Positions 1 through 64,000 of a stretch of DNA of 64,000 bases are shown here, piece by piece (within the stretch, counting starts at the first letter, position 1; every line of letters begins with the position of its first letter). This DNA is from Acutalibacteraceae bacterium (GTDB lineage: Bacteria > Bacillota > Clostridia > Oscillospirales > Acutalibacteraceae), in assembly GCA_045578165.1 (NCBI GenBank), contig JAZNJR010000003.1, positions 1,402-65,401 of the forward strand. The letters run 5' to 3'. The position numbers and the translations under genes are program-made. The notes beneath the pieces are model-generated. The model had not been told where the DNA came from, made no database searches, and saw only the letters and a program-made list of their open reading frames with translations.

Positions 1-771
1 ATAGTTTGTAACTTCTTTTTCGCCACAGGTTGCACAGGTTTTAGTGAAAGAACCTGCTACTTCACAGGTAGATTCAACTGTTACACCTTCATCCCAAGCG
101 TGACCGGTAGCTTCTAATGCAGTGGTGGTTTCATCGCCGCACAAAGAACATACCTTTGTTTCAGAACCGGCTTCTGTACAAGTAGCAGGAACAGTGTTGG
201 TTACTTGATAGTCATGTTCGCAACCGGAGTCATCAACAGCAATAACAAAAGTAATTGTGTTGAGGTAAAGACGAATGTCACCATTGCTGGGCTTATAGGA
301 TGCAACGTTTAAAGTTTTGGTTGCAGTGGTATCAACTTCAACGTCTGTGTATGTACCGCTGTCTGAAGTGGTACTAATTACTGTAGAAACATCATTAATT
401 TTAATGCCACCGGCTTTAGAATAACGTCCTGCTACTGAAAAGATAACTTTAGTAACGTTTTCAGGAACGGTAAGTGTAAATTTGCCGGCAGCTGCGCTTG
501 AGCCCAACTTTATAATAGCAAATTTGCTTGCATCGAATGATCCGGGATACATTTTGTCTGCACCGGTAAGATTCAAGGTGTATTCTACACCGTCAGAACC
601 GGTTACGGTTTCAGTGTAAGTGGTTTTTGCGGTGGAGTTTTCTTTTGCAGCAGTACCATCAGTACCAAAAGTGAATACTGCGGTTGCTTCAGCAGCAGAC
701 GCGCTGAAAGCCATGGGCACAACTGCAAGCAGTAATGCCACTGTCAAAAGAATTGACAAGATTTTTTTCAT
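1..771 (-). CDS. secreted protein, N-terminal 257 aa (rest of the gene lies beyond the left edge)
   Basis: Missing from the ORF track because it is open at the window edge. The reverse complement of 771-742 reads ATG AAA AAA ATC TTG TCA ATT CTT TTG ACA (MKKILSILLT), followed by VALLLAVVPMAFSASA (signal peptide). I checked all 257 triplets down to position 1 and found no in-frame stop. The visible C-terminal part has two TC(T/E)xAGSxTKxCxxCG motifs separated by ATGH. Confidence 0.7.
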   Translation of the reverse strand, partial: MKKILSILLTVALLLAVVPMAFSASAAEATAVFTFGTDGTAAKENSTAKTTYTETVTGSDGVEYTLNLTGADKMYPGSFDASKFAIIKLGSSAAAGKFTLTVPENVTKVIFSVAGRYSKAGGIKINDVSTVISTTSDSGTYTDVEVDTTATKTLNVASYKPSNGDIRLYLNTITFVIAVDDSGCEHDYQVTNTVPATCTEAGSETKVCSLCGDETTTALEATGHAWDEGVTVESTCEVAGSFTKTCATCGEKEVTNY

Positions 772-835
772 TTTTTGTTTTCCCCTTTTTTATTTTTTTA
801 TAAGTTAGGAAAAAAGCTTTCCCCTTATACAATAC

Positions 836-864
836 ATTATATATATTGCTTGTCCGAAAAGCAA
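836..864 (-). promoter_or_regulatory. candidate sigma-A promoter for the secreted-protein gene
   Basis: On the minus strand: TTGCTT (864-859), 17-nt spacer, TATAAT (841-836), about 65 nt upstream of the ATG at 771. Confidence 0.3.
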
Positions 865-1224
865 GTTTTAAAGAAGCAAAAATGCCCAAAAATTTAAATT
901 TCGGCAAAATTGACAAAAGGTGCTAAAAATTATTGCAAGTTATGTTTAAATTAGCAAAACGAACAAGCATATTTTGTGTTTTGAAAGCACGAAAAATTAT
1001 ATATATTGTGTTTTTTTGTGTTTTAAAGATCAATATGTATGGTGTTAAGTTAAAAAATCGCAAAAAACGGTTATATATAATAGGTGTAGCAAGTTTGAGC
1101 GTGACGATTAAATTGGGGTTTATCGCTGACGCGATTAATTAATAAATAATAAAGAAGAAATAAGATTTTTAAAAAAGGTTGCAAGATTTTAAAATGGTGG
1201 TAAAATGGGTGTGGTGATTTAAAA

Positions 1225-2184
1225 ATGGAATATTTATGGATTCCCGCGCTCGTTTTGGCAGTACTTGTTGCCGCGGTGTTTATAATCGCATACGTTTGTT
1301 TTAGAATGGCCTTTTTTGAACCCGACCGCAAACCAAATGAAGAAACCGCAATAATAATGCCAACGGGCGAAATTTATGAACAATTTCGTGAAAAAATTGA
1401 AAAATGGACCCTTGAAACCCGACAACTTCCTCATGAAGAGGTTTGCATAACCTCTTTTGATGGGCTTAAGCTTTACGGTAAGTTTTACGAGTATGCGCCA
1501 AACGCACCAATGGAAATTATGTTTCACGGTTATCGCGGTTGCGCGGAAAGAGATTTGTCCGGCGGGGTGCAACGTTGCTTTAAGCTTGGCCGCAGTGCGT
1601 TAATTGTTGAACAACGCGCAAGCGGTAAAAGCGAAGGAAACGTTATTTCTTTCGGTGTTAACGAACATAAAGACTGTCTTTCGTGGGTGGATTTTGCAAT
1701 TAAGCATTACGGACGCGACTGCAAAATTATTTTAACAGGCATTTCAATGGGTGCCGCAACCGTTTTAATGGCGGCAGGAAAACCTTTGCCTCAAAACGTA
1801 ATTGGTGTTCTTGCCGACTGCGGTTATACTTCGGCAAAAGATATTATAAAAATTGTTATAAAACAAATGGATTTACCACCCAAGCTTGCCTACCCGTTTG
1901 TAAAATTGGGCGCACGGGTTTACGGTCACTTTAATCTTGAAGAAACACCGCCTGTTGAAGCGGTAAAACGCGCCGCGGTGCCGGTGATTTTCTTTCATGG
2001 CGAAGCTGACGATTTTGTGCCTTGTTATATGAGTCGTCAAAATTTCGAGGCGTGCAATTCACAAAAAATGCTCGTCACGGTGGAAAACGCAGGACACGGG
2101 CTTTCTTACCCTGTTGACCCGCAGAAATACTTTGACGCTTTAAAGGAATTTTTTGGGCAAGAAGCGTCGGCTTTCAAGTGGTAA
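1225..2184 (+). CDS. membrane-anchored alpha/beta hydrolase (serine hydrolase fold)
   Basis: 319 aa. N-terminal TM helix (IPALVLAVLVAAVFIIAYVCF), nucleophile elbow GISMGAAT (GxSxG), and later D and H (FFHGEADDFV, NAGHGLS). GGTGA-type RBS about 8 nt upstream. Confidence 0.8.
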   Translation: MEYLWIPALVLAVLVAAVFIIAYVCFRMAFFEPDRKPNEETAIIMPTGEIYEQFREKIEKWTLETRQLPHEEVCITSFDGLKLYGKFYEYAPNAPMEIMFHGYRGCAERDLSGGVQRCFKLGRSALIVEQRASGKSEGNVISFGVNEHKDCLSWVDFAIKHYGRDCKIILTGISMGAATVLMAAGKPLPQNVIGVLADCGYTSAKDIIKIVIKQMDLPPKLAYPFVKLGARVYGHFNLEETPPVEAVKRAAVPVIFFHGEADDFVPCYMSRQNFEACNSQKMLVTVENAGHGLSYPVDPQKYFDALKEFFGQEASAFKW

Positions 2185-2250
2185 TTTATTAACATTAAAA
2201 TATTTGTGTTACAAATATTTTATATTATAAAGTAATTTGCATAAAAAAAT

Positions 2251-2285
2251 AAAAGCACCGACCTAATTAGTCGGTGCTTCTTTTA
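2251..2285. terminator. bidirectional rho-independent terminator hairpin (left copy of the repeated tRNA-Gln terminator)
   Basis: Stem GCACCGAC (2255-2262) / GTCGGTGC (2270-2277), 7-nt loop, A-run upstream and T-rich tract downstream. Lies about 70 nt after the hydrolase stop and is part of the direct repeat with 13087-13121. Confidence 0.55.
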
Positions 2286-2329
2286 TGGCTGGGGAATAGG
2301 GATTCGAACCCCAACAAACAGAGTCAGAG
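2286..2329 (-). pseudogene. tRNA-Gln 3' fragment (44 nt, anticodon loop to CCA), att-type direct-repeat copy
   Basis: Identical to 13122-13165 of the complete tRNA-Gln. Identity ends exactly at the 5' edge of the anticodon loop, and there is no 5' half. Confidence 0.85.
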
Positions 2330-3035
2330 GTAAGGAATATTATATTTTTTTAGTAAAGTATAAAACGGTAAAAACTCTTGTAAACCCACATAAATAAAGG
2401 GCTTGCAAGAGTTTTTTTACAAAAAATTTAGCTAATGACGGCCGTTGACAACTGTTGAAAGCGATGTTGGGGGGATTTTAGGGGGGAATTATTAAAAAAT
2501 AGTTTTAAAAATCCGTTTGAGAGAAAAAACCTATCCAAAACGCAAAATCCATTGTTCTATCCCCATATTCATGGCCAAAAATCTGCATTTTAGTAGCATG
2601 ATTTAATAATCAGTATGTTACAACCCTAATTTTTTCTATATATTTAACACCAAATAAATCAAGAAATCTATATATTTTATTATTTTAGAAGATACTTTTT
2701 TTAGCTTTGGCAACATATATAATATGCGTGCGTGATTTTCAAATTTCAAAAATTTTTTTCTTTTTGCGAAATGACCTTGTTTGATTTCTATGTAATATAA
2801 TGTATATTCCAAAATGTATATTAGCACTTTATGGAGACCGTTTTCATTAATTTGAAGGTGGTCTTTCTTTTTTTTATGGGTTTATAGCCGCTACCGTGCG
2901 TTTGGGGCTGTATTTCCTTAAGGAAACAGTTGCAGAACGAGTTAACGCTGTTAGGCAATATAAAACCCTTCCTAAGAAAACGGTGTCATTTCTTTTGGGT
3001 TATGGCTTCTTTATTTTTACTTTTTTGATTATATT

Positions 3036-4034
3036 CTAAGCCATTGTTTCAAGCATTTTTATGCTGACTTCGTAATTAGTATGATTACCTTCGGTATAAT
3101 TTTTAAATTCATCATACATATATTCCGACATTCTATACATTTCATTACCGAAACTTCCCGCCACGTGAGGTGTTAAAATACAATTAGGTAACGTGTAAAA
3201 TGGATGTTCAGCTTCGGGTGGCTCGGGTAACGTAACGTCCAAAACGGCGGTAATATCAGGGCGGTTTGTAAGCGCGGTTACCAAATCGTTTTCTACAACC
3301 TGCGCTCCACGACCTGTATTTAAAAACGTAGCATAAGGCAACATTGAATTAAAATGTTCAAATTTTAGCATACCCTTAGTTTCTTTATTGTCGGCAAGAT
3401 GATTTGAAATTACTTGACATTCTTTAAAAATAGTGTCGAGCGATACTTTTTGAACGCCAAGTTCATTAGCTGTTTCATCGGGCAAGAACGGGTCAAAAAC
3501 TAAAACTTGTAAATTATATGCCTTTAGCATATTTATTACTAATTTTCCAATCATTCCTGCACCGATTATGCCAATCTTTACACCATAATTTCCCGGACAG
3601 GCTTTAGAAAATTCACGTGCTCTTTCGTAGTAACCATTTTTAGTAAGCATACTACTTTGATAAAAACCTTTGTTTGCCAAGATTATATTTGCTACGGTAT
3701 ATTCAGCAACGGGAATAGCATTTGCAGCCCAAGCCGAAAAAACCTTTACACCACATTCTAAAAACGGCTTTGCAAATTTTTTCACCGAGCCTGCGGCATA
3801 AAAAACACATTTTAAAGATGGAAAAATCCCCTTAATTTCTTCATTTGTGAAGGTTGGCATATCCCACGTTGAAAAAATATATTCGGTATCTTTAAAAATT
3901 AGCTTATTTTCTAAAACCTCTGCTTTGTTATAGCAAACACCATCAGATCCACTTTCTTCAAGGGTTTTAATAACGTTTTTACTGTAAACACGACTGAAGG
4001 TTTCTTTTTCGGAACAAATAAAAGCAATTTGCAT
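3036..4034 (-). CDS. D-isomer-specific 2-hydroxyacid dehydrogenase family protein (NAD-binding)
   Basis: 332 aa. Rossmann motif GIIGAGMIGKLV, then NTGRGAQVVENDL and ILTPHVAGS, typical of the family. Last gene of the minus-strand operon. Confidence 0.85.
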   Translation of the reverse strand: MQIAFICSEKETFSRVYSKNVIKTLEESGSDGVCYNKAEVLENKLIFKDTEYIFSTWDMPTFTNEEIKGIFPSLKCVFYAAGSVKKFAKPFLECGVKVFSAWAANAIPVAEYTVANIILANKGFYQSSMLTKNGYYERAREFSKACPGNYGVKIGIIGAGMIGKLVINMLKAYNLQVLVFDPFLPDETANELGVQKVSLDTIFKECQVISNHLADNKETKGMLKFEHFNSMLPYATFLNTGRGAQVVENDLVTALTNRPDITAVLDVTLPEPPEAEHPFYTLPNCILTPHVAGSFGNEMYRMSEYMYDEFKNYTEGNHTNYEVSIKMLETMA

Positions 4035-4043
4035 TTTTATCCC

Positions 4044-6344
4044 TCACAAATTATATTTTTTTATTGTAACGATTATTTTTTCATTTTTAATATTTTTGCC
4101 GTAAATCGCTATCTTTTTATATTGAGAATTATCTTTATGCGGTTTGCTTTGAATTTCTTTTCTTAACGGTTCGCAATCCATAATAAGAATTTCGGCATTC
4201 GCGTTTGTTGAAAGTGAAAATATTATGGCTTTGCCGTTTTGCGAAAGTTTAACAGTATTTTTATCAAGGACTGTTATTTGCGCTTTAGTATGGAAGAACG
4301 AATATATTTCAGAATCATCTTCCAGATCAAATTCATCACAAATACAAAATTCGGTACGGTTGTTTAAAAGAGCAAACTTACGTGTAACCTTTTTTGCATT
4401 ATCATAAGCAGTTGTTAAATCAACAACACAAAATGCAGAATCCGCTTTAGAATCAAACTCAATTATATCACAAACTGCGTTGGGGTTTTGGTCGGCAAGG
4501 CAATCACTATTATAGGGGTTAATTACAATAGTGTTATTACCCTCGGCACGTTTGCGGTAGTAGTTCCACCTGCCTGCATTTTTGCCGTATTCCCACATAC
4601 CGGGCATATCGTATTCCTCTATGCCGAGCTCAACAAACCAACGCTCACCCAACGTTTCAAACACAAAGGAGCCAAAATCAAGGTCCATATGACAGCTTTT
4701 AGCACCGCCCTTAAAACCAACGTAAATGCTGTTGCTATCGGTGTTAGAGCCCCTTAAATTACCAAGGTTGCCTAAAAAATAATCGGTTGGCGCTTTTTCT
4801 AAATAATTGTTACTCAGCATATCTTCTTTGAAGAAAATAAGGTCTTGGTAACTGTAAGTTTGCGGTTTGTTTTCTAAATAAAACTGTGCGTAGTCATAGC
4901 GGTTATAAAGCTGTGCCAACCACATAAGCGACGGCGCTACAACGTTTGTATCGGGCTTTGCATCATAATAATTAAAACATTCCCTGGTGTTGCCCGTCAT
5001 AGAAATTATATAATCACCCGTTGTATCAAGCCCTTTGACGTCGCGCATTCCAAAATCGGTGCCAAGCGCTTTTATAAGCGATGCCTCATAAATATAAAAA
5101 TTGCTTTGACCATAATTCCAATAATTAGGGCCTTCGGTATAAACGCCGCGAGGGGAGAGGGTTTTGAGATTAAGAAAAATCGCCTCAATTGTGAGATTAA
5201 TAATTTCGTTTGAAATTCCCTCACAACCTTCTTCATCACCAATTGCAAGTCCCAAAAGTCCCAAACCCGAAGAGGTAACGGTGTTATGGTTTGTGTCGTT
5301 ACACGCAAACTGCTTCTTTTGGCGCAACTGGTTAATCATTGCTTCCATACCATTTTTAAGCATACCGTTTCGCATTATGCGTTTTTCTTCTTCGGTCCAT
5401 TCATCATAAAGCCAGTCGTAAGCAATTGCAACAGGTCGCGCCATATCACCTACGTCAATATCGTGTGTGGGGTTCCAATCGGGGAAACGGCAAACAGATA
5501 AAACCTCTTCCCTTGCTCTATCTTTATATTTTTTGTCACCGCTTATTATATACGCAATAAGTAGATACGGTACGTTAAGTAACGCCTGTCTTGAAAGACG
5601 TCTGCCGTCGGATAATTCGTGGCAAATTACAGGTAAATTTAAAGCATTATCGGCTTTTTTAAGCGCGTCTTTACAAGCTTCATTCATAAAAGGTATGGTT
5701 TTAGTATAATGCTTTATGTTATTAAAATCTTCCCTTGTTGCTATAAGTCTTGGGTGTGCTTTATTTGGAAAACGTTCTTTTAAAAGTGATATTGCATCGT
5801 ATTTTTGCGGTTTAATTCCTTCAACGCGATAATCGGTATTTTCATCCACTTCAATAAATCTTTCTTTCACGTCGGGCAGGGGGTCATTTGTAACCCAAAC
5901 ACTGTCAAGCGCTATTTCGGTTTCCGTTGGGGGAAGGCAATAAAAGGGCTGCAAAAAACCATAACCGGTTATTTTTTCGTAGCCGTTTTTAGGGCTACCG
6001 TTTGTAACAATACCCTTAAAAAGTGGGAAGGTTAAAATCTTATGCCCCGACCACGAAACAGTAAAATGATATGTGTAACAGGTTTTGTTAATATCGGTGT
6101 CTTCGGTAAATGCTTGAAAGCAAATAACTGCGTGGGAGGGATTTTTTGAATATATGGAAAGCTGTAAATAATTATAACCTGTCCAACTATCGTTGGCTTT
6201 TTTTATAAACATTTTATTTTCTTTTATTGAATTATTAGAAAACAAAATGGCATTTTTACCTATAAATTTTTCATCGCTTATAATCGGAAAATTGTATTCA
6301 TCAGATTTAGCATTAGAAAAATCAAGAATGACTTTTTTATCCAT
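4044..6344 (-). CDS. heparinase II/III-like (polysaccharide-lyase fold) protein, no signal peptide, with an N-terminal ~170-aa extra domain
   Basis: 766 aa. NHNTVTSSGLGLLGLA and EGPNYWNYG in the helical toroid part, and CHMDLDFGSFVFE (H-x-D...F) in the C-terminal sheet domain, as in the heparinase II/III / alginate-lyase superfamily. The N-terminus MDKKVILDFSN is not a signal peptide. Confidence 0.7.
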   Translation of the reverse strand: MDKKVILDFSNAKSDEYNFPIISDEKFIGKNAILFSNNSIKENKMFIKKANDSWTGYNYLQLSIYSKNPSHAVICFQAFTEDTDINKTCYTYHFTVSWSGHKILTFPLFKGIVTNGSPKNGYEKITGYGFLQPFYCLPPTETEIALDSVWVTNDPLPDVKERFIEVDENTDYRVEGIKPQKYDAISLLKERFPNKAHPRLIATREDFNNIKHYTKTIPFMNEACKDALKKADNALNLPVICHELSDGRRLSRQALLNVPYLLIAYIISGDKKYKDRAREEVLSVCRFPDWNPTHDIDVGDMARPVAIAYDWLYDEWTEEEKRIMRNGMLKNGMEAMINQLRQKKQFACNDTNHNTVTSSGLGLLGLAIGDEEGCEGISNEIINLTIEAIFLNLKTLSPRGVYTEGPNYWNYGQSNFYIYEASLIKALGTDFGMRDVKGLDTTGDYIISMTGNTRECFNYYDAKPDTNVVAPSLMWLAQLYNRYDYAQFYLENKPQTYSYQDLIFFKEDMLSNNYLEKAPTDYFLGNLGNLRGSNTDSNSIYVGFKGGAKSCHMDLDFGSFVFETLGERWFVELGIEEYDMPGMWEYGKNAGRWNYYRKRAEGNNTIVINPYNSDCLADQNPNAVCDIIEFDSKADSAFCVVDLTTAYDNAKKVTRKFALLNNRTEFCICDEFDLEDDSEIYSFFHTKAQITVLDKNTVKLSQNGKAIIFSLSTNANAEILIMDCEPLRKEIQSKPHKDNSQYKKIAIYGKNIKNEKIIVTIKKYNL

Positions 6345-6359
6345 TTAAAAAACTCCCGT

Positions 6360-7103
6360 CTATTTTGCAATCAATTTTAGTGCATTGCTTTCATTTTTAA
6401 GGGTTTCAATTTTATCGTCGGGCATAAACTCCAAAAGCAATGTTTTATCGCTTTCAAAGCACTGTAAATATTCTTTCCAGCTATCAATATCATCGGCTAA
6501 CGGAAGACGATTATCACCCTTCCAATTAAAAACGTGAATATATTTAACATAGTCGCTTATATTTTTAGCATAGAAAATATTTTCTTCAAAGCTTAACAAC
6601 TGTTGTGGTTGCCAATACATTAAAAACGCCTTACTGTTTACTGCTTCCATAAGTTCTAAAGCCGATTTTTCGGTGTTTGTATAGGTGCCGTTATGGCATT
6701 CCATACAAACCGTAACTGCGTTTTCTTCAGCGATAGCGGCAACGTTTTTACATTCGTTAAAAAGTGCGGTTTTTTCATCCTCGCTATAATCCTGCGAATT
6801 TTTATTTCCACACCAAAGTCTTAAAACGTTAGTCCCTAAAATTTTAGCGGCGTATATATATTCTTGCAATTCTTCCTTAGGGGTTACACCAATTTTGAAA
6901 TACGTTCCGTAAGAACTGCATTTTATATTATATTCCTTTTGAAGATTTGCAAGGTTTTTAAGTTTCTCTATATCTTTCTGCGGTGCGTGAACGTCACTTC
7001 CCCATTCGATATATAAAAGACCTGCATTTTTCATTTCGGTCAATATTTCTTGCGGTGTGTTTTTTCTGAAAGAAATAGAACAAAGTCCCAAATTAAAGCT
7101 CAT
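6360..7103 (-). CDS. sugar phosphate isomerase/epimerase (xylose-isomerase-like TIM barrel) family protein
   Basis: 247 aa. The pattern IEWGSDVH ... LRLWCG ... CMECHNGTYT ... IHVFNW fits the AP-endonuclease-2 / xylose-isomerase-like barrel family. 16 nt upstream of the lyase-like gene. Confidence 0.7.
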   Translation of the reverse strand: MSFNLGLCSISFRKNTPQEILTEMKNAGLLYIEWGSDVHAPQKDIEKLKNLANLQKEYNIKCSSYGTYFKIGVTPKEELQEYIYAAKILGTNVLRLWCGNKNSQDYSEDEKTALFNECKNVAAIAEENAVTVCMECHNGTYTNTEKSALELMEAVNSKAFLMYWQPQQLLSFEENIFYAKNISDYVKYIHVFNWKGDNRLPLADDIDSWKEYLQCFESDKTLLLEFMPDDKIETLKNESNALKLIAK

Positions 7104-7261
7104 TTATATCACCCATTTCAATATGGAGTTTATCGTTGTTGATTTTATGCACACGACCAAGACCGCGCTTTTGCGATATATTCGTGGATTTGCTCAAGAG
7201 TATATGCCGACAGCGATTTTTCCATTATAACAAGATAAATTTTTTATTTTTCTTGTTATCT

Positions 7262-9160
7262 TTAAAAAATATTTTTGTTTTCTCTATACTGTTTCCACAC
7301 GTTTTCAAAAAAATCGACGTTTTGGGGTATTGGTCTTACGTTTCGCCAAGAGGATTCAAAACCGTTTTTACAAAGTACGGTTTCTTGAACTTTATTGCGG
7401 GTATTTCCGTTTTCTTCGTTAAAACGGAACGTTTCTTCAAGCCCGTCACAAAGCTTACCGTTTTTATCAAAATAAAGCGCCGAACCTCTTGTATCACCAA
7501 CGGTTTGGGAATAATTGATCATAGCGTTTAAAACTGCGCTTTGCGTGTAAAGTATATCCTTTAGCTTATAGTATTTATAAACCTCAGAATTATCCTTAAC
7601 ACCCACCTTGTAAAGCTGTGAAATTTCAAGCTTAATTTCTTCCAAAGCTTTGCACATGGCATCAACGTTTCTAATAGCAGCCGCACAATCGCTCATTCTT
7701 CTTTGCGCGTTTTCTATATAACCTTCTACATTGTTGGTATTAGCTATAACGTTAAAAATTTCGGCTTTGGCATTGTTTTTGGCATTAGTATAAATTTTTT
7801 CAAAAATACCGTCATCAATCGCAGTATTAGCATTTTGTGATATATACTGTGCCGCACGAAGACCACCTACTTGACCCGCGTTAAGTGCCGAGCCACCCGG
7901 TCTTGTAATACCGTGCGTGCCCGCACATTCACCCGCACAAAACAAACCCTTAATGTTTGTTTGCCACCACATATTAACCGCAATACCACCGTTGTTATGC
8001 TGAGCGCAAAGTGCAATTTCGAGGTATTCCTTAGTAAGGTCAACACCCTTGCTTTTATATAATTCAATAGCAGGGGTATTCATTTTAAACAGTCTTTCTA
8101 TTGGTGTGCCAAATAAAGCATTCGCGTTATTTAAATATTCAAAAGCTTCCTTAGACAATTTACTATACTCGATATTTATCATATTAAACGGATTTTTCGT
8201 AAAGTCAAGGTAAACCTTGCGTTTTTTTAAAACACACTCGCGATAAACGAGTAAATCGATTATCGACGACCCCGTAAGCACCTTTTTAGAATCAAACGGC
8301 CATTGATAACCTTTTAAAAATACCATTGAAAGCGCTTCGTATTTGTCGCTAAAATAATCGGCTAAAAATTCGTGTTCATTTTTGTTTTCGTCAATAGACA
8401 CAAAGCGGGGGAGCACCTGCATATAAGTGCCCGAAACGTTCCAACGCGGGTTTATAGATGCCAAACCGTACTGCCATTCGGTTAAATTTTGTGCTTTAGC
8501 ACCCGCTAAAAGTGCCAAGCTTGTAGTACCTGTGTGACATTTTGGAAATACACTGTCGGCGTAAATTCCCGCAGGGCCACCCGTACACATTACAATATCC
8601 GCACACTTAAATGCAACAAATTCGCCGCTTTGCTTTTCTAAACATAAAAGCCCGCAAACGCCGTTATCGTGCTTTAGTATTTCAACGGCAAGATATCCGC
8701 TAAAGGTTGGAATATTTAAATTTTCGGCATTCTTTTGCAATGCCTCGGTCATAAATTTAGAGGTTAACGGTCCTGCCGAGGTTGCGCGTGCATAGGGGTC
8801 GTGGTCGGTTTTATAGCCGACGTATTCACCGTATCTATTAACGGGAAAATCAACACCTAATTCGCACAAATTCATAAACGACCTTACCGATAAAGCCGCC
8901 TCGCAAAGCGCGTTATCACCGTCGACACTACCGCCCGCAAAAAGATTTTCAGCCATTTTATAAATACTGTCGGGGCTGTCACCGCCAAGACCCAACTTGT
9001 AGTAGGTTTGCTTGTCACTGCCTGTATTTCGCGAGGTGCCGCAGTTGGTGGCTTCGGTAACGATTGCAACGTTTTTATTAAATTGTTTTAAGCGGCAAGC
9101 GGCATTGTAGCCCGCAGCGCCCGTACCTATTACTATAGTATCAAATTTAAAAAGCTTCAT
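7262..9160 (-). CDS. FAD-binding oxidoreductase of the fumarate reductase / succinate dehydrogenase / L-aspartate oxidase flavoprotein superfamily
   Basis: 632 aa. N-terminal dinucleotide fold DTIVIGTGAAGYNAA, plus GLFCAGECAGTHGITRPGGSALNAGQVGG, which resembles the conserved FAD-domain segment of Frd/Sdh flavoproteins. Its ATG overlaps the SDR stop (TAATG). Confidence 0.75.
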   Translation of the reverse strand: MKLFKFDTIVIGTGAAGYNAACRLKQFNKNVAIVTEATNCGTSRNTGSDKQTYYKLGLGGDSPDSIYKMAENLFAGGSVDGDNALCEAALSVRSFMNLCELGVDFPVNRYGEYVGYKTDHDPYARATSAGPLTSKFMTEALQKNAENLNIPTFSGYLAVEILKHDNGVCGLLCLEKQSGEFVAFKCADIVMCTGGPAGIYADSVFPKCHTGTTSLALLAGAKAQNLTEWQYGLASINPRWNVSGTYMQVLPRFVSIDENKNEHEFLADYFSDKYEALSMVFLKGYQWPFDSKKVLTGSSIIDLLVYRECVLKKRKVYLDFTKNPFNMINIEYSKLSKEAFEYLNNANALFGTPIERLFKMNTPAIELYKSKGVDLTKEYLEIALCAQHNNGGIAVNMWWQTNIKGLFCAGECAGTHGITRPGGSALNAGQVGGLRAAQYISQNANTAIDDGIFEKIYTNAKNNAKAEIFNVIANTNNVEGYIENAQRRMSDCAAAIRNVDAMCKALEEIKLEISQLYKVGVKDNSEVYKYYKLKDILYTQSAVLNAMINYSQTVGDTRGSALYFDKNGKLCDGLEETFRFNEENGNTRNKVQETVLCKNGFESSWRNVRPIPQNVDFFENVWKQYRENKNIF

Positions 9161-9885
9161 TATAATCTCCTAATATGGAAACCGCCGTCAACGTCAATCG
9201 ACTGACCCGTAACGTATGGTAAGCTACCGTTACAAAGTGTCCAAACAGCACTTGCAATATCTTCGGGTTTGCCCCAACGTTTGATTGGAAGTAAACCATC
9301 GTTAATAAGTGCGTCATACTTTTCTTTTACCTTGTCGGTCATACCTGTTGCAATTATGCCGGGGCGTATTTCGTTTACCATAATGCCATATTCGGCAAGG
9401 CGGTCGGCAAAAAGGGTAGTTATCATAGTAACACCCGCTTTACTGATACAATATTCACCTCGACTAACCGAGCTTGTATAACCCGACATTGAAGAAATAT
9501 TTACAATACTACCCGACTTTTCTTTTTTCATAATATTTGCGACAGCTTGAGTTAAAAACAAAGTGCCCTTTGTGTTAATATTCATAACAAAGTCGTATGA
9601 TTCTTCGGTCATTTCAAGAATATCGTTTCTAACCATTGGGGCAACACCTGCAACGTTTACAAGTATATCAATCCTGCCATATTTATCCATTGCGGCTTTA
9701 ATATAGCTTTCGCGTGATTCTTTACTGCTTAAATCACCTTTAAAATATGTAAATTCACCCTCTAAAGCATTAGGCATTTCGGGTAAAACATCCATACCAA
9801 CAACAGCAACGTTGTTTTCAAGTAAAAGCTTTGCAGTAGCAAAGCCAATACCACCCGCTACTCCTGTTACTAACGCTACTTTCAT
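9160..9885 (-). CDS. short-chain dehydrogenase/reductase (SDR)
   Basis: 241 aa. TGVAGGIGFA (TGxxxGxG), NISS, YCISKAG (YxxxK). Its start overlaps the upstream stop (TAATG). Confidence 0.9.
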   Translation of the reverse strand: MKVALVTGVAGGIGFATAKLLLENNVAVVGMDVLPEMPNALEGEFTYFKGDLSSKESRESYIKAAMDKYGRIDILVNVAGVAPMVRNDILEMTEESYDFVMNINTKGTLFLTQAVANIMKKEKSGSIVNISSMSGYTSSVSRGEYCISKAGVTMITTLFADRLAEYGIMVNEIRPGIIATGMTDKVKEKYDALINDGLLPIKRWGKPEDIASAVWTLCNGSLPYVTGQSIDVDGGFHIRRL

Positions 9886-11219
9886 TATTTAAAACCTCCG
9901 CATTGTTTTTCGTAAATGGGCATATATATTTCTTTATCTCTTATAACGCAACCGGGTGTACCGCCTGCACGCATAATTTCTGTACACTTAGAGCAACAAA
10001 GGCAAATTTTATTTTTGTCCATAAAGCCGTTTTTAATAATATCATTTGCAAAATTGGGGTATGCAAAAATTGTTCTGCCAAAGCCCGCAAAATCAAATTT
10101 ATTGTTTTCAATGTATGCCGCTGCAACGTTTGGTGCCGCAACCCCTAAATATGAAATTGCCGAGCATATTATAGCCATTTCGGGGTTTAATTCTTTAAGC
10201 TTTGCGGTGGCATTTAAAATTCGTTCAACCCCTTTGAGCGGATGCTCGGGGGCAGTGTAGCCACCTTTCGCATAAGGACGGTTTACATGCGGATTAAAAT
10301 AAGGGTTACCCATAGTGATATTCAGTAACCTTACACCGTATTTGTAAAGTTCTTTTATTAACCAATCGGGCTCGGTTTCATCAAAATCTATGCTTTCGTC
10401 TTTTTTTACACCAAAGCCGTAGGGGTAGGGAAAACCGTCGTAAATATTTAAACGCGAGGACACAATAAAATCCTTTGAACAGCTTTCAATCGAACCTTTT
10501 ATACTTTCGCGCAAAAGTCTTGTTCGGTTTTCCAAGCTTCCGCCATATTTACCGTCGCGCATAAAGGCAGACAAAAGCTCTGAATTTAAGTATCTATGGC
10601 AGCACTTAATATCTACACCGTCAAATCCTGCTTTTTCGGCAAGTATAGCACCATTAATTAACGAATCGCGAACTCTATCAAGATATTCATCGGTTACTAT
10701 TTTTCTTTTATCTATGGGGTTATCCTTTTCAAAAATTGGATTATTATATGCAATAAGCGGTGCGGGAATGCCGTTCGGCTTTGAATATCTGCCCGAATGT
10801 GTTGCCTGCATAATAACAATTGGCTCGTACCCGTTTTCTTTTAGTGCCTTTTCTTTTATACTCTCAACCTGTTTTTTAAAATCGTCAAGGTTATTATTGT
10901 TAATGTGAAGCTGATGTGGGTTTGCTTTACCTTCCTCCATTACTGCGGTGGCTTCAAACCATATAAGCCCTGCACCACCCGTAGCAAGTCGTTCATAGCG
11001 CCTTTTTGTAAGTGTATCGGGCGAGCCGAATTTAGTACCGTCGCACCCCTCCATAGCTTGACATATGAGGCGGTTGGGCACTTTTTTGTTACCAATAGTT
11101 AGTGGCTTTTTTAAAACATCTATATCATTAATAAATGGTAAAGCTGTGCCTGTTTCTAAATTTTCCTTTAAAAATGCCTCTTTATTAAAATAAACCGAAT
11201 TAGCCATATAACAACCCAT
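9885..11219 (-). CDS. Old-Yellow-Enzyme-like NADH:flavin oxidoreductase with a C-terminal 4Fe-4S motif, lacking the NAD(P)H/FAD C-terminal domain
   Basis: 444 aa. OYE barrel signatures (CQAMEGCDG, ATHSGRYSKP, GFDGVDIKCCHRYL). C-terminal CLCCSKCTEIMRAGGTPGC matches the Cx2Cx2Cx11C cluster of the 2,4-dienoyl-CoA reductase / enoate reductase / BaiH-type family. The start may instead be the ATG at 11207. Confidence 0.75.
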   Translation of the reverse strand: MGCYMANSVYFNKEAFLKENLETGTALPFINDIDVLKKPLTIGNKKVPNRLICQAMEGCDGTKFGSPDTLTKRRYERLATGGAGLIWFEATAVMEEGKANPHQLHINNNNLDDFKKQVESIKEKALKENGYEPIVIMQATHSGRYSKPNGIPAPLIAYNNPIFEKDNPIDKRKIVTDEYLDRVRDSLINGAILAEKAGFDGVDIKCCHRYLNSELLSAFMRDGKYGGSLENRTRLLRESIKGSIESCSKDFIVSSRLNIYDGFPYPYGFGVKKDESIDFDETEPDWLIKELYKYGVRLLNITMGNPYFNPHVNRPYAKGGYTAPEHPLKGVERILNATAKLKELNPEMAIICSAISYLGVAAPNVAAAYIENNKFDFAGFGRTIFAYPNFANDIIKNGFMDKNKICLCCSKCTEIMRAGGTPGCVIRDKEIYMPIYEKQCGGFK

Positions 11220-11274
11220 TTTCTTTATTATTTTACATTTATTGTAAATGAAATTTAAAACAATATATATATCT

Positions 11275-11303
11275 ATCTTGCTGAAAAATATGTAAATCTT
11301 GCT
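11275..11303. promoter_or_regulatory. direct repeat ATCTTGCT x2 with 21-bp period in the divergent promoter region (candidate AraC-type operator)
   Basis: ATCTTGCT at 11275-11282 and 11296-11303, lying between the operon start (11219, minus) and the AraC start (11359, plus). A TATAAT lies at about 11320. Confidence 0.3.
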
Positions 11304-11358
11304 TTTTTGTAAAAATATATTATAATAATTACAGTATTGTTTTAAAGGGGAATTGTTT

Positions 11359-12153
11359 ATGACACCAATTCTTGCGGCAAGGTATTCTGTATCAAATTCT
11401 ATACCGAGAAAATCACCGCATTATCACGATTCGCATCAGTTATTATATATAGCCGAGGGCAGTGCTGAAATTACAATAGATGGTAAGCAGTATCTTGCCG
11501 AAAGCGGTGCGCTTATTGTAATAAGCCGACTTGAAATGCACTCTATAACGGTAAAAAGCAATACTTATAAACGGTATGCGCTTCGTATAAATCCGGAATA
11601 TACCCCTAACCATAATATCGGTTATCTTTATTCGGTGTTTGTAAACCGACCCGCGGGCTTTAGCCACGTTATATATGCGAACGAAAAGCTTGAAAGCATT
11701 ATTTCAAACATTGTGAATGAATATAATAATTGCGAAATGCTGTCAGAAGAAATGCAAAGCTTGCTTTTAGAGGAATTGTTAATTTCTTTGTATCGCAGCA
11801 GTCCAAATTCGTTTGCCGCAAATGACCGTAAAAACGAAATAGTAGACGATATTTGCAAAAAAATAAAAAATAATTTAAATGCAAAAATTTCGTTGGCTAT
11901 GCTTGCGAAAAGCGCGCATTTAAACGAATATTATCTTTCACATATTTTTAAATCGGTTACGGGTTATTCGATTATGGGGTATGTGATGTCATTAAGAATA
12001 GCCACCGCTAAAAGAATGTTAACAAAAACCGAAATGTCGATTAGTGAAATAATTGAATATTGCGGATTTTCAGATGGTAGTAATTTTAGCCGTACTTTTC
12101 GCAAAACAACAGGCGTTTCACCTAGCGAATTCCGAAAAAATTTTAAAAAATAA
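11359..12153 (+). CDS. AraC family transcriptional regulator (cupin sensor + HTH)
   Basis: C-terminal AraC HTH (LAKSAHLNEYYLSHIFKSVTGYS ... IEYCGFSDGSNFSRTFRKTTGVSPSEFR) and an N-terminal cupin-like domain. The start is moved from the track's TTG (11353) to the ATG at 11359, which sits 8 nt after AAAGGGG. Confidence 0.85.
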   Translation: MTPILAARYSVSNSIPRKSPHYHDSHQLLYIAEGSAEITIDGKQYLAESGALIVISRLEMHSITVKSNTYKRYALRINPEYTPNHNIGYLYSVFVNRPAGFSHVIYANEKLESIISNIVNEYNNCEMLSEEMQSLLLEELLISLYRSSPNSFAANDRKNEIVDDICKKIKNNLNAKISLAMLAKSAHLNEYYLSHIFKSVTGYSIMGYVMSLRIATAKRMLTKTEMSISEIIEYCGFSDGSNFSRTFRKTTGVSPSEFRKNFKK

Positions 12154-12470
12154 TTTTAACTTATCTCTAAATATAAGTGATAAACGTTTATCATAAATTT
12201 TAAACCATATAACAACAAAAATTTCAGCGTGCCAATAAAGAAGTTATAACCTTTGAGTTTTGACGATTAAATTATTAAGCAGAGTGGCATGTCACACATA
12301 AAATAGTGTGGCATGCCATTAGTGTAATAGAATTGTAAATATTAATTAATCATATTTTGTAATGAGTAACTGGCATAGGCCCAGTCCTCGTTTTTGTTTT
12401 TCATGATGCCGGAATCATCATAAACAATACTAACAATTTTTTTGATAGTCTTGCTTTCAGTATTAGCAGT

Positions 12471-12797
12471 GACATTAATTACACAGAAAGAAACTGGAAT
12501 ACCACTTTAAGAACTATGGACATATTAAACGGTGCAAAGGTGTACCGCAATAAAGTGGTAGAATCCACAATACCTTATAAGGATAAGTTAACACCTTATA
12601 ATTTGCGTCATACATACTGCACTATGCTGAATGATTGCAACATAAGTGAATACTTCAAGAAGCGTCTTATGGGACATACATTATCCGATTCTATAACGGA
12701 TAGTGTTTACACCCACTCCTCTGAGGGAAAAATAATAAGAGCGGCAAAGCCGTTCTTAACTCACTTTCAAAAACTATTCGCCCAAGCGTTGAAATAA
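12471..12797 (+). pseudogene. tyrosine recombinase (integrase) C-terminal fragment
   Basis: Only about 100 aa. LTPYNLRHTYCTML ... RLMGHTLSDSITDSVYTH carries the conserved R, H and catalytic Y region of the tyrosine recombinase catalytic domain. The N-terminal ~250 aa are absent. The frame is open from 12366 but upstream residues look unrelated. Confidence 0.7.
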
Positions 12798-12905
12798 CAT
12801 AAAACGACCTTGTTATCCTTAATTGGATTTCAAGGTCGCTGTTGTTATAGTTTTAAACTTCAAGGGGGAATCAGGGGGGAAATACTAATTTTCAGGCAAA
12901 AAAAT

Positions 12906-12934
12906 AAACAGCAGGTCTTGAAAACCTACTGTTT
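12906..12934 (-). terminator. hairpin plus T-run following the X-Gln element (minus-strand sense)
   Basis: AAACAGCAGGT / ACCTACTGTTT stem (one mismatch), with an A-run at 12895-12905 on the plus strand, which is a T-run after the hairpin on the minus strand. Confidence 0.4.
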
Positions 12935-12938
12935 ATGC

Positions 12939-13066
12939 TGGCTGGGGAATAGGGATTATTCAGGCGCAACGCGCCTTCCGCCTCGCTTAGCTCGTTGCCC
13001 ACGTCGGCAAAAACAGTTCCCCGAACTGTTTTCTTCCGCTTCGCTCCCTCCTTGTTCGAATCCCTT
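12939..13066 (-). other. X-Gln: ~128-nt structured element ending in a 19-nt copy of the tRNA-Gln 3' end (miniature integrative-element relic or ncRNA)
   Basis: In minus-strand sense it reads AGGGATTCGAAC...two hairpins...AATCCCTATTCCCCAGCCA. 12939-12957 is identical to 13122-13140 of tRNA-Gln. Homologous to 13428-13551. Confidence 0.45.
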
Positions 13067-13086
13067 TTAAGTTTTACATAAAAAAT

Positions 13087-13121
13087 AAAAGCACCGACTT
13101 AATTAGTCAGTGCTTCTTTTA
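13087..13121 (-). terminator. rho-independent terminator of tRNA-Gln
   Basis: In tRNA sense: CCA-TAAAAGAA-GCACTGAC-TAATTAA-GTCGGTGC-TTTTATTTTTT. Confidence 0.7.
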
Positions 13122-13195
13122 TGGCTGGGGAATAGGGATTCGAACCCCAACAAACAGAGTCAGAGTCTGTCGTGCTACCGTTACACAATTCCCCA
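13122..13195 (-). tRNA. tRNA-Gln: tRNA-Gln (anticodon CTG), CCA encoded
   Basis: Hand-folded. Acceptor TGGGGAA/TTCCCCA, D stem GTGT/GCAC, anticodon stem ACAGA/TCTGT with loop CTCTGAC (anticodon CTG), T arm TGGGG-TTCGAAT-CCCTA, discriminator G, CCA. Confidence 0.9.
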
Positions 13196-13213
13196 AAATT
13201 TGATAACAAAGTT

Positions 13214-13241
13214 ATTATAACCGATTTTTTGGCTTTGTCAA
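13214..13241 (-). promoter_or_regulatory. consensus sigma-A promoter for tRNA-Gln
   Basis: On the minus strand: TTGACA (13241-13236), 16-nt spacer, TATAAT (13219-13214). The tRNA 5' end lies about 18 nt downstream of the -10 box. Confidence 0.55.
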
Positions 13242-13261
13242 GCCGATTTTTTAAAATAGTC

Positions 13262-13290
13262 TTGAATTTTTCGGTAATTTATGTTACCAT
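13262..13290 (+). promoter_or_regulatory. candidate promoter for tRNA-Ala
   Basis: TTGAAT (13262-13267), 17-nt spacer, TACCAT (13285-13290). The tRNA starts 13 nt later. Confidence 0.35.
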
Positions 13291-13303
13291 AAACACGTTG
13301 TAC

Positions 13304-13379
13304 GGGGGCGTAGCTCAGCTGGGAGAGCGTTTGACTGGCAGTCAAAAGGTCATGGGTTCGATCCCCACCGTCTCCACCA
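13304..13379 (+). tRNA. tRNA-Ala: tRNA-Ala (anticodon GGC), CCA encoded
   Basis: Hand-folded, 76 nt. Acceptor GGGGGCG/CGTCTCC with the G3:U70 alanine identity pair, D arm GCTC-AGCTGGGA-GAGC, anticodon stem TTTGA/TCAAA with loop CTGGCAG, T arm ATGGG-TTCGATC-CCCAC (A49:C65 mismatch), ACCA. Confidence 0.88.
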
Positions 13380-13380
13380 T

Positions 13381-13423
13381 ACACACAAACTTCACATTTA
13401 AGTGTTGTTTGTGTGTTTTTTTA
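13381..13423 (+). terminator. rho-independent terminator of tRNA-Ala
   Basis: ACACACAAAC (13381-13390) pairs with GTTTGTGTGT (13407-13416), followed by TTTTTTT. Confidence 0.7.
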
Positions 13424-13427
13424 TTTT

Positions 13428-13551
13428 GTGGTGGGGATCGAACAAGCCGTTTAAAACAACAGTCCGGTGGACTGTTGTTTAGGCGCGGCAACGAGCGAAG
13501 TGAGGCGATAGGTGCGGGTAGCACCGAGACAAATCCCCACCGTCTCCACCA
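13428..13551 (+). other. X-Ala: ~124-nt structured element ending in a 19-nt copy of the tRNA-Ala 3' end (homologue of X-Gln)
   Basis: GTGGTGGGGATCGAAC...hairpin 13454-13480...GGCAACGAGCGAAGTGAGGCG (13487-13507)...hairpin 13511-13525...ATCCCCACCGTCTCCACCA. 13533-13551 is identical to 13361-13379. Confidence 0.45.
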
Positions 13552-13556
13552 AAAAA

Positions 13557-13590
13557 GCACCGACTAATTAAGTCGGTGCTTTTTGTTTTT
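13557..13590. terminator. bidirectional terminator (after X-Ala on plus, after the CE4 gene on minus)
   Basis: GCACCGAC-TAATTAA-GTCGGTGC flanked by an A-run (13551-13556) and a T-run (13580-13590). The CE4 stop codon is at 13589-13591. Confidence 0.65.
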
Positions 13591-14446
13591 AAAAAGTAAG
13601 GGTTTCGCCGGGTTTAATTGTGTATAATTTACCGTCTATATCCATCCAAATTTGTTTAAGGGTGGGGTTGTAAATTTTGCTGCTGTCAGCACTGAAAACC
13701 AAAGAATTATATGCGTTTACATATTCGTAAATTTCAATATTTGTTGCATACCAGGTGTCTTCCTTGCCGCTTAATTTTTCACAAATTTCTTCAATGCGTT
13801 CCCAGTTGTTTTTTTCATGGAATTCAAATGAATGCCCCCATAAATAAAAGAGTTTGGGCTCACGGCGGGCGTGATAAGACTGTTCTTTTAAGTCGACAAA
13901 TTTTTCCACAAGCTCTATGGTTTCTTTATCGTCGTGGTGTGCTGTTGGCATCCATTGATACCAGTCTTGCGGTAAACTAAAGCTGTCGTTAATTTCGCCT
14001 AAAGTTCGAGCATAAACAATGTCAAGTTCTTTAAGATAATGTGAAATATTTTCAATATTTGCACCGTTTTGGAACTGACGAATACCTGTGTCGGGGTAGG
14101 CAAGACCGCGAACAATCATATTAAAGTCTTTTTCAAGACCAAGACGACATTTTAAAACGTCCTGAATACCGTCAATTGTCCTTAAATTACCGTTTGCACG
14201 GTGTTGTGCACCGTGTGTGGCAATTTCGTGACCTGCGTCAACAATATTTTTTTGAATTTCTTCTTTTGTTAAATGCCAGTCCTGTTCGTTTTTGCCAAAC
14301 CAATCACTATTAAGGTTAAATGTGCCTTTAAGCCCATATTTATTAAAAATTTCGGCAAGTCGAATGTCCCAGCGGCAACCGTCATCGTAGCTGAAGGTTA
14401 CTGCTTTAAATTTACCTTGCGGGAAACGTAAAAAACGATATCTCAT
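13589..14446 (-). CDS. polysaccharide deacetylase family protein (CE4 / NodB-like), no signal peptide
   Basis: 285 aa. FSYDDG (Asp-Asp motif) and ATHGAQH (His-His motif) of the NodB homology domain. Confidence 0.75.
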   Translation of the reverse strand: MRYRFLRFPQGKFKAVTFSYDDGCRWDIRLAEIFNKYGLKGTFNLNSDWFGKNEQDWHLTKEEIQKNIVDAGHEIATHGAQHRANGNLRTIDGIQDVLKCRLGLEKDFNMIVRGLAYPDTGIRQFQNGANIENISHYLKELDIVYARTLGEINDSFSLPQDWYQWMPTAHHDDKETIELVEKFVDLKEQSYHARREPKLFYLWGHSFEFHEKNNWERIEEICEKLSGKEDTWYATNIEIYEYVNAYNSLVFSADSSKIYNPTLKQIWMDIDGKLYTIKPGETLTF

Positions 14447-14457
14447 AATAACACCTA

Positions 14458-16632
14458 CTATTCTGCTTTCAATTCAAAGGTAAGGGTTTCAAAATCGTGT
14501 AAGGGTAAAATCGGTAAGCCGAAATTCATAAGAGTTCTACCGCTAAGTCGCATAGAAACGGGGCTTACTCTATAAATTTTGTCGGGCAAAAGACCTTGAA
14601 GTTTTACGTAATGACCGCGACTGTTGGCTGTGATTTTTTGCGAAGCAACCATAACAAATGCCGATTTTTTATTTGATGCTATAATTTGCCAACTGCAATA
14701 ATCACTTGTGAAGGGACTTTCAAGACGGAAAAACGTGCCGGAAGCAATCATATCTTCAAGGCGCTTGTGAAGAGCAATTTGTTCTTTAATTTGAATTTTC
14801 TCGCTTCTGCCAAGCTTTGCAATATCAAGCTCGTAACCAAAATTGCACATTTGTGCAACGTCCCCACGGGTTTTGAAATAGGTGGTACGTCCGGTTTGGT
14901 GGTTGGGACAAGCTGAAACGTGCGCCGACATTGCCGACGGGGGATAAACTAAGCTTGTACCGTACTGAATTTTAAGGCGTTCAATAGCATCTGTATCGTC
15001 ACTGGTCCAAATTTGTGGCATATAGTAAAGTACGCCAAAGTCAAATCTACCGCCACCGCCTGCGCAACCCTCAAACAATACCTTGGGGAAGTTATCGGTC
15101 AAGCGGCGCATTAGTTCATAAACGCCTAAAATGTAGCGGTGGAAAAACTCACCTTGTTGTTCGGGAGCAAGGCCTGCAGAACCTGCATCGGTTATGTTGC
15201 GGTTCATGTCCCACTTTACATAAGTAATTTCATATTTTTCAAGAATTGCGGCAATTTGGTTGTAAATGTAATCAACAATTTCGGGACGGGACATATCTAA
15301 TACTAATTGCTGACGACTTTCGGTCATTTCTTTGTTTTTAACGTGGACACACCAGTCGGGATGTGTTTCAAAAAGACGACTCTTGCGGGAAATCATTTCG
15401 GGTTCAATCCAAAGCCCAAACTTCATACCGTTTTCTTTGCAAACCTTGACGACGGGGTCAAATCCGTTGGGGAATTTGTTTTGGTCAATAAACCAGTCGC
15501 CTAATGAGGAATGGTCGTTATCGCGTTTGCCAAACCAACCGTCGTCAAGAACAAAGGTGTCAATACCAAGGTCTTTACAGTTGTTAACGAATTCGGCAAT
15601 AATTTCTTCCGACATATCAAAATACATTGCTTCCCAGCTGTTAATAACAATTGGACGTACCCTTTTGTTACTTGATTTGCCAAGATGATTGCGGCACATA
15701 CTGTGGAAGCTTTGCGACATACCGTTTAAACCGTTTTTACTGAATACGCAAACAGCTTCAGGGGTTGAAAAGCTTTCATTTGGTGCAAGATTATAGCAGA
15801 AATTGTAAGGATTAATACCTGCTTGTAAACGGGTCGAGCCAAATTGGTCGACCTCTGCACAAATTTTAAAGTTGCCGCTGTAAACGAGCGAAAAACCGTA
15901 TGCAATGCCATTGTCTTCGGTGGTGTCGGGAGAAACAAGCGCAGCAAAACAGTTGTGTTGATGTCCTGTTGCACCGCGGCGACTTTCAATTGAGGTTGTG
16001 CCGTTTGCTAAAGCGCGGCGGTTAATGTGTCTTTCACGTGCCCAAGCACCGTCAAGTGTAATAAAATCAAAATTTTGCGCCTGAAAATCTATGGAAAGAC
16101 TTTGTGCCGATAAAAGTTTAAGCGGCTCATTAGATGTGTTATGTATAACGGTGCGACGGGTAATTGCGTCTTCTTTTTCAAAAACCGAATAAATAAGGGT
16201 TACTTCATAATTTGAAACGGTGTCCTTAAGTACAATTTCCAAAGTGTCAACGTTTTCACAATGCTTATCGAAAGAGGGAAGACCCTTAACGGTTTCCTTT
16301 TCCTTGAAAATACGATAGTTTTTAAAAACAAGGTTTGAAGTACGTTGACCGTGTAGGTTTTCGGTTAAAACAGCGGGAATTCTAAAGTCGCCATTGCCGG
16401 AAATCGGACATTCAAAAGGGGCTACATCCTTAGAAACAATCCATTTATCAATAATTTCAGACTGCATATATTCATTTTTGGTGAAAAGGTTAAGCGAATC
16501 GAGGTTATCGTCGCCGATTAATGCCCCGTAATACCAGTGACAGAGCATATCGTCATTTAAAATTTTAATAACATAGCTGGAATTTGCAGTGTTAAGAAAA
16601 AAAGTTTTTGTTTCTTCACGGAAAAAAATCAT
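14458..16632 (-). CDS. alpha-galactosidase, GH36
   Basis: 724 aa. FVLDDGWFGKRDNDHSSLGDW, KWDMNR and CAGGGGRFD are hallmark GH36 (AgaA/RafA-type) segments. Confidence 0.9.
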   Translation of the reverse strand: MIFFREETKTFFLNTANSSYVIKILNDDMLCHWYYGALIGDDNLDSLNLFTKNEYMQSEIIDKWIVSKDVAPFECPISGNGDFRIPAVLTENLHGQRTSNLVFKNYRIFKEKETVKGLPSFDKHCENVDTLEIVLKDTVSNYEVTLIYSVFEKEDAITRRTVIHNTSNEPLKLLSAQSLSIDFQAQNFDFITLDGAWARERHINRRALANGTTSIESRRGATGHQHNCFAALVSPDTTEDNGIAYGFSLVYSGNFKICAEVDQFGSTRLQAGINPYNFCYNLAPNESFSTPEAVCVFSKNGLNGMSQSFHSMCRNHLGKSSNKRVRPIVINSWEAMYFDMSEEIIAEFVNNCKDLGIDTFVLDDGWFGKRDNDHSSLGDWFIDQNKFPNGFDPVVKVCKENGMKFGLWIEPEMISRKSRLFETHPDWCVHVKNKEMTESRQQLVLDMSRPEIVDYIYNQIAAILEKYEITYVKWDMNRNITDAGSAGLAPEQQGEFFHRYILGVYELMRRLTDNFPKVLFEGCAGGGGRFDFGVLYYMPQIWTSDDTDAIERLKIQYGTSLVYPPSAMSAHVSACPNHQTGRTTYFKTRGDVAQMCNFGYELDIAKLGRSEKIQIKEQIALHKRLEDMIASGTFFRLESPFTSDYCSWQIIASNKKSAFVMVASQKITANSRGHYVKLQGLLPDKIYRVSPVSMRLSGRTLMNFGLPILPLHDFETLTFELKAE

Positions 16633-16650
16633 TTAAGACTCCTCATTTCA

Positions 16651-17544
16651 TCAATGTCTTTCAACCGTAAGGTCAAAGGGTAGGTTTTCGGTAGCTTCAA
16701 CTGTAAATTTGTTGTGAATGTTTGCCTGTCGCTGAATGATATTAACATTCATTTTGCGGTATTTTTCAGGAGAAACACCCATAATTTTTTTAAAAGCGTT
16801 CGAAAAATAGGGCTGGTCTGCATAGTTAAGCATATCTGCAATTTCTTTAACCTGCATATTTGAATTTAAAAGCAAATCAGACGCAATTTCAATGCGTTTT
16901 TTCGCAAAATATTGGTAAGGCGTCATATTAAACGTCTTTTTAAAAATACTTATAACCTGTGCTTGTGACATGCAAAGTTCGTTTGCAATGTGTTTAAGTG
17001 AAATGTCCTTTTCATAAAGGTGGCTGTCAAGCATCTTTTTAACAGTGTTTACCTTAATATCAACCAAATCTTTTTGGCGAAAATCATAAAGCTTTTGCAT
17101 TATTGAATGAAATTTTATTGCGCCCATCATCATAATGTCTTTTACCGGCAAAGAACTGTTTGTAAGCTCGTAAAGGTCGTCAAACACCGCTTTATTATTA
17201 AAATGTTTAAAAACAACGGTGTTTTGTAAATCGTAAGAATATAAAAGATTTGAAACCAAGGTGCCGTCTACGTTAAACCAAATTTTGTCCCAAGTATCTG
17301 TGGCGTAATAGCGGTGACAGCTGCCTTTTGGCAGAATATAAGCATCGCCTTTTTCGACTTTGTATTCACGTCCGTCGCAAAAAATGGTGCCTGAACCACC
17401 GTAAATGTACTCTAAAATGTAGCAATAACTCTTTTCGCGATATACTTCGTAACGGTCGTCGCAATTTGTTATGCCGGACATTTCAATATTAAATGGAAAC
17501 TCGGTAGGGTCAAACGGGAAAGTCGTTACGCGTTCATTATTCAC
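16651..17544 (-). CDS. AraC family transcriptional regulator
   Basis: 297 aa. Cupin-like N-terminal domain and a C-terminal double HTH (IANELCMSQAQVISIFKKTFNMTPYQYF ... IADMLNYADQPYFSNAFKKIMGVSPEKYR). Confidence 0.85.
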   Translation of the reverse strand: MNNERVTTFPFDPTEFPFNIEMSGITNCDDRYEVYREKSYCYILEYIYGGSGTIFCDGREYKVEKGDAYILPKGSCHRYYATDTWDKIWFNVDGTLVSNLLYSYDLQNTVVFKHFNNKAVFDDLYELTNSSLPVKDIMMMGAIKFHSIMQKLYDFRQKDLVDIKVNTVKKMLDSHLYEKDISLKHIANELCMSQAQVISIFKKTFNMTPYQYFAKKRIEIASDLLLNSNMQVKEIADMLNYADQPYFSNAFKKIMGVSPEKYRKMNVNIIQRQANIHNKFTVEATENLPFDLTVERH

Positions 17545-17823
17545 AAGTATACCTCCTAATTTATGGTTTTGAAAAATTGAAAGTTACATTTTTTGTATTG
17601 TTTCGTGTGCTTTTTTAATTCAAAAATGTGTTTTTTGTAATGTTCAGTATATCTACATTATACCTAAAAGATTCAGAAAAGCAAGTCAAACTTATGTCGC
17701 TAATAGGGTAATAAGCACAAAAATATGTGGTAAATGTTTAAATATTGCGCCAAAAAATGTGTTCAATTGGTTAATTATGACAAGTTTTTTTAATTTTTCA
17801 CATCTAATAATAAACATTTTACA

Positions 17824-17852
17824 TTGTCTGATATGGCGGTGTGTGATATAAT
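17824..17852 (+). promoter_or_regulatory. candidate sigma-A promoter of the 28-kb glycan locus
   Basis: TTGTCT (17824-17829), 17-nt spacer, TATAAT (17847-17852), 78 nt upstream of the ATG at 17930. ATGGCGGT occurs at 17833-17840 and 17865-17872. Confidence 0.35.
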
Positions 17853-17929
17853 TATGGTGTATAAATGGCGGTAGTTTTTTCAAAAAACAAGAACGCCCCG
17901 AAAATGTAGTGTTTCTAAGGAGGAATACG

Positions 17930-19267
17930 ATGTATCTTAAAAGAAAAATTTCGGCTTTGCTTTTGATTGTGGTTATGCTTTGCTGCGCGGTGGGTTGTGC
18001 AGGCGGCACACGCAACGAATATGAAACCGACCGCGAAATACCCGACGTTGATAAAGCAACTGCAAATCTTAATGAAGATGATAAGCCACCCGTAACCGAA
18101 AAGGTTAAGTGGGACGGTCCTGCAGGTTATACAATTGTTGTGCCTAAGGGTAATGCACAGCTTTTAGAAGTTGCCAACAAATTTAACGACTGGATTAAGA
18201 AACAAACCGGTAAAGGTCTTAAAGTTGTAACCGACGATACTGCCGCAACCGATAAGGAAATTATAATCGGTAAAACCAAACGTTATGATTATTCTGCCAA
18301 AGAGGGCGAATATTTCGCAAAGGTAGACGGTAAGAAGCTTATTTTTGGCGGCGGTCACAACGTTACCATAAAGAAAGCTGTTGAAATCTATACCCGTTTG
18401 AAATATACAAAGGGTAAGGCATATACATATAGCGGTAATTCTGACTTTGTTGCGGAAAAATTCGGCTATACATACGTATGGGGCGATGAATTTGAAGGTA
18501 ACGAGCTTAACGACAAGCTTTGGGACCGCGTTACAAAAATGGCTGCCACCGCTGAAATGAGTTTGGACAACACCGAACTTACAACCAAAACCGAAAACGG
18601 TTATCTTAAAATGCTTGCAATGAGATATTGGGACCCCAAAAAAGGCGGCGTTGAATTTGTTGCTCCTTGGTCTGTTACAACCAGCAGCACCATGAACTAT
18701 AAATACGGTTACGTTGAAATTCGTGCAAAGGTTCCCTTTATTCGTGGCGTATGGCCTTCTTTCTGGACTTCAAGCCCAGGCGAGCTTGCGCCCCCGCGTA
18801 CTGCCAACTACTCTATTGAAGTTGACGTATTTGAGGTTTTCTCAAGTCTTGATACATTGTCGCCTAATATTCACAAATGGTATACCGACGGTCGTCACAC
18901 AATGTGGGCGGTTGATGAAGGCAACAGTAACGAATGGTATAAGTTTGAATCTGACAACCTTATTGAAGAATATCATCTTTACGGCTTTGAATGGACACCT
19001 ACCAAAATGACCATGTATATCGACAATAAGGCATATTACACCTATGACATTACCAAAAACTTTGATAATGGCGAAACAGGTATGGGTGGTTACAATACAA
19101 CCTTGTATCTTATTTTCAACAACCACTTGTTTACACAGTCAAGCAGTTATAAACCTTATGAGGGTTGCGAAGTTCGTGCAACCGACCTTCCCGCAGAATA
19201 TGCAATTGACTGGGTACGTCTTTATCAGAAAAACGATGGCAAGAGCCAACTTTATCTTAAAAAATAA
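17930..19267 (+). CDS. lipoprotein with a C-terminal GH16 beta-glycanase domain
   Basis: The start is moved to the ATG at 17930, after TAAGGAGG. Lipobox LCCAVGC. GH16 catalytic motif SIEVDVFE (ExDxxE). The ~150-aa N-terminal domain is of unknown role. Confidence 0.8.
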   Translation: MYLKRKISALLLIVVMLCCAVGCAGGTRNEYETDREIPDVDKATANLNEDDKPPVTEKVKWDGPAGYTIVVPKGNAQLLEVANKFNDWIKKQTGKGLKVVTDDTAATDKEIIIGKTKRYDYSAKEGEYFAKVDGKKLIFGGGHNVTIKKAVEIYTRLKYTKGKAYTYSGNSDFVAEKFGYTYVWGDEFEGNELNDKLWDRVTKMAATAEMSLDNTELTTKTENGYLKMLAMRYWDPKKGGVEFVAPWSVTTSSTMNYKYGYVEIRAKVPFIRGVWPSFWTSSPGELAPPRTANYSIEVDVFEVFSSLDTLSPNIHKWYTDGRHTMWAVDEGNSNEWYKFESDNLIEEYHLYGFEWTPTKMTMYIDNKAYYTYDITKNFDNGETGMGGYNTTLYLIFNNHLFTQSSSYKPYEGCEVRATDLPAEYAIDWVRLYQKNDGKSQLYLKK

Positions 19268-19367
19268 TTCATAGACGGTAAGAATGAAATTTATCGTTAT
19301 TACATTAGTGGTAAACAAGTAAAATTTTTGAAAGTTTACAAAACCTTAGCAAAGGAGAACTACCATA

Positions 19368-22226
19368 ATGCTTAATAATTACAAACTGCGTATAGCTTCA
19401 ATGGCGTTGTCGGTTTTAATGGTGTGTACTGCATTAGCACCTATGGCAACTGTAGCGGCTGATGAAGTTGTACCTGAAAATGACGCAGTAATTGAAAGTG
19501 TAGACAGTTCTTACAACGATTATGTTTCTGACAAGAAAGGTTTTTCGGCGGCTGAAAGCGATATCGAGCTTGAAGTTCAAAACGCAAAAGCCGATGACGA
19601 TATTGTTGTCAAGGAAGTAAGTGGTAAAAATGCACTTGTTTGGGGTGAAGGTACCGGCAAGGCAGAATGGACCTTTGAAGTAGAAAAAGATGCATATTAC
19701 AACCTTAAACTTATATATTCTTCGGTTGAAACCGGTGTTGATTATACTTTCGGTTTACTTTTAGACGGCGAAGTGCCTTTTGAAGAAGCTTCTGCGCTTA
19801 ACTTCCCGCGTATTTGGGTTAATGCCGAAAAGAAGTTTAAAACTGACAACCTCGGCAATCAGCTTTCGCCCGAACAAAAGGAAATAGAGGGCTATGTTGA
19901 AACCTTTGCAAAAAGTATAACAGGTGTTACGGTTGAACCTTATGCCTTTTATCTTACAGCGGGCACTCACACATTAACACTTGCCACACCTGAACAGGCA
20001 GTAGCGGTAGCGACAGTTGTGTTGGCGGCTCCCGAAAAGGTTTTAAGTTATGAAGACCTTTCTAAAAAATATGATAAGAAAGATACTCTTTCTGCACAAA
20101 CAATTGTAATTGAAGGTGAAAAAGCTTCGGTTAAAACATCTTCAAAGCTCATTCCAAAAGCCGATAATTCCGACGCGGGTATGTCTCCGTTAGATGCAAT
20201 GTATACCAAACTTAACTACATTGGCGGTACGTCTTGGCAAGAAGCGGGACAAATGCTTCAGTGGGATTTTAAGGTTGAAAAATCCGGATATTATTCATTA
20301 GGTTTCCGTTACCGCCAAAGCGACGTTATCAACGCTGAAAGTTGGCGTTGGCTTAAAATTGACGGTAAAACTCCGTTTGAAGAAGCAAAGGGTGTGCGTT
20401 TCCCCTATAGCGCCGCTTGGGACTTTTTTGAATTTGGCAATGGTGAAGACCTTTATTATATTTGGCTTGAAGAAGGCGAACACACGCTTTCTTTAGAAGT
20501 TACAATGGGTGTGATGGCAGATTATTATTATCGCCTTTCCGAAATTGTTGAAATTTTAGGTAACAAGTACATTGAAATTGTTAAAATTACGGGTGCCTCG
20601 CCTGACGTTAACCTTGACTATGAACTTTTTAATCAAATTCCCGATTTGAATGAAAAATTCGAATATTGTTACAAAAAGTTAGACGGTCTTGCAAACGACC
20701 TTAAGAGCTTTACAGGTAAACGAAGCAGTCAGTACATTGCGGCAATGAACAATATGTCACGTGTACTTAAGGTTATGGTTGAAAGTCCTTACCTTGCACA
20801 TCAGTACGTTACCGACTATTACACAAACTATTCTTCACTTAGTTCTTGGCTTAACGATATGAAGAATATGCCCCTTTACATAGATACAATACAGTTTGCA
20901 CCTTATGGTGCCGAATTTGTTAATAGAAACCCCGGCTTCTTTAAGTCGGCTTGGTTTACGGTTAAAAAACTTTTCATTTCCTTTGTTGATGATTATATTA
21001 ACGAAGCAAAATTTGCCGAAAACAATGCACAACCGCTTACCCTTTGGGTAAACTGGGGTCGCGACCAGGCGACCGCGCTGGATACCCTTATTCGTGATTC
21101 GTTTACCGAAGAACATAACATTCCGGTTAACGTTAGAATTACAAACGCTTCACTTATAAACGGTTTGCTTGCGGGTAACTTCCCTGATATGACCTTGCAC
21201 CTTACCCGTACCGAGCCGGTAAACCTTGGTATACGCGGTGCGCTTGTTGACCTTAACCAAATGCCTGACATTGACGAGGTATTAACACGTTTCCAAGAAA
21301 GTGCCGAAACGCCCTATACATATAATGGTAAGCTTTTCGCACTTCCCGATACACAGAACTTCCAGCTTATGTTCTACCGTACCGATATTTTGGAAAATAT
21401 GGGTCTTGAAGTTCCAACCACTTGGGACGAATTCCTTTATACTGCGGCAATTATTCAGCGTAATAATATGAACGTTTACATTCCTTATACGCAAATTACC
21501 GCCGCAACTACCGTAAGCGCAGGTATTGGTGCACTTAACCTTTTCCCAACGCTTATGTCACAAAACGGCTTATCTCTTTACAATAAAAAATTAAACGGTA
21601 CCGCACTCGACAACGTTGAGGCAAATACCGTTTTCGACACCTGGACCGACCTTTATACCGATTACGATTTCCAAAAGGAAGCCGATTTTTATAACCGCTT
21701 CCGTGCAGGTACAATGCCTTTGGGTATCGCACCTTATTCTACATATATAACACTTTACAGCGCCGCACCCGAAATTAAGGGCCGCTGGGCTGTGGCTTGT
21801 GTTCCCGGTACAGAGGGTGGCAACAATTCAGTTGCGGGTGCAGGTACAGGTTGTGCAATTATTAAAAAATCACCCAACCGTGAAAATGCGTGGAAGTTCC
21901 TTAAATGGTGGACTTCTGCCGAAACACAAATTCGCTATTCAAATAATGTTGAATCATTAATTGGTATGCTTGGCCGTCAACAAACCGCAAACGTTGAAGC
22001 GCTTAACGGTCTTGCTTGGGATAAGCAAGATTTGGCGGTAATTAATGAACAATGGTCAAGAGTAAATGAAGTTCCTGAAATTCCCGGCAGTTATTACGTT
22101 GTTCGTGCGTTAGACCAAGCGTTTTGGTCGGTTATTAATGACGGAACAAATGCAAAGGATGCGCTTTCTAAGTGGAGCAAGGTTGCTGACGCGGAAATTG
22201 AGCGCAAAATTAAAGAATACAGTTAA
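19368..22226 (+). CDS. giant extracellular solute-binding protein: two CBM-like modules fused to an ABC (CUT1-type) substrate-binding domain
   Basis: 952 aa with a signal peptide. Two paralogous beta-sandwich-like modules (EWTFEVEKDAYYNLKLIY...DGEVPFEE and LQWDFKVEKSGYYSLGFRY...DGKTPFEE). The C-terminal ~390 aa resemble a sugar-binding protein (LTLWVNWGRDQATALDTL...). Confidence 0.7.
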   Translation: MLNNYKLRIASMALSVLMVCTALAPMATVAADEVVPENDAVIESVDSSYNDYVSDKKGFSAAESDIELEVQNAKADDDIVVKEVSGKNALVWGEGTGKAEWTFEVEKDAYYNLKLIYSSVETGVDYTFGLLLDGEVPFEEASALNFPRIWVNAEKKFKTDNLGNQLSPEQKEIEGYVETFAKSITGVTVEPYAFYLTAGTHTLTLATPEQAVAVATVVLAAPEKVLSYEDLSKKYDKKDTLSAQTIVIEGEKASVKTSSKLIPKADNSDAGMSPLDAMYTKLNYIGGTSWQEAGQMLQWDFKVEKSGYYSLGFRYRQSDVINAESWRWLKIDGKTPFEEAKGVRFPYSAAWDFFEFGNGEDLYYIWLEEGEHTLSLEVTMGVMADYYYRLSEIVEILGNKYIEIVKITGASPDVNLDYELFNQIPDLNEKFEYCYKKLDGLANDLKSFTGKRSSQYIAAMNNMSRVLKVMVESPYLAHQYVTDYYTNYSSLSSWLNDMKNMPLYIDTIQFAPYGAEFVNRNPGFFKSAWFTVKKLFISFVDDYINEAKFAENNAQPLTLWVNWGRDQATALDTLIRDSFTEEHNIPVNVRITNASLINGLLAGNFPDMTLHLTRTEPVNLGIRGALVDLNQMPDIDEVLTRFQESAETPYTYNGKLFALPDTQNFQLMFYRTDILENMGLEVPTTWDEFLYTAAIIQRNNMNVYIPYTQITAATTVSAGIGALNLFPTLMSQNGLSLYNKKLNGTALDNVEANTVFDTWTDLYTDYDFQKEADFYNRFRAGTMPLGIAPYSTYITLYSAAPEIKGRWAVACVPGTEGGNNSVAGAGTGCAIIKKSPNRENAWKFLKWWTSAETQIRYSNNVESLIGMLGRQQTANVEALNGLAWDKQDLAVINEQWSRVNEVPEIPGSYYVVRALDQAFWSVINDGTNAKDALSKWSKVADAEIERKIKEYS

Positions 22227-22240
22227 AGGAGGCAGTATAA

Positions 22241-23155
22241 ATGAATGGTGTTAAAGCACGTAAAATTAAAAAAGACCATGGCTTTAAAGAACAATTTCCA
22301 ATGATGCTTTTGGCAGTACCGTTTTTTGCTTTCTTCTTTATGTTTACGGTAATACCGATACTGTCCTCGATTGTATTTAGTTTTACTTCATTCGATATGA
22401 TTTCTTCGCCGAAATTTATCGGTATCGATAACTATATGCGAATGTTTATTCAAGATGAAGTTTTCGTTATTGTACTTAAAAATACCATTGCATTGGCTGT
22501 TGTTGTTGGTCCTGCGGGATTCTTACTTGCCTTCCTTTTAGCTTGGCTGGTTAACGAATTTTCAACAGGTGTTCGTACAATACTTTCCTTTATGTTCTAC
22601 GCACCTACTCTTGTGGGTAACGCATATTTCATTTGGAAAATTGCTTTCAGCGGCGACAGTTATGGTTATATTAACAGTTTGCTTTTGTCAATTGGTATTA
22701 CGACCGAACCTATTGTATGGCTTAAAAGTCCCGAATACCTTTTCCCAATTGTAATTCTTGTACAGCTTTGGCAAAGTATGGGTGTTTCCTTCCTTTCAAA
22801 TATTTCGGGTTTGCAAAACGTTAACCGCGATTTATATGAAGCAGGTGCAATTGACGGTATTAAAAATCGTTGGCAGGAATTGCGCTATATTACTTTGCCC
22901 TCGATGTCACACATGCTTTTATTTAGTGCGGTAATGCAAATTCAAAGCAGCTTTTCTATCAGTGCGGTTGCGGTTGAGCTTGCGGGCTACCCCAGTGTTC
23001 AGCACACGGTAGATACTATTGTTACTCACATGTCCGATATGGCAACTGTTAGATACGAGCTTGGTTATGCATCGTCAATAGCTGTTGTGCTGTTTTTGAT
23101 GATGGCAACTACCCGTTTCGCTATCGGCAAATTGCTAAGTATCGTTAGTAAATAA
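22241..23155 (+). CDS. carbohydrate ABC transporter permease (set 1, MalF/UgpA-like)
   Basis: 304 aa, 6 predicted TM segments, EAA-type loop YEAGAIDGIKNRWQELRYITLP. Confidence 0.85.
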   Translation: MNGVKARKIKKDHGFKEQFPMMLLAVPFFAFFFMFTVIPILSSIVFSFTSFDMISSPKFIGIDNYMRMFIQDEVFVIVLKNTIALAVVVGPAGFLLAFLLAWLVNEFSTGVRTILSFMFYAPTLVGNAYFIWKIAFSGDSYGYINSLLLSIGITTEPIVWLKSPEYLFPIVILVQLWQSMGVSFLSNISGLQNVNRDLYEAGAIDGIKNRWQELRYITLPSMSHMLLFSAVMQIQSSFSISAVAVELAGYPSVQHTVDTIVTHMSDMATVRYELGYASSIAVVLFLMMATTRFAIGKLLSIVSK

Positions 23156-23168
23156 GGGGGAGGGCAAT

Positions 23169-24071
23169 ATGTTAAAGAAATTATATTACAAATACAGATT
23201 GGCTAACCCCAAAAAAGCCAGCGTTAATAGGTTTACACGTTCAAAGTTTGGTAACTTTGCAATTATGGTTTTAATTGTTGCGGCAGGTCTTTTCAGTATG
23301 TTGCCACTTATTTATGCGGTGGTAACCTCCTTTAAGCCGATAGATGAATTGTTAATCTTCCCGCCAACATTCTTTGTAAGAAGACCCACAACCGTTAACT
23401 ATGTGGCACTTCCTACCTTGCTTTCCAGCTTGTCGGTGCCCCTTTCAAGATATATTTTTAACAGTGGTTTTATAACAATTGTTACCTCTGTTTTTAATAT
23501 TCTTTTCTCGGCAATGGCAGCGTTCTCGCTTTCAAAGGGTAAATATAAGGGCCGCGCAGTGTTTTTTATGCTTGTTCAGTTTGCGCTTATGTTTAACTCA
23601 TACACCTTGGCTGTTCCGCAATATTTCATTTTCTCAAAATTGGGAATGGTTGATACGTATTGGGTATACATTTTACCTCAATTAGCCGGTACATTGGGTG
23701 TATTCCTTATTAAACAGTATATTGAAGGTTACGTGCCAGACGCACTTATGGAAGCCGCTAAAATTGACGGTGCAGGTTATTGGAGAATTTTCTGGACAAT
23801 AATAATTCCCATAATTAAACCGGCTTGGCTTACGGTTGTGTTGTTTGCCTTCCCGACAATTTGGGGTGCAATTCCAAACGGTACAATTTTTAATGAAGAA
23901 CTTAAAACTCTTCCGCAAATTGTTACCCAAATTACCGCAGGCGGTACAGCTCGTGCAGGTAGCGCAATGGCGGTAACCACCATTATGATGATACCCCCTG
24001 TAATCGTTTATTTAATCTCGCAAAGCAACGTTGTTGAAGCAATGAGCAGCGCGGGTATTAAAGATATGTAA
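23169..24071 (+). CDS. carbohydrate ABC transporter permease (set 1, MalG/UgpE-like)
   Basis: 300 aa, EAA loop MEAAKIDGAGYWRIFWTIIIP. Confidence 0.85.
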   Translation: MLKKLYYKYRLANPKKASVNRFTRSKFGNFAIMVLIVAAGLFSMLPLIYAVVTSFKPIDELLIFPPTFFVRRPTTVNYVALPTLLSSLSVPLSRYIFNSGFITIVTSVFNILFSAMAAFSLSKGKYKGRAVFFMLVQFALMFNSYTLAVPQYFIFSKLGMVDTYWVYILPQLAGTLGVFLIKQYIEGYVPDALMEAAKIDGAGYWRIFWTIIIPIIKPAWLTVVLFAFPTIWGAIPNGTIFNEELKTLPQIVTQITAGGTARAGSAMAVTTIMMIPPVIVYLISQSNVVEAMSSAGIKDM

Positions 24072-24084
24072 AGGAGTGAGCACA

Positions 24085-26193
24085 GTGTTAAAGAAAACAG
24101 TTCGTTTTATTGCAGTGTTTTTGATAATCGCTTGTCTTGCTTCGGTTACATTCAGCGCTTCGGCTGCTACACAGGTTCCTTTTGAAAGCTATACTTATTG
24201 GGAAGATATAACCGACAGTCGTAAATCGGTTTACAGTCGTCCAATGTATCAAACCGAAAAGGTTATAGACGCACTTTCTTTGGGAATCGAACCCTTTACC
24301 ACTATTAATGATGTTTATTCAGATGATAAAAACGTTTTCATTCTTGATAATACATCTCGAATTGTGGTGCTTGACGGTGATTATAACTTAATTAAAGAAA
24401 TTGGCGAAGTTGTGGACAAGGATGGTAAAACCTATAACTATTCGGGCGCTATGAGTCTTTACGTTCACACCGACGGTACAATATTTATTTCCGATACCGA
24501 TAATCAACGCGTACTTCGTGTTGATATTGACGGTAACTTGGTTGATTTATATTCCGTTCCAAAATCTTCGCTTATACCGAAAGATTTCGTATATAAGCCC
24601 TTAAAAGCGGTTATGGATTCTCACGGTTATTTATATGTATTAAGCGACGGTTCATATTATGGTGCGCTTTTATACGCCCCCGATAAAAGCTTTACCGGCT
24701 TTTACGGTGCTAACAACGTAACAACGGGTATTGCCTCGGCGCTTCAAGGCATTTTGGAACGTGTTTTCCCAAACAATGCCAAGAAAAGCGCAAGTGCAAG
24801 AAAGCTTCCGTTCTCGTTTGTTGATATTGTAATTGACGGCAGCGACTTTATTTACACCGCAACCGGTAAAACAAGCACATTTGACCGCAAGGGTCAAGTT
24901 AAAAAGCTTAACCCCGGTACAGGTAATAACATTTTCAATTCTGAAGACATAAATTTCGTTGACGATGAATTTAATACAACCTTTAACAACGGTACCCAAA
25001 TTGAACAAGATATCGTTGGTATTGAAGTAACCGATAACGGATTTGTTTTTTGTATTGAATCTCAATTTGGTAGGGTGTTCCTTTACGACCGTTCTTCAAG
25101 AATGCTTACCGCATTTGGTGGCGGTTTGGGTCAAGGCACACAGGACGGTACATTTGTTGCCGCTACCGCAATTGCTTTAAACGGTGAAGACGTAATCGTA
25201 AGCGATAAGCTTAAAAACACCGTTACAATATTTACTCCTACCGATTTTGGTAAAAAGGTAATGGGTCTTATTGATATTACTTTAGAGGGTAAATATCTTG
25301 AAGCACAAGCCGGTTGGAAAGAAGTTATTGCGCTTGACCGCAATTTCCAACCCGCATACAGCGCACTTGCCCGTGCCGAGCTTACAAACGGTAATTACGA
25401 AGCCGCAATGGAGCTTGCAAAAGAGGGTTACGATCGCGAAACCTATGCTTTGGCTTTTGAATTTTATCGCAAAGGTCTTTTGGAAGAATATTTCTGGGTA
25501 ATTTTCTTAACCGTTGTGCTTTTAGCGGCAGCGCTTATTGTGTTCTATTTAACCGTGGTTAAAAAGAACAAACAGGTCATTAAAAACAAGCAAGTAAGGT
25601 TAATGTTTAAAACGCTTGTTCATCCGTTTCTTACTTTTGAAGAAATTAAAGAGAAAAAACAAGGTTCCCTTATAATTTCTGCAGTGCTTATCGGTCTTTT
25701 CTATATAACCGCAGTAATGCAGGTGTTGTGCGGCGGATTTATGTTTACTCAGTACGACCCTGCAAGTTTTAACTCGCTTTGGGTACTTCTCAGAAGCGCA
25801 GGTTTGGTTATTTTGTTCGTAATTAGTAACTGGATGATTTGTACTCTTATGCAGGGTAAAGGTACAATGCGTGAAATTTGCATTGTTACAAGCTACAGCC
25901 TTTTACCAATAATTATTGAACGCTTTATTCGTATTTTACTTACAAACGTTTTGCTTCCAAATGAAGCAATGTTCTTAACCGGTTTTGACGCGGTTGCAAT
26001 TGGTTTTGCTGCATTGTTAATTATAATCGGTCTTTTGAAAATTCACGACTTTGAAATGCCGCGTCTTATCTGGACCAGTATTTTAAGCGTTGCGTGGATG
26101 GCTGTGTTAGTATTCCTTATAATTCTTGTGGGAATGTTAGTTCAGCAGTTAGGCGGTTTCGTTGTAACCGTATTCTTGGAACTTATATCATAG
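24085..26193 (+). CDS. signal peptide + NHL-type beta-propeller + TPR-like segment + C-terminal Yip1-like multi-pass membrane domain
   Basis: The probable start is the GTG at 24085, 8 nt after AAGGAG (the track gives 24076). Repeated blade-like segments (IFISDTDNQRVLRVDIDGNLV, VIVSDKLKNTVTIFTP). About 6 hydrophobic helices lie in the last ~230 aa. Confidence 0.55.
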   Translation: MLKKTVRFIAVFLIIACLASVTFSASAATQVPFESYTYWEDITDSRKSVYSRPMYQTEKVIDALSLGIEPFTTINDVYSDDKNVFILDNTSRIVVLDGDYNLIKEIGEVVDKDGKTYNYSGAMSLYVHTDGTIFISDTDNQRVLRVDIDGNLVDLYSVPKSSLIPKDFVYKPLKAVMDSHGYLYVLSDGSYYGALLYAPDKSFTGFYGANNVTTGIASALQGILERVFPNNAKKSASARKLPFSFVDIVIDGSDFIYTATGKTSTFDRKGQVKKLNPGTGNNIFNSEDINFVDDEFNTTFNNGTQIEQDIVGIEVTDNGFVFCIESQFGRVFLYDRSSRMLTAFGGGLGQGTQDGTFVAATAIALNGEDVIVSDKLKNTVTIFTPTDFGKKVMGLIDITLEGKYLEAQAGWKEVIALDRNFQPAYSALARAELTNGNYEAAMELAKEGYDRETYALAFEFYRKGLLEEYFWVIFLTVVLLAAALIVFYLTVVKKNKQVIKNKQVRLMFKTLVHPFLTFEEIKEKKQGSLIISAVLIGLFYITAVMQVLCGGFMFTQYDPASFNSLWVLLRSAGLVILFVISNWMICTLMQGKGTMREICIVTSYSLLPIIIERFIRILLTNVLLPNEAMFLTGFDAVAIGFAALLIIIGLLKIHDFEMPRLIWTSILSVAWMAVLVFLIILVGMLVQQLGGFVVTVFLELIS

Positions 26194-26209
26194 TAAAGGA
26201 GGAATTGTT

Positions 26210-28462
26210 TTGAAATTGCAAAAAAGCTTGTCCCTCATATGTGCTTTAGCAATAACAGTTGTGTTATTTGCCGGCTGTTCATCAAATAAAAATGAAATTA
26301 AAAAGAATTCCTTCGATAAAGATGCGGTTTCATCAGTTATAGATGATAAATTTATCGCCGAAAACGATAATTTTAAGCTTGAACTTAATGAAGTTACAAT
26401 GGGTGTTGTTCTTACCGACAAGAAAACCGGTAAAACCTATGGCACTAACCCGCTTGAAGAGGGCGGCATTAAGTATGACGAATTAGGTATGCCGATAAAA
26501 CGTCACCCACAGCTTGAATCGGTGCTTTTTATTAAGTATCTTGACGTTAAAACAAACACCACCGCCGATATGATTTCATATACGGGTGCGGTTTCAAACG
26601 GTAGAACCGTTTATGAAAAAATCGAAAATGGAATAAAAATAAAATATTATTTTGACGATGCCGAAATTATGGTGCCGGTTACCTACACCTTAAGAGATAA
26701 GGGTATAGCATTAACCATTAATGCTGATGAAATTCAGGAAAATGAAAATATGCTTCTTACCGCATCCTTGGCACCGATGTTCTGTTCGACAAAAAACACC
26801 GATGACGGTTATTTGCTTTACCCATCGGGTTCGGGTGCACTTGTGTACGCTAAAGAAATTTCCGGTCCTGGTGAAAACTATTCTGCTGAAGTTTACGGTT
26901 TTGACGCTTCTAAAGAAAAGTGGGACCAAACCTCTACCGAAAAAGCTATAAGACTTCCCGTCTTGGGCGCAAAATTTGGCGAACAGGCAGTTTTGGGCAT
27001 TATCGAACAGGGCGCTGAATCTTCACTTATAGATATGAAGGTTGGCGCAACCTCTATTGGTTATTCTTCTGTTTACGTTACATATCAGCTTCGCGGCTAT
27101 ACCGCAAATATTAAGGAGCTTTATAACAACCGTTATTATAAGGGCGACGTTTATGCCGATAACCTTATAAGCGCCCCCCTTACCGTTTGTTATTACCCCT
27201 TGGCACAGGAAGACGCAAATTACAGTGCAATGGCTGAAGTTTACCGCAACTATCTTAACGAAACTGAAGGTAAGTCCGAAAACAGCACAGTATCAACCCT
27301 TGATATCACAATGGTTGGTGGTGCTATGATTCAAAAATCGTTCTTGGGTATACCTTATAAAACGTTATATAAAACCACAACCCTTACCGACGTTGAAAAA
27401 ATTGTTAATAAGCTTGAAAAAGACGGTGTAAAGGTTTCAAACCTTAACCTTACCGGCTTTACACAAAACGGTATTGACAGCAACAAGCTGGGCGGTGGGT
27501 TTAAGTTAGATTCAAAGCTTGGCAAGGCAGAACAGTTGACAAACCTTAATAAAAACTGTACCGACCTTGGCACAAACTTGTATTTTGATTTCAATATTGT
27601 AAGCTTTAACAAAGGCGGTAACGGTTTTAACACTTATTTTGATGCCGCTACCCGTGCCAACAAAAAGATTTCAAAGCTTTACAGTTTTGACATTGCGGTT
27701 TTGGGTCGTAATTCTAACGATGCATATTCAGTTTTGGCGCGTGACCGTTTAGAAGACGCTGCAAACAATGCGTTTGGCGCGGCTTCAAACTGGAAGTTAT
27801 CAGGCGTTGGCCTTTCATCCCTTTCAAACACCGCTTATTCGGACTATACAAATGAAAACAGCACCGAATTTTATGCAAAATCGGGAATGGCAAAGCAGGT
27901 TTCAAAAATTTATGCCACTTCAAAGAAAAATAAGCTTAACGTCCTTTCGAGTGACGCAAATGCTTATGCGGCTGCTGCTTCAAACCTTGTTTTAAACGTT
28001 CCAACCGCTTCAACCGGCGCATATCTTTTTGATGAAGACATTCCTTTCTATGCAATGGTTTTTCGTGGTCGTACTGCTATTTCGGGTGACAGCTTAAACC
28101 TTGCAATTGATAGTAATGAACAGCTTTTACAGTGTGTAGAAAGCGGCGCAGGCATTGCCTACACGCTTACAAATCGTTACGCAACAAAGCTTCTTGACAG
28201 CACCTCGGGCGTTTTTTATAACAGTCTTTACAGTGACTTAAAGAAAGAAATTAAAACAAATTACCAAAAGGTTGCCGCTTTTTATGAAAAAATCGGCAAC
28301 AGCGAAATCGTATCACATACCATTTGTGAAAACGGTCTTCGCGAAACGGTATTTGCAAATGGTGTTAAGGTTTACGTCAATTATCTTAACAGCGATTTAG
28401 AAACTGAAACCGGTATTGTTAAAGCGAAAAGCTTCTTGATAGAGGAGGCGAAGGCACAATGA
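26210..28462 (+). CDS. 750-aa lipoprotein of unknown function (I recall similar proteins annotated DUF5696; unverified)
   Basis: TTG start 7 nt after AAAGGAGG. Lipobox LFAGCSS. No catalytic motif I can name. Its stop overlaps the next start (ATGA). Confidence 0.45.
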   Translation: MKLQKSLSLICALAITVVLFAGCSSNKNEIKKNSFDKDAVSSVIDDKFIAENDNFKLELNEVTMGVVLTDKKTGKTYGTNPLEEGGIKYDELGMPIKRHPQLESVLFIKYLDVKTNTTADMISYTGAVSNGRTVYEKIENGIKIKYYFDDAEIMVPVTYTLRDKGIALTINADEIQENENMLLTASLAPMFCSTKNTDDGYLLYPSGSGALVYAKEISGPGENYSAEVYGFDASKEKWDQTSTEKAIRLPVLGAKFGEQAVLGIIEQGAESSLIDMKVGATSIGYSSVYVTYQLRGYTANIKELYNNRYYKGDVYADNLISAPLTVCYYPLAQEDANYSAMAEVYRNYLNETEGKSENSTVSTLDITMVGGAMIQKSFLGIPYKTLYKTTTLTDVEKIVNKLEKDGVKVSNLNLTGFTQNGIDSNKLGGGFKLDSKLGKAEQLTNLNKNCTDLGTNLYFDFNIVSFNKGGNGFNTYFDAATRANKKISKLYSFDIAVLGRNSNDAYSVLARDRLEDAANNAFGAASNWKLSGVGLSSLSNTAYSDYTNENSTEFYAKSGMAKQVSKIYATSKKNKLNVLSSDANAYAAAASNLVLNVPTASTGAYLFDEDIPFYAMVFRGRTAISGDSLNLAIDSNEQLLQCVESGAGIAYTLTNRYATKLLDSTSGVFYNSLYSDLKKEIKTNYQKVAAFYEKIGNSEIVSHTICENGLRETVFANGVKVYVNYLNSDLETETGIVKAKSFLIEEAKAQ

Positions 28463-29358
28463 AATTAAAAAGAAAAACAGGCGGTATTGAACAAATTAAA
28501 AGTCGTTACGGCTGGTTGTTTATTTCCACATGGCTTATTGGCGTTGTGCTTTTCTTCGCAATTCCGGTAATACAGTCAATAATTTATTCATTCTCGCAAA
28601 TGACTCTTACCGCCGACGGTGTAAAAACCGTATGGGTGGGACTTAAAAATTACAAATACATTATTGGCGAACACACAAGTTATTTAAACTGGCTTGGTAA
28701 ATCGGTTACAAATTTTGTTTATTCGCTTCCTATAATTGTAATTTTAAGCTTAATTTTGGCGATTTTACTTAACCAAAAATTCCGTGGTAGACTCTTCTTC
28801 CGTGCCCTTTACTTTATGCCCGTTATCATTGCAACCGGTGTTGTAATTGACTTGATTTCGGGTATGTCGGGCAGTGATATGACATCTTCTTCGGTTAATG
28901 AATCGGTGTCGGGCGGAATGTTCAGCGTACAAGATATTATCGCAATACTTGATTTGCCCGCCGAAGTCGCCACATTCGTACAAAAAATCATCAGTAACAT
29001 ATTCGACCTTATTTGGAACAGCGGTGTTCAAACCATTTTATTCCTTGCAGGGTTACAGTCAATACCCGCTACACTTTACGAAGCAAGTAAGGTTGAGGGC
29101 GCTACAAAGTGGGAAGAATTTTGGTTTATTACCTTCCCAATGCTTTCAAACGTTACCCTTTTGGTTGTAGTTTACACAATGGTTGAGCTTTTCGTTAGTA
29201 AAAGCAACGCGGTTGTTTCACAGGTTTACAGCTTAATGCGTGCCGCTGTTTACGACGAAACTTCAGCAATGATGTGGTTCTACTTCTTGTGTGTTGGTGC
29301 TGTTATGGGCGTTATTGTATTGCTTTATAAAAAGCTTTTACAAGACAGATGGTCTTAA
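28459..29358 (+). CDS. carbohydrate ABC transporter permease (set 2)
   Basis: 299 aa, EAA loop YEASKVEGATKWEEFWFITFP. Confidence 0.85.
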   Translation: MKLKRKTGGIEQIKSRYGWLFISTWLIGVVLFFAIPVIQSIIYSFSQMTLTADGVKTVWVGLKNYKYIIGEHTSYLNWLGKSVTNFVYSLPIIVILSLILAILLNQKFRGRLFFRALYFMPVIIATGVVIDLISGMSGSDMTSSSVNESVSGGMFSVQDIIAILDLPAEVATFVQKIISNIFDLIWNSGVQTILFLAGLQSIPATLYEASKVEGATKWEEFWFITFPMLSNVTLLVVVYTMVELFVSKSNAVVSQVYSLMRAAVYDETSAMMWFYFLCVGAVMGVIVLLYKKLLQDRWS

Positions 29359-29372
29359 AGGAGGAACTGAAA

Positions 29373-30365
29373 ATGAAAAACACTGAATCAATTTCAAGTT
29401 CTTTCCTTAATAAGAACACTATAAATTCCGCTAAAAAAGCGGCACCCGGCGCAATGATGTTTATTTTTCGTATGGTTTTGCTTGTATCTATCGGCTTTGT
29501 TATTATCTACCCGCTTATTTATATGATAGTAACCTCGCTCGTTAGCAGAAACGGTTTCTTTAACTCTACAAGAGTTTGGATTCCAGAAGCTATAAGCCCG
29601 TTGTTTAACTATAAAACAACCGCCACCCTTATGGATTATTTCAAATCGTTGTGGTCAACCGTAAGGTTCGAAATGGTCAGCGCTTTAATTGAGGTTTGTG
29701 CTTGTTGTGTAACCGCATATGGTTTTGCGCGTTTTAAGTTCAAATTTAAAGGCGTACTTATCGGTGTATTGTTCCTTACAATTTTGGTACCCGATATGAT
29801 GGTGCTTATTCCCCGAATGGCAAACTATTCAAAAATGGATATTTTGGGGATTTTGGGCTTGCTTGACAAATTTACAGGCATTGATTTAAGACCCAACATT
29901 TTAGGCACTGAAGCGGCATTCTATTTACCGTCGCTTTTCTCAATGGGTCTTCGTTCGGGTATTATGATATTCATTTATATGCAGTTCTTTGCAAGCTTCC
30001 CAAAAGAACTTGAAGAAGCTGCTTGGATAGACGGCGCAGGTCCTATTAAAACCTTCCTTAAAATAGCAGTTCCGTCTTCGGGCGTTGCTATTACAACCGT
30101 TTTGGTTTTCTCACTTATTTGGCACTGGAACGATTATTTGCTTTGTTCAATGTATTTGAATAACGAATACCCCTTGGCAATGCAGCTTAATTTATTACCA
30201 ACTAATTTAACAACAATGGGTTATTACCTTAACCCTGAAACCCCTGAAACCTTGGCATTCCAAATGGCAGGTTGTGTACTTTTCGTAACACCAATGCTTA
30301 TTATTTATATGATATTGCAACGTAAATTTATTGAAAGTATCGACCGTGTAGGTATTACGGGTTAA
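29373..30365 (+). CDS. carbohydrate ABC transporter permease (set 2)
   Basis: The start is moved to the ATG at 29373, after AAGGAGG. EAA loop EEAAWIDGAGPIKTFLKIAVP. Confidence 0.85.
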   Translation: MKNTESISSSFLNKNTINSAKKAAPGAMMFIFRMVLLVSIGFVIIYPLIYMIVTSLVSRNGFFNSTRVWIPEAISPLFNYKTTATLMDYFKSLWSTVRFEMVSALIEVCACCVTAYGFARFKFKFKGVLIGVLFLTILVPDMMVLIPRMANYSKMDILGILGLLDKFTGIDLRPNILGTEAAFYLPSLFSMGLRSGIMIFIYMQFFASFPKELEEAAWIDGAGPIKTFLKIAVPSSGVAITTVLVFSLIWHWNDYLLCSMYLNNEYPLAMQLNLLPTNLTTMGYYLNPETPETLAFQMAGCVLFVTPMLIIYMILQRKFIESIDRVGITG

Positions 30366-30416
30366 AAAATATAATTTATCGGTTTTGACCGAAAAATATA
30401 TAAAGGAGAAATTAGT

Positions 30417-31730
30417 ATGTTTAACAAAACAACAAAAACTATTGTACGTGCTTTGTGTTTGGTTCTTGTAATTGTTATGGCTGTTGGCTGTATCGGTTGC
30501 AATTCTGACGACAAGCAAGGTCCTAACAAGGGTGGCAACAGCAACGTAGACGCTGAAAAATATCGCGGTACGACCGTTGTTTACGCAACCTGGAAAAACC
30601 CCCATCAAAACGAAGATGGTAAGGTTGTTGACGAATTCCAGAAAAAGTATGGCATTACGGTTGAAATTGATATTACACCCCAAGAAACCTATGTTCAAGA
30701 AGTTGCAGGTAAAATCGCTTCCGGCGAATCGCCTGACATATTCTTCGACAACTGCTTCTTCCCTGCATCAATTTCTTGCTTACAGCCAATTGACGAAATG
30801 AAATTAGACCTTACCGACGGTATTTGGGACCAAGGTATGCTTGAAATGTCAAAGCTTGGCGGAAAATCATTCCTTGTAAACACAGTTGGTAATATCTGGG
30901 CAGAAGTTGACTGTCTTTTCTACAACAAGAAAATTTTTGCTGACAACAACATTACCACTCCTGAAGAATATGTATCAGCAGGCAAATGGAACTTTGCGGC
31001 TCTTACCAAATGTATGACCGACGTTAAAAACGCAGGTTATATCGGTGGTTACGTTGACGTTCAGTCACTTTTGGCTTCTACCGGTTCGGGCTTCTATAAG
31101 TATGAAAACGGTCGTTTCTCAAACGGTGTAAACGATATGACAACTACAGTTGTTAAGCAAATTTCACAATGGGTAAGTGACGGTCTTATTCGTGACCCCC
31201 GTGAATATAACCTTCTTAATAATTTCATTACCGGTAAAGCAGGTATTGCAATTACCAACGCTTACGGTATGAAAGCAACAGGTTACTTTGGCAAAATGAA
31301 CCCCAATGACGTTGGCTTTACTTACATTCCTCAGTTTGACGACAAAAACAAAGCTTATACCACAGGTCTTTTCCGTGGTTGGGGCCTTGTAAGAGGTGCT
31401 AAGAACCCCGTTGCTGCAGGTATCTTCCTCCGTTATTATCTTGATGCTAATAACTACGATACCGATTCTGCTTTCATCAACCCTGAAGCACAAAACTTCT
31501 TCTTCAAGCTTACTTCCGGTGTTGATACCGATGAAAAGAACCCCTACATGCTTTTGGGTATTACTCAACTTTGCAGTGAAAATGTTGCTGATTATACCGG
31601 TATTTCGGGTATGGCTCCAGGTCAGGTAAGTGCTCAAATTGCAGGCCTTGGCAACAAGATTAACAGCAACTCTAAAAAGCTTAACGAAGAAATCGACAAA
31701 CAGCTCGCTTCTTTAGGCCTTAAGCAGTGA
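30417..31730 (+). CDS. ABC transporter substrate-binding lipoprotein (set 2)
   Basis: 437 aa. Lipobox AVGCIGC. Typical length and periodicity of a sugar-binding protein. Confidence 0.75.
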   Translation: MFNKTTKTIVRALCLVLVIVMAVGCIGCNSDDKQGPNKGGNSNVDAEKYRGTTVVYATWKNPHQNEDGKVVDEFQKKYGITVEIDITPQETYVQEVAGKIASGESPDIFFDNCFFPASISCLQPIDEMKLDLTDGIWDQGMLEMSKLGGKSFLVNTVGNIWAEVDCLFYNKKIFADNNITTPEEYVSAGKWNFAALTKCMTDVKNAGYIGGYVDVQSLLASTGSGFYKYENGRFSNGVNDMTTTVVKQISQWVSDGLIRDPREYNLLNNFITGKAGIAITNAYGMKATGYFGKMNPNDVGFTYIPQFDDKNKAYTTGLFRGWGLVRGAKNPVAAGIFLRYYLDANNYDTDSAFINPEAQNFFFKLTSGVDTDEKNPYMLLGITQLCSENVADYTGISGMAPGQVSAQIAGLGNKINSNSKKLNEEIDKQLASLGLKQ

Positions 31731-31755
31731 TTTGATTTTTAAATTTAATCCGAAC

Positions 31756-31777
31756 GCCTTCTCCTTCGGGAGAAGGC
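31756..31777 (+). promoter_or_regulatory. GC-rich stem-loop without a T-tract (possible mRNA processing/stability element or weak attenuator)
   Basis: GCCTTCTCC-TTCG-GGAGAAGGC, 26 nt after the binding-protein stop. It is followed by AAGCGG rather than a T-run. Confidence 0.35.
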
Positions 31778-31973
31778 AAGCGGATATGAATTTATGGTTA
31801 AAATAAGGTTTATTACTTTAGTTATAAATTTTATTTTAGTTATAAATTTGTACTTTTTAGTGAGACGTTCTTTTAAAATGGGGGCAACCCCAAAATTCAA
31901 AAAGTAAATTACACATTTAATATGTGATAAAATAAACAAAAGAAACCCTTTAATTATGAAAGGAGAAAATTAG

Positions 31974-34900
31974 ATGGTTAATTTTGGTAAAATTTCGAAA
32001 AAAGCTATTGCTTTTTTGGTTGCAATTTCGGTGATTTTATCGTCGGTTGTAGTTAGTTTGGCTGTTGCCACAATTAACACTACTCCTGCATCAACTATAA
32101 ATAGTTGGTCCGGTGAAATTGCTGATAGTTATGCAGGTGGTACAGGTACAGCGACCGACCCCTATTTAATTGCAACACCTGAACAGCTTTCCCGTATGAT
32201 AGGGTATGATGTTCTTACAAATTACACCAGCAATATTCAAAACGGTTCAACAAATAAATATTACAAGCTTACTGCAGATATTTATTTAAATGACGTTTCT
32301 GAAGAAAATTGGTATGAAGGCGACAATCTAAATTATTGGTATTCTTCCGTTACAAGCCGTTTTTGCGGCAACTTTGACGGTGACGGTCATACCATTTACG
32401 GTTTGTGCTTCCAAGACGGTGCAACTCATGCGGGTCTTTTCAGCTTTGTTGACGCATGGGACGATGCCCGCACCATCAAAAACTTAACAATTTCACACTC
32501 TTATATGAAGGGTGGCTATGCCGGCGGTATTATTGCGGTTGGTAAAAGCGGTACTTCTAAAAAGATTACCTTTGAAAATTGTTACGTTACCGATACTGTA
32601 ATTGTTGAGGGTACTACCACCGGTAGCAATAATAACTACCCGTACGAAGCGGGTATTGTTGGTTATTCATATTCGGGCAATACCACACCGTACGTTTTCC
32701 AAAACTGTGCGTCACTTGCTAAACAGCAAGACGGTAGCTTCCTTAAATATGGTTTTATTGGTTTAAATGCTACATGGTATATGGAACTTTATTACACCAT
32801 TTCTAACAGTTTTGCTTATGCTAATTCTTGGCATGGTGTTACCTCTAAGGGAACTTCAACCGACTGCTATTTAATAGATGACCTTTCATTAATTACAGGC
32901 ACCTCTGCAAAAAGTAATATGCCTAATCTTAATTGGGGCATTTGGCAAACAACAACTAAATACCCAACATATAAAAAGGTTACCCCTAACGGAACTAAGG
33001 GCGAAGTTTGGTCGGGTGCCATTGCACAGGAATATGCAGGCGGTACCGGTACCGAGGGCGACCCCTATTTAATTGAAACACCTGAACAATTGGCACGTAT
33101 GGTTGGTCATGATGTGTTAACCAACTACACAGGCAATATTCAAAACGGTTCAGTAAATAAGTATTACAAGTTAACCGCTGATATTTATCTTAACGACGTT
33201 TCAAGTGCAACCTGGTACAATTCAAGCGACGTTAATAAATGGTATTCTTCTGCCGCAAGTCGTTTCTGCGGTAGCTTTGATGGCGACGGTTATACAATTT
33301 ATGGTCTTTACACCAACCCGTCTGCACAGTACTGCGGTCTTTTCCCGGTTGTTGACGCTTGGTCGGCAAACCGCACCTTTAAAGACGTAACTATTTCTAA
33401 ATCATATATTTCTTCAAATCACGCATCGGCTATGGCAGGTGCTATTGCTGGTAGAATTTATTCCGGCAATAACAAAACAGTTTATTTCAACAACTGTTAC
33501 GTAACTGATTCTGTTGTATTTGCCAAGAATTCATCTTCAAATTATTGGGGCGGTATTGTTGGTTACGCACACCCCAACTCTTCATCATTCTTCTCTTATA
33601 CAGCTTGCGCTGTTTTGGCAAGTGTTCCCACAGCAAGCGGCTTTGTTGGTTGCGAACCCGCAAGCGGTACAACCACAATTGCAAACAGCTTTACCGCAAA
33701 CGTAAACTGGTGTCCCGCTAACAGAGCATCTGCTACAGACTCTTACCGCATATCTGACATTAGCAAAATTTACGGTACTGCCGCAAAGACAGCAATGCCC
33801 GCTTTGGCATGGAATTATATTTGGCAAACAACCGAAAACGGTTACCCCACTTATCTTAACCGTGAATATGACGTAAATGGTAACGTTGGCGGTGTTTGGT
33901 CAGGTCTTACCGCACTTGATTACGCAGGTGGTTCGGGTACTGAAGTTGACCCGTATAAAATTGCCACTGCCGAACAGTTCGTAAAAATGCTTAAGGATTC
34001 TTCCAACGCAGGTAAGTATTACGAGCTTATTTCCGACATTAAATTCAACGACACTTCTGTTGCAAATTGGCAGGAAAATGCAAGGTCATGGTCTTGCATA
34101 ACTAACCGTTTTAAAGGTTACTTTAACGGTAAAGGTCATACCGTAAGCGGTTTATATTATAACGGTACTGAAAATAATATCGGTCTTTTCTGCGTTGCAC
34201 AGGACGCTACAATTGAAAATCTCATTTTAGATAACAGCTTTATTAAGTCTTCCGGTTATGCTGTTGGTGGTATAATTGGTCAAGGCGTGGGCTCTATTAA
34301 CGTTAACAAGTGTATTGTTGGCAAAAACGTTGCAATCGAATCCACCTACGAAGGAAACGATGCAGGTGCCGGCGGTATTGTAGGTTACGGTAATGGCGAT
34401 ATTAAAATCAACACTTGTGCAGTTTTAGCTACCGTTAGCGCAACTCGTTTTGCGGGCTCAATGGCAGGTAACTGCTGGACCAAGGTTACTGTTAAAAACA
34501 GTTATTCCAGCGCAAACATTAAATTCTGCAGCAAACGTAATTTGGAAACCGAATCTGACTTTAACTATTCAACCTATGAAGAAGGCGACAGTAGCGTAGT
34601 ATACGTTTCACCGGATGCTATGATAGGCGAAGCCGCTAAAGAAGGTATGGAAGGTCTTAGTTGGGACAGAGCATGGGTAACAACCGATGGTTACCCCATG
34701 TGCAAATTCGATAAGGAGCCCGGCGCTGCCGAAGGTATTTGGTCGGGTAATATTGCGTCTGAATATGCAGGCGGTAGCGGTACCAAGGCAGACCCGTACT
34801 TAATTGAAAACGGCGAACAACTTGCATTAATGGTTACCGACGTTAATTCCGAAGGCAAATATTATAAGCTTACCAAAGACATTAAGCTTAACGATACCTC

Positions 34901-37352
34901 TGCAAACAAATGGACAAATTCGGCAAGACAATGGATTTGGACCAATAATATTTTCAAAGGTAATGTTGATGGCGAAGGTCATCAAATCACAGGTCTTTAT
35001 TACAACGGTACAAAGAGCAAGGTTGGTTTAATTTCTTACGCAGCTAATGCTTATATTACCAGAGTTATTATCAACAATGCTTCATTAACATCAAACGGTT
35101 TTGCGGTTGGTGCAATTGTTGGCGACGCAAACACGGGCAAGGTAACCTTGTCTAGCTGTTACGTAGGTAATAACGTTAAAATTAAATCTACCTATAACAA
35201 GGGTAACGACGCAGGTGCCGGTGGTCTTATCGGTTACGGTGGCGCCGAAATTCTTGTTGAAGGTTGTACCTTCTTGGGTAGTGTATCTGCTCCTAAAAAC
35301 GCAGGCGCTATTTTGGGTAACTGCTGGGGTAAAAACAGCGAAGGCGTTTCCGGTATCGTTGTTAAAAACACCTATTCACCCTCTTCCTTGAAGTTCTGCT
35401 CGAAGCAAGCTTTAGGTGGTACATCGGGCGATAACTATTCAGCAGGTGACAATAAAGAACCTAACGTTTATACGATAAAAGCAAATCAAATGTATGGCAA
35501 AAACGCCAAGAAGAATATGCCGGCACTTAACTGGTTTAGATTCTGGAAAGTAACCGACGGTTACCCAATGGTTGTTGGCGGCACCTATGACGGTGTGAAA
35601 GGCAAGGTTTGGTCAGGTAAGGTTGCGGCCAACTTTGCAGGCGGTAACGGTACTAAGGGAAGTCCTTATTTGATTTCCACAGGTGAACAGCTTGCCTTGT
35701 TGCTCGAAAACGTTAACGACACCAAGGGCAAATACTATAAGATTACTAACGATATTTATCTTAACGACGTTAAAAGTGCCAACTGGTACGAAGGCAATAA
35801 TTTGCGTTCTTGGTATTGGGTTTCAACCGCACGTCACGGTGCATTTAAGGGACACCTTAACGGTAATGCCAAGGTAATTTACGGTTTGTATATGAATCAC
35901 GAACAAATTAATTCGGTTATTTACACCGGTTTGTTCCCAACCATTACCGACGGCGCTTCTGTTACAAAGCTTGGCTTCTCAAATGCAAGAATTACCGTTA
36001 AATCTCAAATCGACCAAGAAGCATACGCGGGTTGTATTGCAGGCGTTGTAATGCTTAATCAGCCCGAAGCACAAACCAAACGCGGCACATTACCCAAGGT
36101 TTCACAGTGCTTTGCTGACAGTAAATCAGTAATTACCTGTAAATTTGCAGGCGGTCTTTTTGGCGGCGGCTCTTACGTTGCTAATATGGACAACTGCTAT
36201 TTCGTAGGTCAAGTTGTGGGCGAACGTGTTGCATCTCTTGTTGGTAACTCTTGGACCACATATAAAGACACCGTTGTTCAGCAGTGCTATTCTGCTACAG
36301 TTGATGAAAACTTGTTGTGCGGCGGTCGTGCAAGTGTAGAAAACTCTTCAACACCTATCGACTACAAAAACAATTATTCAACAGGTAACGGTCTTGCTTC
36401 ATACGTTATGAAGATGGGCTTACTTATGATGCGTGGCGAAAAAGCCAAGAAATATATGACCGAGCTTGACTTCGATAAGATTTGGTACGCATTACCTAAC
36501 GGTACCCCCGTTTTACGTGCTTTTGGTACAACCGATAAGTTTTCTAACACCACCACACCCGATCCGATTGAAGTTTCATTTGTGACAAACGGTGGTTCAA
36601 AGTGTGAAAATGCTTACGGTAACCCCGAAGAACCTATCACACTTCCAACACCTACGCGTGAGGGTTATAAGTTTGCGGGTTGGTATGTATATAAAGAATT
36701 GGATATGCCTTATCCGATTGATACATTCCCATACTTTAACATGATACTTTATGCAAAATGGGAACCCAACGGTATAATTGTTGACTTTGAAAATTACCCC
36801 AACACACCATACGACTATGAGGAAGATTATGAATATTATCGTCCCGGTACAGTTGGTTATGATGCTAAATACGTTAGAAACGGTATGGCGTCCTTCCATC
36901 GCATAGGCGAACAAAGAGGCGATAAGGACTTCCTTCTTAACTATGACGAAATGCTTGAAGTTGGCAAGAAGTATAAGCTTACCTTCTGGGTAACAACCGA
37001 CGCTGACAAAGCTAAAACCACCCTTTCGATCGTACATGAAAAATTCCCTGACGTATTTGACGATACCTTAGGTGTTGAACAAATTGCGGTTGTGAAGAAT
37101 ATTAAAAATGGCGAATGGCAAATGGTTGAAGCAACCTTTGTTGCTAAAACCAAGTGGTTGGCTATCAGAACTTCAGGTAAATCAAGCATTTACTTCGACG
37201 ATCTTATGATGGTTCCCGAAGATGCTAAAAACGCTATGTCGCTTGGAGTACTTGGTGTAGTTATTCCGGTTGCAATTGGCGGTGTTGTGTTAGTAGCTGC
37301 AGGAATTCTTGTCGCAGTTATAATTATTAAAAAGAAGAAAAATAAAGTTTAA
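31974..37352 (+). CDS. 1792-aa surface protein: signal/anchor, five ~290-aa beta-helix-like (GLUG-type) modules, one Listeria-Bacteroides-type repeat, a CBM-like domain, C-terminal TM anchor
   Basis: Each module starts with (V/I)WSGxxAxxYAGGxGTxxDPYLIxTxEQL. VSFVTNGG...GYKFAGWY marks the Listeria-Bacteroides (InlB B-type) repeat. The C-terminal LGVLGVVIPVAIGGVVLVAAGILVAVIII-KKKKNKV is a TM helix with a basic tail. Confidence 0.65.
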   Translation: MVNFGKISKKAIAFLVAISVILSSVVVSLAVATINTTPASTINSWSGEIADSYAGGTGTATDPYLIATPEQLSRMIGYDVLTNYTSNIQNGSTNKYYKLTADIYLNDVSEENWYEGDNLNYWYSSVTSRFCGNFDGDGHTIYGLCFQDGATHAGLFSFVDAWDDARTIKNLTISHSYMKGGYAGGIIAVGKSGTSKKITFENCYVTDTVIVEGTTTGSNNNYPYEAGIVGYSYSGNTTPYVFQNCASLAKQQDGSFLKYGFIGLNATWYMELYYTISNSFAYANSWHGVTSKGTSTDCYLIDDLSLITGTSAKSNMPNLNWGIWQTTTKYPTYKKVTPNGTKGEVWSGAIAQEYAGGTGTEGDPYLIETPEQLARMVGHDVLTNYTGNIQNGSVNKYYKLTADIYLNDVSSATWYNSSDVNKWYSSAASRFCGSFDGDGYTIYGLYTNPSAQYCGLFPVVDAWSANRTFKDVTISKSYISSNHASAMAGAIAGRIYSGNNKTVYFNNCYVTDSVVFAKNSSSNYWGGIVGYAHPNSSSFFSYTACAVLASVPTASGFVGCEPASGTTTIANSFTANVNWCPANRASATDSYRISDISKIYGTAAKTAMPALAWNYIWQTTENGYPTYLNREYDVNGNVGGVWSGLTALDYAGGSGTEVDPYKIATAEQFVKMLKDSSNAGKYYELISDIKFNDTSVANWQENARSWSCITNRFKGYFNGKGHTVSGLYYNGTENNIGLFCVAQDATIENLILDNSFIKSSGYAVGGIIGQGVGSINVNKCIVGKNVAIESTYEGNDAGAGGIVGYGNGDIKINTCAVLATVSATRFAGSMAGNCWTKVTVKNSYSSANIKFCSKRNLETESDFNYSTYEEGDSSVVYVSPDAMIGEAAKEGMEGLSWDRAWVTTDGYPMCKFDKEPGAAEGIWSGNIASEYAGGSGTKADPYLIENGEQLALMVTDVNSEGKYYKLTKDIKLNDTSANKWTNSARQWIWTNNIFKGNVDGEGHQITGLYYNGTKSKVGLISYAANAYITRVIINNASLTSNGFAVGAIVGDANTGKVTLSSCYVGNNVKIKSTYNKGNDAGAGGLIGYGGAEILVEGCTFLGSVSAPKNAGAILGNCWGKNSEGVSGIVVKNTYSPSSLKFCSKQALGGTSGDNYSAGDNKEPNVYTIKANQMYGKNAKKNMPALNWFRFWKVTDGYPMVVGGTYDGVKGKVWSGKVAANFAGGNGTKGSPYLISTGEQLALLLENVNDTKGKYYKITNDIYLNDVKSANWYEGNNLRSWYWVSTARHGAFKGHLNGNAKVIYGLYMNHEQINSVIYTGLFPTITDGASVTKLGFSNARITVKSQIDQEAYAGCIAGVVMLNQPEAQTKRGTLPKVSQCFADSKSVITCKFAGGLFGGGSYVANMDNCYFVGQVVGERVASLVGNSWTTYKDTVVQQCYSATVDENLLCGGRASVENSSTPIDYKNNYSTGNGLASYVMKMGLLMMRGEKAKKYMTELDFDKIWYALPNGTPVLRAFGTTDKFSNTTTPDPIEVSFVTNGGSKCENAYGNPEEPITLPTPTREGYKFAGWYVYKELDMPYPIDTFPYFNMILYAKWEPNGIIVDFENYPNTPYDYEEDYEYYRPGTVGYDAKYVRNGMASFHRIGEQRGDKDFLLNYDEMLEVGKKYKLTFWVTTDADKAKTTLSIVHEKFPDVFDDTLGVEQIAVVKNIKNGEWQMVEATFVAKTKWLAIRTSGKSSIYFDDLMMVPEDAKNAMSLGVLGVVIPVAIGGVVLVAAGILVAVIIIKKKKNKV
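32103..36560 (+). repeat. five tandem in-frame coding modules (starts about 32103, 33006, 33894, 34737, 35607)
   Basis: The WSG...DPYLI module starts recur every 843-903 nt. The first ~250 nt of modules 1 and 2 are closely similar at the DNA level. Confidence 0.8.
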
Positions 37353-37376
37353 TAATTTCTAAAAAATACTAAGGGA

Positions 37377-37406
37377 GGGCAGAGAAGAAAATAATCTTCT
37401 CTGCCC
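37377..37406 (+). terminator. stem-loop after the giant gene (weak T-tract)
   Basis: GGGCAGAGAAG-aaaataat-CTTCTCTGCCC followed by TTATACTT. Confidence 0.45.
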
Positions 37407-37431
37407 TTATACTTACTCCAGGGTGAAGAAA

Positions 37432-38646
37432 ATGGAAATATTGAAACACATTGAAGAAAATTTGCAAAAAACAGTTCGCTTTAATCAAGAAGACCAAGGC
37501 GAACTTATAGGAATGCCTTACCCTTATACTGCACCTTGTGTAGAAGATACGTTTATAAGTATGTATTACTGGGACACCTATTTTACAAACGTTGGACTTA
37601 TTACAAGCGGTAATGCACAACAGGCAAAATACAACGTTGATGATATGCTTTACATGGTAGAAAAGTATGGTTTTATGCTTAACGGTAATATGACAAGATA
37701 TTTAAACCGTTCGCAGCCGCCTTTTTTAAGCTTTATGGTAAAGGATGTGTTTGAATATTTCGGTGATAAGCAGTGGTTAGATACTGCTTATGCAACCTTG
37801 TGTAAGGAATACGACTTTTGGCAAACTAAAAGACGTTGTAAAAACGGTCTTAACTTTTACGGTAATTATGCCGCAATGGATGATGAGCTTCAGCAGGAAT
37901 ATTACAATGCGTTTTCCCAGCGTAGCGGCGGCTATACAACCGATGACACCGAAGAACAAAAACGAATTGGCAATACCTTTATGGCTTTTTGCGAAAGCGG
38001 TTGGGACTGCTGTTCGCGTTTTGAATTTGACGGGCAGTATTATAACCCCGTTTGTCTTAATTCCTTGCTTTACGGTTTTGAAAGAAATATGGCATATTTT
38101 TGCAAGGTTTTAGGCAAAGAAGAGCGTACCGACTGGCTTCGCCGTGCAAGATACAGAAAAAGCAAGATGAAAAAATTGCTTTGGAACAAAGAAGCGGGTT
38201 TATTTTTGGACTGGAACTTTAAGGAAAACCGTCACAGCAGTGTGAAATCTGCGGCATCTCTTTACCCAATGTTTGTTAAACTTGCAAATGAAGTAAATGG
38301 CGAAGAAAAGCTTTTAGAAGACTTAATGCTTGAATACGGTGTGGCTTGTTCCGTACCGGGCGAATACCGTTTCCCGCTTCAATGGGATTACCCTAACGTA
38401 TGGGCACCGCTTCAGTATACTTCATACATAGCTTGTAAAAATTATGGTCTTAAAGATAAAGCACAAGAAATTGCCAAGCGTTACGTTAAATTAATTGAAG
38501 AGGGCTTTGAAAAAACAGGTAATCTTTGGGAAAAGTATAACGGACATACAGGCGAAGTTGCAAATCAAGACTATGACGCGCCAACCATGATGGGTTGGAC
38601 CGCAGGTGTTTACCTTAAATTTAAAAACGATTTGCAAGATAAATAG
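37432..38646 (+). CDS. GH37-like trehalase family protein, no signal peptide
   Basis: YYWDTYF, SQPPFLSFM, ESGWDCCSRF and QWDYPNVWAPL match the conserved trehalase (GH37) blocks. The ATG at 37432 is preferred over the GTG at 37423. Confidence 0.75.
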   Translation: MEILKHIEENLQKTVRFNQEDQGELIGMPYPYTAPCVEDTFISMYYWDTYFTNVGLITSGNAQQAKYNVDDMLYMVEKYGFMLNGNMTRYLNRSQPPFLSFMVKDVFEYFGDKQWLDTAYATLCKEYDFWQTKRRCKNGLNFYGNYAAMDDELQQEYYNAFSQRSGGYTTDDTEEQKRIGNTFMAFCESGWDCCSRFEFDGQYYNPVCLNSLLYGFERNMAYFCKVLGKEERTDWLRRARYRKSKMKKLLWNKEAGLFLDWNFKENRHSSVKSAASLYPMFVKLANEVNGEEKLLEDLMLEYGVACSVPGEYRFPLQWDYPNVWAPLQYTSYIACKNYGLKDKAQEIAKRYVKLIEEGFEKTGNLWEKYNGHTGEVANQDYDAPTMMGWTAGVYLKFKNDLQDK

Positions 38647-38694
38647 GTAATTAAAGTAAATATTGGTTGTCTTTTTAAGAAATGGGTGGTATAA

Positions 38695-39486
38695 ATGGAT
38701 TTAGAAAAACTTTTATATTGTGAAGATGAAAAACCTCTTGACCGTATTGTTTATGACGGCGGTTATGCCCGAATTTTCAGAACTATTGGTTGCATTGGCG
38801 ACAGTCTTTCATCGGGCGAACACGAATCCCGCGATAGCGAGGGTAACTATGGTTATCACGATTTTTATGATTATTCGTGGGGTCAGTATATGGCAAGAAA
38901 TGCCGGCATAAAGGTTTATAATTTCTCTCGTGGGGGAATGTCGGCAAAATGGTTTATGGAAACCTATGCTGACGAATGTGGCGTTTGGACAAGTGAAAAG
39001 CGTTGTCAAGCATATATATTGGCACTTGGCGTTAACGATATGTATACTAAACAGGTTGAGCTTGGCACCGTTTCGGACATTGATTTGGAAAATCCCCAAA
39101 ACAACAAGCCCACCTTTGCGGGTTATTATGCGCAAATTATTCAGCGCCTTAAAACCTTACAACCCGATGCAAAGTTCTTTTTGGTAACCTTGCCTAACGG
39201 AATTAATGATTTAGACGGTGACACCCACGCCGAACTTTTGGAAGAAATGGCGAAAATCTTTAGCAATACTTACGTTATAAATCTTAGAAAATATAGCCCC
39301 GAATATAACGCCGAATTTAAAAAGAAATTTTTTGTTGGCGGTCATATGAATGCAGCGGGTTATATTCTTTCTGCGCAAATGATAACTTCGTATATTGATT
39401 ATATTGTGCGACATAATTTTGAAGATTTTAGTCAGGTTGGTTTTATAGGTACGCCCTATAAATATTTAACAGAGGTTAAAAAATAG
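38695..39486 (+). CDS. SGNH/GDSL hydrolase (probable carbohydrate esterase)
   Basis: 263 aa. Block I GCIGDSLSSGE, block III GVND, no signal peptide. Confidence 0.75.
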   Translation: MDLEKLLYCEDEKPLDRIVYDGGYARIFRTIGCIGDSLSSGEHESRDSEGNYGYHDFYDYSWGQYMARNAGIKVYNFSRGGMSAKWFMETYADECGVWTSEKRCQAYILALGVNDMYTKQVELGTVSDIDLENPQNNKPTFAGYYAQIIQRLKTLQPDAKFFLVTLPNGINDLDGDTHAELLEEMAKIFSNTYVINLRKYSPEYNAEFKKKFFVGGHMNAAGYILSAQMITSYIDYIVRHNFEDFSQVGFIGTPYKYLTEVKK

Positions 39487-39499
39487 GAGAATAAGTAAA

Positions 39500-40711
39500 A
39501 TGGAAAACAGTAAAAAACTTTCATATAGAACGGTCATTGCGCTGGGATTTTTGGTTTATTTTTTCAGTTATGCAATGCGACTTGACTATTCCGCAAGTAT
39601 TGTTGCAATTGTAAGCGACCTTAAAATTACAAACACAATGGCTTCTGCCGCGGTAACGGGCAGTTTTATTACATACGGTGTGGGTCAGGTTATTTGCGGC
39701 TTTATTGGGGACAAAATTTCCCCCACTAAAATGATAAGTGTTGCAATGCTTGGCACGGTTTTAGTAAATACTTTGGTTTCATTTTGTTCAAATATTTGGG
39801 TTATAACTGCTCTTTGGTGTGTAAACGGTATTTGCCAAGCAATGCTTTGGCCGCCGCTTGCGCGTTTTGTTTCCGAACAAATAGGTACTGAAAAATATGC
39901 CGACGCAATTACCATTGTGGGTCTTTCGGCGTCGGTTGGTACAATATTTGTTTATATTTTAGTACCGTTTGTTCTTAAGTTTACAATTTGGCGCAACGTT
40001 TTTAGAATTATGGCACTTTTTGGTGTTGTAATGATGTGTGTTTGGACCTTTGCCACCCGCAATATTAAGCTTGGAAAAGCGCAAGGTGTTAAAAAGGCAA
40101 ACAGCGAAAAAACAATTTCAATTTTTGGGGCTATTGCAATTGCGGGGCTTGTTCCTATTTTCTTTGTAATTGCGCTTCAAGGCATTTTGCGTGACGGTAT
40201 TCAAACTTGGTTGCCGTCGTTGGTTAATGAACAGTTCAATTTAGATGAATCGTCATCAATTTTAAGCACAGCCATTTTGCCGGTATTCAGCATGATAATT
40301 GTTTTGCTTTCAAATGCACTTTATCACAAAATAAAACACGAATTAAAAACTGCTTCTATAATGTTTGGTGTTGCGTTAGTATCAACCTTGCCAATGGCAT
40401 TTGGGGTGGACATTCCGATTTTAACCATAATATTAGCGGCACTTATTTCGGCAAGTATGCATGGTGTTAACCATATGCTTATTTCGCTTATTCCTAAAAA
40501 CTTTGCAAAATATGGTATGGTTTCTACCATTTCGGGTGTTCTAAACGCCTGTACCTATATTGGCGCGTCAATTTCATCCTATGGCTTTGCAAGCATTGCC
40601 GATAATTTTGGTTGGAATATGGTACTTATAATTTGGTGTATTATTGCTTTCTTGGGCACCTTGATTTGTGTATTGAAAATTAAGGGTTGGACCAAATTTG
40701 TTACAAAATAA
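39500..40711 (+). CDS. MFS transporter
   Basis: 403 aa, about 12 hydrophobic helices in two halves separated by a basic loop (KLGKAQGVKKANSEK). Confidence 0.8.
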   Translation: MENSKKLSYRTVIALGFLVYFFSYAMRLDYSASIVAIVSDLKITNTMASAAVTGSFITYGVGQVICGFIGDKISPTKMISVAMLGTVLVNTLVSFCSNIWVITALWCVNGICQAMLWPPLARFVSEQIGTEKYADAITIVGLSASVGTIFVYILVPFVLKFTIWRNVFRIMALFGVVMMCVWTFATRNIKLGKAQGVKKANSEKTISIFGAIAIAGLVPIFFVIALQGILRDGIQTWLPSLVNEQFNLDESSSILSTAILPVFSMIIVLLSNALYHKIKHELKTASIMFGVALVSTLPMAFGVDIPILTIILAALISASMHGVNHMLISLIPKNFAKYGMVSTISGVLNACTYIGASISSYGFASIADNFGWNMVLIIWCIIAFLGTLICVLKIKGWTKFVTK

Positions 40712-40726
40712 CGGAGAAAATTTAAA

Positions 40727-43588
40727 GTGATAGAAATAATCAGAACGTTTGAAAAAATAATTAATGACAACACAACGGTTTACGTTTTTCCAAATAACCG
40801 TAATGTTATTGGTGCAAAAATTACTTTGGCTGAAGAATATTTGCAATTTTCGGGTTTGGAAGTTGAAGTTAAATATGCAATAAACGGTGTTATAACCGAC
40901 CCAATTTCTCTTGGCAAGGCAAAAATCGGTAACGATTTAATGATTGAAATTAATGCTGAAATACCGACTGCTGCTTCGCATATTTACGTTATTGCGCCTA
41001 ATGAAACGGTTAAGTTTTCTGAAGTTGTTATTTTAGAAGAATTAAGCGAAGAGGTGGCAAATTATTACCCCGCTTGCTTTGATACCGATTTGGGCGAAAA
41101 TTATTTTCTTGATACCGTTTCGGTGTTTACTACTAAAGAGGGCTATAGTCATTATTCGGTTTACACCAGCTTAGACGGACGCGATTTTCAGTTTCTTGCA
41201 CAAAAACGTAATGATACCCCTTGCGATATGTTAAAGGGCGACCAATATGCCGCAAACGGTGTAGAAGCCCGTATCATAAGGGTTTACGTTGAATATAACA
41301 CCGCTTCGGTTGAAGCTTTGTTTGAAAAAGTTGAATTTAAGGGTAAAAAATCGGGCAGTACAATTAAGACGCGTCCCGAAATTGATATACCCGAATTTAA
41401 GGATACGGTTTATAATAAAGAAATCACTTTAGATGATACCTATAACGAAGTATACGGTATTATAAAACGCCGTTTGGGTGAAGAATACGTAAACTGGTTT
41501 AATTTGTGCATTTGCGACAGTAAAGCCGGTTATGACTTTTTTGAATTGTCTGATAATGGCGGCAAAATACTTATTAAGGGTAACAATGGTGTATCGTTAG
41601 CGGTGGGTCTTAACCATTATTTAAAATATTACTGCAAGGTTAATATTTGTCAGGTTGGCGACCAAGCAAAAATGCCGCAAAACCTTGTTATGATAAACGA
41701 AAAAGTTTATCGCGAAACCAAGGCGAAGGTAAGGTATTCTTACAATTACTGCACACTTTCTTACTCAATGGCTTTTTGGGGCGAAGAACAGTGGCAGGAA
41801 GAACTTGACTGGTTGGCTTTAAACGGTGTAAACGTTGTGCTTGATGCCACCGCCCAAGAAGAAGTTTGGCGCAGATTTTTGTCAAACCTTGGTTATACTC
41901 ATGAAGAAATTTTAAAATTTATTGCGGGCCCCGCTTATTATGCGTGGGCTTATATGGCAAATTTGTCGGGCTTTGGTGGTCCCGTTCACGACAGCTGGTT
42001 TTATGACAGAACCTGCCTTGCCCGTAAAAATCACCTAAAAATGCGCAAGCTCGGTATGTACCCCGCACTTCAGGGCTATAGCGGTATGGTGCCCAATGAT
42101 ATTGCGCAGCATATTGAAAACGTAGACGTTATTCCGCAGGGAACGTGGTGTTCTTTTGACCGCCCGACAATGCTTCGCACAACATCTCCGATTTTCAAAG
42201 AATTTGCTCAAAAGTTTTATAAAGCGCAAAGCGAAGTTTATGGGGATTACAGCATTTATTTTGCTACCGACCCATTCCACGAAGGCGGCAACACCTCTGA
42301 TATGTCGCCTAAGGAAATTGCGTTTGAAGTATTGTCTTCAATGCTTAAACAAAACAAGGACGCAGTGTGGATTATTCAGTCCTGGCAAACCAACCCCACC
42401 TCTGAACTTTTAAAGGGTATTCAGCAGGTTGAAAATGGCAAAAATCATGCATTAATACTTGATTTATATGCTGAGAAAGACCCCAATTATAAAAAAGGTC
42501 ACAAAGATAACTGCAACCACGGTTACGACGTGGAATTTGACCACACCTCGTGGGTATTTTGTATGCTTAATAACTTTGGCGGTCGTTTAGGTCTTCACGG
42601 GCATCTTGATAATATGCAAAAATGGATTCCCGAAGCGTTTAATAACTGCAGAGCATGTGTAGGTATTGGTATTACACCCGAAGCAAGTTTTAATAATCCC
42701 GTTTTGTACGACTTTTTATTTGAATCGGTTTGGCGCGAAGATGCACATGCCCCAATGACTGAAATAAACTTAAATGACTGGGTTAAAGAATATATTACAC
42801 GTCGGTACGGTGGTTTCAGCAATAACGCACTAAATGCGTGGGAAATCTTTTTAAACACTGTTTATAAGGCAGAGCTTAATAATTTGGGTCAAGGTGCACC
42901 CGAATCGATTGTAAACGCACGTCCTACACTTCAGTCACGTCCCGCATCATCTTGGGGTAACGCGGTTATAAGTTATGATAAGGGCGACCTTGTAAAAGCG
43001 GCAAAGCTTTTGCTTAATGACTATGACACTTTCAAAGAAAGCAAGGGTTATCGTTACGACGTGGTAACCGTTTTACAGCAAATTTTGTCGAATACTGCGC
43101 AGGACGTTCATTTAAAAATGGCGGCGGCATTTGATAACAAAGATGCAACTGCATTTAAAGAACATTCGCAAAGGTTTTTAGAAATTGCCGATTTAATGGA
43201 CGTTGTTACCTCTCAAAGCAAATACTATACCTTGGGTCGTTGGGTTGACGGCGCAATAGAGCTTTCTAAAAATGCCGACGATTTTACCAAAATGCTTTAT
43301 CTTTTAAATGCAAAATCGCTTATTACCACTTGGGGTTCATTCAACCAATGTGAAACGGGCGGTTTACACGATTATTCAAACCGTCAATGGTCGGGTCTTA
43401 TAAGCGATTTTTATAAGGCACGTTGGGTTCGTTGGATCAACAACCGTATTAACGAGCTTGAGGGCAAACCGTTTGAAGAAAAAGTAAATTGGTTTGAATT
43501 TGAATGGTTATGGGCAAGAAGTGATAAAATTTACGGTTTTGAAGATAAAACCGACAACCTTTTAGAAATTAGCAAAAACATTCTTTAA
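40727..43588 (+). CDS. alpha-N-acetylglucosaminidase (GH89, NAGLU-like) with an N-terminal ~200-aa beta-sandwich region, no signal peptide
   Basis: 953 aa, GTG start 9 nt after GGAGA. YSYNYCTLSYSMAFWGEEQWQEELDWLALNGVNVVLD and later NAGLU-type blocks (FHEGGN, WIIQSW). Confidence 0.8.
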   Translation: MIEIIRTFEKIINDNTTVYVFPNNRNVIGAKITLAEEYLQFSGLEVEVKYAINGVITDPISLGKAKIGNDLMIEINAEIPTAASHIYVIAPNETVKFSEVVILEELSEEVANYYPACFDTDLGENYFLDTVSVFTTKEGYSHYSVYTSLDGRDFQFLAQKRNDTPCDMLKGDQYAANGVEARIIRVYVEYNTASVEALFEKVEFKGKKSGSTIKTRPEIDIPEFKDTVYNKEITLDDTYNEVYGIIKRRLGEEYVNWFNLCICDSKAGYDFFELSDNGGKILIKGNNGVSLAVGLNHYLKYYCKVNICQVGDQAKMPQNLVMINEKVYRETKAKVRYSYNYCTLSYSMAFWGEEQWQEELDWLALNGVNVVLDATAQEEVWRRFLSNLGYTHEEILKFIAGPAYYAWAYMANLSGFGGPVHDSWFYDRTCLARKNHLKMRKLGMYPALQGYSGMVPNDIAQHIENVDVIPQGTWCSFDRPTMLRTTSPIFKEFAQKFYKAQSEVYGDYSIYFATDPFHEGGNTSDMSPKEIAFEVLSSMLKQNKDAVWIIQSWQTNPTSELLKGIQQVENGKNHALILDLYAEKDPNYKKGHKDNCNHGYDVEFDHTSWVFCMLNNFGGRLGLHGHLDNMQKWIPEAFNNCRACVGIGITPEASFNNPVLYDFLFESVWREDAHAPMTEINLNDWVKEYITRRYGGFSNNALNAWEIFLNTVYKAELNNLGQGAPESIVNARPTLQSRPASSWGNAVISYDKGDLVKAAKLLLNDYDTFKESKGYRYDVVTVLQQILSNTAQDVHLKMAAAFDNKDATAFKEHSQRFLEIADLMDVVTSQSKYYTLGRWVDGAIELSKNADDFTKMLYLLNAKSLITTWGSFNQCETGGLHDYSNRQWSGLISDFYKARWVRWINNRINELEGKPFEEKVNWFEFEWLWARSDKIYGFEDKTDNLLEISKNIL

Positions 43589-43601
43589 AGAGGGTGCAAA
43601 A

Positions 43602-44969
43602 ATGAAAAAATATCTTACCAAAATTGAAACCTGTCCCAAAGAAAATATATTCTTTAAATCTGAACAGGTTGAATTAAATAACTTCCCCGCAGAAACCGAA
43701 TGGGGAATTGTAAACCTTTTTGACGAGGTTGTTTATCAAGAGGTTTTGGGCTTTGGCGGTGCGTTTACCGAATCGTCGGCTTATCTTTATTCGCTTTTAA
43801 GTGAAGAAGACAAAAAACGCTTTTTGGAACTTTATTTCGACCGTGAAAAAGGTATAGGTTATAACTTTGGCAGAAGTCACATAAATTCCTGCGACTTTTC
43901 ACTTTCGATTTATTCATCGGTTAAGGAGGGCGACAAAACCCTTGAAAGCTTTAACCTTGATCGTGAAAAACAATATATTTTGCCCTTTTTAAAAGACGCT
44001 TTGGCATATGCACAGGAAGAAATTGTGCTTTTTGCTTCTCCTTGGAGTCCACCCGCATATATGAAAGACAATAATGATATGCTTCACGGTGGCAAGCTTT
44101 TGGAAGAATATAAGTCGGTTTGGGCGCATTTTTACGCTAAATACATAAAAGCAATGGCAAAAGAAGGCGTAAAAATCAGCGCAATTTCAATTCAAAACGA
44201 ACCAAAGGCAATTCAAACATGGGAAAGCTGTAACTATTCCCCCGAAGACGAATGTGAATTTATTGATAAGTATTTAATTGACGCTTTGGACGAAGAAGGT
44301 CTTTCGGATATTAAAATTTTGATTTGGGACCACAACAAAGAATGCGTTTATGACCGCGCAAAGAAAATTTTATCTAACGAACGCGTTAACAAACGCGTTT
44401 GGGCGGTTGCACACCACTGGTATTCGGGCGATCATTTTGACGGTTTGCGCCTTGTGCACGAACAGCTTAATAAACCTCTTGTTTGCGGCGAATTTTGCGG
44501 TCCTATAACTGAAGACGTAAACGTTTTGGCAGAAAGCTATGGTATTGAAATTTGCGAAAACTTTAATAATTTTGAAATTGCCCTTTGTGACTGGAACTTG
44601 CTTTTGGACCAAAATGGCGGTCCCTATCACAACCGTACCGCCAAAACCGAGGGCGAGCTTTTTGAAAATAAAGAGGATGGTTGTTATGCCCCTATTCTTT
44701 ACAATACCGAAAAGCAAGAACTTATTGTAACCCCAATTTATTATTATATGGGACATTTTTCAAAATACGTTCAGCGCGGTGCAAAACGTGTTGCAACCAC
44801 AAAGCATAATCGCAATATGTATTCTTGCGGCTTTGTAAATCCGGATGGCAGTCGTGTTGTGGTTGTAATTAACGCAAGTGACAAACCGCAATATGCAACA
44901 CTTCGTTATAACGGTGGTTGCACTGAAAACGTTATGAAACCCCATTCAATAATTACACTTATTATTTAA
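43602..44969 (+). CDS. GH30 family glycosidase (glucosylceramidase-like), no signal peptide
   Basis: 455 aa. GFGGAFTESSAY, ASPWSPPAYMK and ISIQNEP (acid/base Glu) are typical of GH30. Confidence 0.8.
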   Translation: MKKYLTKIETCPKENIFFKSEQVELNNFPAETEWGIVNLFDEVVYQEVLGFGGAFTESSAYLYSLLSEEDKKRFLELYFDREKGIGYNFGRSHINSCDFSLSIYSSVKEGDKTLESFNLDREKQYILPFLKDALAYAQEEIVLFASPWSPPAYMKDNNDMLHGGKLLEEYKSVWAHFYAKYIKAMAKEGVKISAISIQNEPKAIQTWESCNYSPEDECEFIDKYLIDALDEEGLSDIKILIWDHNKECVYDRAKKILSNERVNKRVWAVAHHWYSGDHFDGLRLVHEQLNKPLVCGEFCGPITEDVNVLAESYGIEICENFNNFEIALCDWNLLLDQNGGPYHNRTAKTEGELFENKEDGCYAPILYNTEKQELIVTPIYYYMGHFSKYVQRGAKRVATTKHNRNMYSCGFVNPDGSRVVVVINASDKPQYATLRYNGGCTENVMKPHSIITLII

Positions 44970-44979
44970 GGTGAATATT

Positions 44980-45915
44980 ATGAAAATACAACAGGCGTTT
45001 ATTGATAAAGAAAAGAAGTTTTTAAAGGGTGGTCTGCATTGCCATACTACCCGTTCGGACGGTAAATTAACCCCCGAAGAAGTTATTACATACGCCAAAG
45101 GTCAGGGTTATGACTTTTTTGCCATTACCGACCACCAAATTTACACCTTGCAGCAATATGCCACTGAAACAGGGGTTATTACCATACCCGGCATGGAATA
45201 TGGCAACGACCTTGTTAAAAGCGATTACGGTTTTCGTTGTTATCACACCGTATGTCTTGGCCCCACCAAAGAAGATGGTAACGGTTTTGAACACGACCAA
45301 AAATTTGACTGGGGTTTTGCGCCTAATGCCGAAGCGTATCAACCCTGGCTTGATGAAATTCATAAAAAGAATAACTTAACTATTCTTGCACACCCAATTT
45401 GGAGCCAAACCAGCGCAAAATATTTTGAAACCCAAAAGGGCAATTTTGCAATGGAAATTTGGAACACCGGCGGCGCGCTTAACGGTGGTCGTGACGACGA
45501 CGCTGCTTATTGGGACGAAATTTTGGGTCAGGGCAAGGTTTGGTACGGTGTTGCCACCGACGACGCCCATTCATACGACGATCTTTGTAAAGGTTGGGTA
45601 ATGGTTAAAGCCGATAAAGGCTTAAATTCAATTTTAGCAGCACTTAAAAACGGCGAATTTTATTCTTCTTGCGGTCCCGAAATTTACAATTTCTACGTTG
45701 ATGACGGTAAAGCAGTTATCGAATGTTCGCCATCAAAATTAATTAGTCTTCACAGCGATATGCACCCTACTCGCACTTTAGTGGACGAAGAGGGTAATTT
45801 AACCCGTGCCGAATTTGATATTGAAAACTTCTGGGCAGGAAAATACAAATACGTAAGAATTAGCATTACCGACCAAGACGGCAAAAAGGCATGGACCAAC
45901 CCAATATTTTTATAA
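44980..45915 (+). CDS. PHP-domain metallohydrolase (CehA/McbA-like)
   Basis: GGLHCHTTRSDG near the N-terminus, then FAITDH and ATDDAH. The ATG at 44980, after AAGGTG, is preferred over the GTG at 44971. Confidence 0.65.
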   Translation: MKIQQAFIDKEKKFLKGGLHCHTTRSDGKLTPEEVITYAKGQGYDFFAITDHQIYTLQQYATETGVITIPGMEYGNDLVKSDYGFRCYHTVCLGPTKEDGNGFEHDQKFDWGFAPNAEAYQPWLDEIHKKNNLTILAHPIWSQTSAKYFETQKGNFAMEIWNTGGALNGGRDDDAAYWDEILGQGKVWYGVATDDAHSYDDLCKGWVMVKADKGLNSILAALKNGEFYSSCGPEIYNFYVDDGKAVIECSPSKLISLHSDMHPTRTLVDEEGNLTRAEFDIENFWAGKYKYVRISITDQDGKKAWTNPIFL

Positions 45916-45920
45916 TTTTT

Positions 45921-45950
45921 AAGAGCAGGGTGTTTGCCTTGCTCTTTTTA
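45921..45950 (+). terminator. rho-independent terminator ending the 28-kb locus
   Basis: AAGAGCAGG-gtgtttg-CCTTGCTCTT followed by TTTTA. Confidence 0.6.
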
Positions 45951-45983
45951 AAGTTGGGTGTTATAATTTGATTGGTGATTAAT

Positions 45984-46652
45984 ATGAATGTTAAAAGAAA
46001 TTTAATTATAATTATCACGGCTTTGGCTTGCGGTTTTATGAGTGTCGTGGATGCTGTCATTCAACCCGGGTATTTTATTAAGTCTTTAATTAAAATGGCA
46101 TTGTTTTTGCTTTTGCCGCTTTGCTATTCGCTTTATGATAAAAAATGCGACCTAAAAAAATTGTTTATACCCGATAAAAAGGGTATAATTGCCGCGTTAT
46201 TACTTGGGTTTGGGGTATACGTGGTGGTATTAGGGGCATACTTTGCTTTTTGTGGCATTTTCGATTTTTCCGCCCTTACCAAAAACTTGACTGCCACAAC
46301 CGGAGTTAACAAAAACAATTTTATTTTCGTTGCGGTTTATATTTCTTTTGCAAATTCGTTACTTGAAGAATTTTTCTTTCGCGGGTTTTCGTTTTTAACT
46401 TTAAAAAGTGTTTCAAATCGCACACTGGCTTACCTTGTAAGTGCAACTTTATTTGCGGTTTATCACATTGCAATGATGGTCGGCTGGTTTGCATGGCCTG
46501 TAATTTTGCTTTCTATGATAGGTTTGTTTGCGGGCGGTGTAATTTTTAATTTTATGAATGAAAAATTCAATAACATTTATCTTTCGTGGCTTATACATAT
46601 GTTTGCAAATTTTGCAACAAATACAATTGGGTTTATATTATTTAGTGTATAA
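45984..46652 (+). CDS. CPBP family intramembrane glutamic endopeptidase (CAAX protease-like)
   Basis: Multi-pass membrane protein with EEFFFRG and a later H (AVYHIAM ... LIHMFANF). The start is uncertain (ATG at 45984 or TTG at 45972). Confidence 0.75.
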   Translation: MNVKRNLIIIITALACGFMSVVDAVIQPGYFIKSLIKMALFLLLPLCYSLYDKKCDLKKLFIPDKKGIIAALLLGFGVYVVVLGAYFAFCGIFDFSALTKNLTATTGVNKNNFIFVAVYISFANSLLEEFFFRGFSFLTLKSVSNRTLAYLVSATLFAVYHIAMMVGWFAWPVILLSMIGLFAGGVIFNFMNEKFNNIYLSWLIHMFANFATNTIGFILFSV

Positions 46653-46676
46653 TTTTGGTTTTTGGCTTTTGCTATA

Positions 46677-46705
46677 TTGCTAATTTTAATTTGTTGTGTT
46701 AAAAT
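46677..46705 (+). promoter_or_regulatory. candidate promoter (extended -10) for the HAD / nitrilase-GDPD genes
   Basis: TTGCTA (46677-46682), 17-nt spacer ending in TGT, TAAAAT (46700-46705). Confidence 0.4.
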
Positions 46706-46737
46706 ACACTTGAAAATAACCTTAAAGGAGAATATAT

Positions 46738-47544
46738 ATGCAAGCAATTAAAGAAAAAATTGGTTTTATTTGCGATATGGACGGTGTTATCTATCACGGT
46801 AACCGCATTTTAGATGGTGTGCCCGAATTTATAAATTGGTTGCAAAAAAACAATAAAAAGTTTGTTTTTCTTACCAACAGCTCGGAAAGAACTCCTCACG
46901 AACTTAGTATGAAACTTGAAAGAATGGGGCTTTCGGTTGGGGCTGACCATTTTTATACAAGTGCCATGGCAACCGCGGCGTTTTTGGCAAGTCAAAAGCC
47001 AGATGCCACTGCTTACGTTATTGGCGAAGCGGCTTTAACCAAAGCGCTTTATGATAAAGGCATCTATATGAATGACGTTAACCCCGATTACGTTGTTGTG
47101 GGCGAAACCGGTACCTACAGTTTCGAAAAAATTGAAAAGGCAATAAACCTTGTACTTAGCGGCGCAAAGCTTATCGGCACCAACCCCGACATTACCGGTC
47201 CTACCGAAAAGGGCATAATGCCCGCAACCGGTGCACTTATTGCTCCGATAGAAATTGCCACCGGCAAAAAGGCATATTTTGTTGGCAAACCAAACCCCTT
47301 AATGCTTCGTCACGGCCTTAAAAAACTGGACTGTCACAGTCAAGACATTGCTTTTGTTGGCGATAGAATGGACACCGACATTATCGCAGGCATTGAATCA
47401 AACGTTGATACTGTTTTGGTGCTTTCGGGCGTTACTTCTGTGGAAGATATCAACTTCTATCCTTATCGCCCCAAATATATTTTAAACGGTGTTGGCGATA
47501 TTGTTAAAGATGAACCGGTTAATATTGGAAAATTAAATTGGTAA
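46738..47544 (+). CDS. HAD-IIA family hydrolase (NagD-like sugar/nucleotide phosphatase)
   Basis: 268 aa. Motif I ICDMDGVIY, FLTNSS, and the C-terminal GDRMDTDI. Confidence 0.85.
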   Translation: MQAIKEKIGFICDMDGVIYHGNRILDGVPEFINWLQKNNKKFVFLTNSSERTPHELSMKLERMGLSVGADHFYTSAMATAAFLASQKPDATAYVIGEAALTKALYDKGIYMNDVNPDYVVVGETGTYSFEKIEKAINLVLSGAKLIGTNPDITGPTEKGIMPATGALIAPIEIATGKKAYFVGKPNPLMLRHGLKKLDCHSQDIAFVGDRMDTDIIAGIESNVDTVLVLSGVTSVEDINFYPYRPKYILNGVGDIVKDEPVNIGKLNW

Positions 47545-47561
47545 TTTTGGAAGTGTTTTAA

Positions 47562-49178
47562 ATGAAAGCTTGTGTTATTCAGCCCGCTTATTCAACTTTA
47601 TTTTCTTTAAGCGAAACATATTTTGAAAAGCAACTTGAATTACTTAATAGTTGCGATGAAAGTATGGACGTTATCGTTTTGCCCGAATCGGCAGACACCC
47701 CTTGCCTTGCAAAAAGTGTGCAAGAAAGAAAAATGGCTTTTGAAAAGTTTAATGAAAGAATTTTAACCGCTGCTATAAATACCGCAAAACGTTGCAATGC
47801 AATTGTGTTTGTAAACGTAAAGCGTCCCTTTGGCGAAAAATTTCGCAATACAACGGTTGCAATTAACCGCCGGGGCGAAATTGCGGGGGAATATTATAAG
47901 CAGCATTTAACACCTATGGAAACCGCAGCAGAAGATATTGACAGCGATTATACTTTTAAATATAACGCGCCAACTGTTGTGGAAATTGACGGCCTTCGTT
48001 TTGGCTTTTTAACCTGTTACGATTTTTATTTTTACGAATATTTTTCCACCTTGGCAAAGCTTAATTTGGATTTTATAATCGGTTGTTCGCATCAGCGAAG
48101 TGACAGTCATTCTGCACTTGAAATAATTACAAAATTTTTGGCATATAATACCAACACCTACGTTTTGCGTTCGTCGGTTTCTATGGACGAAAACAGTGAT
48201 ATCGGAGGCGGCTCTATGATAGTTGCCCCTAATGGTGACGTTTTGGTAAATGCCGAAAGTAAAGTTGGTGTTTTTACTGCTACACTTGACCCCAAAAAGA
48301 AATATTATAAACCCGCAGGGTTTGGTAATAATGATGCGGCTCATTGGCAGTATATTGAACAGGGGCGTCGCCCTTGGTTTTACCGTACGGCAGGTGCTGC
48401 AACCATACCTTATGATGCGGTTAAACCCTACCCTCGCGTGTGTGCGCATCGTGGTTTTAATACCGTATCTCCCGAAAACACAATGCCGGCTTACGGTGCG
48501 GCGGTTGCAATGGATGCCGACGAAATTGAATTTGATTTATGGCCCACAAAGGACAAGGAAATTGTTTCCTGCCATGACCCGAATTTAGACCGCGTGTCAG
48601 ACGGTACGGGTAACGTGTTTGATTATACTTATGAAGAACTTTTAAAGTATGATTTTGGTGTTAAATATACTGAACGCTTTGAGGGTCTTCGCATTGTAAA
48701 ATTTGAAGAAATTTTGCAAAAATTCGGTGGTCGCACAATTTTAAACATACATATAAAGCCATTTTTTGACCGCCCCTACCCGCGCGATATTATGGAAAAA
48801 ATCATTGGTCTTATTCGTCAGTACGACTGTGAAAAGTACGTTTATTTAATGATTGAAATTGATGCCGACATTAAGCAATTTAAAGAATATGCACCTGATA
48901 TTGCGGTTTGCATTGGTCATGATTTTAAACGTAACTGGGCAATCGTTGACAGAGCAATTGAACTTGGTGTAGAACGTTTGCAGTTTTATAAACCGTATTA
49001 TAATCAAGAAATGGTGGACAAAGCCCATGCACACGGCATTATTTGCAACGTTTGTTGGTCAAATACCCGCGAAGAAACCGAAGAATTTGTAAAAATGGGT
49101 ATGGACGTAATCCTTACCGACGAATTTAAACGTGTTCAAAATTGGGTGAACGAATTTAAAGATAAAAAGCAGTCTTAA
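47562..49178 (+). CDS. fusion protein: carbon-nitrogen hydrolase (nitrilase superfamily) domain + glycerophosphodiester phosphodiesterase (GDPD) domain
   Basis: N-terminal half has VIVLPES (Glu), YYKQHL (Lys) and FGFLTCYDFYF (Cys), the E-K-C triad context. C-terminal half has CAHRGF...PENTMPAY...EIEFDLW...VSCHD, the GDPD signature. Confidence 0.75.
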   Translation: MKACVIQPAYSTLFSLSETYFEKQLELLNSCDESMDVIVLPESADTPCLAKSVQERKMAFEKFNERILTAAINTAKRCNAIVFVNVKRPFGEKFRNTTVAINRRGEIAGEYYKQHLTPMETAAEDIDSDYTFKYNAPTVVEIDGLRFGFLTCYDFYFYEYFSTLAKLNLDFIIGCSHQRSDSHSALEIITKFLAYNTNTYVLRSSVSMDENSDIGGGSMIVAPNGDVLVNAESKVGVFTATLDPKKKYYKPAGFGNNDAAHWQYIEQGRRPWFYRTAGAATIPYDAVKPYPRVCAHRGFNTVSPENTMPAYGAAVAMDADEIEFDLWPTKDKEIVSCHDPNLDRVSDGTGNVFDYTYEELLKYDFGVKYTERFEGLRIVKFEEILQKFGGRTILNIHIKPFFDRPYPRDIMEKIIGLIRQYDCEKYVYLMIEIDADIKQFKEYAPDIAVCIGHDFKRNWAIVDRAIELGVERLQFYKPYYNQEMVDKAHAHGIICNVCWSNTREETEEFVKMGMDVILTDEFKRVQNWVNEFKDKKQS

Positions 49179-49193
49179 TTGACTGCTTTTTTT
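49165..49193. terminator. bidirectional terminator shared by convergent genes whose stop codons overlap it
   Basis: AAAAGCAGTC-ttaatt-GACTGCTTTT followed by TTT. The plus-gene stop is at 49176-49178 and the minus-gene stop at 49175-49177. Confidence 0.6.
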
Positions 49194-49990
49194 ATTTCTT
49201 CTTTAATTACGTTTGTACAAACGGTAATTTTTATCATCGCGGCGGCGAAATAAATAAAATATGAAAAACCGTCCAGTCGGGAAAACAAATTACCAAAAGT
49301 CACGGTGCTTATGGCACTGGCATAGGGGTAACTTAGTTCGCCCGCAAGGGTTGTTCCGAAAAGTAAAATTGAATTAAATAGTCCGATAAGAAACATTGCG
49401 TTGCCAAGTGATATTCCGGCAAGTGCGGTATGAATTTTAACCTTTTGTTGTTTTGCATAAAGGGTTAACACCGCGCAAGGTAAAGTGACCGACCTGATAT
49501 ATGGCAATGCTTGTAAAAATAAGTTTTTAATATTCGGAAGGGAATAAATATAAATATTTTTTAAATTAAAATCTTTAAAAGTTGCAAAAAAGAAAAACAC
49601 AAGCAAAGCAGAGCAAACTATACCCGCAACAAGCGAAAAGTTTAAAATTTGGTGGTGCTTTCTGGTGCAAAAATATAAAACAGGTAGTATGAAAAGCAGT
49701 AAAATCCAAAAATTTTGCTTATCGTTTAGAAGTGTTTTTGCAATAAATTTTAAAAAGGTTACGGCTGTATCGCTCACAAAAAATACTGCCAAAAACAAAA
49801 TGGGGTATTTTAAAAAATCGAATTTAAAGGTTGCAAAGAACACTAAAATCGACAGTAAAAATGAAATTAGAAAACCCAAAAAAGTAAGACGGTCGGCGTT
49901 TTTTGTGGGTAAATTTATAACTGCGCCGCCTAAAATAAATAGCACCGAAAGCCATAAAAAATGGTGTGAAAAATCTTTAGTATTTGTCAA
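49175..49990 (-). CDS. short GerAB-like germinant-receptor membrane subunit (tentative)
   Basis: 271 aa with about 8 TM helices. Third gene of the operon with the GerAA-type gene, overlapping the upstream gene by 14 nt. Shorter than typical B subunits. Confidence 0.5.
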   Translation of the reverse strand: MTNTKDFSHHFLWLSVLFILGGAVINLPTKNADRLTFLGFLISFLLSILVFFATFKFDFLKYPILFLAVFFVSDTAVTFLKFIAKTLLNDKQNFWILLLFILPVLYFCTRKHHQILNFSLVAGIVCSALLVFFFFATFKDFNLKNIYIYSLPNIKNLFLQALPYIRSVTLPCAVLTLYAKQQKVKIHTALAGISLGNAMFLIGLFNSILLFGTTLAGELSYPYASAISTVTFGNLFSRLDGFSYFIYFAAAMIKITVCTNVIKEEIKKAVN

Positions 49991-50543
49991 AATAATACCC
50001 CTTTTCTGTCGGACTTATTATGGGCAAAATTGGGCTTTCGTTTTCGCAAATCTCAAAAAGTCGGTTTTTGTGTGTCAGTTTTTTATCATTTTTTGCGGTT
50101 TTAATCATTGACATTAAATCGTATCCAACACTTATGGAAGAAAGGGGCTTTACCCCTAAAAGCTTTGCGGCATTTTCGGTTTTTACAAAGAAAACCGAAA
50201 GGGTAATATCGGGATGTTCTTTACAAAACCGCATAACCCCTTTAAGCTTTGTGCGGGTTATACCACTTCCGACTGCAATAATACCGCAATGACTTAAGAT
50301 TATTTTTTGTGTGGTTTGTTTTTCAATTTCGGCTACCGCATCTATCAAGGTACGACCAACACCGCTTACAATTTCGCGTTTTTGCTCATCAATTTCGGTA
50401 TTAATTATTACCGCCTCAAACGATACGGTGTAAAGCCCTTTGTCGTAATCAACTCCAAGTGCCGAAATTAAATATTCTTGCGGTTTTTGACTGCATCCGC
50501 AAAGCAAAACGAAACATAAAAAAGCAATAAATATTTTCTTCAT
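49977..50543 (-). CDS. short GerAC-like germinant-receptor lipoprotein (tentative)
   Basis: 188 aa. Lipobox LLCGCS followed by LISALGVDYD, resembling the N-terminal part of Ger(x)C lipoproteins. The usual C-terminal domain is absent. ATGA overlap with the upstream gene. Confidence 0.5.
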   Translation of the reverse strand: MKKIFIAFLCFVLLCGCSQKPQEYLISALGVDYDKGLYTVSFEAVIINTEIDEQKREIVSGVGRTLIDAVAEIEKQTTQKIILSHCGIIAVGSGITRTKLKGVMRFCKEHPDITLSVFFVKTENAAKLLGVKPLSSISVGYDLMSMIKTAKNDKKLTHKNRLFEICENESPILPIISPTEKGYYFDKY

Positions 50544-52024
50544 TTTTTGCCCTGCCTTGTAATGTTTTTGTTAAAAAACGGACGTGTTTTCATATATTGC
50601 CAAGGCACACGCACAAAGGTGTCTTTTAGCGACTGAAAACTTGCTTTGTTAAGGGACAGGGCATAGCTGTTACCGTATGACGAAAGCGAAACAATATACA
50701 TCAAAAGGGTTAGCAGTCCCGCAAAAAGACCGTAAAGTCCAAAAAACGATGCTAATAAAATAAAACAAAAGCGTAGATAAAAAACCGCCGCTTTAAGACG
50801 GGGAAGCATAAGCCCTGCAATTCCCGAAAGGGCAACAATTATAAGGGTGGGTGCACTTACAATTTTGGCTTCGACTGCGGCTTGTCCAACCACCAAACCG
50901 CCCACAATTGAAAGGGCAGGACCAATATTTTGGGACATTCTAACCCCCGCTTCTTTCAAAATTTCAAAAATTAAAATCATTCCAATGGTTTCGGTAACAA
51001 CCGAAAAAGGTACCGCCGACCGAAGTTTTGTAACCGTTATGACAAAACTTGTTGGCAAAAATTCGGGATGAAGGGTGGTTATTGCCACAAAAAGTGCAGG
51101 TGCAAAAATCGCAATTGCAAAGCAAAAATACCGCATAATTCTGCCCAAAGTGCCCATCCAAAAGGTTTGGTAATAATCTTCGTCTGACTGAAAATTTTCC
51201 GAAAATAAATAGGGGATGGTGGCAACCATCGGTGTACCGTCAACCACAATGGCAATTCGTCCCTCTAAAAGACGGGCGGCAACCACGTCGGGTCTTTCGG
51301 TAAGTCCTGCAGTTTTAAAAAGTGAAAAAGGGTGCGGTGAAATTTCTTCAATAATATAGTTTGTATCTAAAATACCGTCAATGTCGATTTTGTTAAGTTT
51401 TTCTTTTAGAATTTTTATGGTTTTGGGGTTTGCAAGTGTGCCAAGATAACAAATAAAAACCGCAGTATTTGACCGTTTGCCAACACGGGTAATATCAATG
51501 CACAAATCGGGGGTTTGAAGACGTCTTCTAATCATGGCAAGGTTTAATAAGCTTGCTTCGTCAAACCCCTCGCGCGGTCCCTGTAAAATGCGTTCGTTTT
51601 GGGGTTCGCTTATTCCGCGCGTGCGCCAACCCTTTACGTCAAGCATTAAGGCGGTGGGGCTTGAATCTATTAAAAGCAGCGCTTCTCCGTATAAAATCCC
51701 CTCTAAAATTTTTGAAATTTCGTTTTGTGTCTTAACGTCACGCGCAAATAGCATTTGTTTTTCAATATATTCGGCAATGTTTTGGCTGTCGTCTTCAACG
51801 TTCATCATAACAAGGGGTTTTATAATAGCTTCGTTTACTTGGTTTGAGTCGACCATACCGTCTATATACAAAAGCGCCGCATTAAAGGTTACGCTTTTTC
51901 TGGCGCAAATGTGTTTAATGCGAAGTGTTGCATCATTTTTAAAAATGTCATTAAAGGTTTGTATATCGGTCTTTAAATTGCCGCTGATAAAACTGTTTTT
52001 ATAATCAAGAATGTTTCCTGCCAT
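50540..52024 (-). CDS. spore germination protein, GerAA/KA family
   Basis: IVVDGTPMVATIPYLFSENFQSDEDYYQ and a C-terminal multi-TM region typical of GerA-family A subunits. The start is moved to the ATG at 52024 (MAGNIL), 6 nt after GAGGTG. Confidence 0.8.
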   Translation of the reverse strand: MAGNILDYKNSFISGNLKTDIQTFNDIFKNDATLRIKHICARKSVTFNAALLYIDGMVDSNQVNEAIIKPLVMMNVEDDSQNIAEYIEKQMLFARDVKTQNEISKILEGILYGEALLLIDSSPTALMLDVKGWRTRGISEPQNERILQGPREGFDEASLLNLAMIRRRLQTPDLCIDITRVGKRSNTAVFICYLGTLANPKTIKILKEKLNKIDIDGILDTNYIIEEISPHPFSLFKTAGLTERPDVVAARLLEGRIAIVVDGTPMVATIPYLFSENFQSDEDYYQTFWMGTLGRIMRYFCFAIAIFAPALFVAITTLHPEFLPTSFVITVTKLRSAVPFSVVTETIGMILIFEILKEAGVRMSQNIGPALSIVGGLVVGQAAVEAKIVSAPTLIIVALSGIAGLMLPRLKAAVFYLRFCFILLASFFGLYGLFAGLLTLLMYIVSLSSYGNSYALSLNKASFQSLKDTFVRVPWQYMKTRPFFNKNITRQGKK

Positions 52025-52071
52025 AAAATTCACCTCAATGAATTTATTATGGCACGAATTTTCGCATAAAT

Positions 52072-52109
52072 ACAAAATAAAAACTGCGGTAGCCAAGCTA
52101 CCGCAGTTT
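52072..52109 (-). terminator. rho-independent terminator after the VanY-like gene
   Basis: In minus sense: AAACTGCGGTAGC-ttg-GCTACCGCAGTTT followed by TTATTTTG. Confidence 0.65.
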
Positions 52110-52111
52110 AA

Positions 52112-52993
52112 TTAATAAACGTAATTACCAATGCCTTTATATTGGCAATATTCTTCATAACACATACCAAGAGAGTTCATTTCCTTGGCGATATTAATAC
52201 CAACAAAACGCCAATGCCACGGTTCATAAATAATGCCGCCGGTAATGTCCATTTTGTCTTTGGCATAACGCATTATAAAACCATAATCTTCGGCATTTTC
52301 TTTGAGCCACGCAAATGCTTTTGTCCCTTCAAAAGAAGTTTGTGTGGAGTTAAAGTCAACCGCCAAGCCGGTGTGGTGTTCACTCGTGCCGGGCACAGCC
52401 ACACGGGATGACGCTTCTTTTATAGCGTCTGCTTCGGCATAACCTTTATCTTTCCATTTTTTAATTTGGGCATCGTAAAGGGTCTTTTGGGTGCCGTAAT
52501 CACGCCAAGCGGAAATAATACCAATGCTTACGCCGTCAGCACGTGCTGCGTCCATCATGGCTTTAAGATAAGGCCAAATGTCCTTGTCAATTTTGCGGTA
52601 AACTTCAGCTTGTGAATACCACTTATATTCGCTTGGGAAAACCATCATATTTGCTTTATAATCGTGGTTTTGGGGTAACGGATTTTTAATATTAACTAAA
52701 ATGGTTTTGCTGAAATTTGCATCCCCTTCAAAAGTGCCTACCTGTACGGGCTCGGGTGTAGAATTAATCGGCTCTTTTGATTCGGCTTCGCTTGAAGTGT
52801 CATCACTTGAGGTACCTTTTTCGGATTCGTTTTTGTCGGTGGTTGAATTTTGTCCGGCTGGGTCAGTTTTATTAACGCAACCCGAAATACCAAAGCTTAT
52901 ACCCACAATGGCGGCAATAAGAACAATGCTTACGCCACATAAAAACAAATTTCTACGAATTATTGCCTGTTTTCTTTTGCTTTTTCGTGTCAT
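52112..52993 (-). CDS. D-alanyl-D-alanine carboxypeptidase, VanY/M15B family, membrane-anchored
   Basis: 293 aa. N-terminal TM helix, SEHHTGLAVD and EPWHWRFVG zinc-site motifs. Confidence 0.85.
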   Translation of the reverse strand: MTRKSKRKQAIIRRNLFLCGVSIVLIAAIVGISFGISGCVNKTDPAGQNSTTDKNESEKGTSSDDTSSEAESKEPINSTPEPVQVGTFEGDANFSKTILVNIKNPLPQNHDYKANMMVFPSEYKWYSQAEVYRKIDKDIWPYLKAMMDAARADGVSIGIISAWRDYGTQKTLYDAQIKKWKDKGYAEADAIKEASSRVAVPGTSEHHTGLAVDFNSTQTSFEGTKAFAWLKENAEDYGFIMRYAKDKMDITGGIIYEPWHWRFVGINIAKEMNSLGMCYEEYCQYKGIGNYVY

Positions 52994-53001
52994 TTAATCA
53001 C

Positions 53002-54807
53002 CTACTCGTCTAATTTAAGCACAGCCATAAATGCCTCTTGCGGAACTTCAACGTTACCTAAGCGGCGCATACGTTTTTTACCCTCTTTTTGTTTTTCAAG
53101 AAGCTTTTTCTTACGGGTAATGTCGCCGCCGTAACATTTTGCAAGTACGTCTTTACGCATGGCTTTTACTGTTTCACGCGCAATAACCTTGCCCGAAACC
53201 GCAACCTGAACAGGAACCTCGAAAAGCTGACGGGGAATAAATTCCTTTAATTTTTCGGCAATTTTACGTGCGCGGGTATATGCGTTATCACTGTGAACAA
53301 TGAAAGAAAGCGCGTCAACCATATCGCCTGCAAGTAAAACGTCAAGCTTTACAAGCTTAGACTTTTCGTAACCTTTCATTTCATAGTCGTAACTTGCATA
53401 ACCCTTTGTGCGCGATTTAAGTGCGTCAAAAAAGTCATAAACAATTTCGCCCATTGGCATAATATAATGAATATCAACACGGTCGCCCATATATTTCATA
53501 TCGGTATAAACACCGCGACGTTCTTCGCAAAGCTGCATAATTGTGCCAACAAAACTGCTTGGCGAATAAATGTGAACGTCTGCTACGGGTTCAAGCGCGT
53601 CGACAATAATTGCAGGGTCGGGGTAATTGGTGGGGTTATCAACCGTTATGGTTTCGCCCGTTGCAAGTGTAAATTTATATTCAACGCTTGGCGCGGTGGT
53701 TACAAGGTCTAAATTGTATTCGCGTTCAAGTCGTTCTTGAATAATTTCCATGTGTAAAAGCCCCAAAAAGCCGCAGCGGAAGCCAAATCCCAATGCGTTT
53801 GAAGATTCGGGCTCAAACAAAAGGGAGGCGTCGTTAAGTTGAAGCTTGTCTAACGCGTCTCGCAAATCGGGGTATTTTGCACCGTCGGCGGGGTAAATAC
53901 CGCAGAAGACAACGGGGTTTACCTTACGGTAACCCTCAAGCGCTTGGGGTGTTGGGTTGTCTGCCAAGGTAATGGTGTCGCCTACACGCGCTTCGCTTAC
54001 TGTTTTAATAGAAGCCGCCAAATAACCAACCTCTCCCGCTTCTAAAACGTCGCATGGTTCAAGCGAGGTTGCACGTTTTCTGCCAAGCTCAACAATGTCA
54101 AACTGTGCGCCGGTTGCCATCATTTTAATAACGTCACCGCTTTTAATTTTACCGCTTACAACGCGGAAGTAAACAATAACGCCTTTGTACGAATCGTAAT
54201 AAGAATCGAAAATAAGGGCGGAAAGGGGTGCTTCGCGGTCGCCCTTTGGCGCGGGAATTTCGGTAACGATTTTTTCCAGCACTTCTTCAATGTTAATGCC
54301 CGTTTTTGCCGAAATTAAAGGTGCATTGTCGGCAGGAATACCGATAATATCTTCAATTTCGTTCTTAATTCGTTCCGGCTCGGCAGAGGGTAGGTCAATT
54401 TTATTAATTACGGGTAAAATTTCAAGCCCGTGGTCAACCGCCAAGTATGTGTTGGCAAGGGTTTGGGCTTCAATGCCTTGACTTGCGTCAACAATAAGTA
54501 CTGCACCCTCACAAGCGGCAAGGGAACGCGAAACTTCATAGTTAAAGTCAACGTGACCGGGGGTGTCAATTAAATTAAGCTCATAACGCTGACCGTCTTT
54601 GGCATCGTAATAAAGAGTAACCGCGTGCGCTTTAATAGTAATACCGCGTTCACGTTCCAAATCCATACTGTCAAGAATTTGTTCTTCCATATCACGACTT
54701 GCTACCGACTGGGTGTGTTCAAGCAAACGGTCAGCCAAAGTAGACTTGCCATGGTCGATATGTGCTACAATACAAAAATTTCTAATTTTATCTAACGGAA
54801 ATGACAC
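53002..54807 (-). CDS. lepA: translation elongation factor 4
   Basis: 601 aa. [32 protein letters not shown] and a LepA-specific C-terminus. GTG start 8 nt after AAGGAG. Confidence 0.95.
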
Positions 54808-54897
54808 TTACATTTCTCCTTGTAACATAGTTTGTTTTATTGTATCACAAACTTTTGTAATTTACAATTTATTTCTTTTAAACCGAGGGTAATTTTC

Positions 54898-54926
54898 TTG
54901 ACAATATATATATTATATGCTAAAAT
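54898..54926 (+). promoter_or_regulatory. sigma-A promoter of the pyr operon
   Basis: TTGACA (54898-54903), 17-nt spacer, TAAAAT (54921-54926), 51 nt upstream of the pyrC GTG. Confidence 0.5.
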
Positions 54927-54977
54927 ATATTGAAATTTATGGTGGGGCATACCGTTATATTATTGGGAGGGTTGAAA

Positions 54978-56183
54978 GTGACAGTTCAAAACGCAAAGGT
55001 TTATATGAATAAGCAATTCGTTTTGCAGGACATTTCCATTCCTTGTGGTATCGCCATTTCTAAATTTAATAATTTAGTTGTTTTACCGGCTTTTTGTGAT
55101 GTACACGTACATTTACGAGAGCCGGGTTTTTCTTATAAGGAAACAATTTTGACAGGCACTAAAGCGGCGGCTCGCGGCGGTTATTCCGATGTGTGTTCAA
55201 TGCCTAACTTAAATCCCGTACCCGACAGCTTAGAGAATTTACAAAAACAGTTGGCCATAATAAAAAGTGATGCAGTTATAAAAGTTCATCCTTACGCTTC
55301 AATAACGGTTGGGCAAAAAGGGGAAGAATTGGTCGATTTTGATGCGCTTTCAAATGCATTTGCTTTTTCGGACGACGGTAAAGGCGTTCAAAGTGAAGAT
55401 ATGATGCGCCGCGCTATGATTAATGCAAAACGTGTTGGCAAAATTATAGTTGCCCATTGTGAACAAAATTCGCTTTTAAAAGGCGGCTATATTCATGACG
55501 GGAAATATGCTGAAATACACGGTCACAAGGGTATTTGCAGTGAAAGTGAATGGATGCCGATAAAACGAGATTTATTTCTTGCAAAAGAAACGGGATGTAA
55601 ATATCATGTTTGCCATATTTCAACAAAGGAAAGCGTTGATTTAATTCGAAAAGCTAAGGCGGACGGTGTGGACGTTACTTGTGAAACTGCACCACATTAC
55701 CTTGTGTTCAACGATATGGATTTAATTGAGGACGGGCGCTTTAAAATGAACCCGCCGATTAGGTCCGAAAGTGACCGCTTGGCACTTATTGAAGGCATAA
55801 AAGACGGAACAATTGATATGATAGCAACCGACCACGCACCCCATAGCAAAGAGGAAAAATCAAGGGGTCTAAAGGACAGCGCGTTTGGTGTGGTTGGCAT
55901 TGAAACCGCTTTTTCTGTTATGTATACCCACTTTGTTAAAACGGGAATAATAACACTTGAAAAGTTGGTTGAATTAATGGCGGAAAATCCCCGAAAACGT
56001 TTTGGCATAGTCGATAGCGGTTATACCGTGTGGGATTTAGATAAAAAATTTAAAGTTAACCCGAAAGAATTTTTATCGCTTGGCAAAGCTACACCTTTTG
56101 AGGATTGCGAGCTGTACGGTGAATGTTTAATGACGGTTTGTAATAACAAGGTTGTTTACAAAAGCAACAAATTGGGAGAATAA
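54978..56183 (+). CDS. pyrC: dihydroorotase
   Basis: FCDVHVHLREPG (HxH), MPN, a later VAHCE/CHIS, and ATDHAPH. The GTG at 54978, after GGGAGGG, is preferred over the track start at 54930. Confidence 0.9.
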   Translation: MTVQNAKVYMNKQFVLQDISIPCGIAISKFNNLVVLPAFCDVHVHLREPGFSYKETILTGTKAAARGGYSDVCSMPNLNPVPDSLENLQKQLAIIKSDAVIKVHPYASITVGQKGEELVDFDALSNAFAFSDDGKGVQSEDMMRRAMINAKRVGKIIVAHCEQNSLLKGGYIHDGKYAEIHGHKGICSESEWMPIKRDLFLAKETGCKYHVCHISTKESVDLIRKAKADGVDVTCETAPHYLVFNDMDLIEDGRFKMNPPIRSESDRLALIEGIKDGTIDMIATDHAPHSKEEKSRGLKDSAFGVVGIETAFSVMYTHFVKTGIITLEKLVELMAENPRKRFGIVDSGYTVWDLDKKFKVNPKEFLSLGKATPFEDCELYGECLMTVCNNKVVYKSNKLGE

Positions 56184-56185
56184 TT

Positions 56186-59100
56186 ATGGCAAAAAGAAAA
56201 GATTTAAAGAAAATTTTAATTATCGGTTCGGGTCCTATCGTTATTGGTCAGGCGGCTGAATTCGATTATGCGGGCACACAAGCGTGTCTTGCGTTAAAGG
56301 AAGAGGGTTATGAAGTAATTCTTTGCAACTCAAACCCTGCAACCATTATGACCGACACCGCCATTGCCGATAAGGTTTATATGGAACCTTTAACCTTGGA
56401 ATTTGTGGCAAAGGTTATTCGTTATGAACGTCCCGACGCAATCGTGCCCGGTATTGGCGGTCAGACAGGTCTTAACCTTGCAATGCAGCTTGAAGAAAAA
56501 GGCATACTTAAAGAATGCGGTGTTGAACTTTTGGGTACAAGCAGTGAAAGTATTCAGCGTGCTGAAGATCGCGAAATGTTTAAAGCACTTTGCGAATCTA
56601 TAAACGAACCAACCATTCCCTCCAAAATAACCTACAGTCTTGAAGAAGCTAAAGTAGCTGCAGAAGAAATTGGTTACCCGGTTGTTTTGCGCCCTGCATT
56701 TACCTTGGGTGGTACAGGCGGCGGTTTTGCTTATAACGAAAGTGAACTTATTGAAGTTGGTCTTAATGCGTTTAAGTTATCTCCCGTACATCAGGTTTTA
56801 ATTGAAAAAAGCGTTAAGGGTTACAAGGAAATTGAATTTGAAGTTATGCGTGACGGTAACGACAAAGCCATTACCATTTGCGGTATGGAAAATATTGATC
56901 CCGTTGGTGTTCACACCGGCGACTCGATAGTTGTTGCCCCAATTATGACGCTTAGCGACCATGACCTTAAAATGCTTAACGATAGTGCAATTAAAATTAT
57001 TCGCGAGCTTAAAATTGAGGGTGGCTGTAACGTACAGTTTGCCTTAAATCCCGACAGCAGCGAATATTATCTTATTGAGGTTAATCCACGTGTTTCACGT
57101 TCGTCGGCACTTGCGTCAAAAGCCAGTGGTTACCCCATTGCGCGTGTTACTGCAAAAATTGCGGTTGGTATGACCCTTGATGAAATTAAAATTGCAAATA
57201 CAAATGCCGCATTTGAACCAAAGCTTGATTATATAATTACCAAATTGCCGCGTTTTCCGTTTGATAAGTTTACCACTGCATCAAACATTCTTGGCACCCA
57301 AATGAAAGCAACGGGCGAAGTAATGGGAATTGGCTCTACTTTAGAAGAATCTCTTTTAAAGGGCACACGCTCACTTGAAATTGGTATAAATCACCTTTAT
57401 CATCACAAGTTTAATAACATGACTGATGATGAACTTCGCGAATACATCAGTCAGTTTAGAGATGATAACCTTTTTGCCATTGCCGAATTTATTTATCGCG
57501 GCGCAACCGTTGAGGAAATTCACGAAATCACAAAAATTACATCATTCTTCCTTGAAGCAATTAAAAAGATTATCGATATGGAAGAAAACCTAAAGGTTAA
57601 TACCTTTAATCTTGAAGTGCTTACAGCCGCTAAAAAGATGGGCTTTTCCGACAAGTACGTTGCACGTATGTGGAAATGTAGCGAAATTGAGGTTTACAAC
57701 TTCCGTAAAGCGCATAAATTATTGCCCGTTTTCCGCATGGTTGACACCTGCCACACAGGTGCATATATTCCTTATTTTTATTCGTCTTACAATGGTGAAA
57801 ATGCATCTCGTCTTACTGATAAAAAGAAAATTGTCGTTTTGGGTGCAGGTCCTATCAGAATTGGTCAGGGTGTCGAATTTGACTATTCTACCGTACATGC
57901 GGTTACAACTATTAAAAATTCGGGTTATGAAGCAATTATAATTAATAACAACCCCGAAACCGTTTCAACCGATTATACCTGCTCGGACAAGCTTTATTTT
58001 GAACCCTTAACCCCTGAAGACGTTATGAACATTATTGATTTCGAACAGCCCGAGGGTGTTATTGCGTCTTTGGGCGGTCAAACCGCAATTAATTTGGCAG
58101 AACCGTTAATGGCGCGCGGCGTTAAGATTATCGGTACCGACTGTGACGCTATTGAACGCGCCGAAAACCGCGATAGCTTTGAAAAGGTGTTAAAATCACT
58201 TAATATTCCGCAGCCAAAGGGTAAAGCGGTTACAAATATCGAAGCCGGTGTTGAAGCGGCGGCTGAAATCGGCTACCCTGTGCTTGTTCGTCCGTCATTC
58301 GTTTTGGGCGGCCGCGCAATGCAAATCGTTGCCGATGAAAACCAACTTCGTACCTATCTTAAAACCGCGGTTGAAATTGATGAAGACCGTCCCGTTTTGG
58401 TTGATAAATATATTCAGGGTAAAGAGGTTGAAGTTGACGCTATTTGCGATGGTATTGACGTGTTTGTTCCCGGTATTATGGAACTTGTCGAAAGAACGGG
58501 TATTCATTCGGGCGACTCGATAAGTGTTTACCCAACCTTCAGTATTTCTGACAAGGTAAAGGGCATAATTTTACAGTACGCTAAAAAATTGGGTCTTGGC
58601 ATTGGTATTGTCGGTCTTTACAACATTCAGTTTATTGTTGATAAAAACGACGACGTTTATATCATTGAAGTTAACCCGCGTTCTTCTCGTACCGTGCCAT
58701 TCCTTTCAAAAGCAACGGGTTATTCTCTTGCCGATATTGCAACCGAAGTAATCCTTGGCAAATCTCTTAAAGAGCAGGGTATATTTGATATCTACCCCGA
58801 AGAGAAAAAGCGTTATTACGTAAAGGTGCCCGTGTTCTCGTTCAATAAAATTCGTGGTTTGGATGCATATTTGTCTCCCGAAATGAAATCAACCGGCGAA
58901 GCAATCGGTTATGACAACAAGCTTACCCGTGCACTTTATAAAGCGCTTGAAGCCAGTGGTATGAAGCTTCAAAATTATGGTACAATTTTGGCAACCATTG
59001 CCGACTGTGATAAGGAAGAAGCGTTACCGCTTATTCGTCGTTTCTACAACCTTGGCTTTAATATTGAAGCCACTAAGGGTACTGCAGAATTCTTAAAGAA

Positions 59101-59359
59101 AAACGGAATTCGCACTCACGTGCTTAAAAAGCTCGGCGAAGGCAGTGAAGAAATTCCAGAAGCTATTCGTCAGGGTCATATTGCATATATTATAAATACC
59201 CGTGATATTAATTCACATGGTCCTGTGACAGATGGTCACGAAATTCGTCTTTGCGCAACCGAAAACAACGTAACCTTGTTTACTGCGCTTGACACTGTGC
59301 GTGTTCTTTTAGACGTTTTAGAAGAAACCACGCTTACTATTTCTACTATTGATGCTTGA
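56186..59359 (+). CDS. carB: carbamoyl-phosphate synthase large subunit
   Basis: 1057 aa. Two ATP-grasp halves (KILIIGSGPIVIGQAAEFDYAGTQA and KIVVLGAGPIRIGQGVEFDYSTVHA) and an MGS-like C-terminus. Confidence 0.95.
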   Translation: MAKRKDLKKILIIGSGPIVIGQAAEFDYAGTQACLALKEEGYEVILCNSNPATIMTDTAIADKVYMEPLTLEFVAKVIRYERPDAIVPGIGGQTGLNLAMQLEEKGILKECGVELLGTSSESIQRAEDREMFKALCESINEPTIPSKITYSLEEAKVAAEEIGYPVVLRPAFTLGGTGGGFAYNESELIEVGLNAFKLSPVHQVLIEKSVKGYKEIEFEVMRDGNDKAITICGMENIDPVGVHTGDSIVVAPIMTLSDHDLKMLNDSAIKIIRELKIEGGCNVQFALNPDSSEYYLIEVNPRVSRSSALASKASGYPIARVTAKIAVGMTLDEIKIANTNAAFEPKLDYIITKLPRFPFDKFTTASNILGTQMKATGEVMGIGSTLEESLLKGTRSLEIGINHLYHHKFNNMTDDELREYISQFRDDNLFAIAEFIYRGATVEEIHEITKITSFFLEAIKKIIDMEENLKVNTFNLEVLTAAKKMGFSDKYVARMWKCSEIEVYNFRKAHKLLPVFRMVDTCHTGAYIPYFYSSYNGENASRLTDKKKIVVLGAGPIRIGQGVEFDYSTVHAVTTIKNSGYEAIIINNNPETVSTDYTCSDKLYFEPLTPEDVMNIIDFEQPEGVIASLGGQTAINLAEPLMARGVKIIGTDCDAIERAENRDSFEKVLKSLNIPQPKGKAVTNIEAGVEAAAEIGYPVLVRPSFVLGGRAMQIVADENQLRTYLKTAVEIDEDRPVLVDKYIQGKEVEVDAICDGIDVFVPGIMELVERTGIHSGDSISVYPTFSISDKVKGIILQYAKKLGLGIGIVGLYNIQFIVDKNDDVYIIEVNPRSSRTVPFLSKATGYSLADIATEVILGKSLKEQGIFDIYPEEKKRYYVKVPVFSFNKIRGLDAYLSPEMKSTGEAIGYDNKLTRALYKALEASGMKLQNYGTILATIADCDKEEALPLIRRFYNLGFNIEATKGTAEFLKKNGIRTHVLKKLGEGSEEIPEAIRQGHIAYIINTRDINSHGPVTDGHEIRLCATENNVTLFTALDTVRVLLDVLEETTLTISTIDA

Positions 59360-59370
59360 GGTAATTTAAA

Positions 59371-60102
59371 ATGGTAAAGCAAGGAATTTATAAAATTCTT
59401 TATAACTATGCTTTAACGAGTTCGGTTTACAGTATGGTGCTTGAGGGTGACACATCGGCACTTATTGCACCGGGTCAGTTTATAAACATTAAGCTTGAAG
59501 GCAAGTTTTTGCGTCGTCCCATTTCGGTGTGTGATTATACCGATAAAACCATAACCATTATTTACAAGGTTGTGGGTGATGGCACCGAGCAAATGTCAAA
59601 AATGAAAGCGGGCGAAGCCCTTGATATACTCACAGGTCTTGGCAACGGTTTTAACCCCGAAGTGCCCTGTCAAAAGCCGCTTTTAATTGGCGGCGGTGTG
59701 GGTATTCCTCCACTTTTTAACCTTTGTAAAGAACTTTTAAAATTGGGTAAAACCCCAACTGTAATTCTTGGCTTTAACACAAAGGATGAAATTTTTTACG
59801 ATAAAGCGTTTGAAATGCTTGGCGTAAAGGTTATTGTTACCACTGCCGACGGAAGTGCGGGAGTAAAGGGTTTTGTAACCGACGCCATGGGCGACGATTA
59901 CGACTATTTCTTTACCTGCGGTCCGATGCCAATGTTTAAAGCGATTGAAAGCAAGGCCAAAACCAGCGGTCAATTCAGTTTTGAAGAAAGAATGGGTTGT
60001 GGCTTTGGTGCTTGTATGGGCTGCAGTTGTAAAACCAAATACGGTAATAAACGCATTTGTAAAGACGGCCCCGTACTTTACAGGGAGGAGATTATATGGT
60101 AA
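59371..60102 (+). CDS. pyrK: dihydroorotate dehydrogenase electron-transfer subunit
   Basis: 243 aa. FAD/NAD domain plus a C-terminal 2Fe-2S motif CGFGACMGCSC. Confidence 0.9.
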   Translation: MVKQGIYKILYNYALTSSVYSMVLEGDTSALIAPGQFINIKLEGKFLRRPISVCDYTDKTITIIYKVVGDGTEQMSKMKAGEALDILTGLGNGFNPEVPCQKPLLIGGGVGIPPLFNLCKELLKLGKTPTVILGFNTKDEIFYDKAFEMLGVKVIVTTADGSAGVKGFVTDAMGDDYDYFFTCGPMPMFKAIESKAKTSGQFSFEERMGCGFGACMGCSCKTKYGNKRICKDGPVLYREEIIW

Positions 60103-61007
60103 ATACAAAAGTTAATCTTTGCGGTATAGAGCTTTCCAACCCAATAATCCCTGCAAGCGGCACCTTTGGTTTTGGCTATGAATTTGCTGACCTTTACGAT
60201 ATAAACCGTCTTGGTACGTTTTCCTTTAAAGGTACTACTAAAGACGCACGTTTTGGTAATCCCACACCCCGCATTGCCGAGGTGGAAAACGGTATGATAA
60301 ATTCGGTTGGTCTTCAAAACCCCGGCGTTGATGCAGTAATTGAAAATGAACTTCCAAAGCTAAAAGAATGCTTTAACAAAAAGGTTATGGCTAACGTTAG
60401 CGGTTTTTCGGTTGACGATTACGTTTACACCTGCGAAAAATTAAACGCCGAAGACCAAATCGGTTGGCTTGAGGTTAATATTTCTTGCCCTAACGTTCAT
60501 GGCGGCGGTTTGGCTTTTGGCACTAATGCAAAAAACGCCGCCGAGGTTACAAAAGCAGTTAAAAAAGTGACCGACAAGCCCGTCATTATTAAACTTTCGC
60601 CCAACGTTACCGATATTGCTGAAATTGCAAAGGCGTGTGAAGGTGAGGGCGCAGACGGTATTTCGCTTATAAACACCCATTTGGGCATGAAAATTGATTT
60701 AAAAACTAAAAAACCCGTTTTAGCCAATAAAATGGGTGGCTTTTCAGGTCCTGCAATAAAACCCGTTGCAGTTAGAATGGTATACCAGGTTTACGACGCG
60801 GTAAAGATTCCTGTCGTTGGTATGGGTGGTATTACAACTGCCGAAGACGTTATCGAATTTATGCTCGCAGGTGCTACCGCGGTACAGGTGGGGGCAGCCA
60901 ATCTTGTTAACCCCTTTGCTTGTCGCGACATTATAAATATGTTGCCTAAAACAATGGAAAGATATGGAATTAAGGACTTAAATGATATTATAGGGGGAGC
61001 ACATTAA
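60096..61007 (+). CDS. pyrD: dihydroorotate dehydrogenase B catalytic subunit
   Basis: 303 aa. [19 protein letters not shown] and GGITTAEDV. Confidence 0.92.
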
Positions 61008-61705
61008 TGGGTAAGGACGTTATTATTGCTTGCGATTTTGCCAGTAAGGAACAGGTTTTAACTTTTTTGGACAAATTTACAGACAAAAAACCGTTTGTTA
61101 AAATCGGTATGGAGCTTTTTTATGCCGAAGGTCCTGAAATTGTTCGTGAAATTAAAGCGAGAGGACATAAAATTTTTCTTGATTTAAAGCTTCACGATAT
61201 TCCCAACACAGTTAAAAAGTCAATGGCGGTGTTATCACGTTTGGACGTTGATATGACAAACCTTCACGCCGCAGGTACCATTAATATGATGAAAGCCGCA
61301 CTCGAGGGTCTTACCCGTGAAGACGGTAGTCGACCAATGCTTATTGCAGTAACCCAGCTTACTTCTACCGACCAGGAAACAATGGAAAACGACCTTTTAA
61401 TTAAAGAGCCCATTGCCAACGTTGTAATGCACTATGCCGCAAACGCTGAAAAGGCAGGTCTTGATGGTGTGGTTTGTTCTCCGCTTGAAGCAGGTAAAGT
61501 ACACGACCGTTGCGGTAAGAATTTTGTTACCGTTACCCCGGGAGTTCGTTTTGCCGACGGTGATATTGGCGACCAAAAACGTGTTATGACACCTGCCGCC
61601 GCCAAAGAAATCGGCAGTGACTATATCGTTGTAGGCCGTCCCATTACTGCTGCCAGCGACCCCGTTGTTGCGTATGAACGCTGTTGTGAAGAGTTTATTG
61701 GGTAA
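61007..61705 (+). CDS. pyrF: orotidine 5'-phosphate decarboxylase
   Basis: 232 aa. IIACDF...FVKIGMELF...[12 protein letters not shown] (DxKxxD). Confidence 0.92.
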
Positions 61706-61709
61706 TAAA

Positions 61710-62516
61710 ATGAAATATAAAATTGACCACGACTTACACATTCATTCGTATATTTCAGCTTGTTCAAACGACCCCTTGCAAAATAATGACAGCATTTTAC
61801 AATATGCAAAGGATAGCGGCCTTAAAACAATTTGTTTGACTGATCATTTTTGGGACGAGGCAGTCGAGGGGCCAAGTAATTGGTACAGACCTCAAAATTA
61901 TGAATGGATAAAAAGGGCGTTACCTTTGCCCCAAGCAGACGGAATACGCTTTTTATTCGGTTGCGAAACTGAGCTTCGAAAGGATTTTACACTTGGTATC
62001 TCCAAAGAAAGCTTTGATAAGTTTGATTTTGTCATAATTCCCACCACACATTTACATATGATGGGATTTACTCTCAATGAAGAGGACGACAGTATTGAAA
62101 GTCGTGCAAAGCTTTGGGTTGACCGCTTTGAAGCAGTGCTTAATATGGATTTGCCGTTTCATAAGGTAGGTATTGCACATTTAACCTGTAGTCTTGCTAC
62201 ACCTGCAAATAAGGGTTTTACTAAAGAAGATTATCTGCGGTTTTTAAATTTAATACCACAGCGAAAGCTTGATGAGCTTTTTACAAAGGCGGCAAAGCTT
62301 GGTGTAGGCATTGAACTTAATTTGGAAGGAAAAATTTTTGATGCAGATGCAGAGGATTCCATTTTCCGCATTTACAAAACCGCAAAAAATTGTGGTTGCA
62401 AATTTTATCTTGGCTCTGACGCACATAACCCTGGCTATTATAAACAGGCAATGGCTTGTTTTAATAAAGCAATAGCGGTACTTGATCTTACTGAAGATGA
62501 TAAGTTTATTATATAA
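61710..62516 (+). CDS. PHP-domain (polymerase/histidinol-phosphatase-like) metallophosphoesterase of unknown role
   Basis: MKYKIDHDLHIHS (HxH), LTDH, TTHLH and GSDAH. The start is moved to the ATG at 61710, because the track ORF overlaps the pyrF 3' end. Confidence 0.6.
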   Translation: MKYKIDHDLHIHSYISACSNDPLQNNDSILQYAKDSGLKTICLTDHFWDEAVEGPSNWYRPQNYEWIKRALPLPQADGIRFLFGCETELRKDFTLGISKESFDKFDFVIIPTTHLHMMGFTLNEEDDSIESRAKLWVDRFEAVLNMDLPFHKVGIAHLTCSLATPANKGFTKEDYLRFLNLIPQRKLDELFTKAAKLGVGIELNLEGKIFDADAEDSIFRIYKTAKNCGCKFYLGSDAHNPGYYKQAMACFNKAIAVLDLTEDDKFII

Positions 62517-62527
62517 GGAGAAGAAAA

Positions 62528-63181
62528 ATGGAAAGCTATAAAAGAGAGTTTATACAGTTTTTAGAAAACGCAGGTGTTTTAAAGTTTGGCGATTTTACTG
62601 CCAAATCGGGCAGAAAAATTCCTTATTTTATAAATGCGGGCGATATTAAAACAGGCGACCAAATTTCAAAGCTTGGCGAATTTTATGCCAAAGCATATTT
62701 TGAAAAGGTTGGCAACAAAAAAACCGTACTTTACGGTCCCGCGTATAAGGGTATTCCGATAGCGGTATCTGTTGCTTGTGCTTTATCAAAACAGGGCTTA
62801 GACGTTCCGTTTTTCTTTAACAGAAAAGAAGAAAAGGACCACGGTGAAGGCGGTGTATTTGTAGGTTATAAACCTCAAGGCGAAGATATCGTAATTGTTG
62901 AAGACGTTATTACCGCAGGTACCGCAATTCGCGAAAGTATGGAAATTTTGTCATTCCTTAAAGACAGTAAGGTTTGTGCTGTTTTTGTAATGGTTGACCG
63001 TAAAGAAAAGGGCAAGACCGAAAAATCTGCAATGGCTGAAGTTGGCGAAGAATTTAGTTTCCCTGTATATTCGGTTGTTGATGTTTACGATATTATAGAA
63101 TACTTAAGCGAAGACGAAAAGAACGCTGAAAACGTAGAAAGAATTAAAAATTATCTTGCCATAAATGGCGCAAAGGAATAA
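62528..63181 (+). CDS. pyrE: orotate phosphoribosyltransferase
   Basis: 217 aa. PRPP-binding motif VIVEDVITAGTA. Confidence 0.9.
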   Translation: MESYKREFIQFLENAGVLKFGDFTAKSGRKIPYFINAGDIKTGDQISKLGEFYAKAYFEKVGNKKTVLYGPAYKGIPIAVSVACALSKQGLDVPFFFNRKEEKDHGEGGVFVGYKPQGEDIVIVEDVITAGTAIRESMEILSFLKDSKVCAVFVMVDRKEKGKTEKSAMAEVGEEFSFPVYSVVDVYDIIEYLSEDEKNAENVERIKNYLAINGAKE

Positions 63182-63184
63182 AAA

Positions 63185-64000
63185 ATGAGAAGTTTAATTG
63201 ATATTGCTGAGTTATCTCTTAATGAAATTGACGCGCTTTTAAACACCGCAAACGATATTATTGAAAATCCTGCAAAATACAGTGAAAAATGCAAGGGCAA
63301 AAAACTTGCCACCTTGTTTTTCGAGCCCTCTACCCGTACACGTTTGAGTTTTGAAGCGGCTATGTACGAGCTGGGCGGCAACGTCATTGGTTTTTCCGAA
63401 GCGCAAAGCTCTTCCGCTGCTAAAGGCGAAAGTGTTGCCGATACCGCAAAGACCATTTCTTGCTATGCTGATATTATTGCAATGCGCCACCCCAAAGAAG
63501 GCGCACCGCTTGTGGCTTCAATGAATGCGTCGGTACCGGTTATTAATGCGGGCGACGGTGGTCACAACCACCCCACCCAAACCTTAGCCGATTTACTTAC
63601 AATTAAACGTGAAAAAGGCGGTTTTGATAATTTAACGGTTGGTTTTTGCGGCGACCTTAAATTTGGCAGAACGGTACATTCTCTTATAACTGCGCTTCGC
63701 AGATATAAAAACGTTAAGTTTATTTTCATTTCGCCTAATGAACTTAAGGTACCCGAATACATTAAAGAATCGTTAAAAAATGAAAATTTTGAAATTGTTG
63801 AAACGACCGATTTAGAAGCAGTAATCGCTCAGCTTGACGTTTTGTATATGACCCGTGTTCAGCGTGAACGCTTCTTCAATGAAGAAGAATATTTGCGCCT
63901 TAAGGACAGCTATATTCTTACGCCCGAAAAACTTACAGATGCAAAACAAAATCTTTCAATAATGCATCCGCTACCCCGCGTAAACGAAATAAGCGTTGCA
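63185..64000 (+). CDS. pyrB: aspartate carbamoyltransferase catalytic subunit (C-terminus beyond the right edge)
   Basis: Not in the ORF track because it is open at the edge. My translation gives [11 protein letters not shown]...[13 protein letters not shown]...HPTQ...MHPLPRV, with 272 in-frame codons to position 64000. Confidence 0.9.

Follow-up and report, generated by a model that had tools for sequence, protein, structure and literature searches.

The genes for an NHL/TPR/Yip1 membrane protein and a DUF5696 lipoprotein, found in a 64,000-nucleotide window from an Acutalibacteraceae bacterium, occupy the invariant middle of a seven-gene cassette that also encodes a giant SBP and two CUT1-type ABC permease pairs, A and B (Table 1). 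The order SBPbig-permA1-permA2-NHL/Yip1-DUF5696-permB1-permB2 holds at every checkable locus, down to 32% identity, and the cassette occurs across gut, rumen and soil Firmicutes. The reading we favor, with moderate confidence, is that of an ancient Gram-positive cassette for capturing a complex glycan, processing it at the surface and importing it, in which a tethered DagB-like glycosidase and a Yip1 scaffold would be coupled to two CUT1 importers.

Table 1. Genes of the locus and predicted segments of the two central proteins
Feature	Coordinates	Strand	Remarks
AraC-family regulator, divergent	16651-17544	-	HTH_18/AraC_binding
GH16-like lipoprotein gene	17909-19267	+	Pfam Glyco_hydro_16 E 3.2e-13; first gene of probable operon
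Giant SBP, 952 aa	19368-22226	+	Core component 1; SBP_bac_8/SBP_bac_1 at aa 570-880
ABC permease A1 (MalF-like TMD)	22241-23155	+	Core component 2; BPD_transp_1
ABC permease A2 (MalG-like TMD)	23169-24071	+	Core component 3; BPD_transp_1
NHL/TPR/Yip1 membrane protein, 702 aa	24085-26193	+	Core component 4; Yip1 PF04893
Predicted signal peptide	24085-24165	+	aa 1-27, cleavage between ASA and AT
Six-blade NHL propeller	24181-25239	+	NHL/TPR/Yip1 protein
TPR-like helices	25243-25425	+	NHL/TPR/Yip1 protein
Single TM helix	~25471-25551	+	NHL/TPR/Yip1 protein, aa 464-495; topology prediction
HPF loop, cytoplasmic			NHL/TPR/Yip1 protein, between TM helix and Yip1 domain
5-TM Yip1 domain	25609-26190	+	TMs at aa 526-702
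DUF5696 lipoprotein, 750 aa	26210-28462	+	Core component 5; PF18952
Lipoprotein signal	26210-26278	+	DUF5696 protein, Cys23
N-terminal beta-sandwich	26342-27214	+	DUF5696 protein, model
(beta/alpha)8-like barrel	27215-28300	+	DUF5696 protein, model
C-terminal beta domain	28301-28459	+	DUF5696 protein, model
ABC permease B1	28459-29358	+	Core component 6; BPD_transp_1
ABC permease B2	29349-30365	+	Core component 7; BPD_transp_1
Small SBP lipoprotein, 437 aa	30417-31730	+	Optional eighth gene; SBP_bac_8
Membrane-anchored surface protein, 1792 aa	31974-37352	+	Five repeats of ~290 aa; outside core

Seven genes that duplicate and diverge as a unit

The gene order and tight packing among ABC genes that an initial annotation had described were borne out by the ORF coordinates and junctions. 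Spacers measure 14 nt (SBPbig/permA1), 13 nt (permA1/permA2 and permA2/NHL-Yip1) and 16 nt (NHL-Yip1/DUF5696), and the DUF5696 gene runs into permB1 through a 4-nt ATGA overlap, by which permB1 is translationally coupled to it. The two B permease genes overlap by 10 nt, and a 51-nt gap precedes the small SBP gene, which is followed by a GC-rich hairpin (approximately 31755-31776). A promoter-like site lies at 17824-17852, upstream of the GH16-like gene. The gene for the 1792-aa protein is probably a separate transcript, and the divergent AraC-family gene is, from its position, likely to be the local regulator. The scanned ORFs of the window include no ATPase gene.

We surveyed the loci of the closest 80 of 252 relatives, which are Oscillospirales and nearly all MAGs; denominators count the loci where the contig permits the check. 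The Yip1 gene adjoins the DUF5696 gene in 75/75 loci, which is far beyond chance, while permease pair A is present in 71/71, SBPbig in 64/64 and permease pair B in 72/74. Outside this order, the seven genes have one-to-one orthologs, including a full-length SBPbig, on Butyrivibrio fibrisolvens pNP243 and on a Paenibacillus cellulosilyticus plasmid, where ugpC lies directly upstream of the cassette, and the cassette recurs in Bacilli at 25-35% identity. As first proposed, the central pair is a conserved, uncharacterised accessory module that lies within a set of CUT1-type ABC genes and stays with them in other genomes. It had also been pictured as wedged between two importers, each with its own SBP; instead, the seven genes make up one invariant unit, and the second SBP is dispensable, as it lies directly 3' of permB2 in only 38 of 59 loci. 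The small SBP is also the least conserved component (21-87% identity across loci).

Pairwise distances of all seven proteins are correlated (Spearman 0.74-0.90), up to three diverged cassette copies occur per genome, and in the paralogous cassettes of one genome all seven proteins differ in parallel. The seven genes are one unit, duplicated and diverging as a whole. These observations bear on the simplest alternative, namely that two independent, ordinary sugar importers flank two unrelated genes by chance, without functional coupling. Each permease pair does have the features of a normal CUT1 importer, and in this window an SBP gene stands at both ends; nevertheless, the order fixed to 32% identity and found again in Bacilli, the co-divergence and unit-wise duplication of all seven proteins, and the frequent absence of the second SBP make chance juxtaposition highly implausible.

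An NHL propeller joined to a Yip1 membrane domain

The most likely start codon of the first central gene is GTG 24085, with AGGAG 10 nt upstream; a longer ORF from 24076 (705 aa) overlaps this ribosome binding site. In the numbering of the 705-aa ORF, from which three is subtracted to count from 24085, a Pfam scan placed Yip1 (PF04893) at aa 512-681 (E 1.2e-10, above the cut-off), together with a weak TPR_19 match. NHL repeats (PF01436) are precomputed for homologs, a PDB profile search retrieved the NHL domains of Thin/TRIM71/TRIM2 (E 2.5e-15), and an AlphaFold model searched with Foldseek resolved six blades (TMt approximately 0.7). Pfam, PDB profile, model and topology prediction together uphold the earlier description of a signal, an NHL propeller, TPR-like helices and Yip1, with six TMs in all. 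In Butyrivibrio the protein is divided in two: the NHL, TPR and TM segments form one protein, and Yip1 forms another.

Yip1 had been described as a family with no established bacterial function, yet a precedent exists: YknW, a Yip1-family protein, is reported to modulate how the YknXYZ ABC transporter is assembled (PMC4887032). Our literature search turned up no other functional precedent for a Yip1 domain next to ABC genes. The likeness, drawn from its description in Bacillus subtilis / B. amyloliquefaciens, is that both are bacterial membrane proteins of the Yip1 family whose genes accompany those of an ABC transporter. The cassette is SBP-dependent and of importer type; the four-component YknWXYZ is an exporter, of MacB type and equipped with a membrane-fusion protein, and the cited description of YknW mentions no NHL or TPR ectodomain.

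A lipoprotein related to DagB

The second central protein matches DUF5696 (PF18952) at aa 135-742 with an E-value of 6.5e-134, in agreement with the family name tentatively given in the initial annotation; our literature search found no paper mentioning DUF5696. Its lipobox reads LFAG before C23, a Cys conserved by 96% of a diverse set of 151 relatives. The anchor is lipid here and a TM in the Paenibacillus and Butyrivibrio orthologs. In the AlphaFold model (pLDDT 82, pTM 0.86), the (beta/alpha)8 glycosidase-like barrel that the initial annotation proposed to look for is present, between two beta domains.

With this model, the best Foldseek match was the GH129 enzyme 5opq/8rzk (E 5e-32, TM 0.60/0.67), followed by NagBb (E 1e-26, TMt 0.72) and GH101 (E 1e-19). 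The first is DagB (ZgGH129, ZGAL_3152; PDB 5opq, 8rzg-8rzk), a proven exo-alpha-1,3-(3,6-anhydro)-D-galactosidase of Zobellia galactanivorans and so an exo-alpha-glycosidase (PMC5698469). A PDB profile search led from DUF5696 to DagB (E 2.2e-7), hhalign of DUF5696 against the DagB clade gave Prob 98-99% over approximately 580 columns, and DagB itself exceeds the PF18952 threshold. From these profile comparisons, the family is almost certainly homologous to DagB over its full length, and the lipoprotein, at first described as lacking any nameable motif, is a distant member of the DagB/GH129-like glycosidase fold; as in its model, DagB has a distorted N-terminal beta-sandwich, a central TIM barrel and a C-terminal Ig-like domain. 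NagBb (the GH129 alpha-N-acetylgalactosaminidase of Bifidobacterium bifidum, PDB 5wzn) and the GH101 endo-alpha-GalNAc-ases EngBF and SpGH101 have the same fold class; they are retaining alpha-glycosidases, active on the surface of the cell or against host glycans. Identity to them is 12-13%, Pfam Glyco_hydro_129 gave no sequence match to the DUF5696 protein even at E<=10, and DagB and NagBb have only the nucleophile in common.

The assignment to a characterised CAZy family therefore stands as homology to DagB and fails as a clean mapping: identity is approximately 14%, and neither the catalytic nor the ligand-contacting residues of DagB are recognisably kept. Its essential acids D202, D486, E517 and E531 could not be traced to conserved acids of DUF5696 in the hhalign alignment, which, at low per-residue confidence, pairs D486 with G532 and E517 with the variable S581. 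Catalysis by DUF5696 is thus putative; with alignment confidence this low in the barrel, loss of the catalytic acids is equally uncertain. The substrate is certainly not that of DagB, since DagB sits in a Bacteroidota carrageenan PUL whereas the lipoprotein is locked into an ABC cassette. The one Bacteroidota DagB-like gene examined has no linkage to Yip1 or ABC genes, which limits that linkage to the Firmicute branch.

The DUF5696 family has its own invariants, among them E177, D232, R295, D545, N584 and a P205-x-G-x-G209 loop. Across 151 relatives at 28-57% identity, conservation reaches 99% for D545 and N584 and 98% for D232 and R295, which fits a functional site under conservation. At position 462, 95% of the family has Asp/Glu, and this member has Asn. 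The protein might also be read as a non-catalytic glycan-binding pseudo-enzyme, docked onto the transporter by the Yip1 protein and serving as substrate receptor of permease pair B. The gene stands directly before permB1, overlapping it, in the normal position of an SBP gene and mirroring SBPbig-permA1-permA2; only 38/59 loci have a small SBP after pair B; the protein is always membrane-tethered; and the untraceable DagB acids and Asn462 fit the same idea. We nonetheless consider a receptor role unlikely, as near-invariant D545, D232, E177, R295 and N584 are typical of active sites, the barrel alignment is too uncertain to call the acids absent, and pair B may draw on an SBP encoded at another site. 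No GH-fold protein is known to stimulate a type I importer in place of a class-I SBP.

Glycan import and the proposed working of the cassette

The giant SBP comprises two CBM35/CBM6-like modules (approximately aa 70-150 and 268-385, weak matches), a helical region and a CUT1 SBP domain (aa 555-952). Its closest solved structure is Lin1841 (PDB 5ysb, E 1.6e-17), and its N-terminal profile matches residues 407-517, a CBM35 module, of a cycloisomaltooligosaccharide glucanotransferase (5x7g, E 9e-6). The permeases carry EAA motifs at aa 195 (permA2), 208 (permB1) and 222 (permB2), and the translation of permA1 contains the EAA-type loop LYEAGAIDG. Gram-positive CUT1 PULs of the MalEFG/MsmEFGK type likewise combine an SBP and two BPD_transp_1 permeases having EAA loops with an ATPase encoded elsewhere (in such loci a shared MsmK), a GH anchored at the surface, a regulator of AraC or two-component type, nearby cytoplasmic GHs and several diverged copies per genome. 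What sets the cassette apart from these is that a single invariant operon holds both permease pairs, that the 950-aa SBP carries fused CBM35/6-like modules, and that an NHL/TPR/Yip1 protein and a DUF5696 protein are obligatory between the permease pairs; our literature search found no description of any of these features of the cassette.

Instead of nutrient foraging, the cassette could serve to remodel, recycle or export the envelope material or exopolysaccharide of the cell itself, with DUF5696 as a transglycosidase and Yip1 in a translocation step. Retaining enzymes of the GH129/GH101 fold superfamily can transglycosylate, large repeat-rich surface proteins of the 1792-aa type often adjoin the cassette (21/48 loci), and bacterial Yip1 function is poorly known, its sole precedent, YknW, belonging to an exporter. 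We judge this quite improbable: BPD_transp_1 permeases that depend on an SBP and have EAA loops are importers, the giant SBP bears CBM35/6-like modules, the up to three diverged copies per genome resemble polysaccharide utilisation loci, and the flanking genes are catabolic. They encode glycosidases and esterases (GH16, GH36, GH2, GH89, GH43, beta-helix, CE2), sugar isomerase-like proteins, oxidoreductases, and AraC or two-component sugar regulators. The GH16-like lipoprotein of this window, a variable accessory found at 21/48 related loci, keeps its ExDxxE motif intact, as EVDVFE at aa 304, and has a lipobox-like N-terminus.

For the favored glycan-import reading, the capture, import, ATPase and transcription steps draw on domain content and family knowledge, the last also on gene spacing, while we infer the trimming and organising steps. 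With its two CBM35/6-like modules, the giant SBP would grip a large oligosaccharide or a polymer and pass fragments to permease pair A. Beside the transporters, on the outer membrane face, the DagB/GH129-like DUF5696 protein might cut or trim the bound glycan. The Yip1 helices, by comparison with YknW in YknWXYZ, may touch the permeases, and the propeller and TPR ectodomain may bind enzyme, glycan or both, so that hydrolysis and uptake would be kept together. The pair might also hand glycan over between the two importers, as the initial annotation suggested. Import would proceed through two complete TMD heterodimers, the small SBP serving pair B where present, and would be powered by a shared MsmK/UgpC-type ATPase encoded elsewhere in the genome. 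Transcription of the whole set probably begins at the promoter that lies upstream of the GH16 gene, with the divergent AraC regulator in control.

Gene order and conservation of the cassette

Nine closely packed genes on the + strand occupy 17.9-31.7 kb of the window. From the gene for the large solute-binding protein (SBPbig) onward, an AGGAG-type site lies 5' of every start, and successive genes are separated by 14, 13, 13 and 16 nt, then overlap by 4 nt (ATGA) and by 10 nt, with a last spacer of 51 nt. The NHL/TPR/Yip1 gene most likely starts at the GTG at 24085, because the longer ORF from 24076 starts within the ribosome-binding site. A good promoter-like site precedes the GH16 gene, which appears to be the first of the operon, and a GC-rich hairpin lies 3' of SBPsmall, the second solute-binding protein. 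The GH16-like protein is itself a lipoprotein; its catalytic motif, EVDVFE, is intact, and its N-terminal ~200 aa have no assignment.

Features of the cassette region (window positions)
Feature	Position	Strand
Polysaccharide deacetylase gene adjoining GH36 gene	13589-16632	-
AraC-family regulator	16651-17544	divergent
Promoter-like site	17824-17852	
GH16-like lipoprotein	17909-19267	+
SBPbig, 952-aa solute-binding protein	19368-22226	+
Permease A1	22241-23155	+
Permease A2	23169-24071	+
NHL/TPR/Yip1 gene	24085-26193	+
DUF5696 lipoprotein gene	26210-28462	+
Codon 462 of DUF5696 gene	27593-27595	
Permease B1	28459-29358	+
Permease B2	29349-30365	+
SBPsmall, 437-aa SBP	30417-31730	+
1792-aa surface protein	31974-37352	+

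One genome per species was scanned, yielding 252 relatives, and in the best 80 of the 252 loci the ORFs were matched to the window proteins; the denominators given here are the loci whose contig permits the check. The NHL/Yip1 gene lies directly upstream of the DUF5696 gene in 75/75 loci, with permease pair A found in 71/71, SBPbig in 64/64 and permease pair B in 72 of 74, and gene order and strand are constant across the checked loci. The synteny of these seven genes is invariant across two classes of Bacillota. SBPsmall directly follows permease B2 in 38/59 loci; where it is absent, the next gene encodes GH36, GH2 or GH89, a beta-helix protein, a GFO/IDH oxidoreductase, a xylose-isomerase-like protein, a CE2/GDSL esterase or an unrelated product such as that of gyrB. 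GH16 accompanies the cassette in 21/48. The initial annotation had presented the NHL/Yip1 protein and the lipoprotein as an accessory pair wedged between two ABC importers, and the synteny data reject this picture of a pair inserted between two importers. A mobile insertion or a chance neighbourhood was also discarded as an account of the pair, since there is no change in composition and the synteny does not vary.

Tblastn against plasmids, read with the PGAP names, located the same cassette in two cultured organisms. On pNP243 of Butyrivibrio fibrisolvens D1, GH43 is followed by a 977-aa SBP and two permeases; next come an 'NHL repeat-containing protein' and a distinct 'YIP1 family protein', then DUF5696, a further two permeases and a pair of SBPs, with a histidine kinase and a response regulator upstream of the cassette. 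A plasmid of Paenibacillus cellulosilyticus KACC 14175 carries, in order, a ugpC ATPase, a 986-aa SBP, a first permease pair, a 719-aa YIP1 protein, DUF5696 and a second permease pair. Orthology between the window and these carriers is one-to-one, A permeases corresponding to A and B to B, and the SBPbig alignment runs from end to end. In both organisms the DUF5696 protein has a TM or signal anchor in place of a lipobox, so that its membrane tethering is conserved while the chemistry of the tether is not.

Among 65 complete loci, the pairwise distances of all seven proteins correlate with one another (Spearman 0.74-0.90). Paralogous cassettes within a genome have diverged in all seven proteins, DUF5696 for example standing at 32-39%, and have closer orthologues in other genomes (43-87%). 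This co-divergence, together with the closer orthologues elsewhere, argues that cassettes have been duplicated and evolve as whole units, a PUL-like paralogous expansion that implies differing specificities. Three diverged copies occur in a single MAG, JAZNJD (loci L014, L015 and L020), and two copies in each of six other MAGs.

The window host is a spore-forming, Clostridium-class bacterium most closely related to Acutalibacteraceae MAGs. Elsewhere the window is glycan-catabolic in content (GH36, polysaccharide deacetylase, heparinase II/III-like, GH37-like, GDSL, MFS, GH89, GH30, GerA), and this catabolic background makes it unlikely that the cassette serves the surface glycan of the cell itself. 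The polysaccharide deacetylase gene and the GH36 gene that it adjoins diverge from the cassette, with the AraC regulator region in common. A GH36 gene directly follows the cassette in at least one related locus (L015), and ORFs of similar size occupy the same position in L012, L019, L022 and L025. The GH36 neighbours hint that the substrates are of alpha-galactoside or alpha-GalNAc type. Mucin O-glycan, arabinogalactan and alpha-galactosides were each considered as substrate on the basis of GH16, GH36, GH89, GH2 and GH43, and because the neighbouring glycosidases vary between loci none of these guesses is supported.

The NHL/TPR/Yip1 protein

The initial annotation had described the first protein of the pair as a signal peptide, an NHL-like propeller, a TPR-like segment and a Yip1-type membrane domain, and Pfam, profile searches, a structural model, Foldseek and hydropathy bear out every part. 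The Pfam Yip1 model (PF04893) is matched at 42 bits (cut-off 28.6) over positions 2-172 of 173, corresponding to aa 512-681 of the 705-aa ORF from 24076 (minus 3 if numbered from 24085). The Pfam match to TPR_19 is weak, and that to NHL reaches an E-value of only 0.01 with the single sequence. A 24-sequence profile searched against the PDB matched the NHL propellers Thin, TRIM71 and TRIM2 with E-values down to 2.5e-15, and consensus TPR proteins at aa 404-452. Homologues carry precomputed matches to PF04893, to NHL (PF01436) and sometimes to SGL; orthologues are named 'YIP1 family protein' by PGAP, and NCBIfam gives only a weak ScyF-NHL match. The AlphaFold model (pLDDT 74) opens at the N-terminus with a hydrophobic helix, followed by 24 strands (aa 36-385), four short helices (387-447), a very long helix (451-492) and five more long helices (529-701), and Foldseek aligns it to NHL propellers with TMt 0.68-0.73. 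Profile matches, model and Foldseek thus agree on a propeller of six NHL blades, and the score above the gathering threshold and the five-helix membrane domain place the C-terminal part in the Yip1 family. Hydropathy predicts a signal peptide at 1-27 (ASA/AT), followed by a single TM (464-495) and then by five more (526-702).

In the Butyrivibrio locus (L081, 9183-11278), the NHL-TPR-TM part (498 aa) and the 5-TM Yip1 part (206 aa) are separate, overlapping ORFs, the break falling within the cytoplasmic loop immediately ahead of a conserved HPF motif. Because they are encoded apart there, the two halves can work as separate polypeptides, unless the split is a frameshift of that strain. YknW, a Yip1-family protein, modulates assembly of the YknXYZ ABC transporter (PMC4887032), and by analogy we infer that the Yip1 protein may organise the complex; the evidence for a putative YknW-like role here is genomic linkage (75/75) and co-divergence. 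Literature searches for a Yip1 domain with an SBP or GH, or for a YIP1 family protein with a sugar ABC permease, returned nothing relevant.

Permeases and solute-binding proteins

All four permeases match BPD_transp_1 (PF00528) in Pfam. A motif scan identified the EAA-type loop in A2, B1 and B2, and the A1 loop, LYEAGAIDG, was read from the translation; the two BPD_transp_1 subunits with EAA coupling loops that characterise a CUT1-type importer are therefore present, and by these loops the permeases are classed as importer-type. Both SBPs match SBP_bac_8/SBP_bac_1 and have sugar SBPs as their nearest solved structures, as is typical of CUT1 binding proteins. No ABC_tran domain, and hence no cognate ATPase, was detected in the window ORFs scanned (all but three at 61-63 kb). 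CUT1-type importers commonly share a distantly encoded ATPase. The Paenibacillus locus (L082) is the only one seen with a ugpC/msmK-type ATPase gene directly upstream of the cassette (3783-4892); downstream, several LLM-class flavin oxidoreductases are interleaved with more SBPs, which is unusual for a sugar locus.

The C-terminal 400 aa of SBPbig are a family-1 sugar SBP whose best solved relative is the sophoro-oligosaccharide-binding protein Lin1841 (PDB 5ysb; E 1.6e-17). Searched as a profile, the N-terminal 530 aa match residues 407-517 of a cycloisomaltooligosaccharide glucanotransferase (E 9e-6), its CBM35 module, and further CBM35/CBM6 modules more weakly. The N-terminus fits two internally repeated beta-sandwich modules, and with two such CBM35/CBM6-like repeats SBPbig is read as a polymer-capturing SBP.

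The DUF5696 protein is related to DagB

The second protein of the pair matches PF18952 (DUF5696) over model positions 4-612 of 612 with 448 bits and E 6.5e-134 (gathering threshold 25.6 bits). The Cys of its lipobox, LFAG-C23, is present in 96% of 151 relatives. When 1.84 billion representatives (50% identity clusters) were searched with a profile, 5,119 DUF5696 clusters scored E<=1e-3 or better and 3,199 scored E<=1e-30 or better, none of which carries a name; NCBIfam has no model for the protein, and no mention of 'DUF5696' or 'PF18952' was found in the literature library searched.

In the AlphaFold model (pLDDT 82, pTM 0.86), an N-terminal beta-sandwich (48-332) and a (beta/alpha)8-like barrel (338-695) precede a small beta domain at the C-terminus. 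Against the PDB, Foldseek ranks DagB/ZgGH129 first (5opq, 8rzk; E 5e-32 to 2e-30), then GH129 NagBb (E 1e-26, TMt 0.72) and GH101 endo-alpha-GalNAc-ases (E 1e-19), with weaker matches to F. plautii galactosaminidase, GH36 and GH31, every match being at 8-13% identity. DagB is an exo-alpha-1,3-(3,6-anhydro)-D-galactosidase (PMC5698469), and the model reproduces its three-domain fold.

With a 21-sequence DUF5696 profile, matches in the PDB were sub-threshold only; a profile of 138 representatives (28-45% identity) reached DagB at E 2.2e-7 through its N- and C-terminal domains. A barrel-only profile gave sub-threshold matches resembling GH13 'region I' (E 0.14-2.6) and no GH129 alignment, and hence no placement of the catalytic residues. 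The DagB sequence was then rebuilt from HMMER alignments and its few relatives, several of which have a precomputed PF18952 match, were gathered for hhalign. Local alignment of the DUF5696 profile with this DagB clade gave 98.1% probability (E 1e-13) and global alignment 99.4% (E 3e-20), both over 572-590 columns. At the level of sequence profiles, these alignments establish DUF5696 as a homologue of DagB, a proven glycosidase.

DagB itself scores 41.3 bits on PF18952 (cut-off 25.6) and 19.9 bits on Glyco_hydro_129 (PF11308; cut-off 25.6). Because it exceeds the PF18952 cut-off, a Pfam 'family of unknown function' formally includes a characterised enzyme; comparison of PF18952 with PDB 5opq (DagB, ZGAL_3152) thus exposes an annotation gap in which the DUF label conceals a known enzyme family. 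The authors of the DagB study made the case for regarding its homologues as a family distinct from GH129 proper (PMC5698469). The DUF5696 protein likewise falls outside the family model of CAZy GH129 sensu stricto (NagBb type, catalytic residues Asp435/Glu478), its barrel half having no PF11308 match even at E<=10.

Conserved residues and possible catalysis

Across the 151 DUF5696 relatives, a set of polar residues is near-invariant: E177 (94% E), Y201 (93%), D232 (98%), R295 (98%), D545 of the Y543-S544-D545 motif (99%), N584 (99%), Y614 (99%), N630 (97%) and N724 (100%), along with the loop P205-x-G-x-G209 (P205 and G209 100%, G207 99%). This set looks like an active site. Mutagenesis of DagB identified D486, E517 and E531 as essential acids, together with D202 from the N-domain of the partner monomer (PMC5698469). 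No confident pairing of the four with DUF5696 invariants came out of hhalign, whose per-residue confidence around strands 4-5 is too low for a call: D486 stands opposite G532 and E517 opposite the variable S581, where the posterior confidence is 1-3 of 9. DagB D202 may correspond to D232 (WDDAT versus YGxDAS), a stretch that HMMER aligns differently. An assignment in which D545 serves as nucleophile and D582 as acid/base was abandoned, as D582 is not conserved across the wider family.

Position 462 is D in 87%, E in 8% and N in 5% of the relatives; the window protein has Asn where 95% of the 151 have Asp or Glu (F-D-F-D to F-D-F-N), as do 15/118 close relatives. Asn462 could mark a metal or ligand site, or lowered activity. 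From the kinship with DagB and the polar set we infer that the DUF5696 protein is probably catalytically active at the cell surface. The main rival, on which the failure to trace the essential acids of DagB also bears, is that it is a non-catalytic receptor occupying the SBP position for pair B.

A possible uptake assembly

With the DUF5696 protein read as an enzyme, both permease pairs would import products of one substrate. A bolder model, which we consider improbable, is a single membrane supercomplex of all seven proteins, hitherto undescribed in kind: the Yip1 helices would bridge both permease dimers, and the NHL/TPR ectodomain would hold the DagB-like protein over pair B, replacing or feeding an SBP, such that cleavage of the CBM-captured polymer would be mechanically coupled to simultaneous import of two products. 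If true, this would be a Gram-positive, ABC-based functional counterpart of the SusCD 'utilisome'. SBP-dependent glycan loci of Gram-positives and GH129/GH101-fold enzymes are already known; an obligatory set made up of two permease pairs, a giant SBP fused to CBMs, an NHL/TPR/Yip1 protein and a tethered DagB-like protein appears to be undescribed.

Acutalibacteraceae/Oscillospiraceae, which are Clostridia abundant in gut and rumen and for the most part uncultured, carry as many as three diverged copies of the cassette in one genome. Knowing how the cassette works would give a function to thousands of 'hypothetical' genes and a first role for the Yip1 domain in nutrient import, and would probably delimit a new subfamily or specificity of glycosidases akin to DagB/GH129. 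It could also show how Gram-positives, which have neither an outer membrane nor SusCD, physically couple surface depolymerisation and uptake, and the two cultured carriers make it experimentally tractable.

Beyond SBPsmall, the window encodes a 1792-aa protein with five ~290-aa repeats (starting at aa 45, 346, 642, 923 and 1213), each opening with W-S-G-x-I-A-x-x-Y-A-G-G-x-G-T-x-x-D-P-Y-L-I. The protein also contains a single Listeria-Bacteroides repeat, carries a TM anchor at its C-terminus with the tail KKKKNK, and finds no sequence match in the PDB. Relatives of this giant surface protein (27-44% identity) follow the cassette in 21/48 loci, which makes it a candidate for the substrate-facing adhesin of the cassette.
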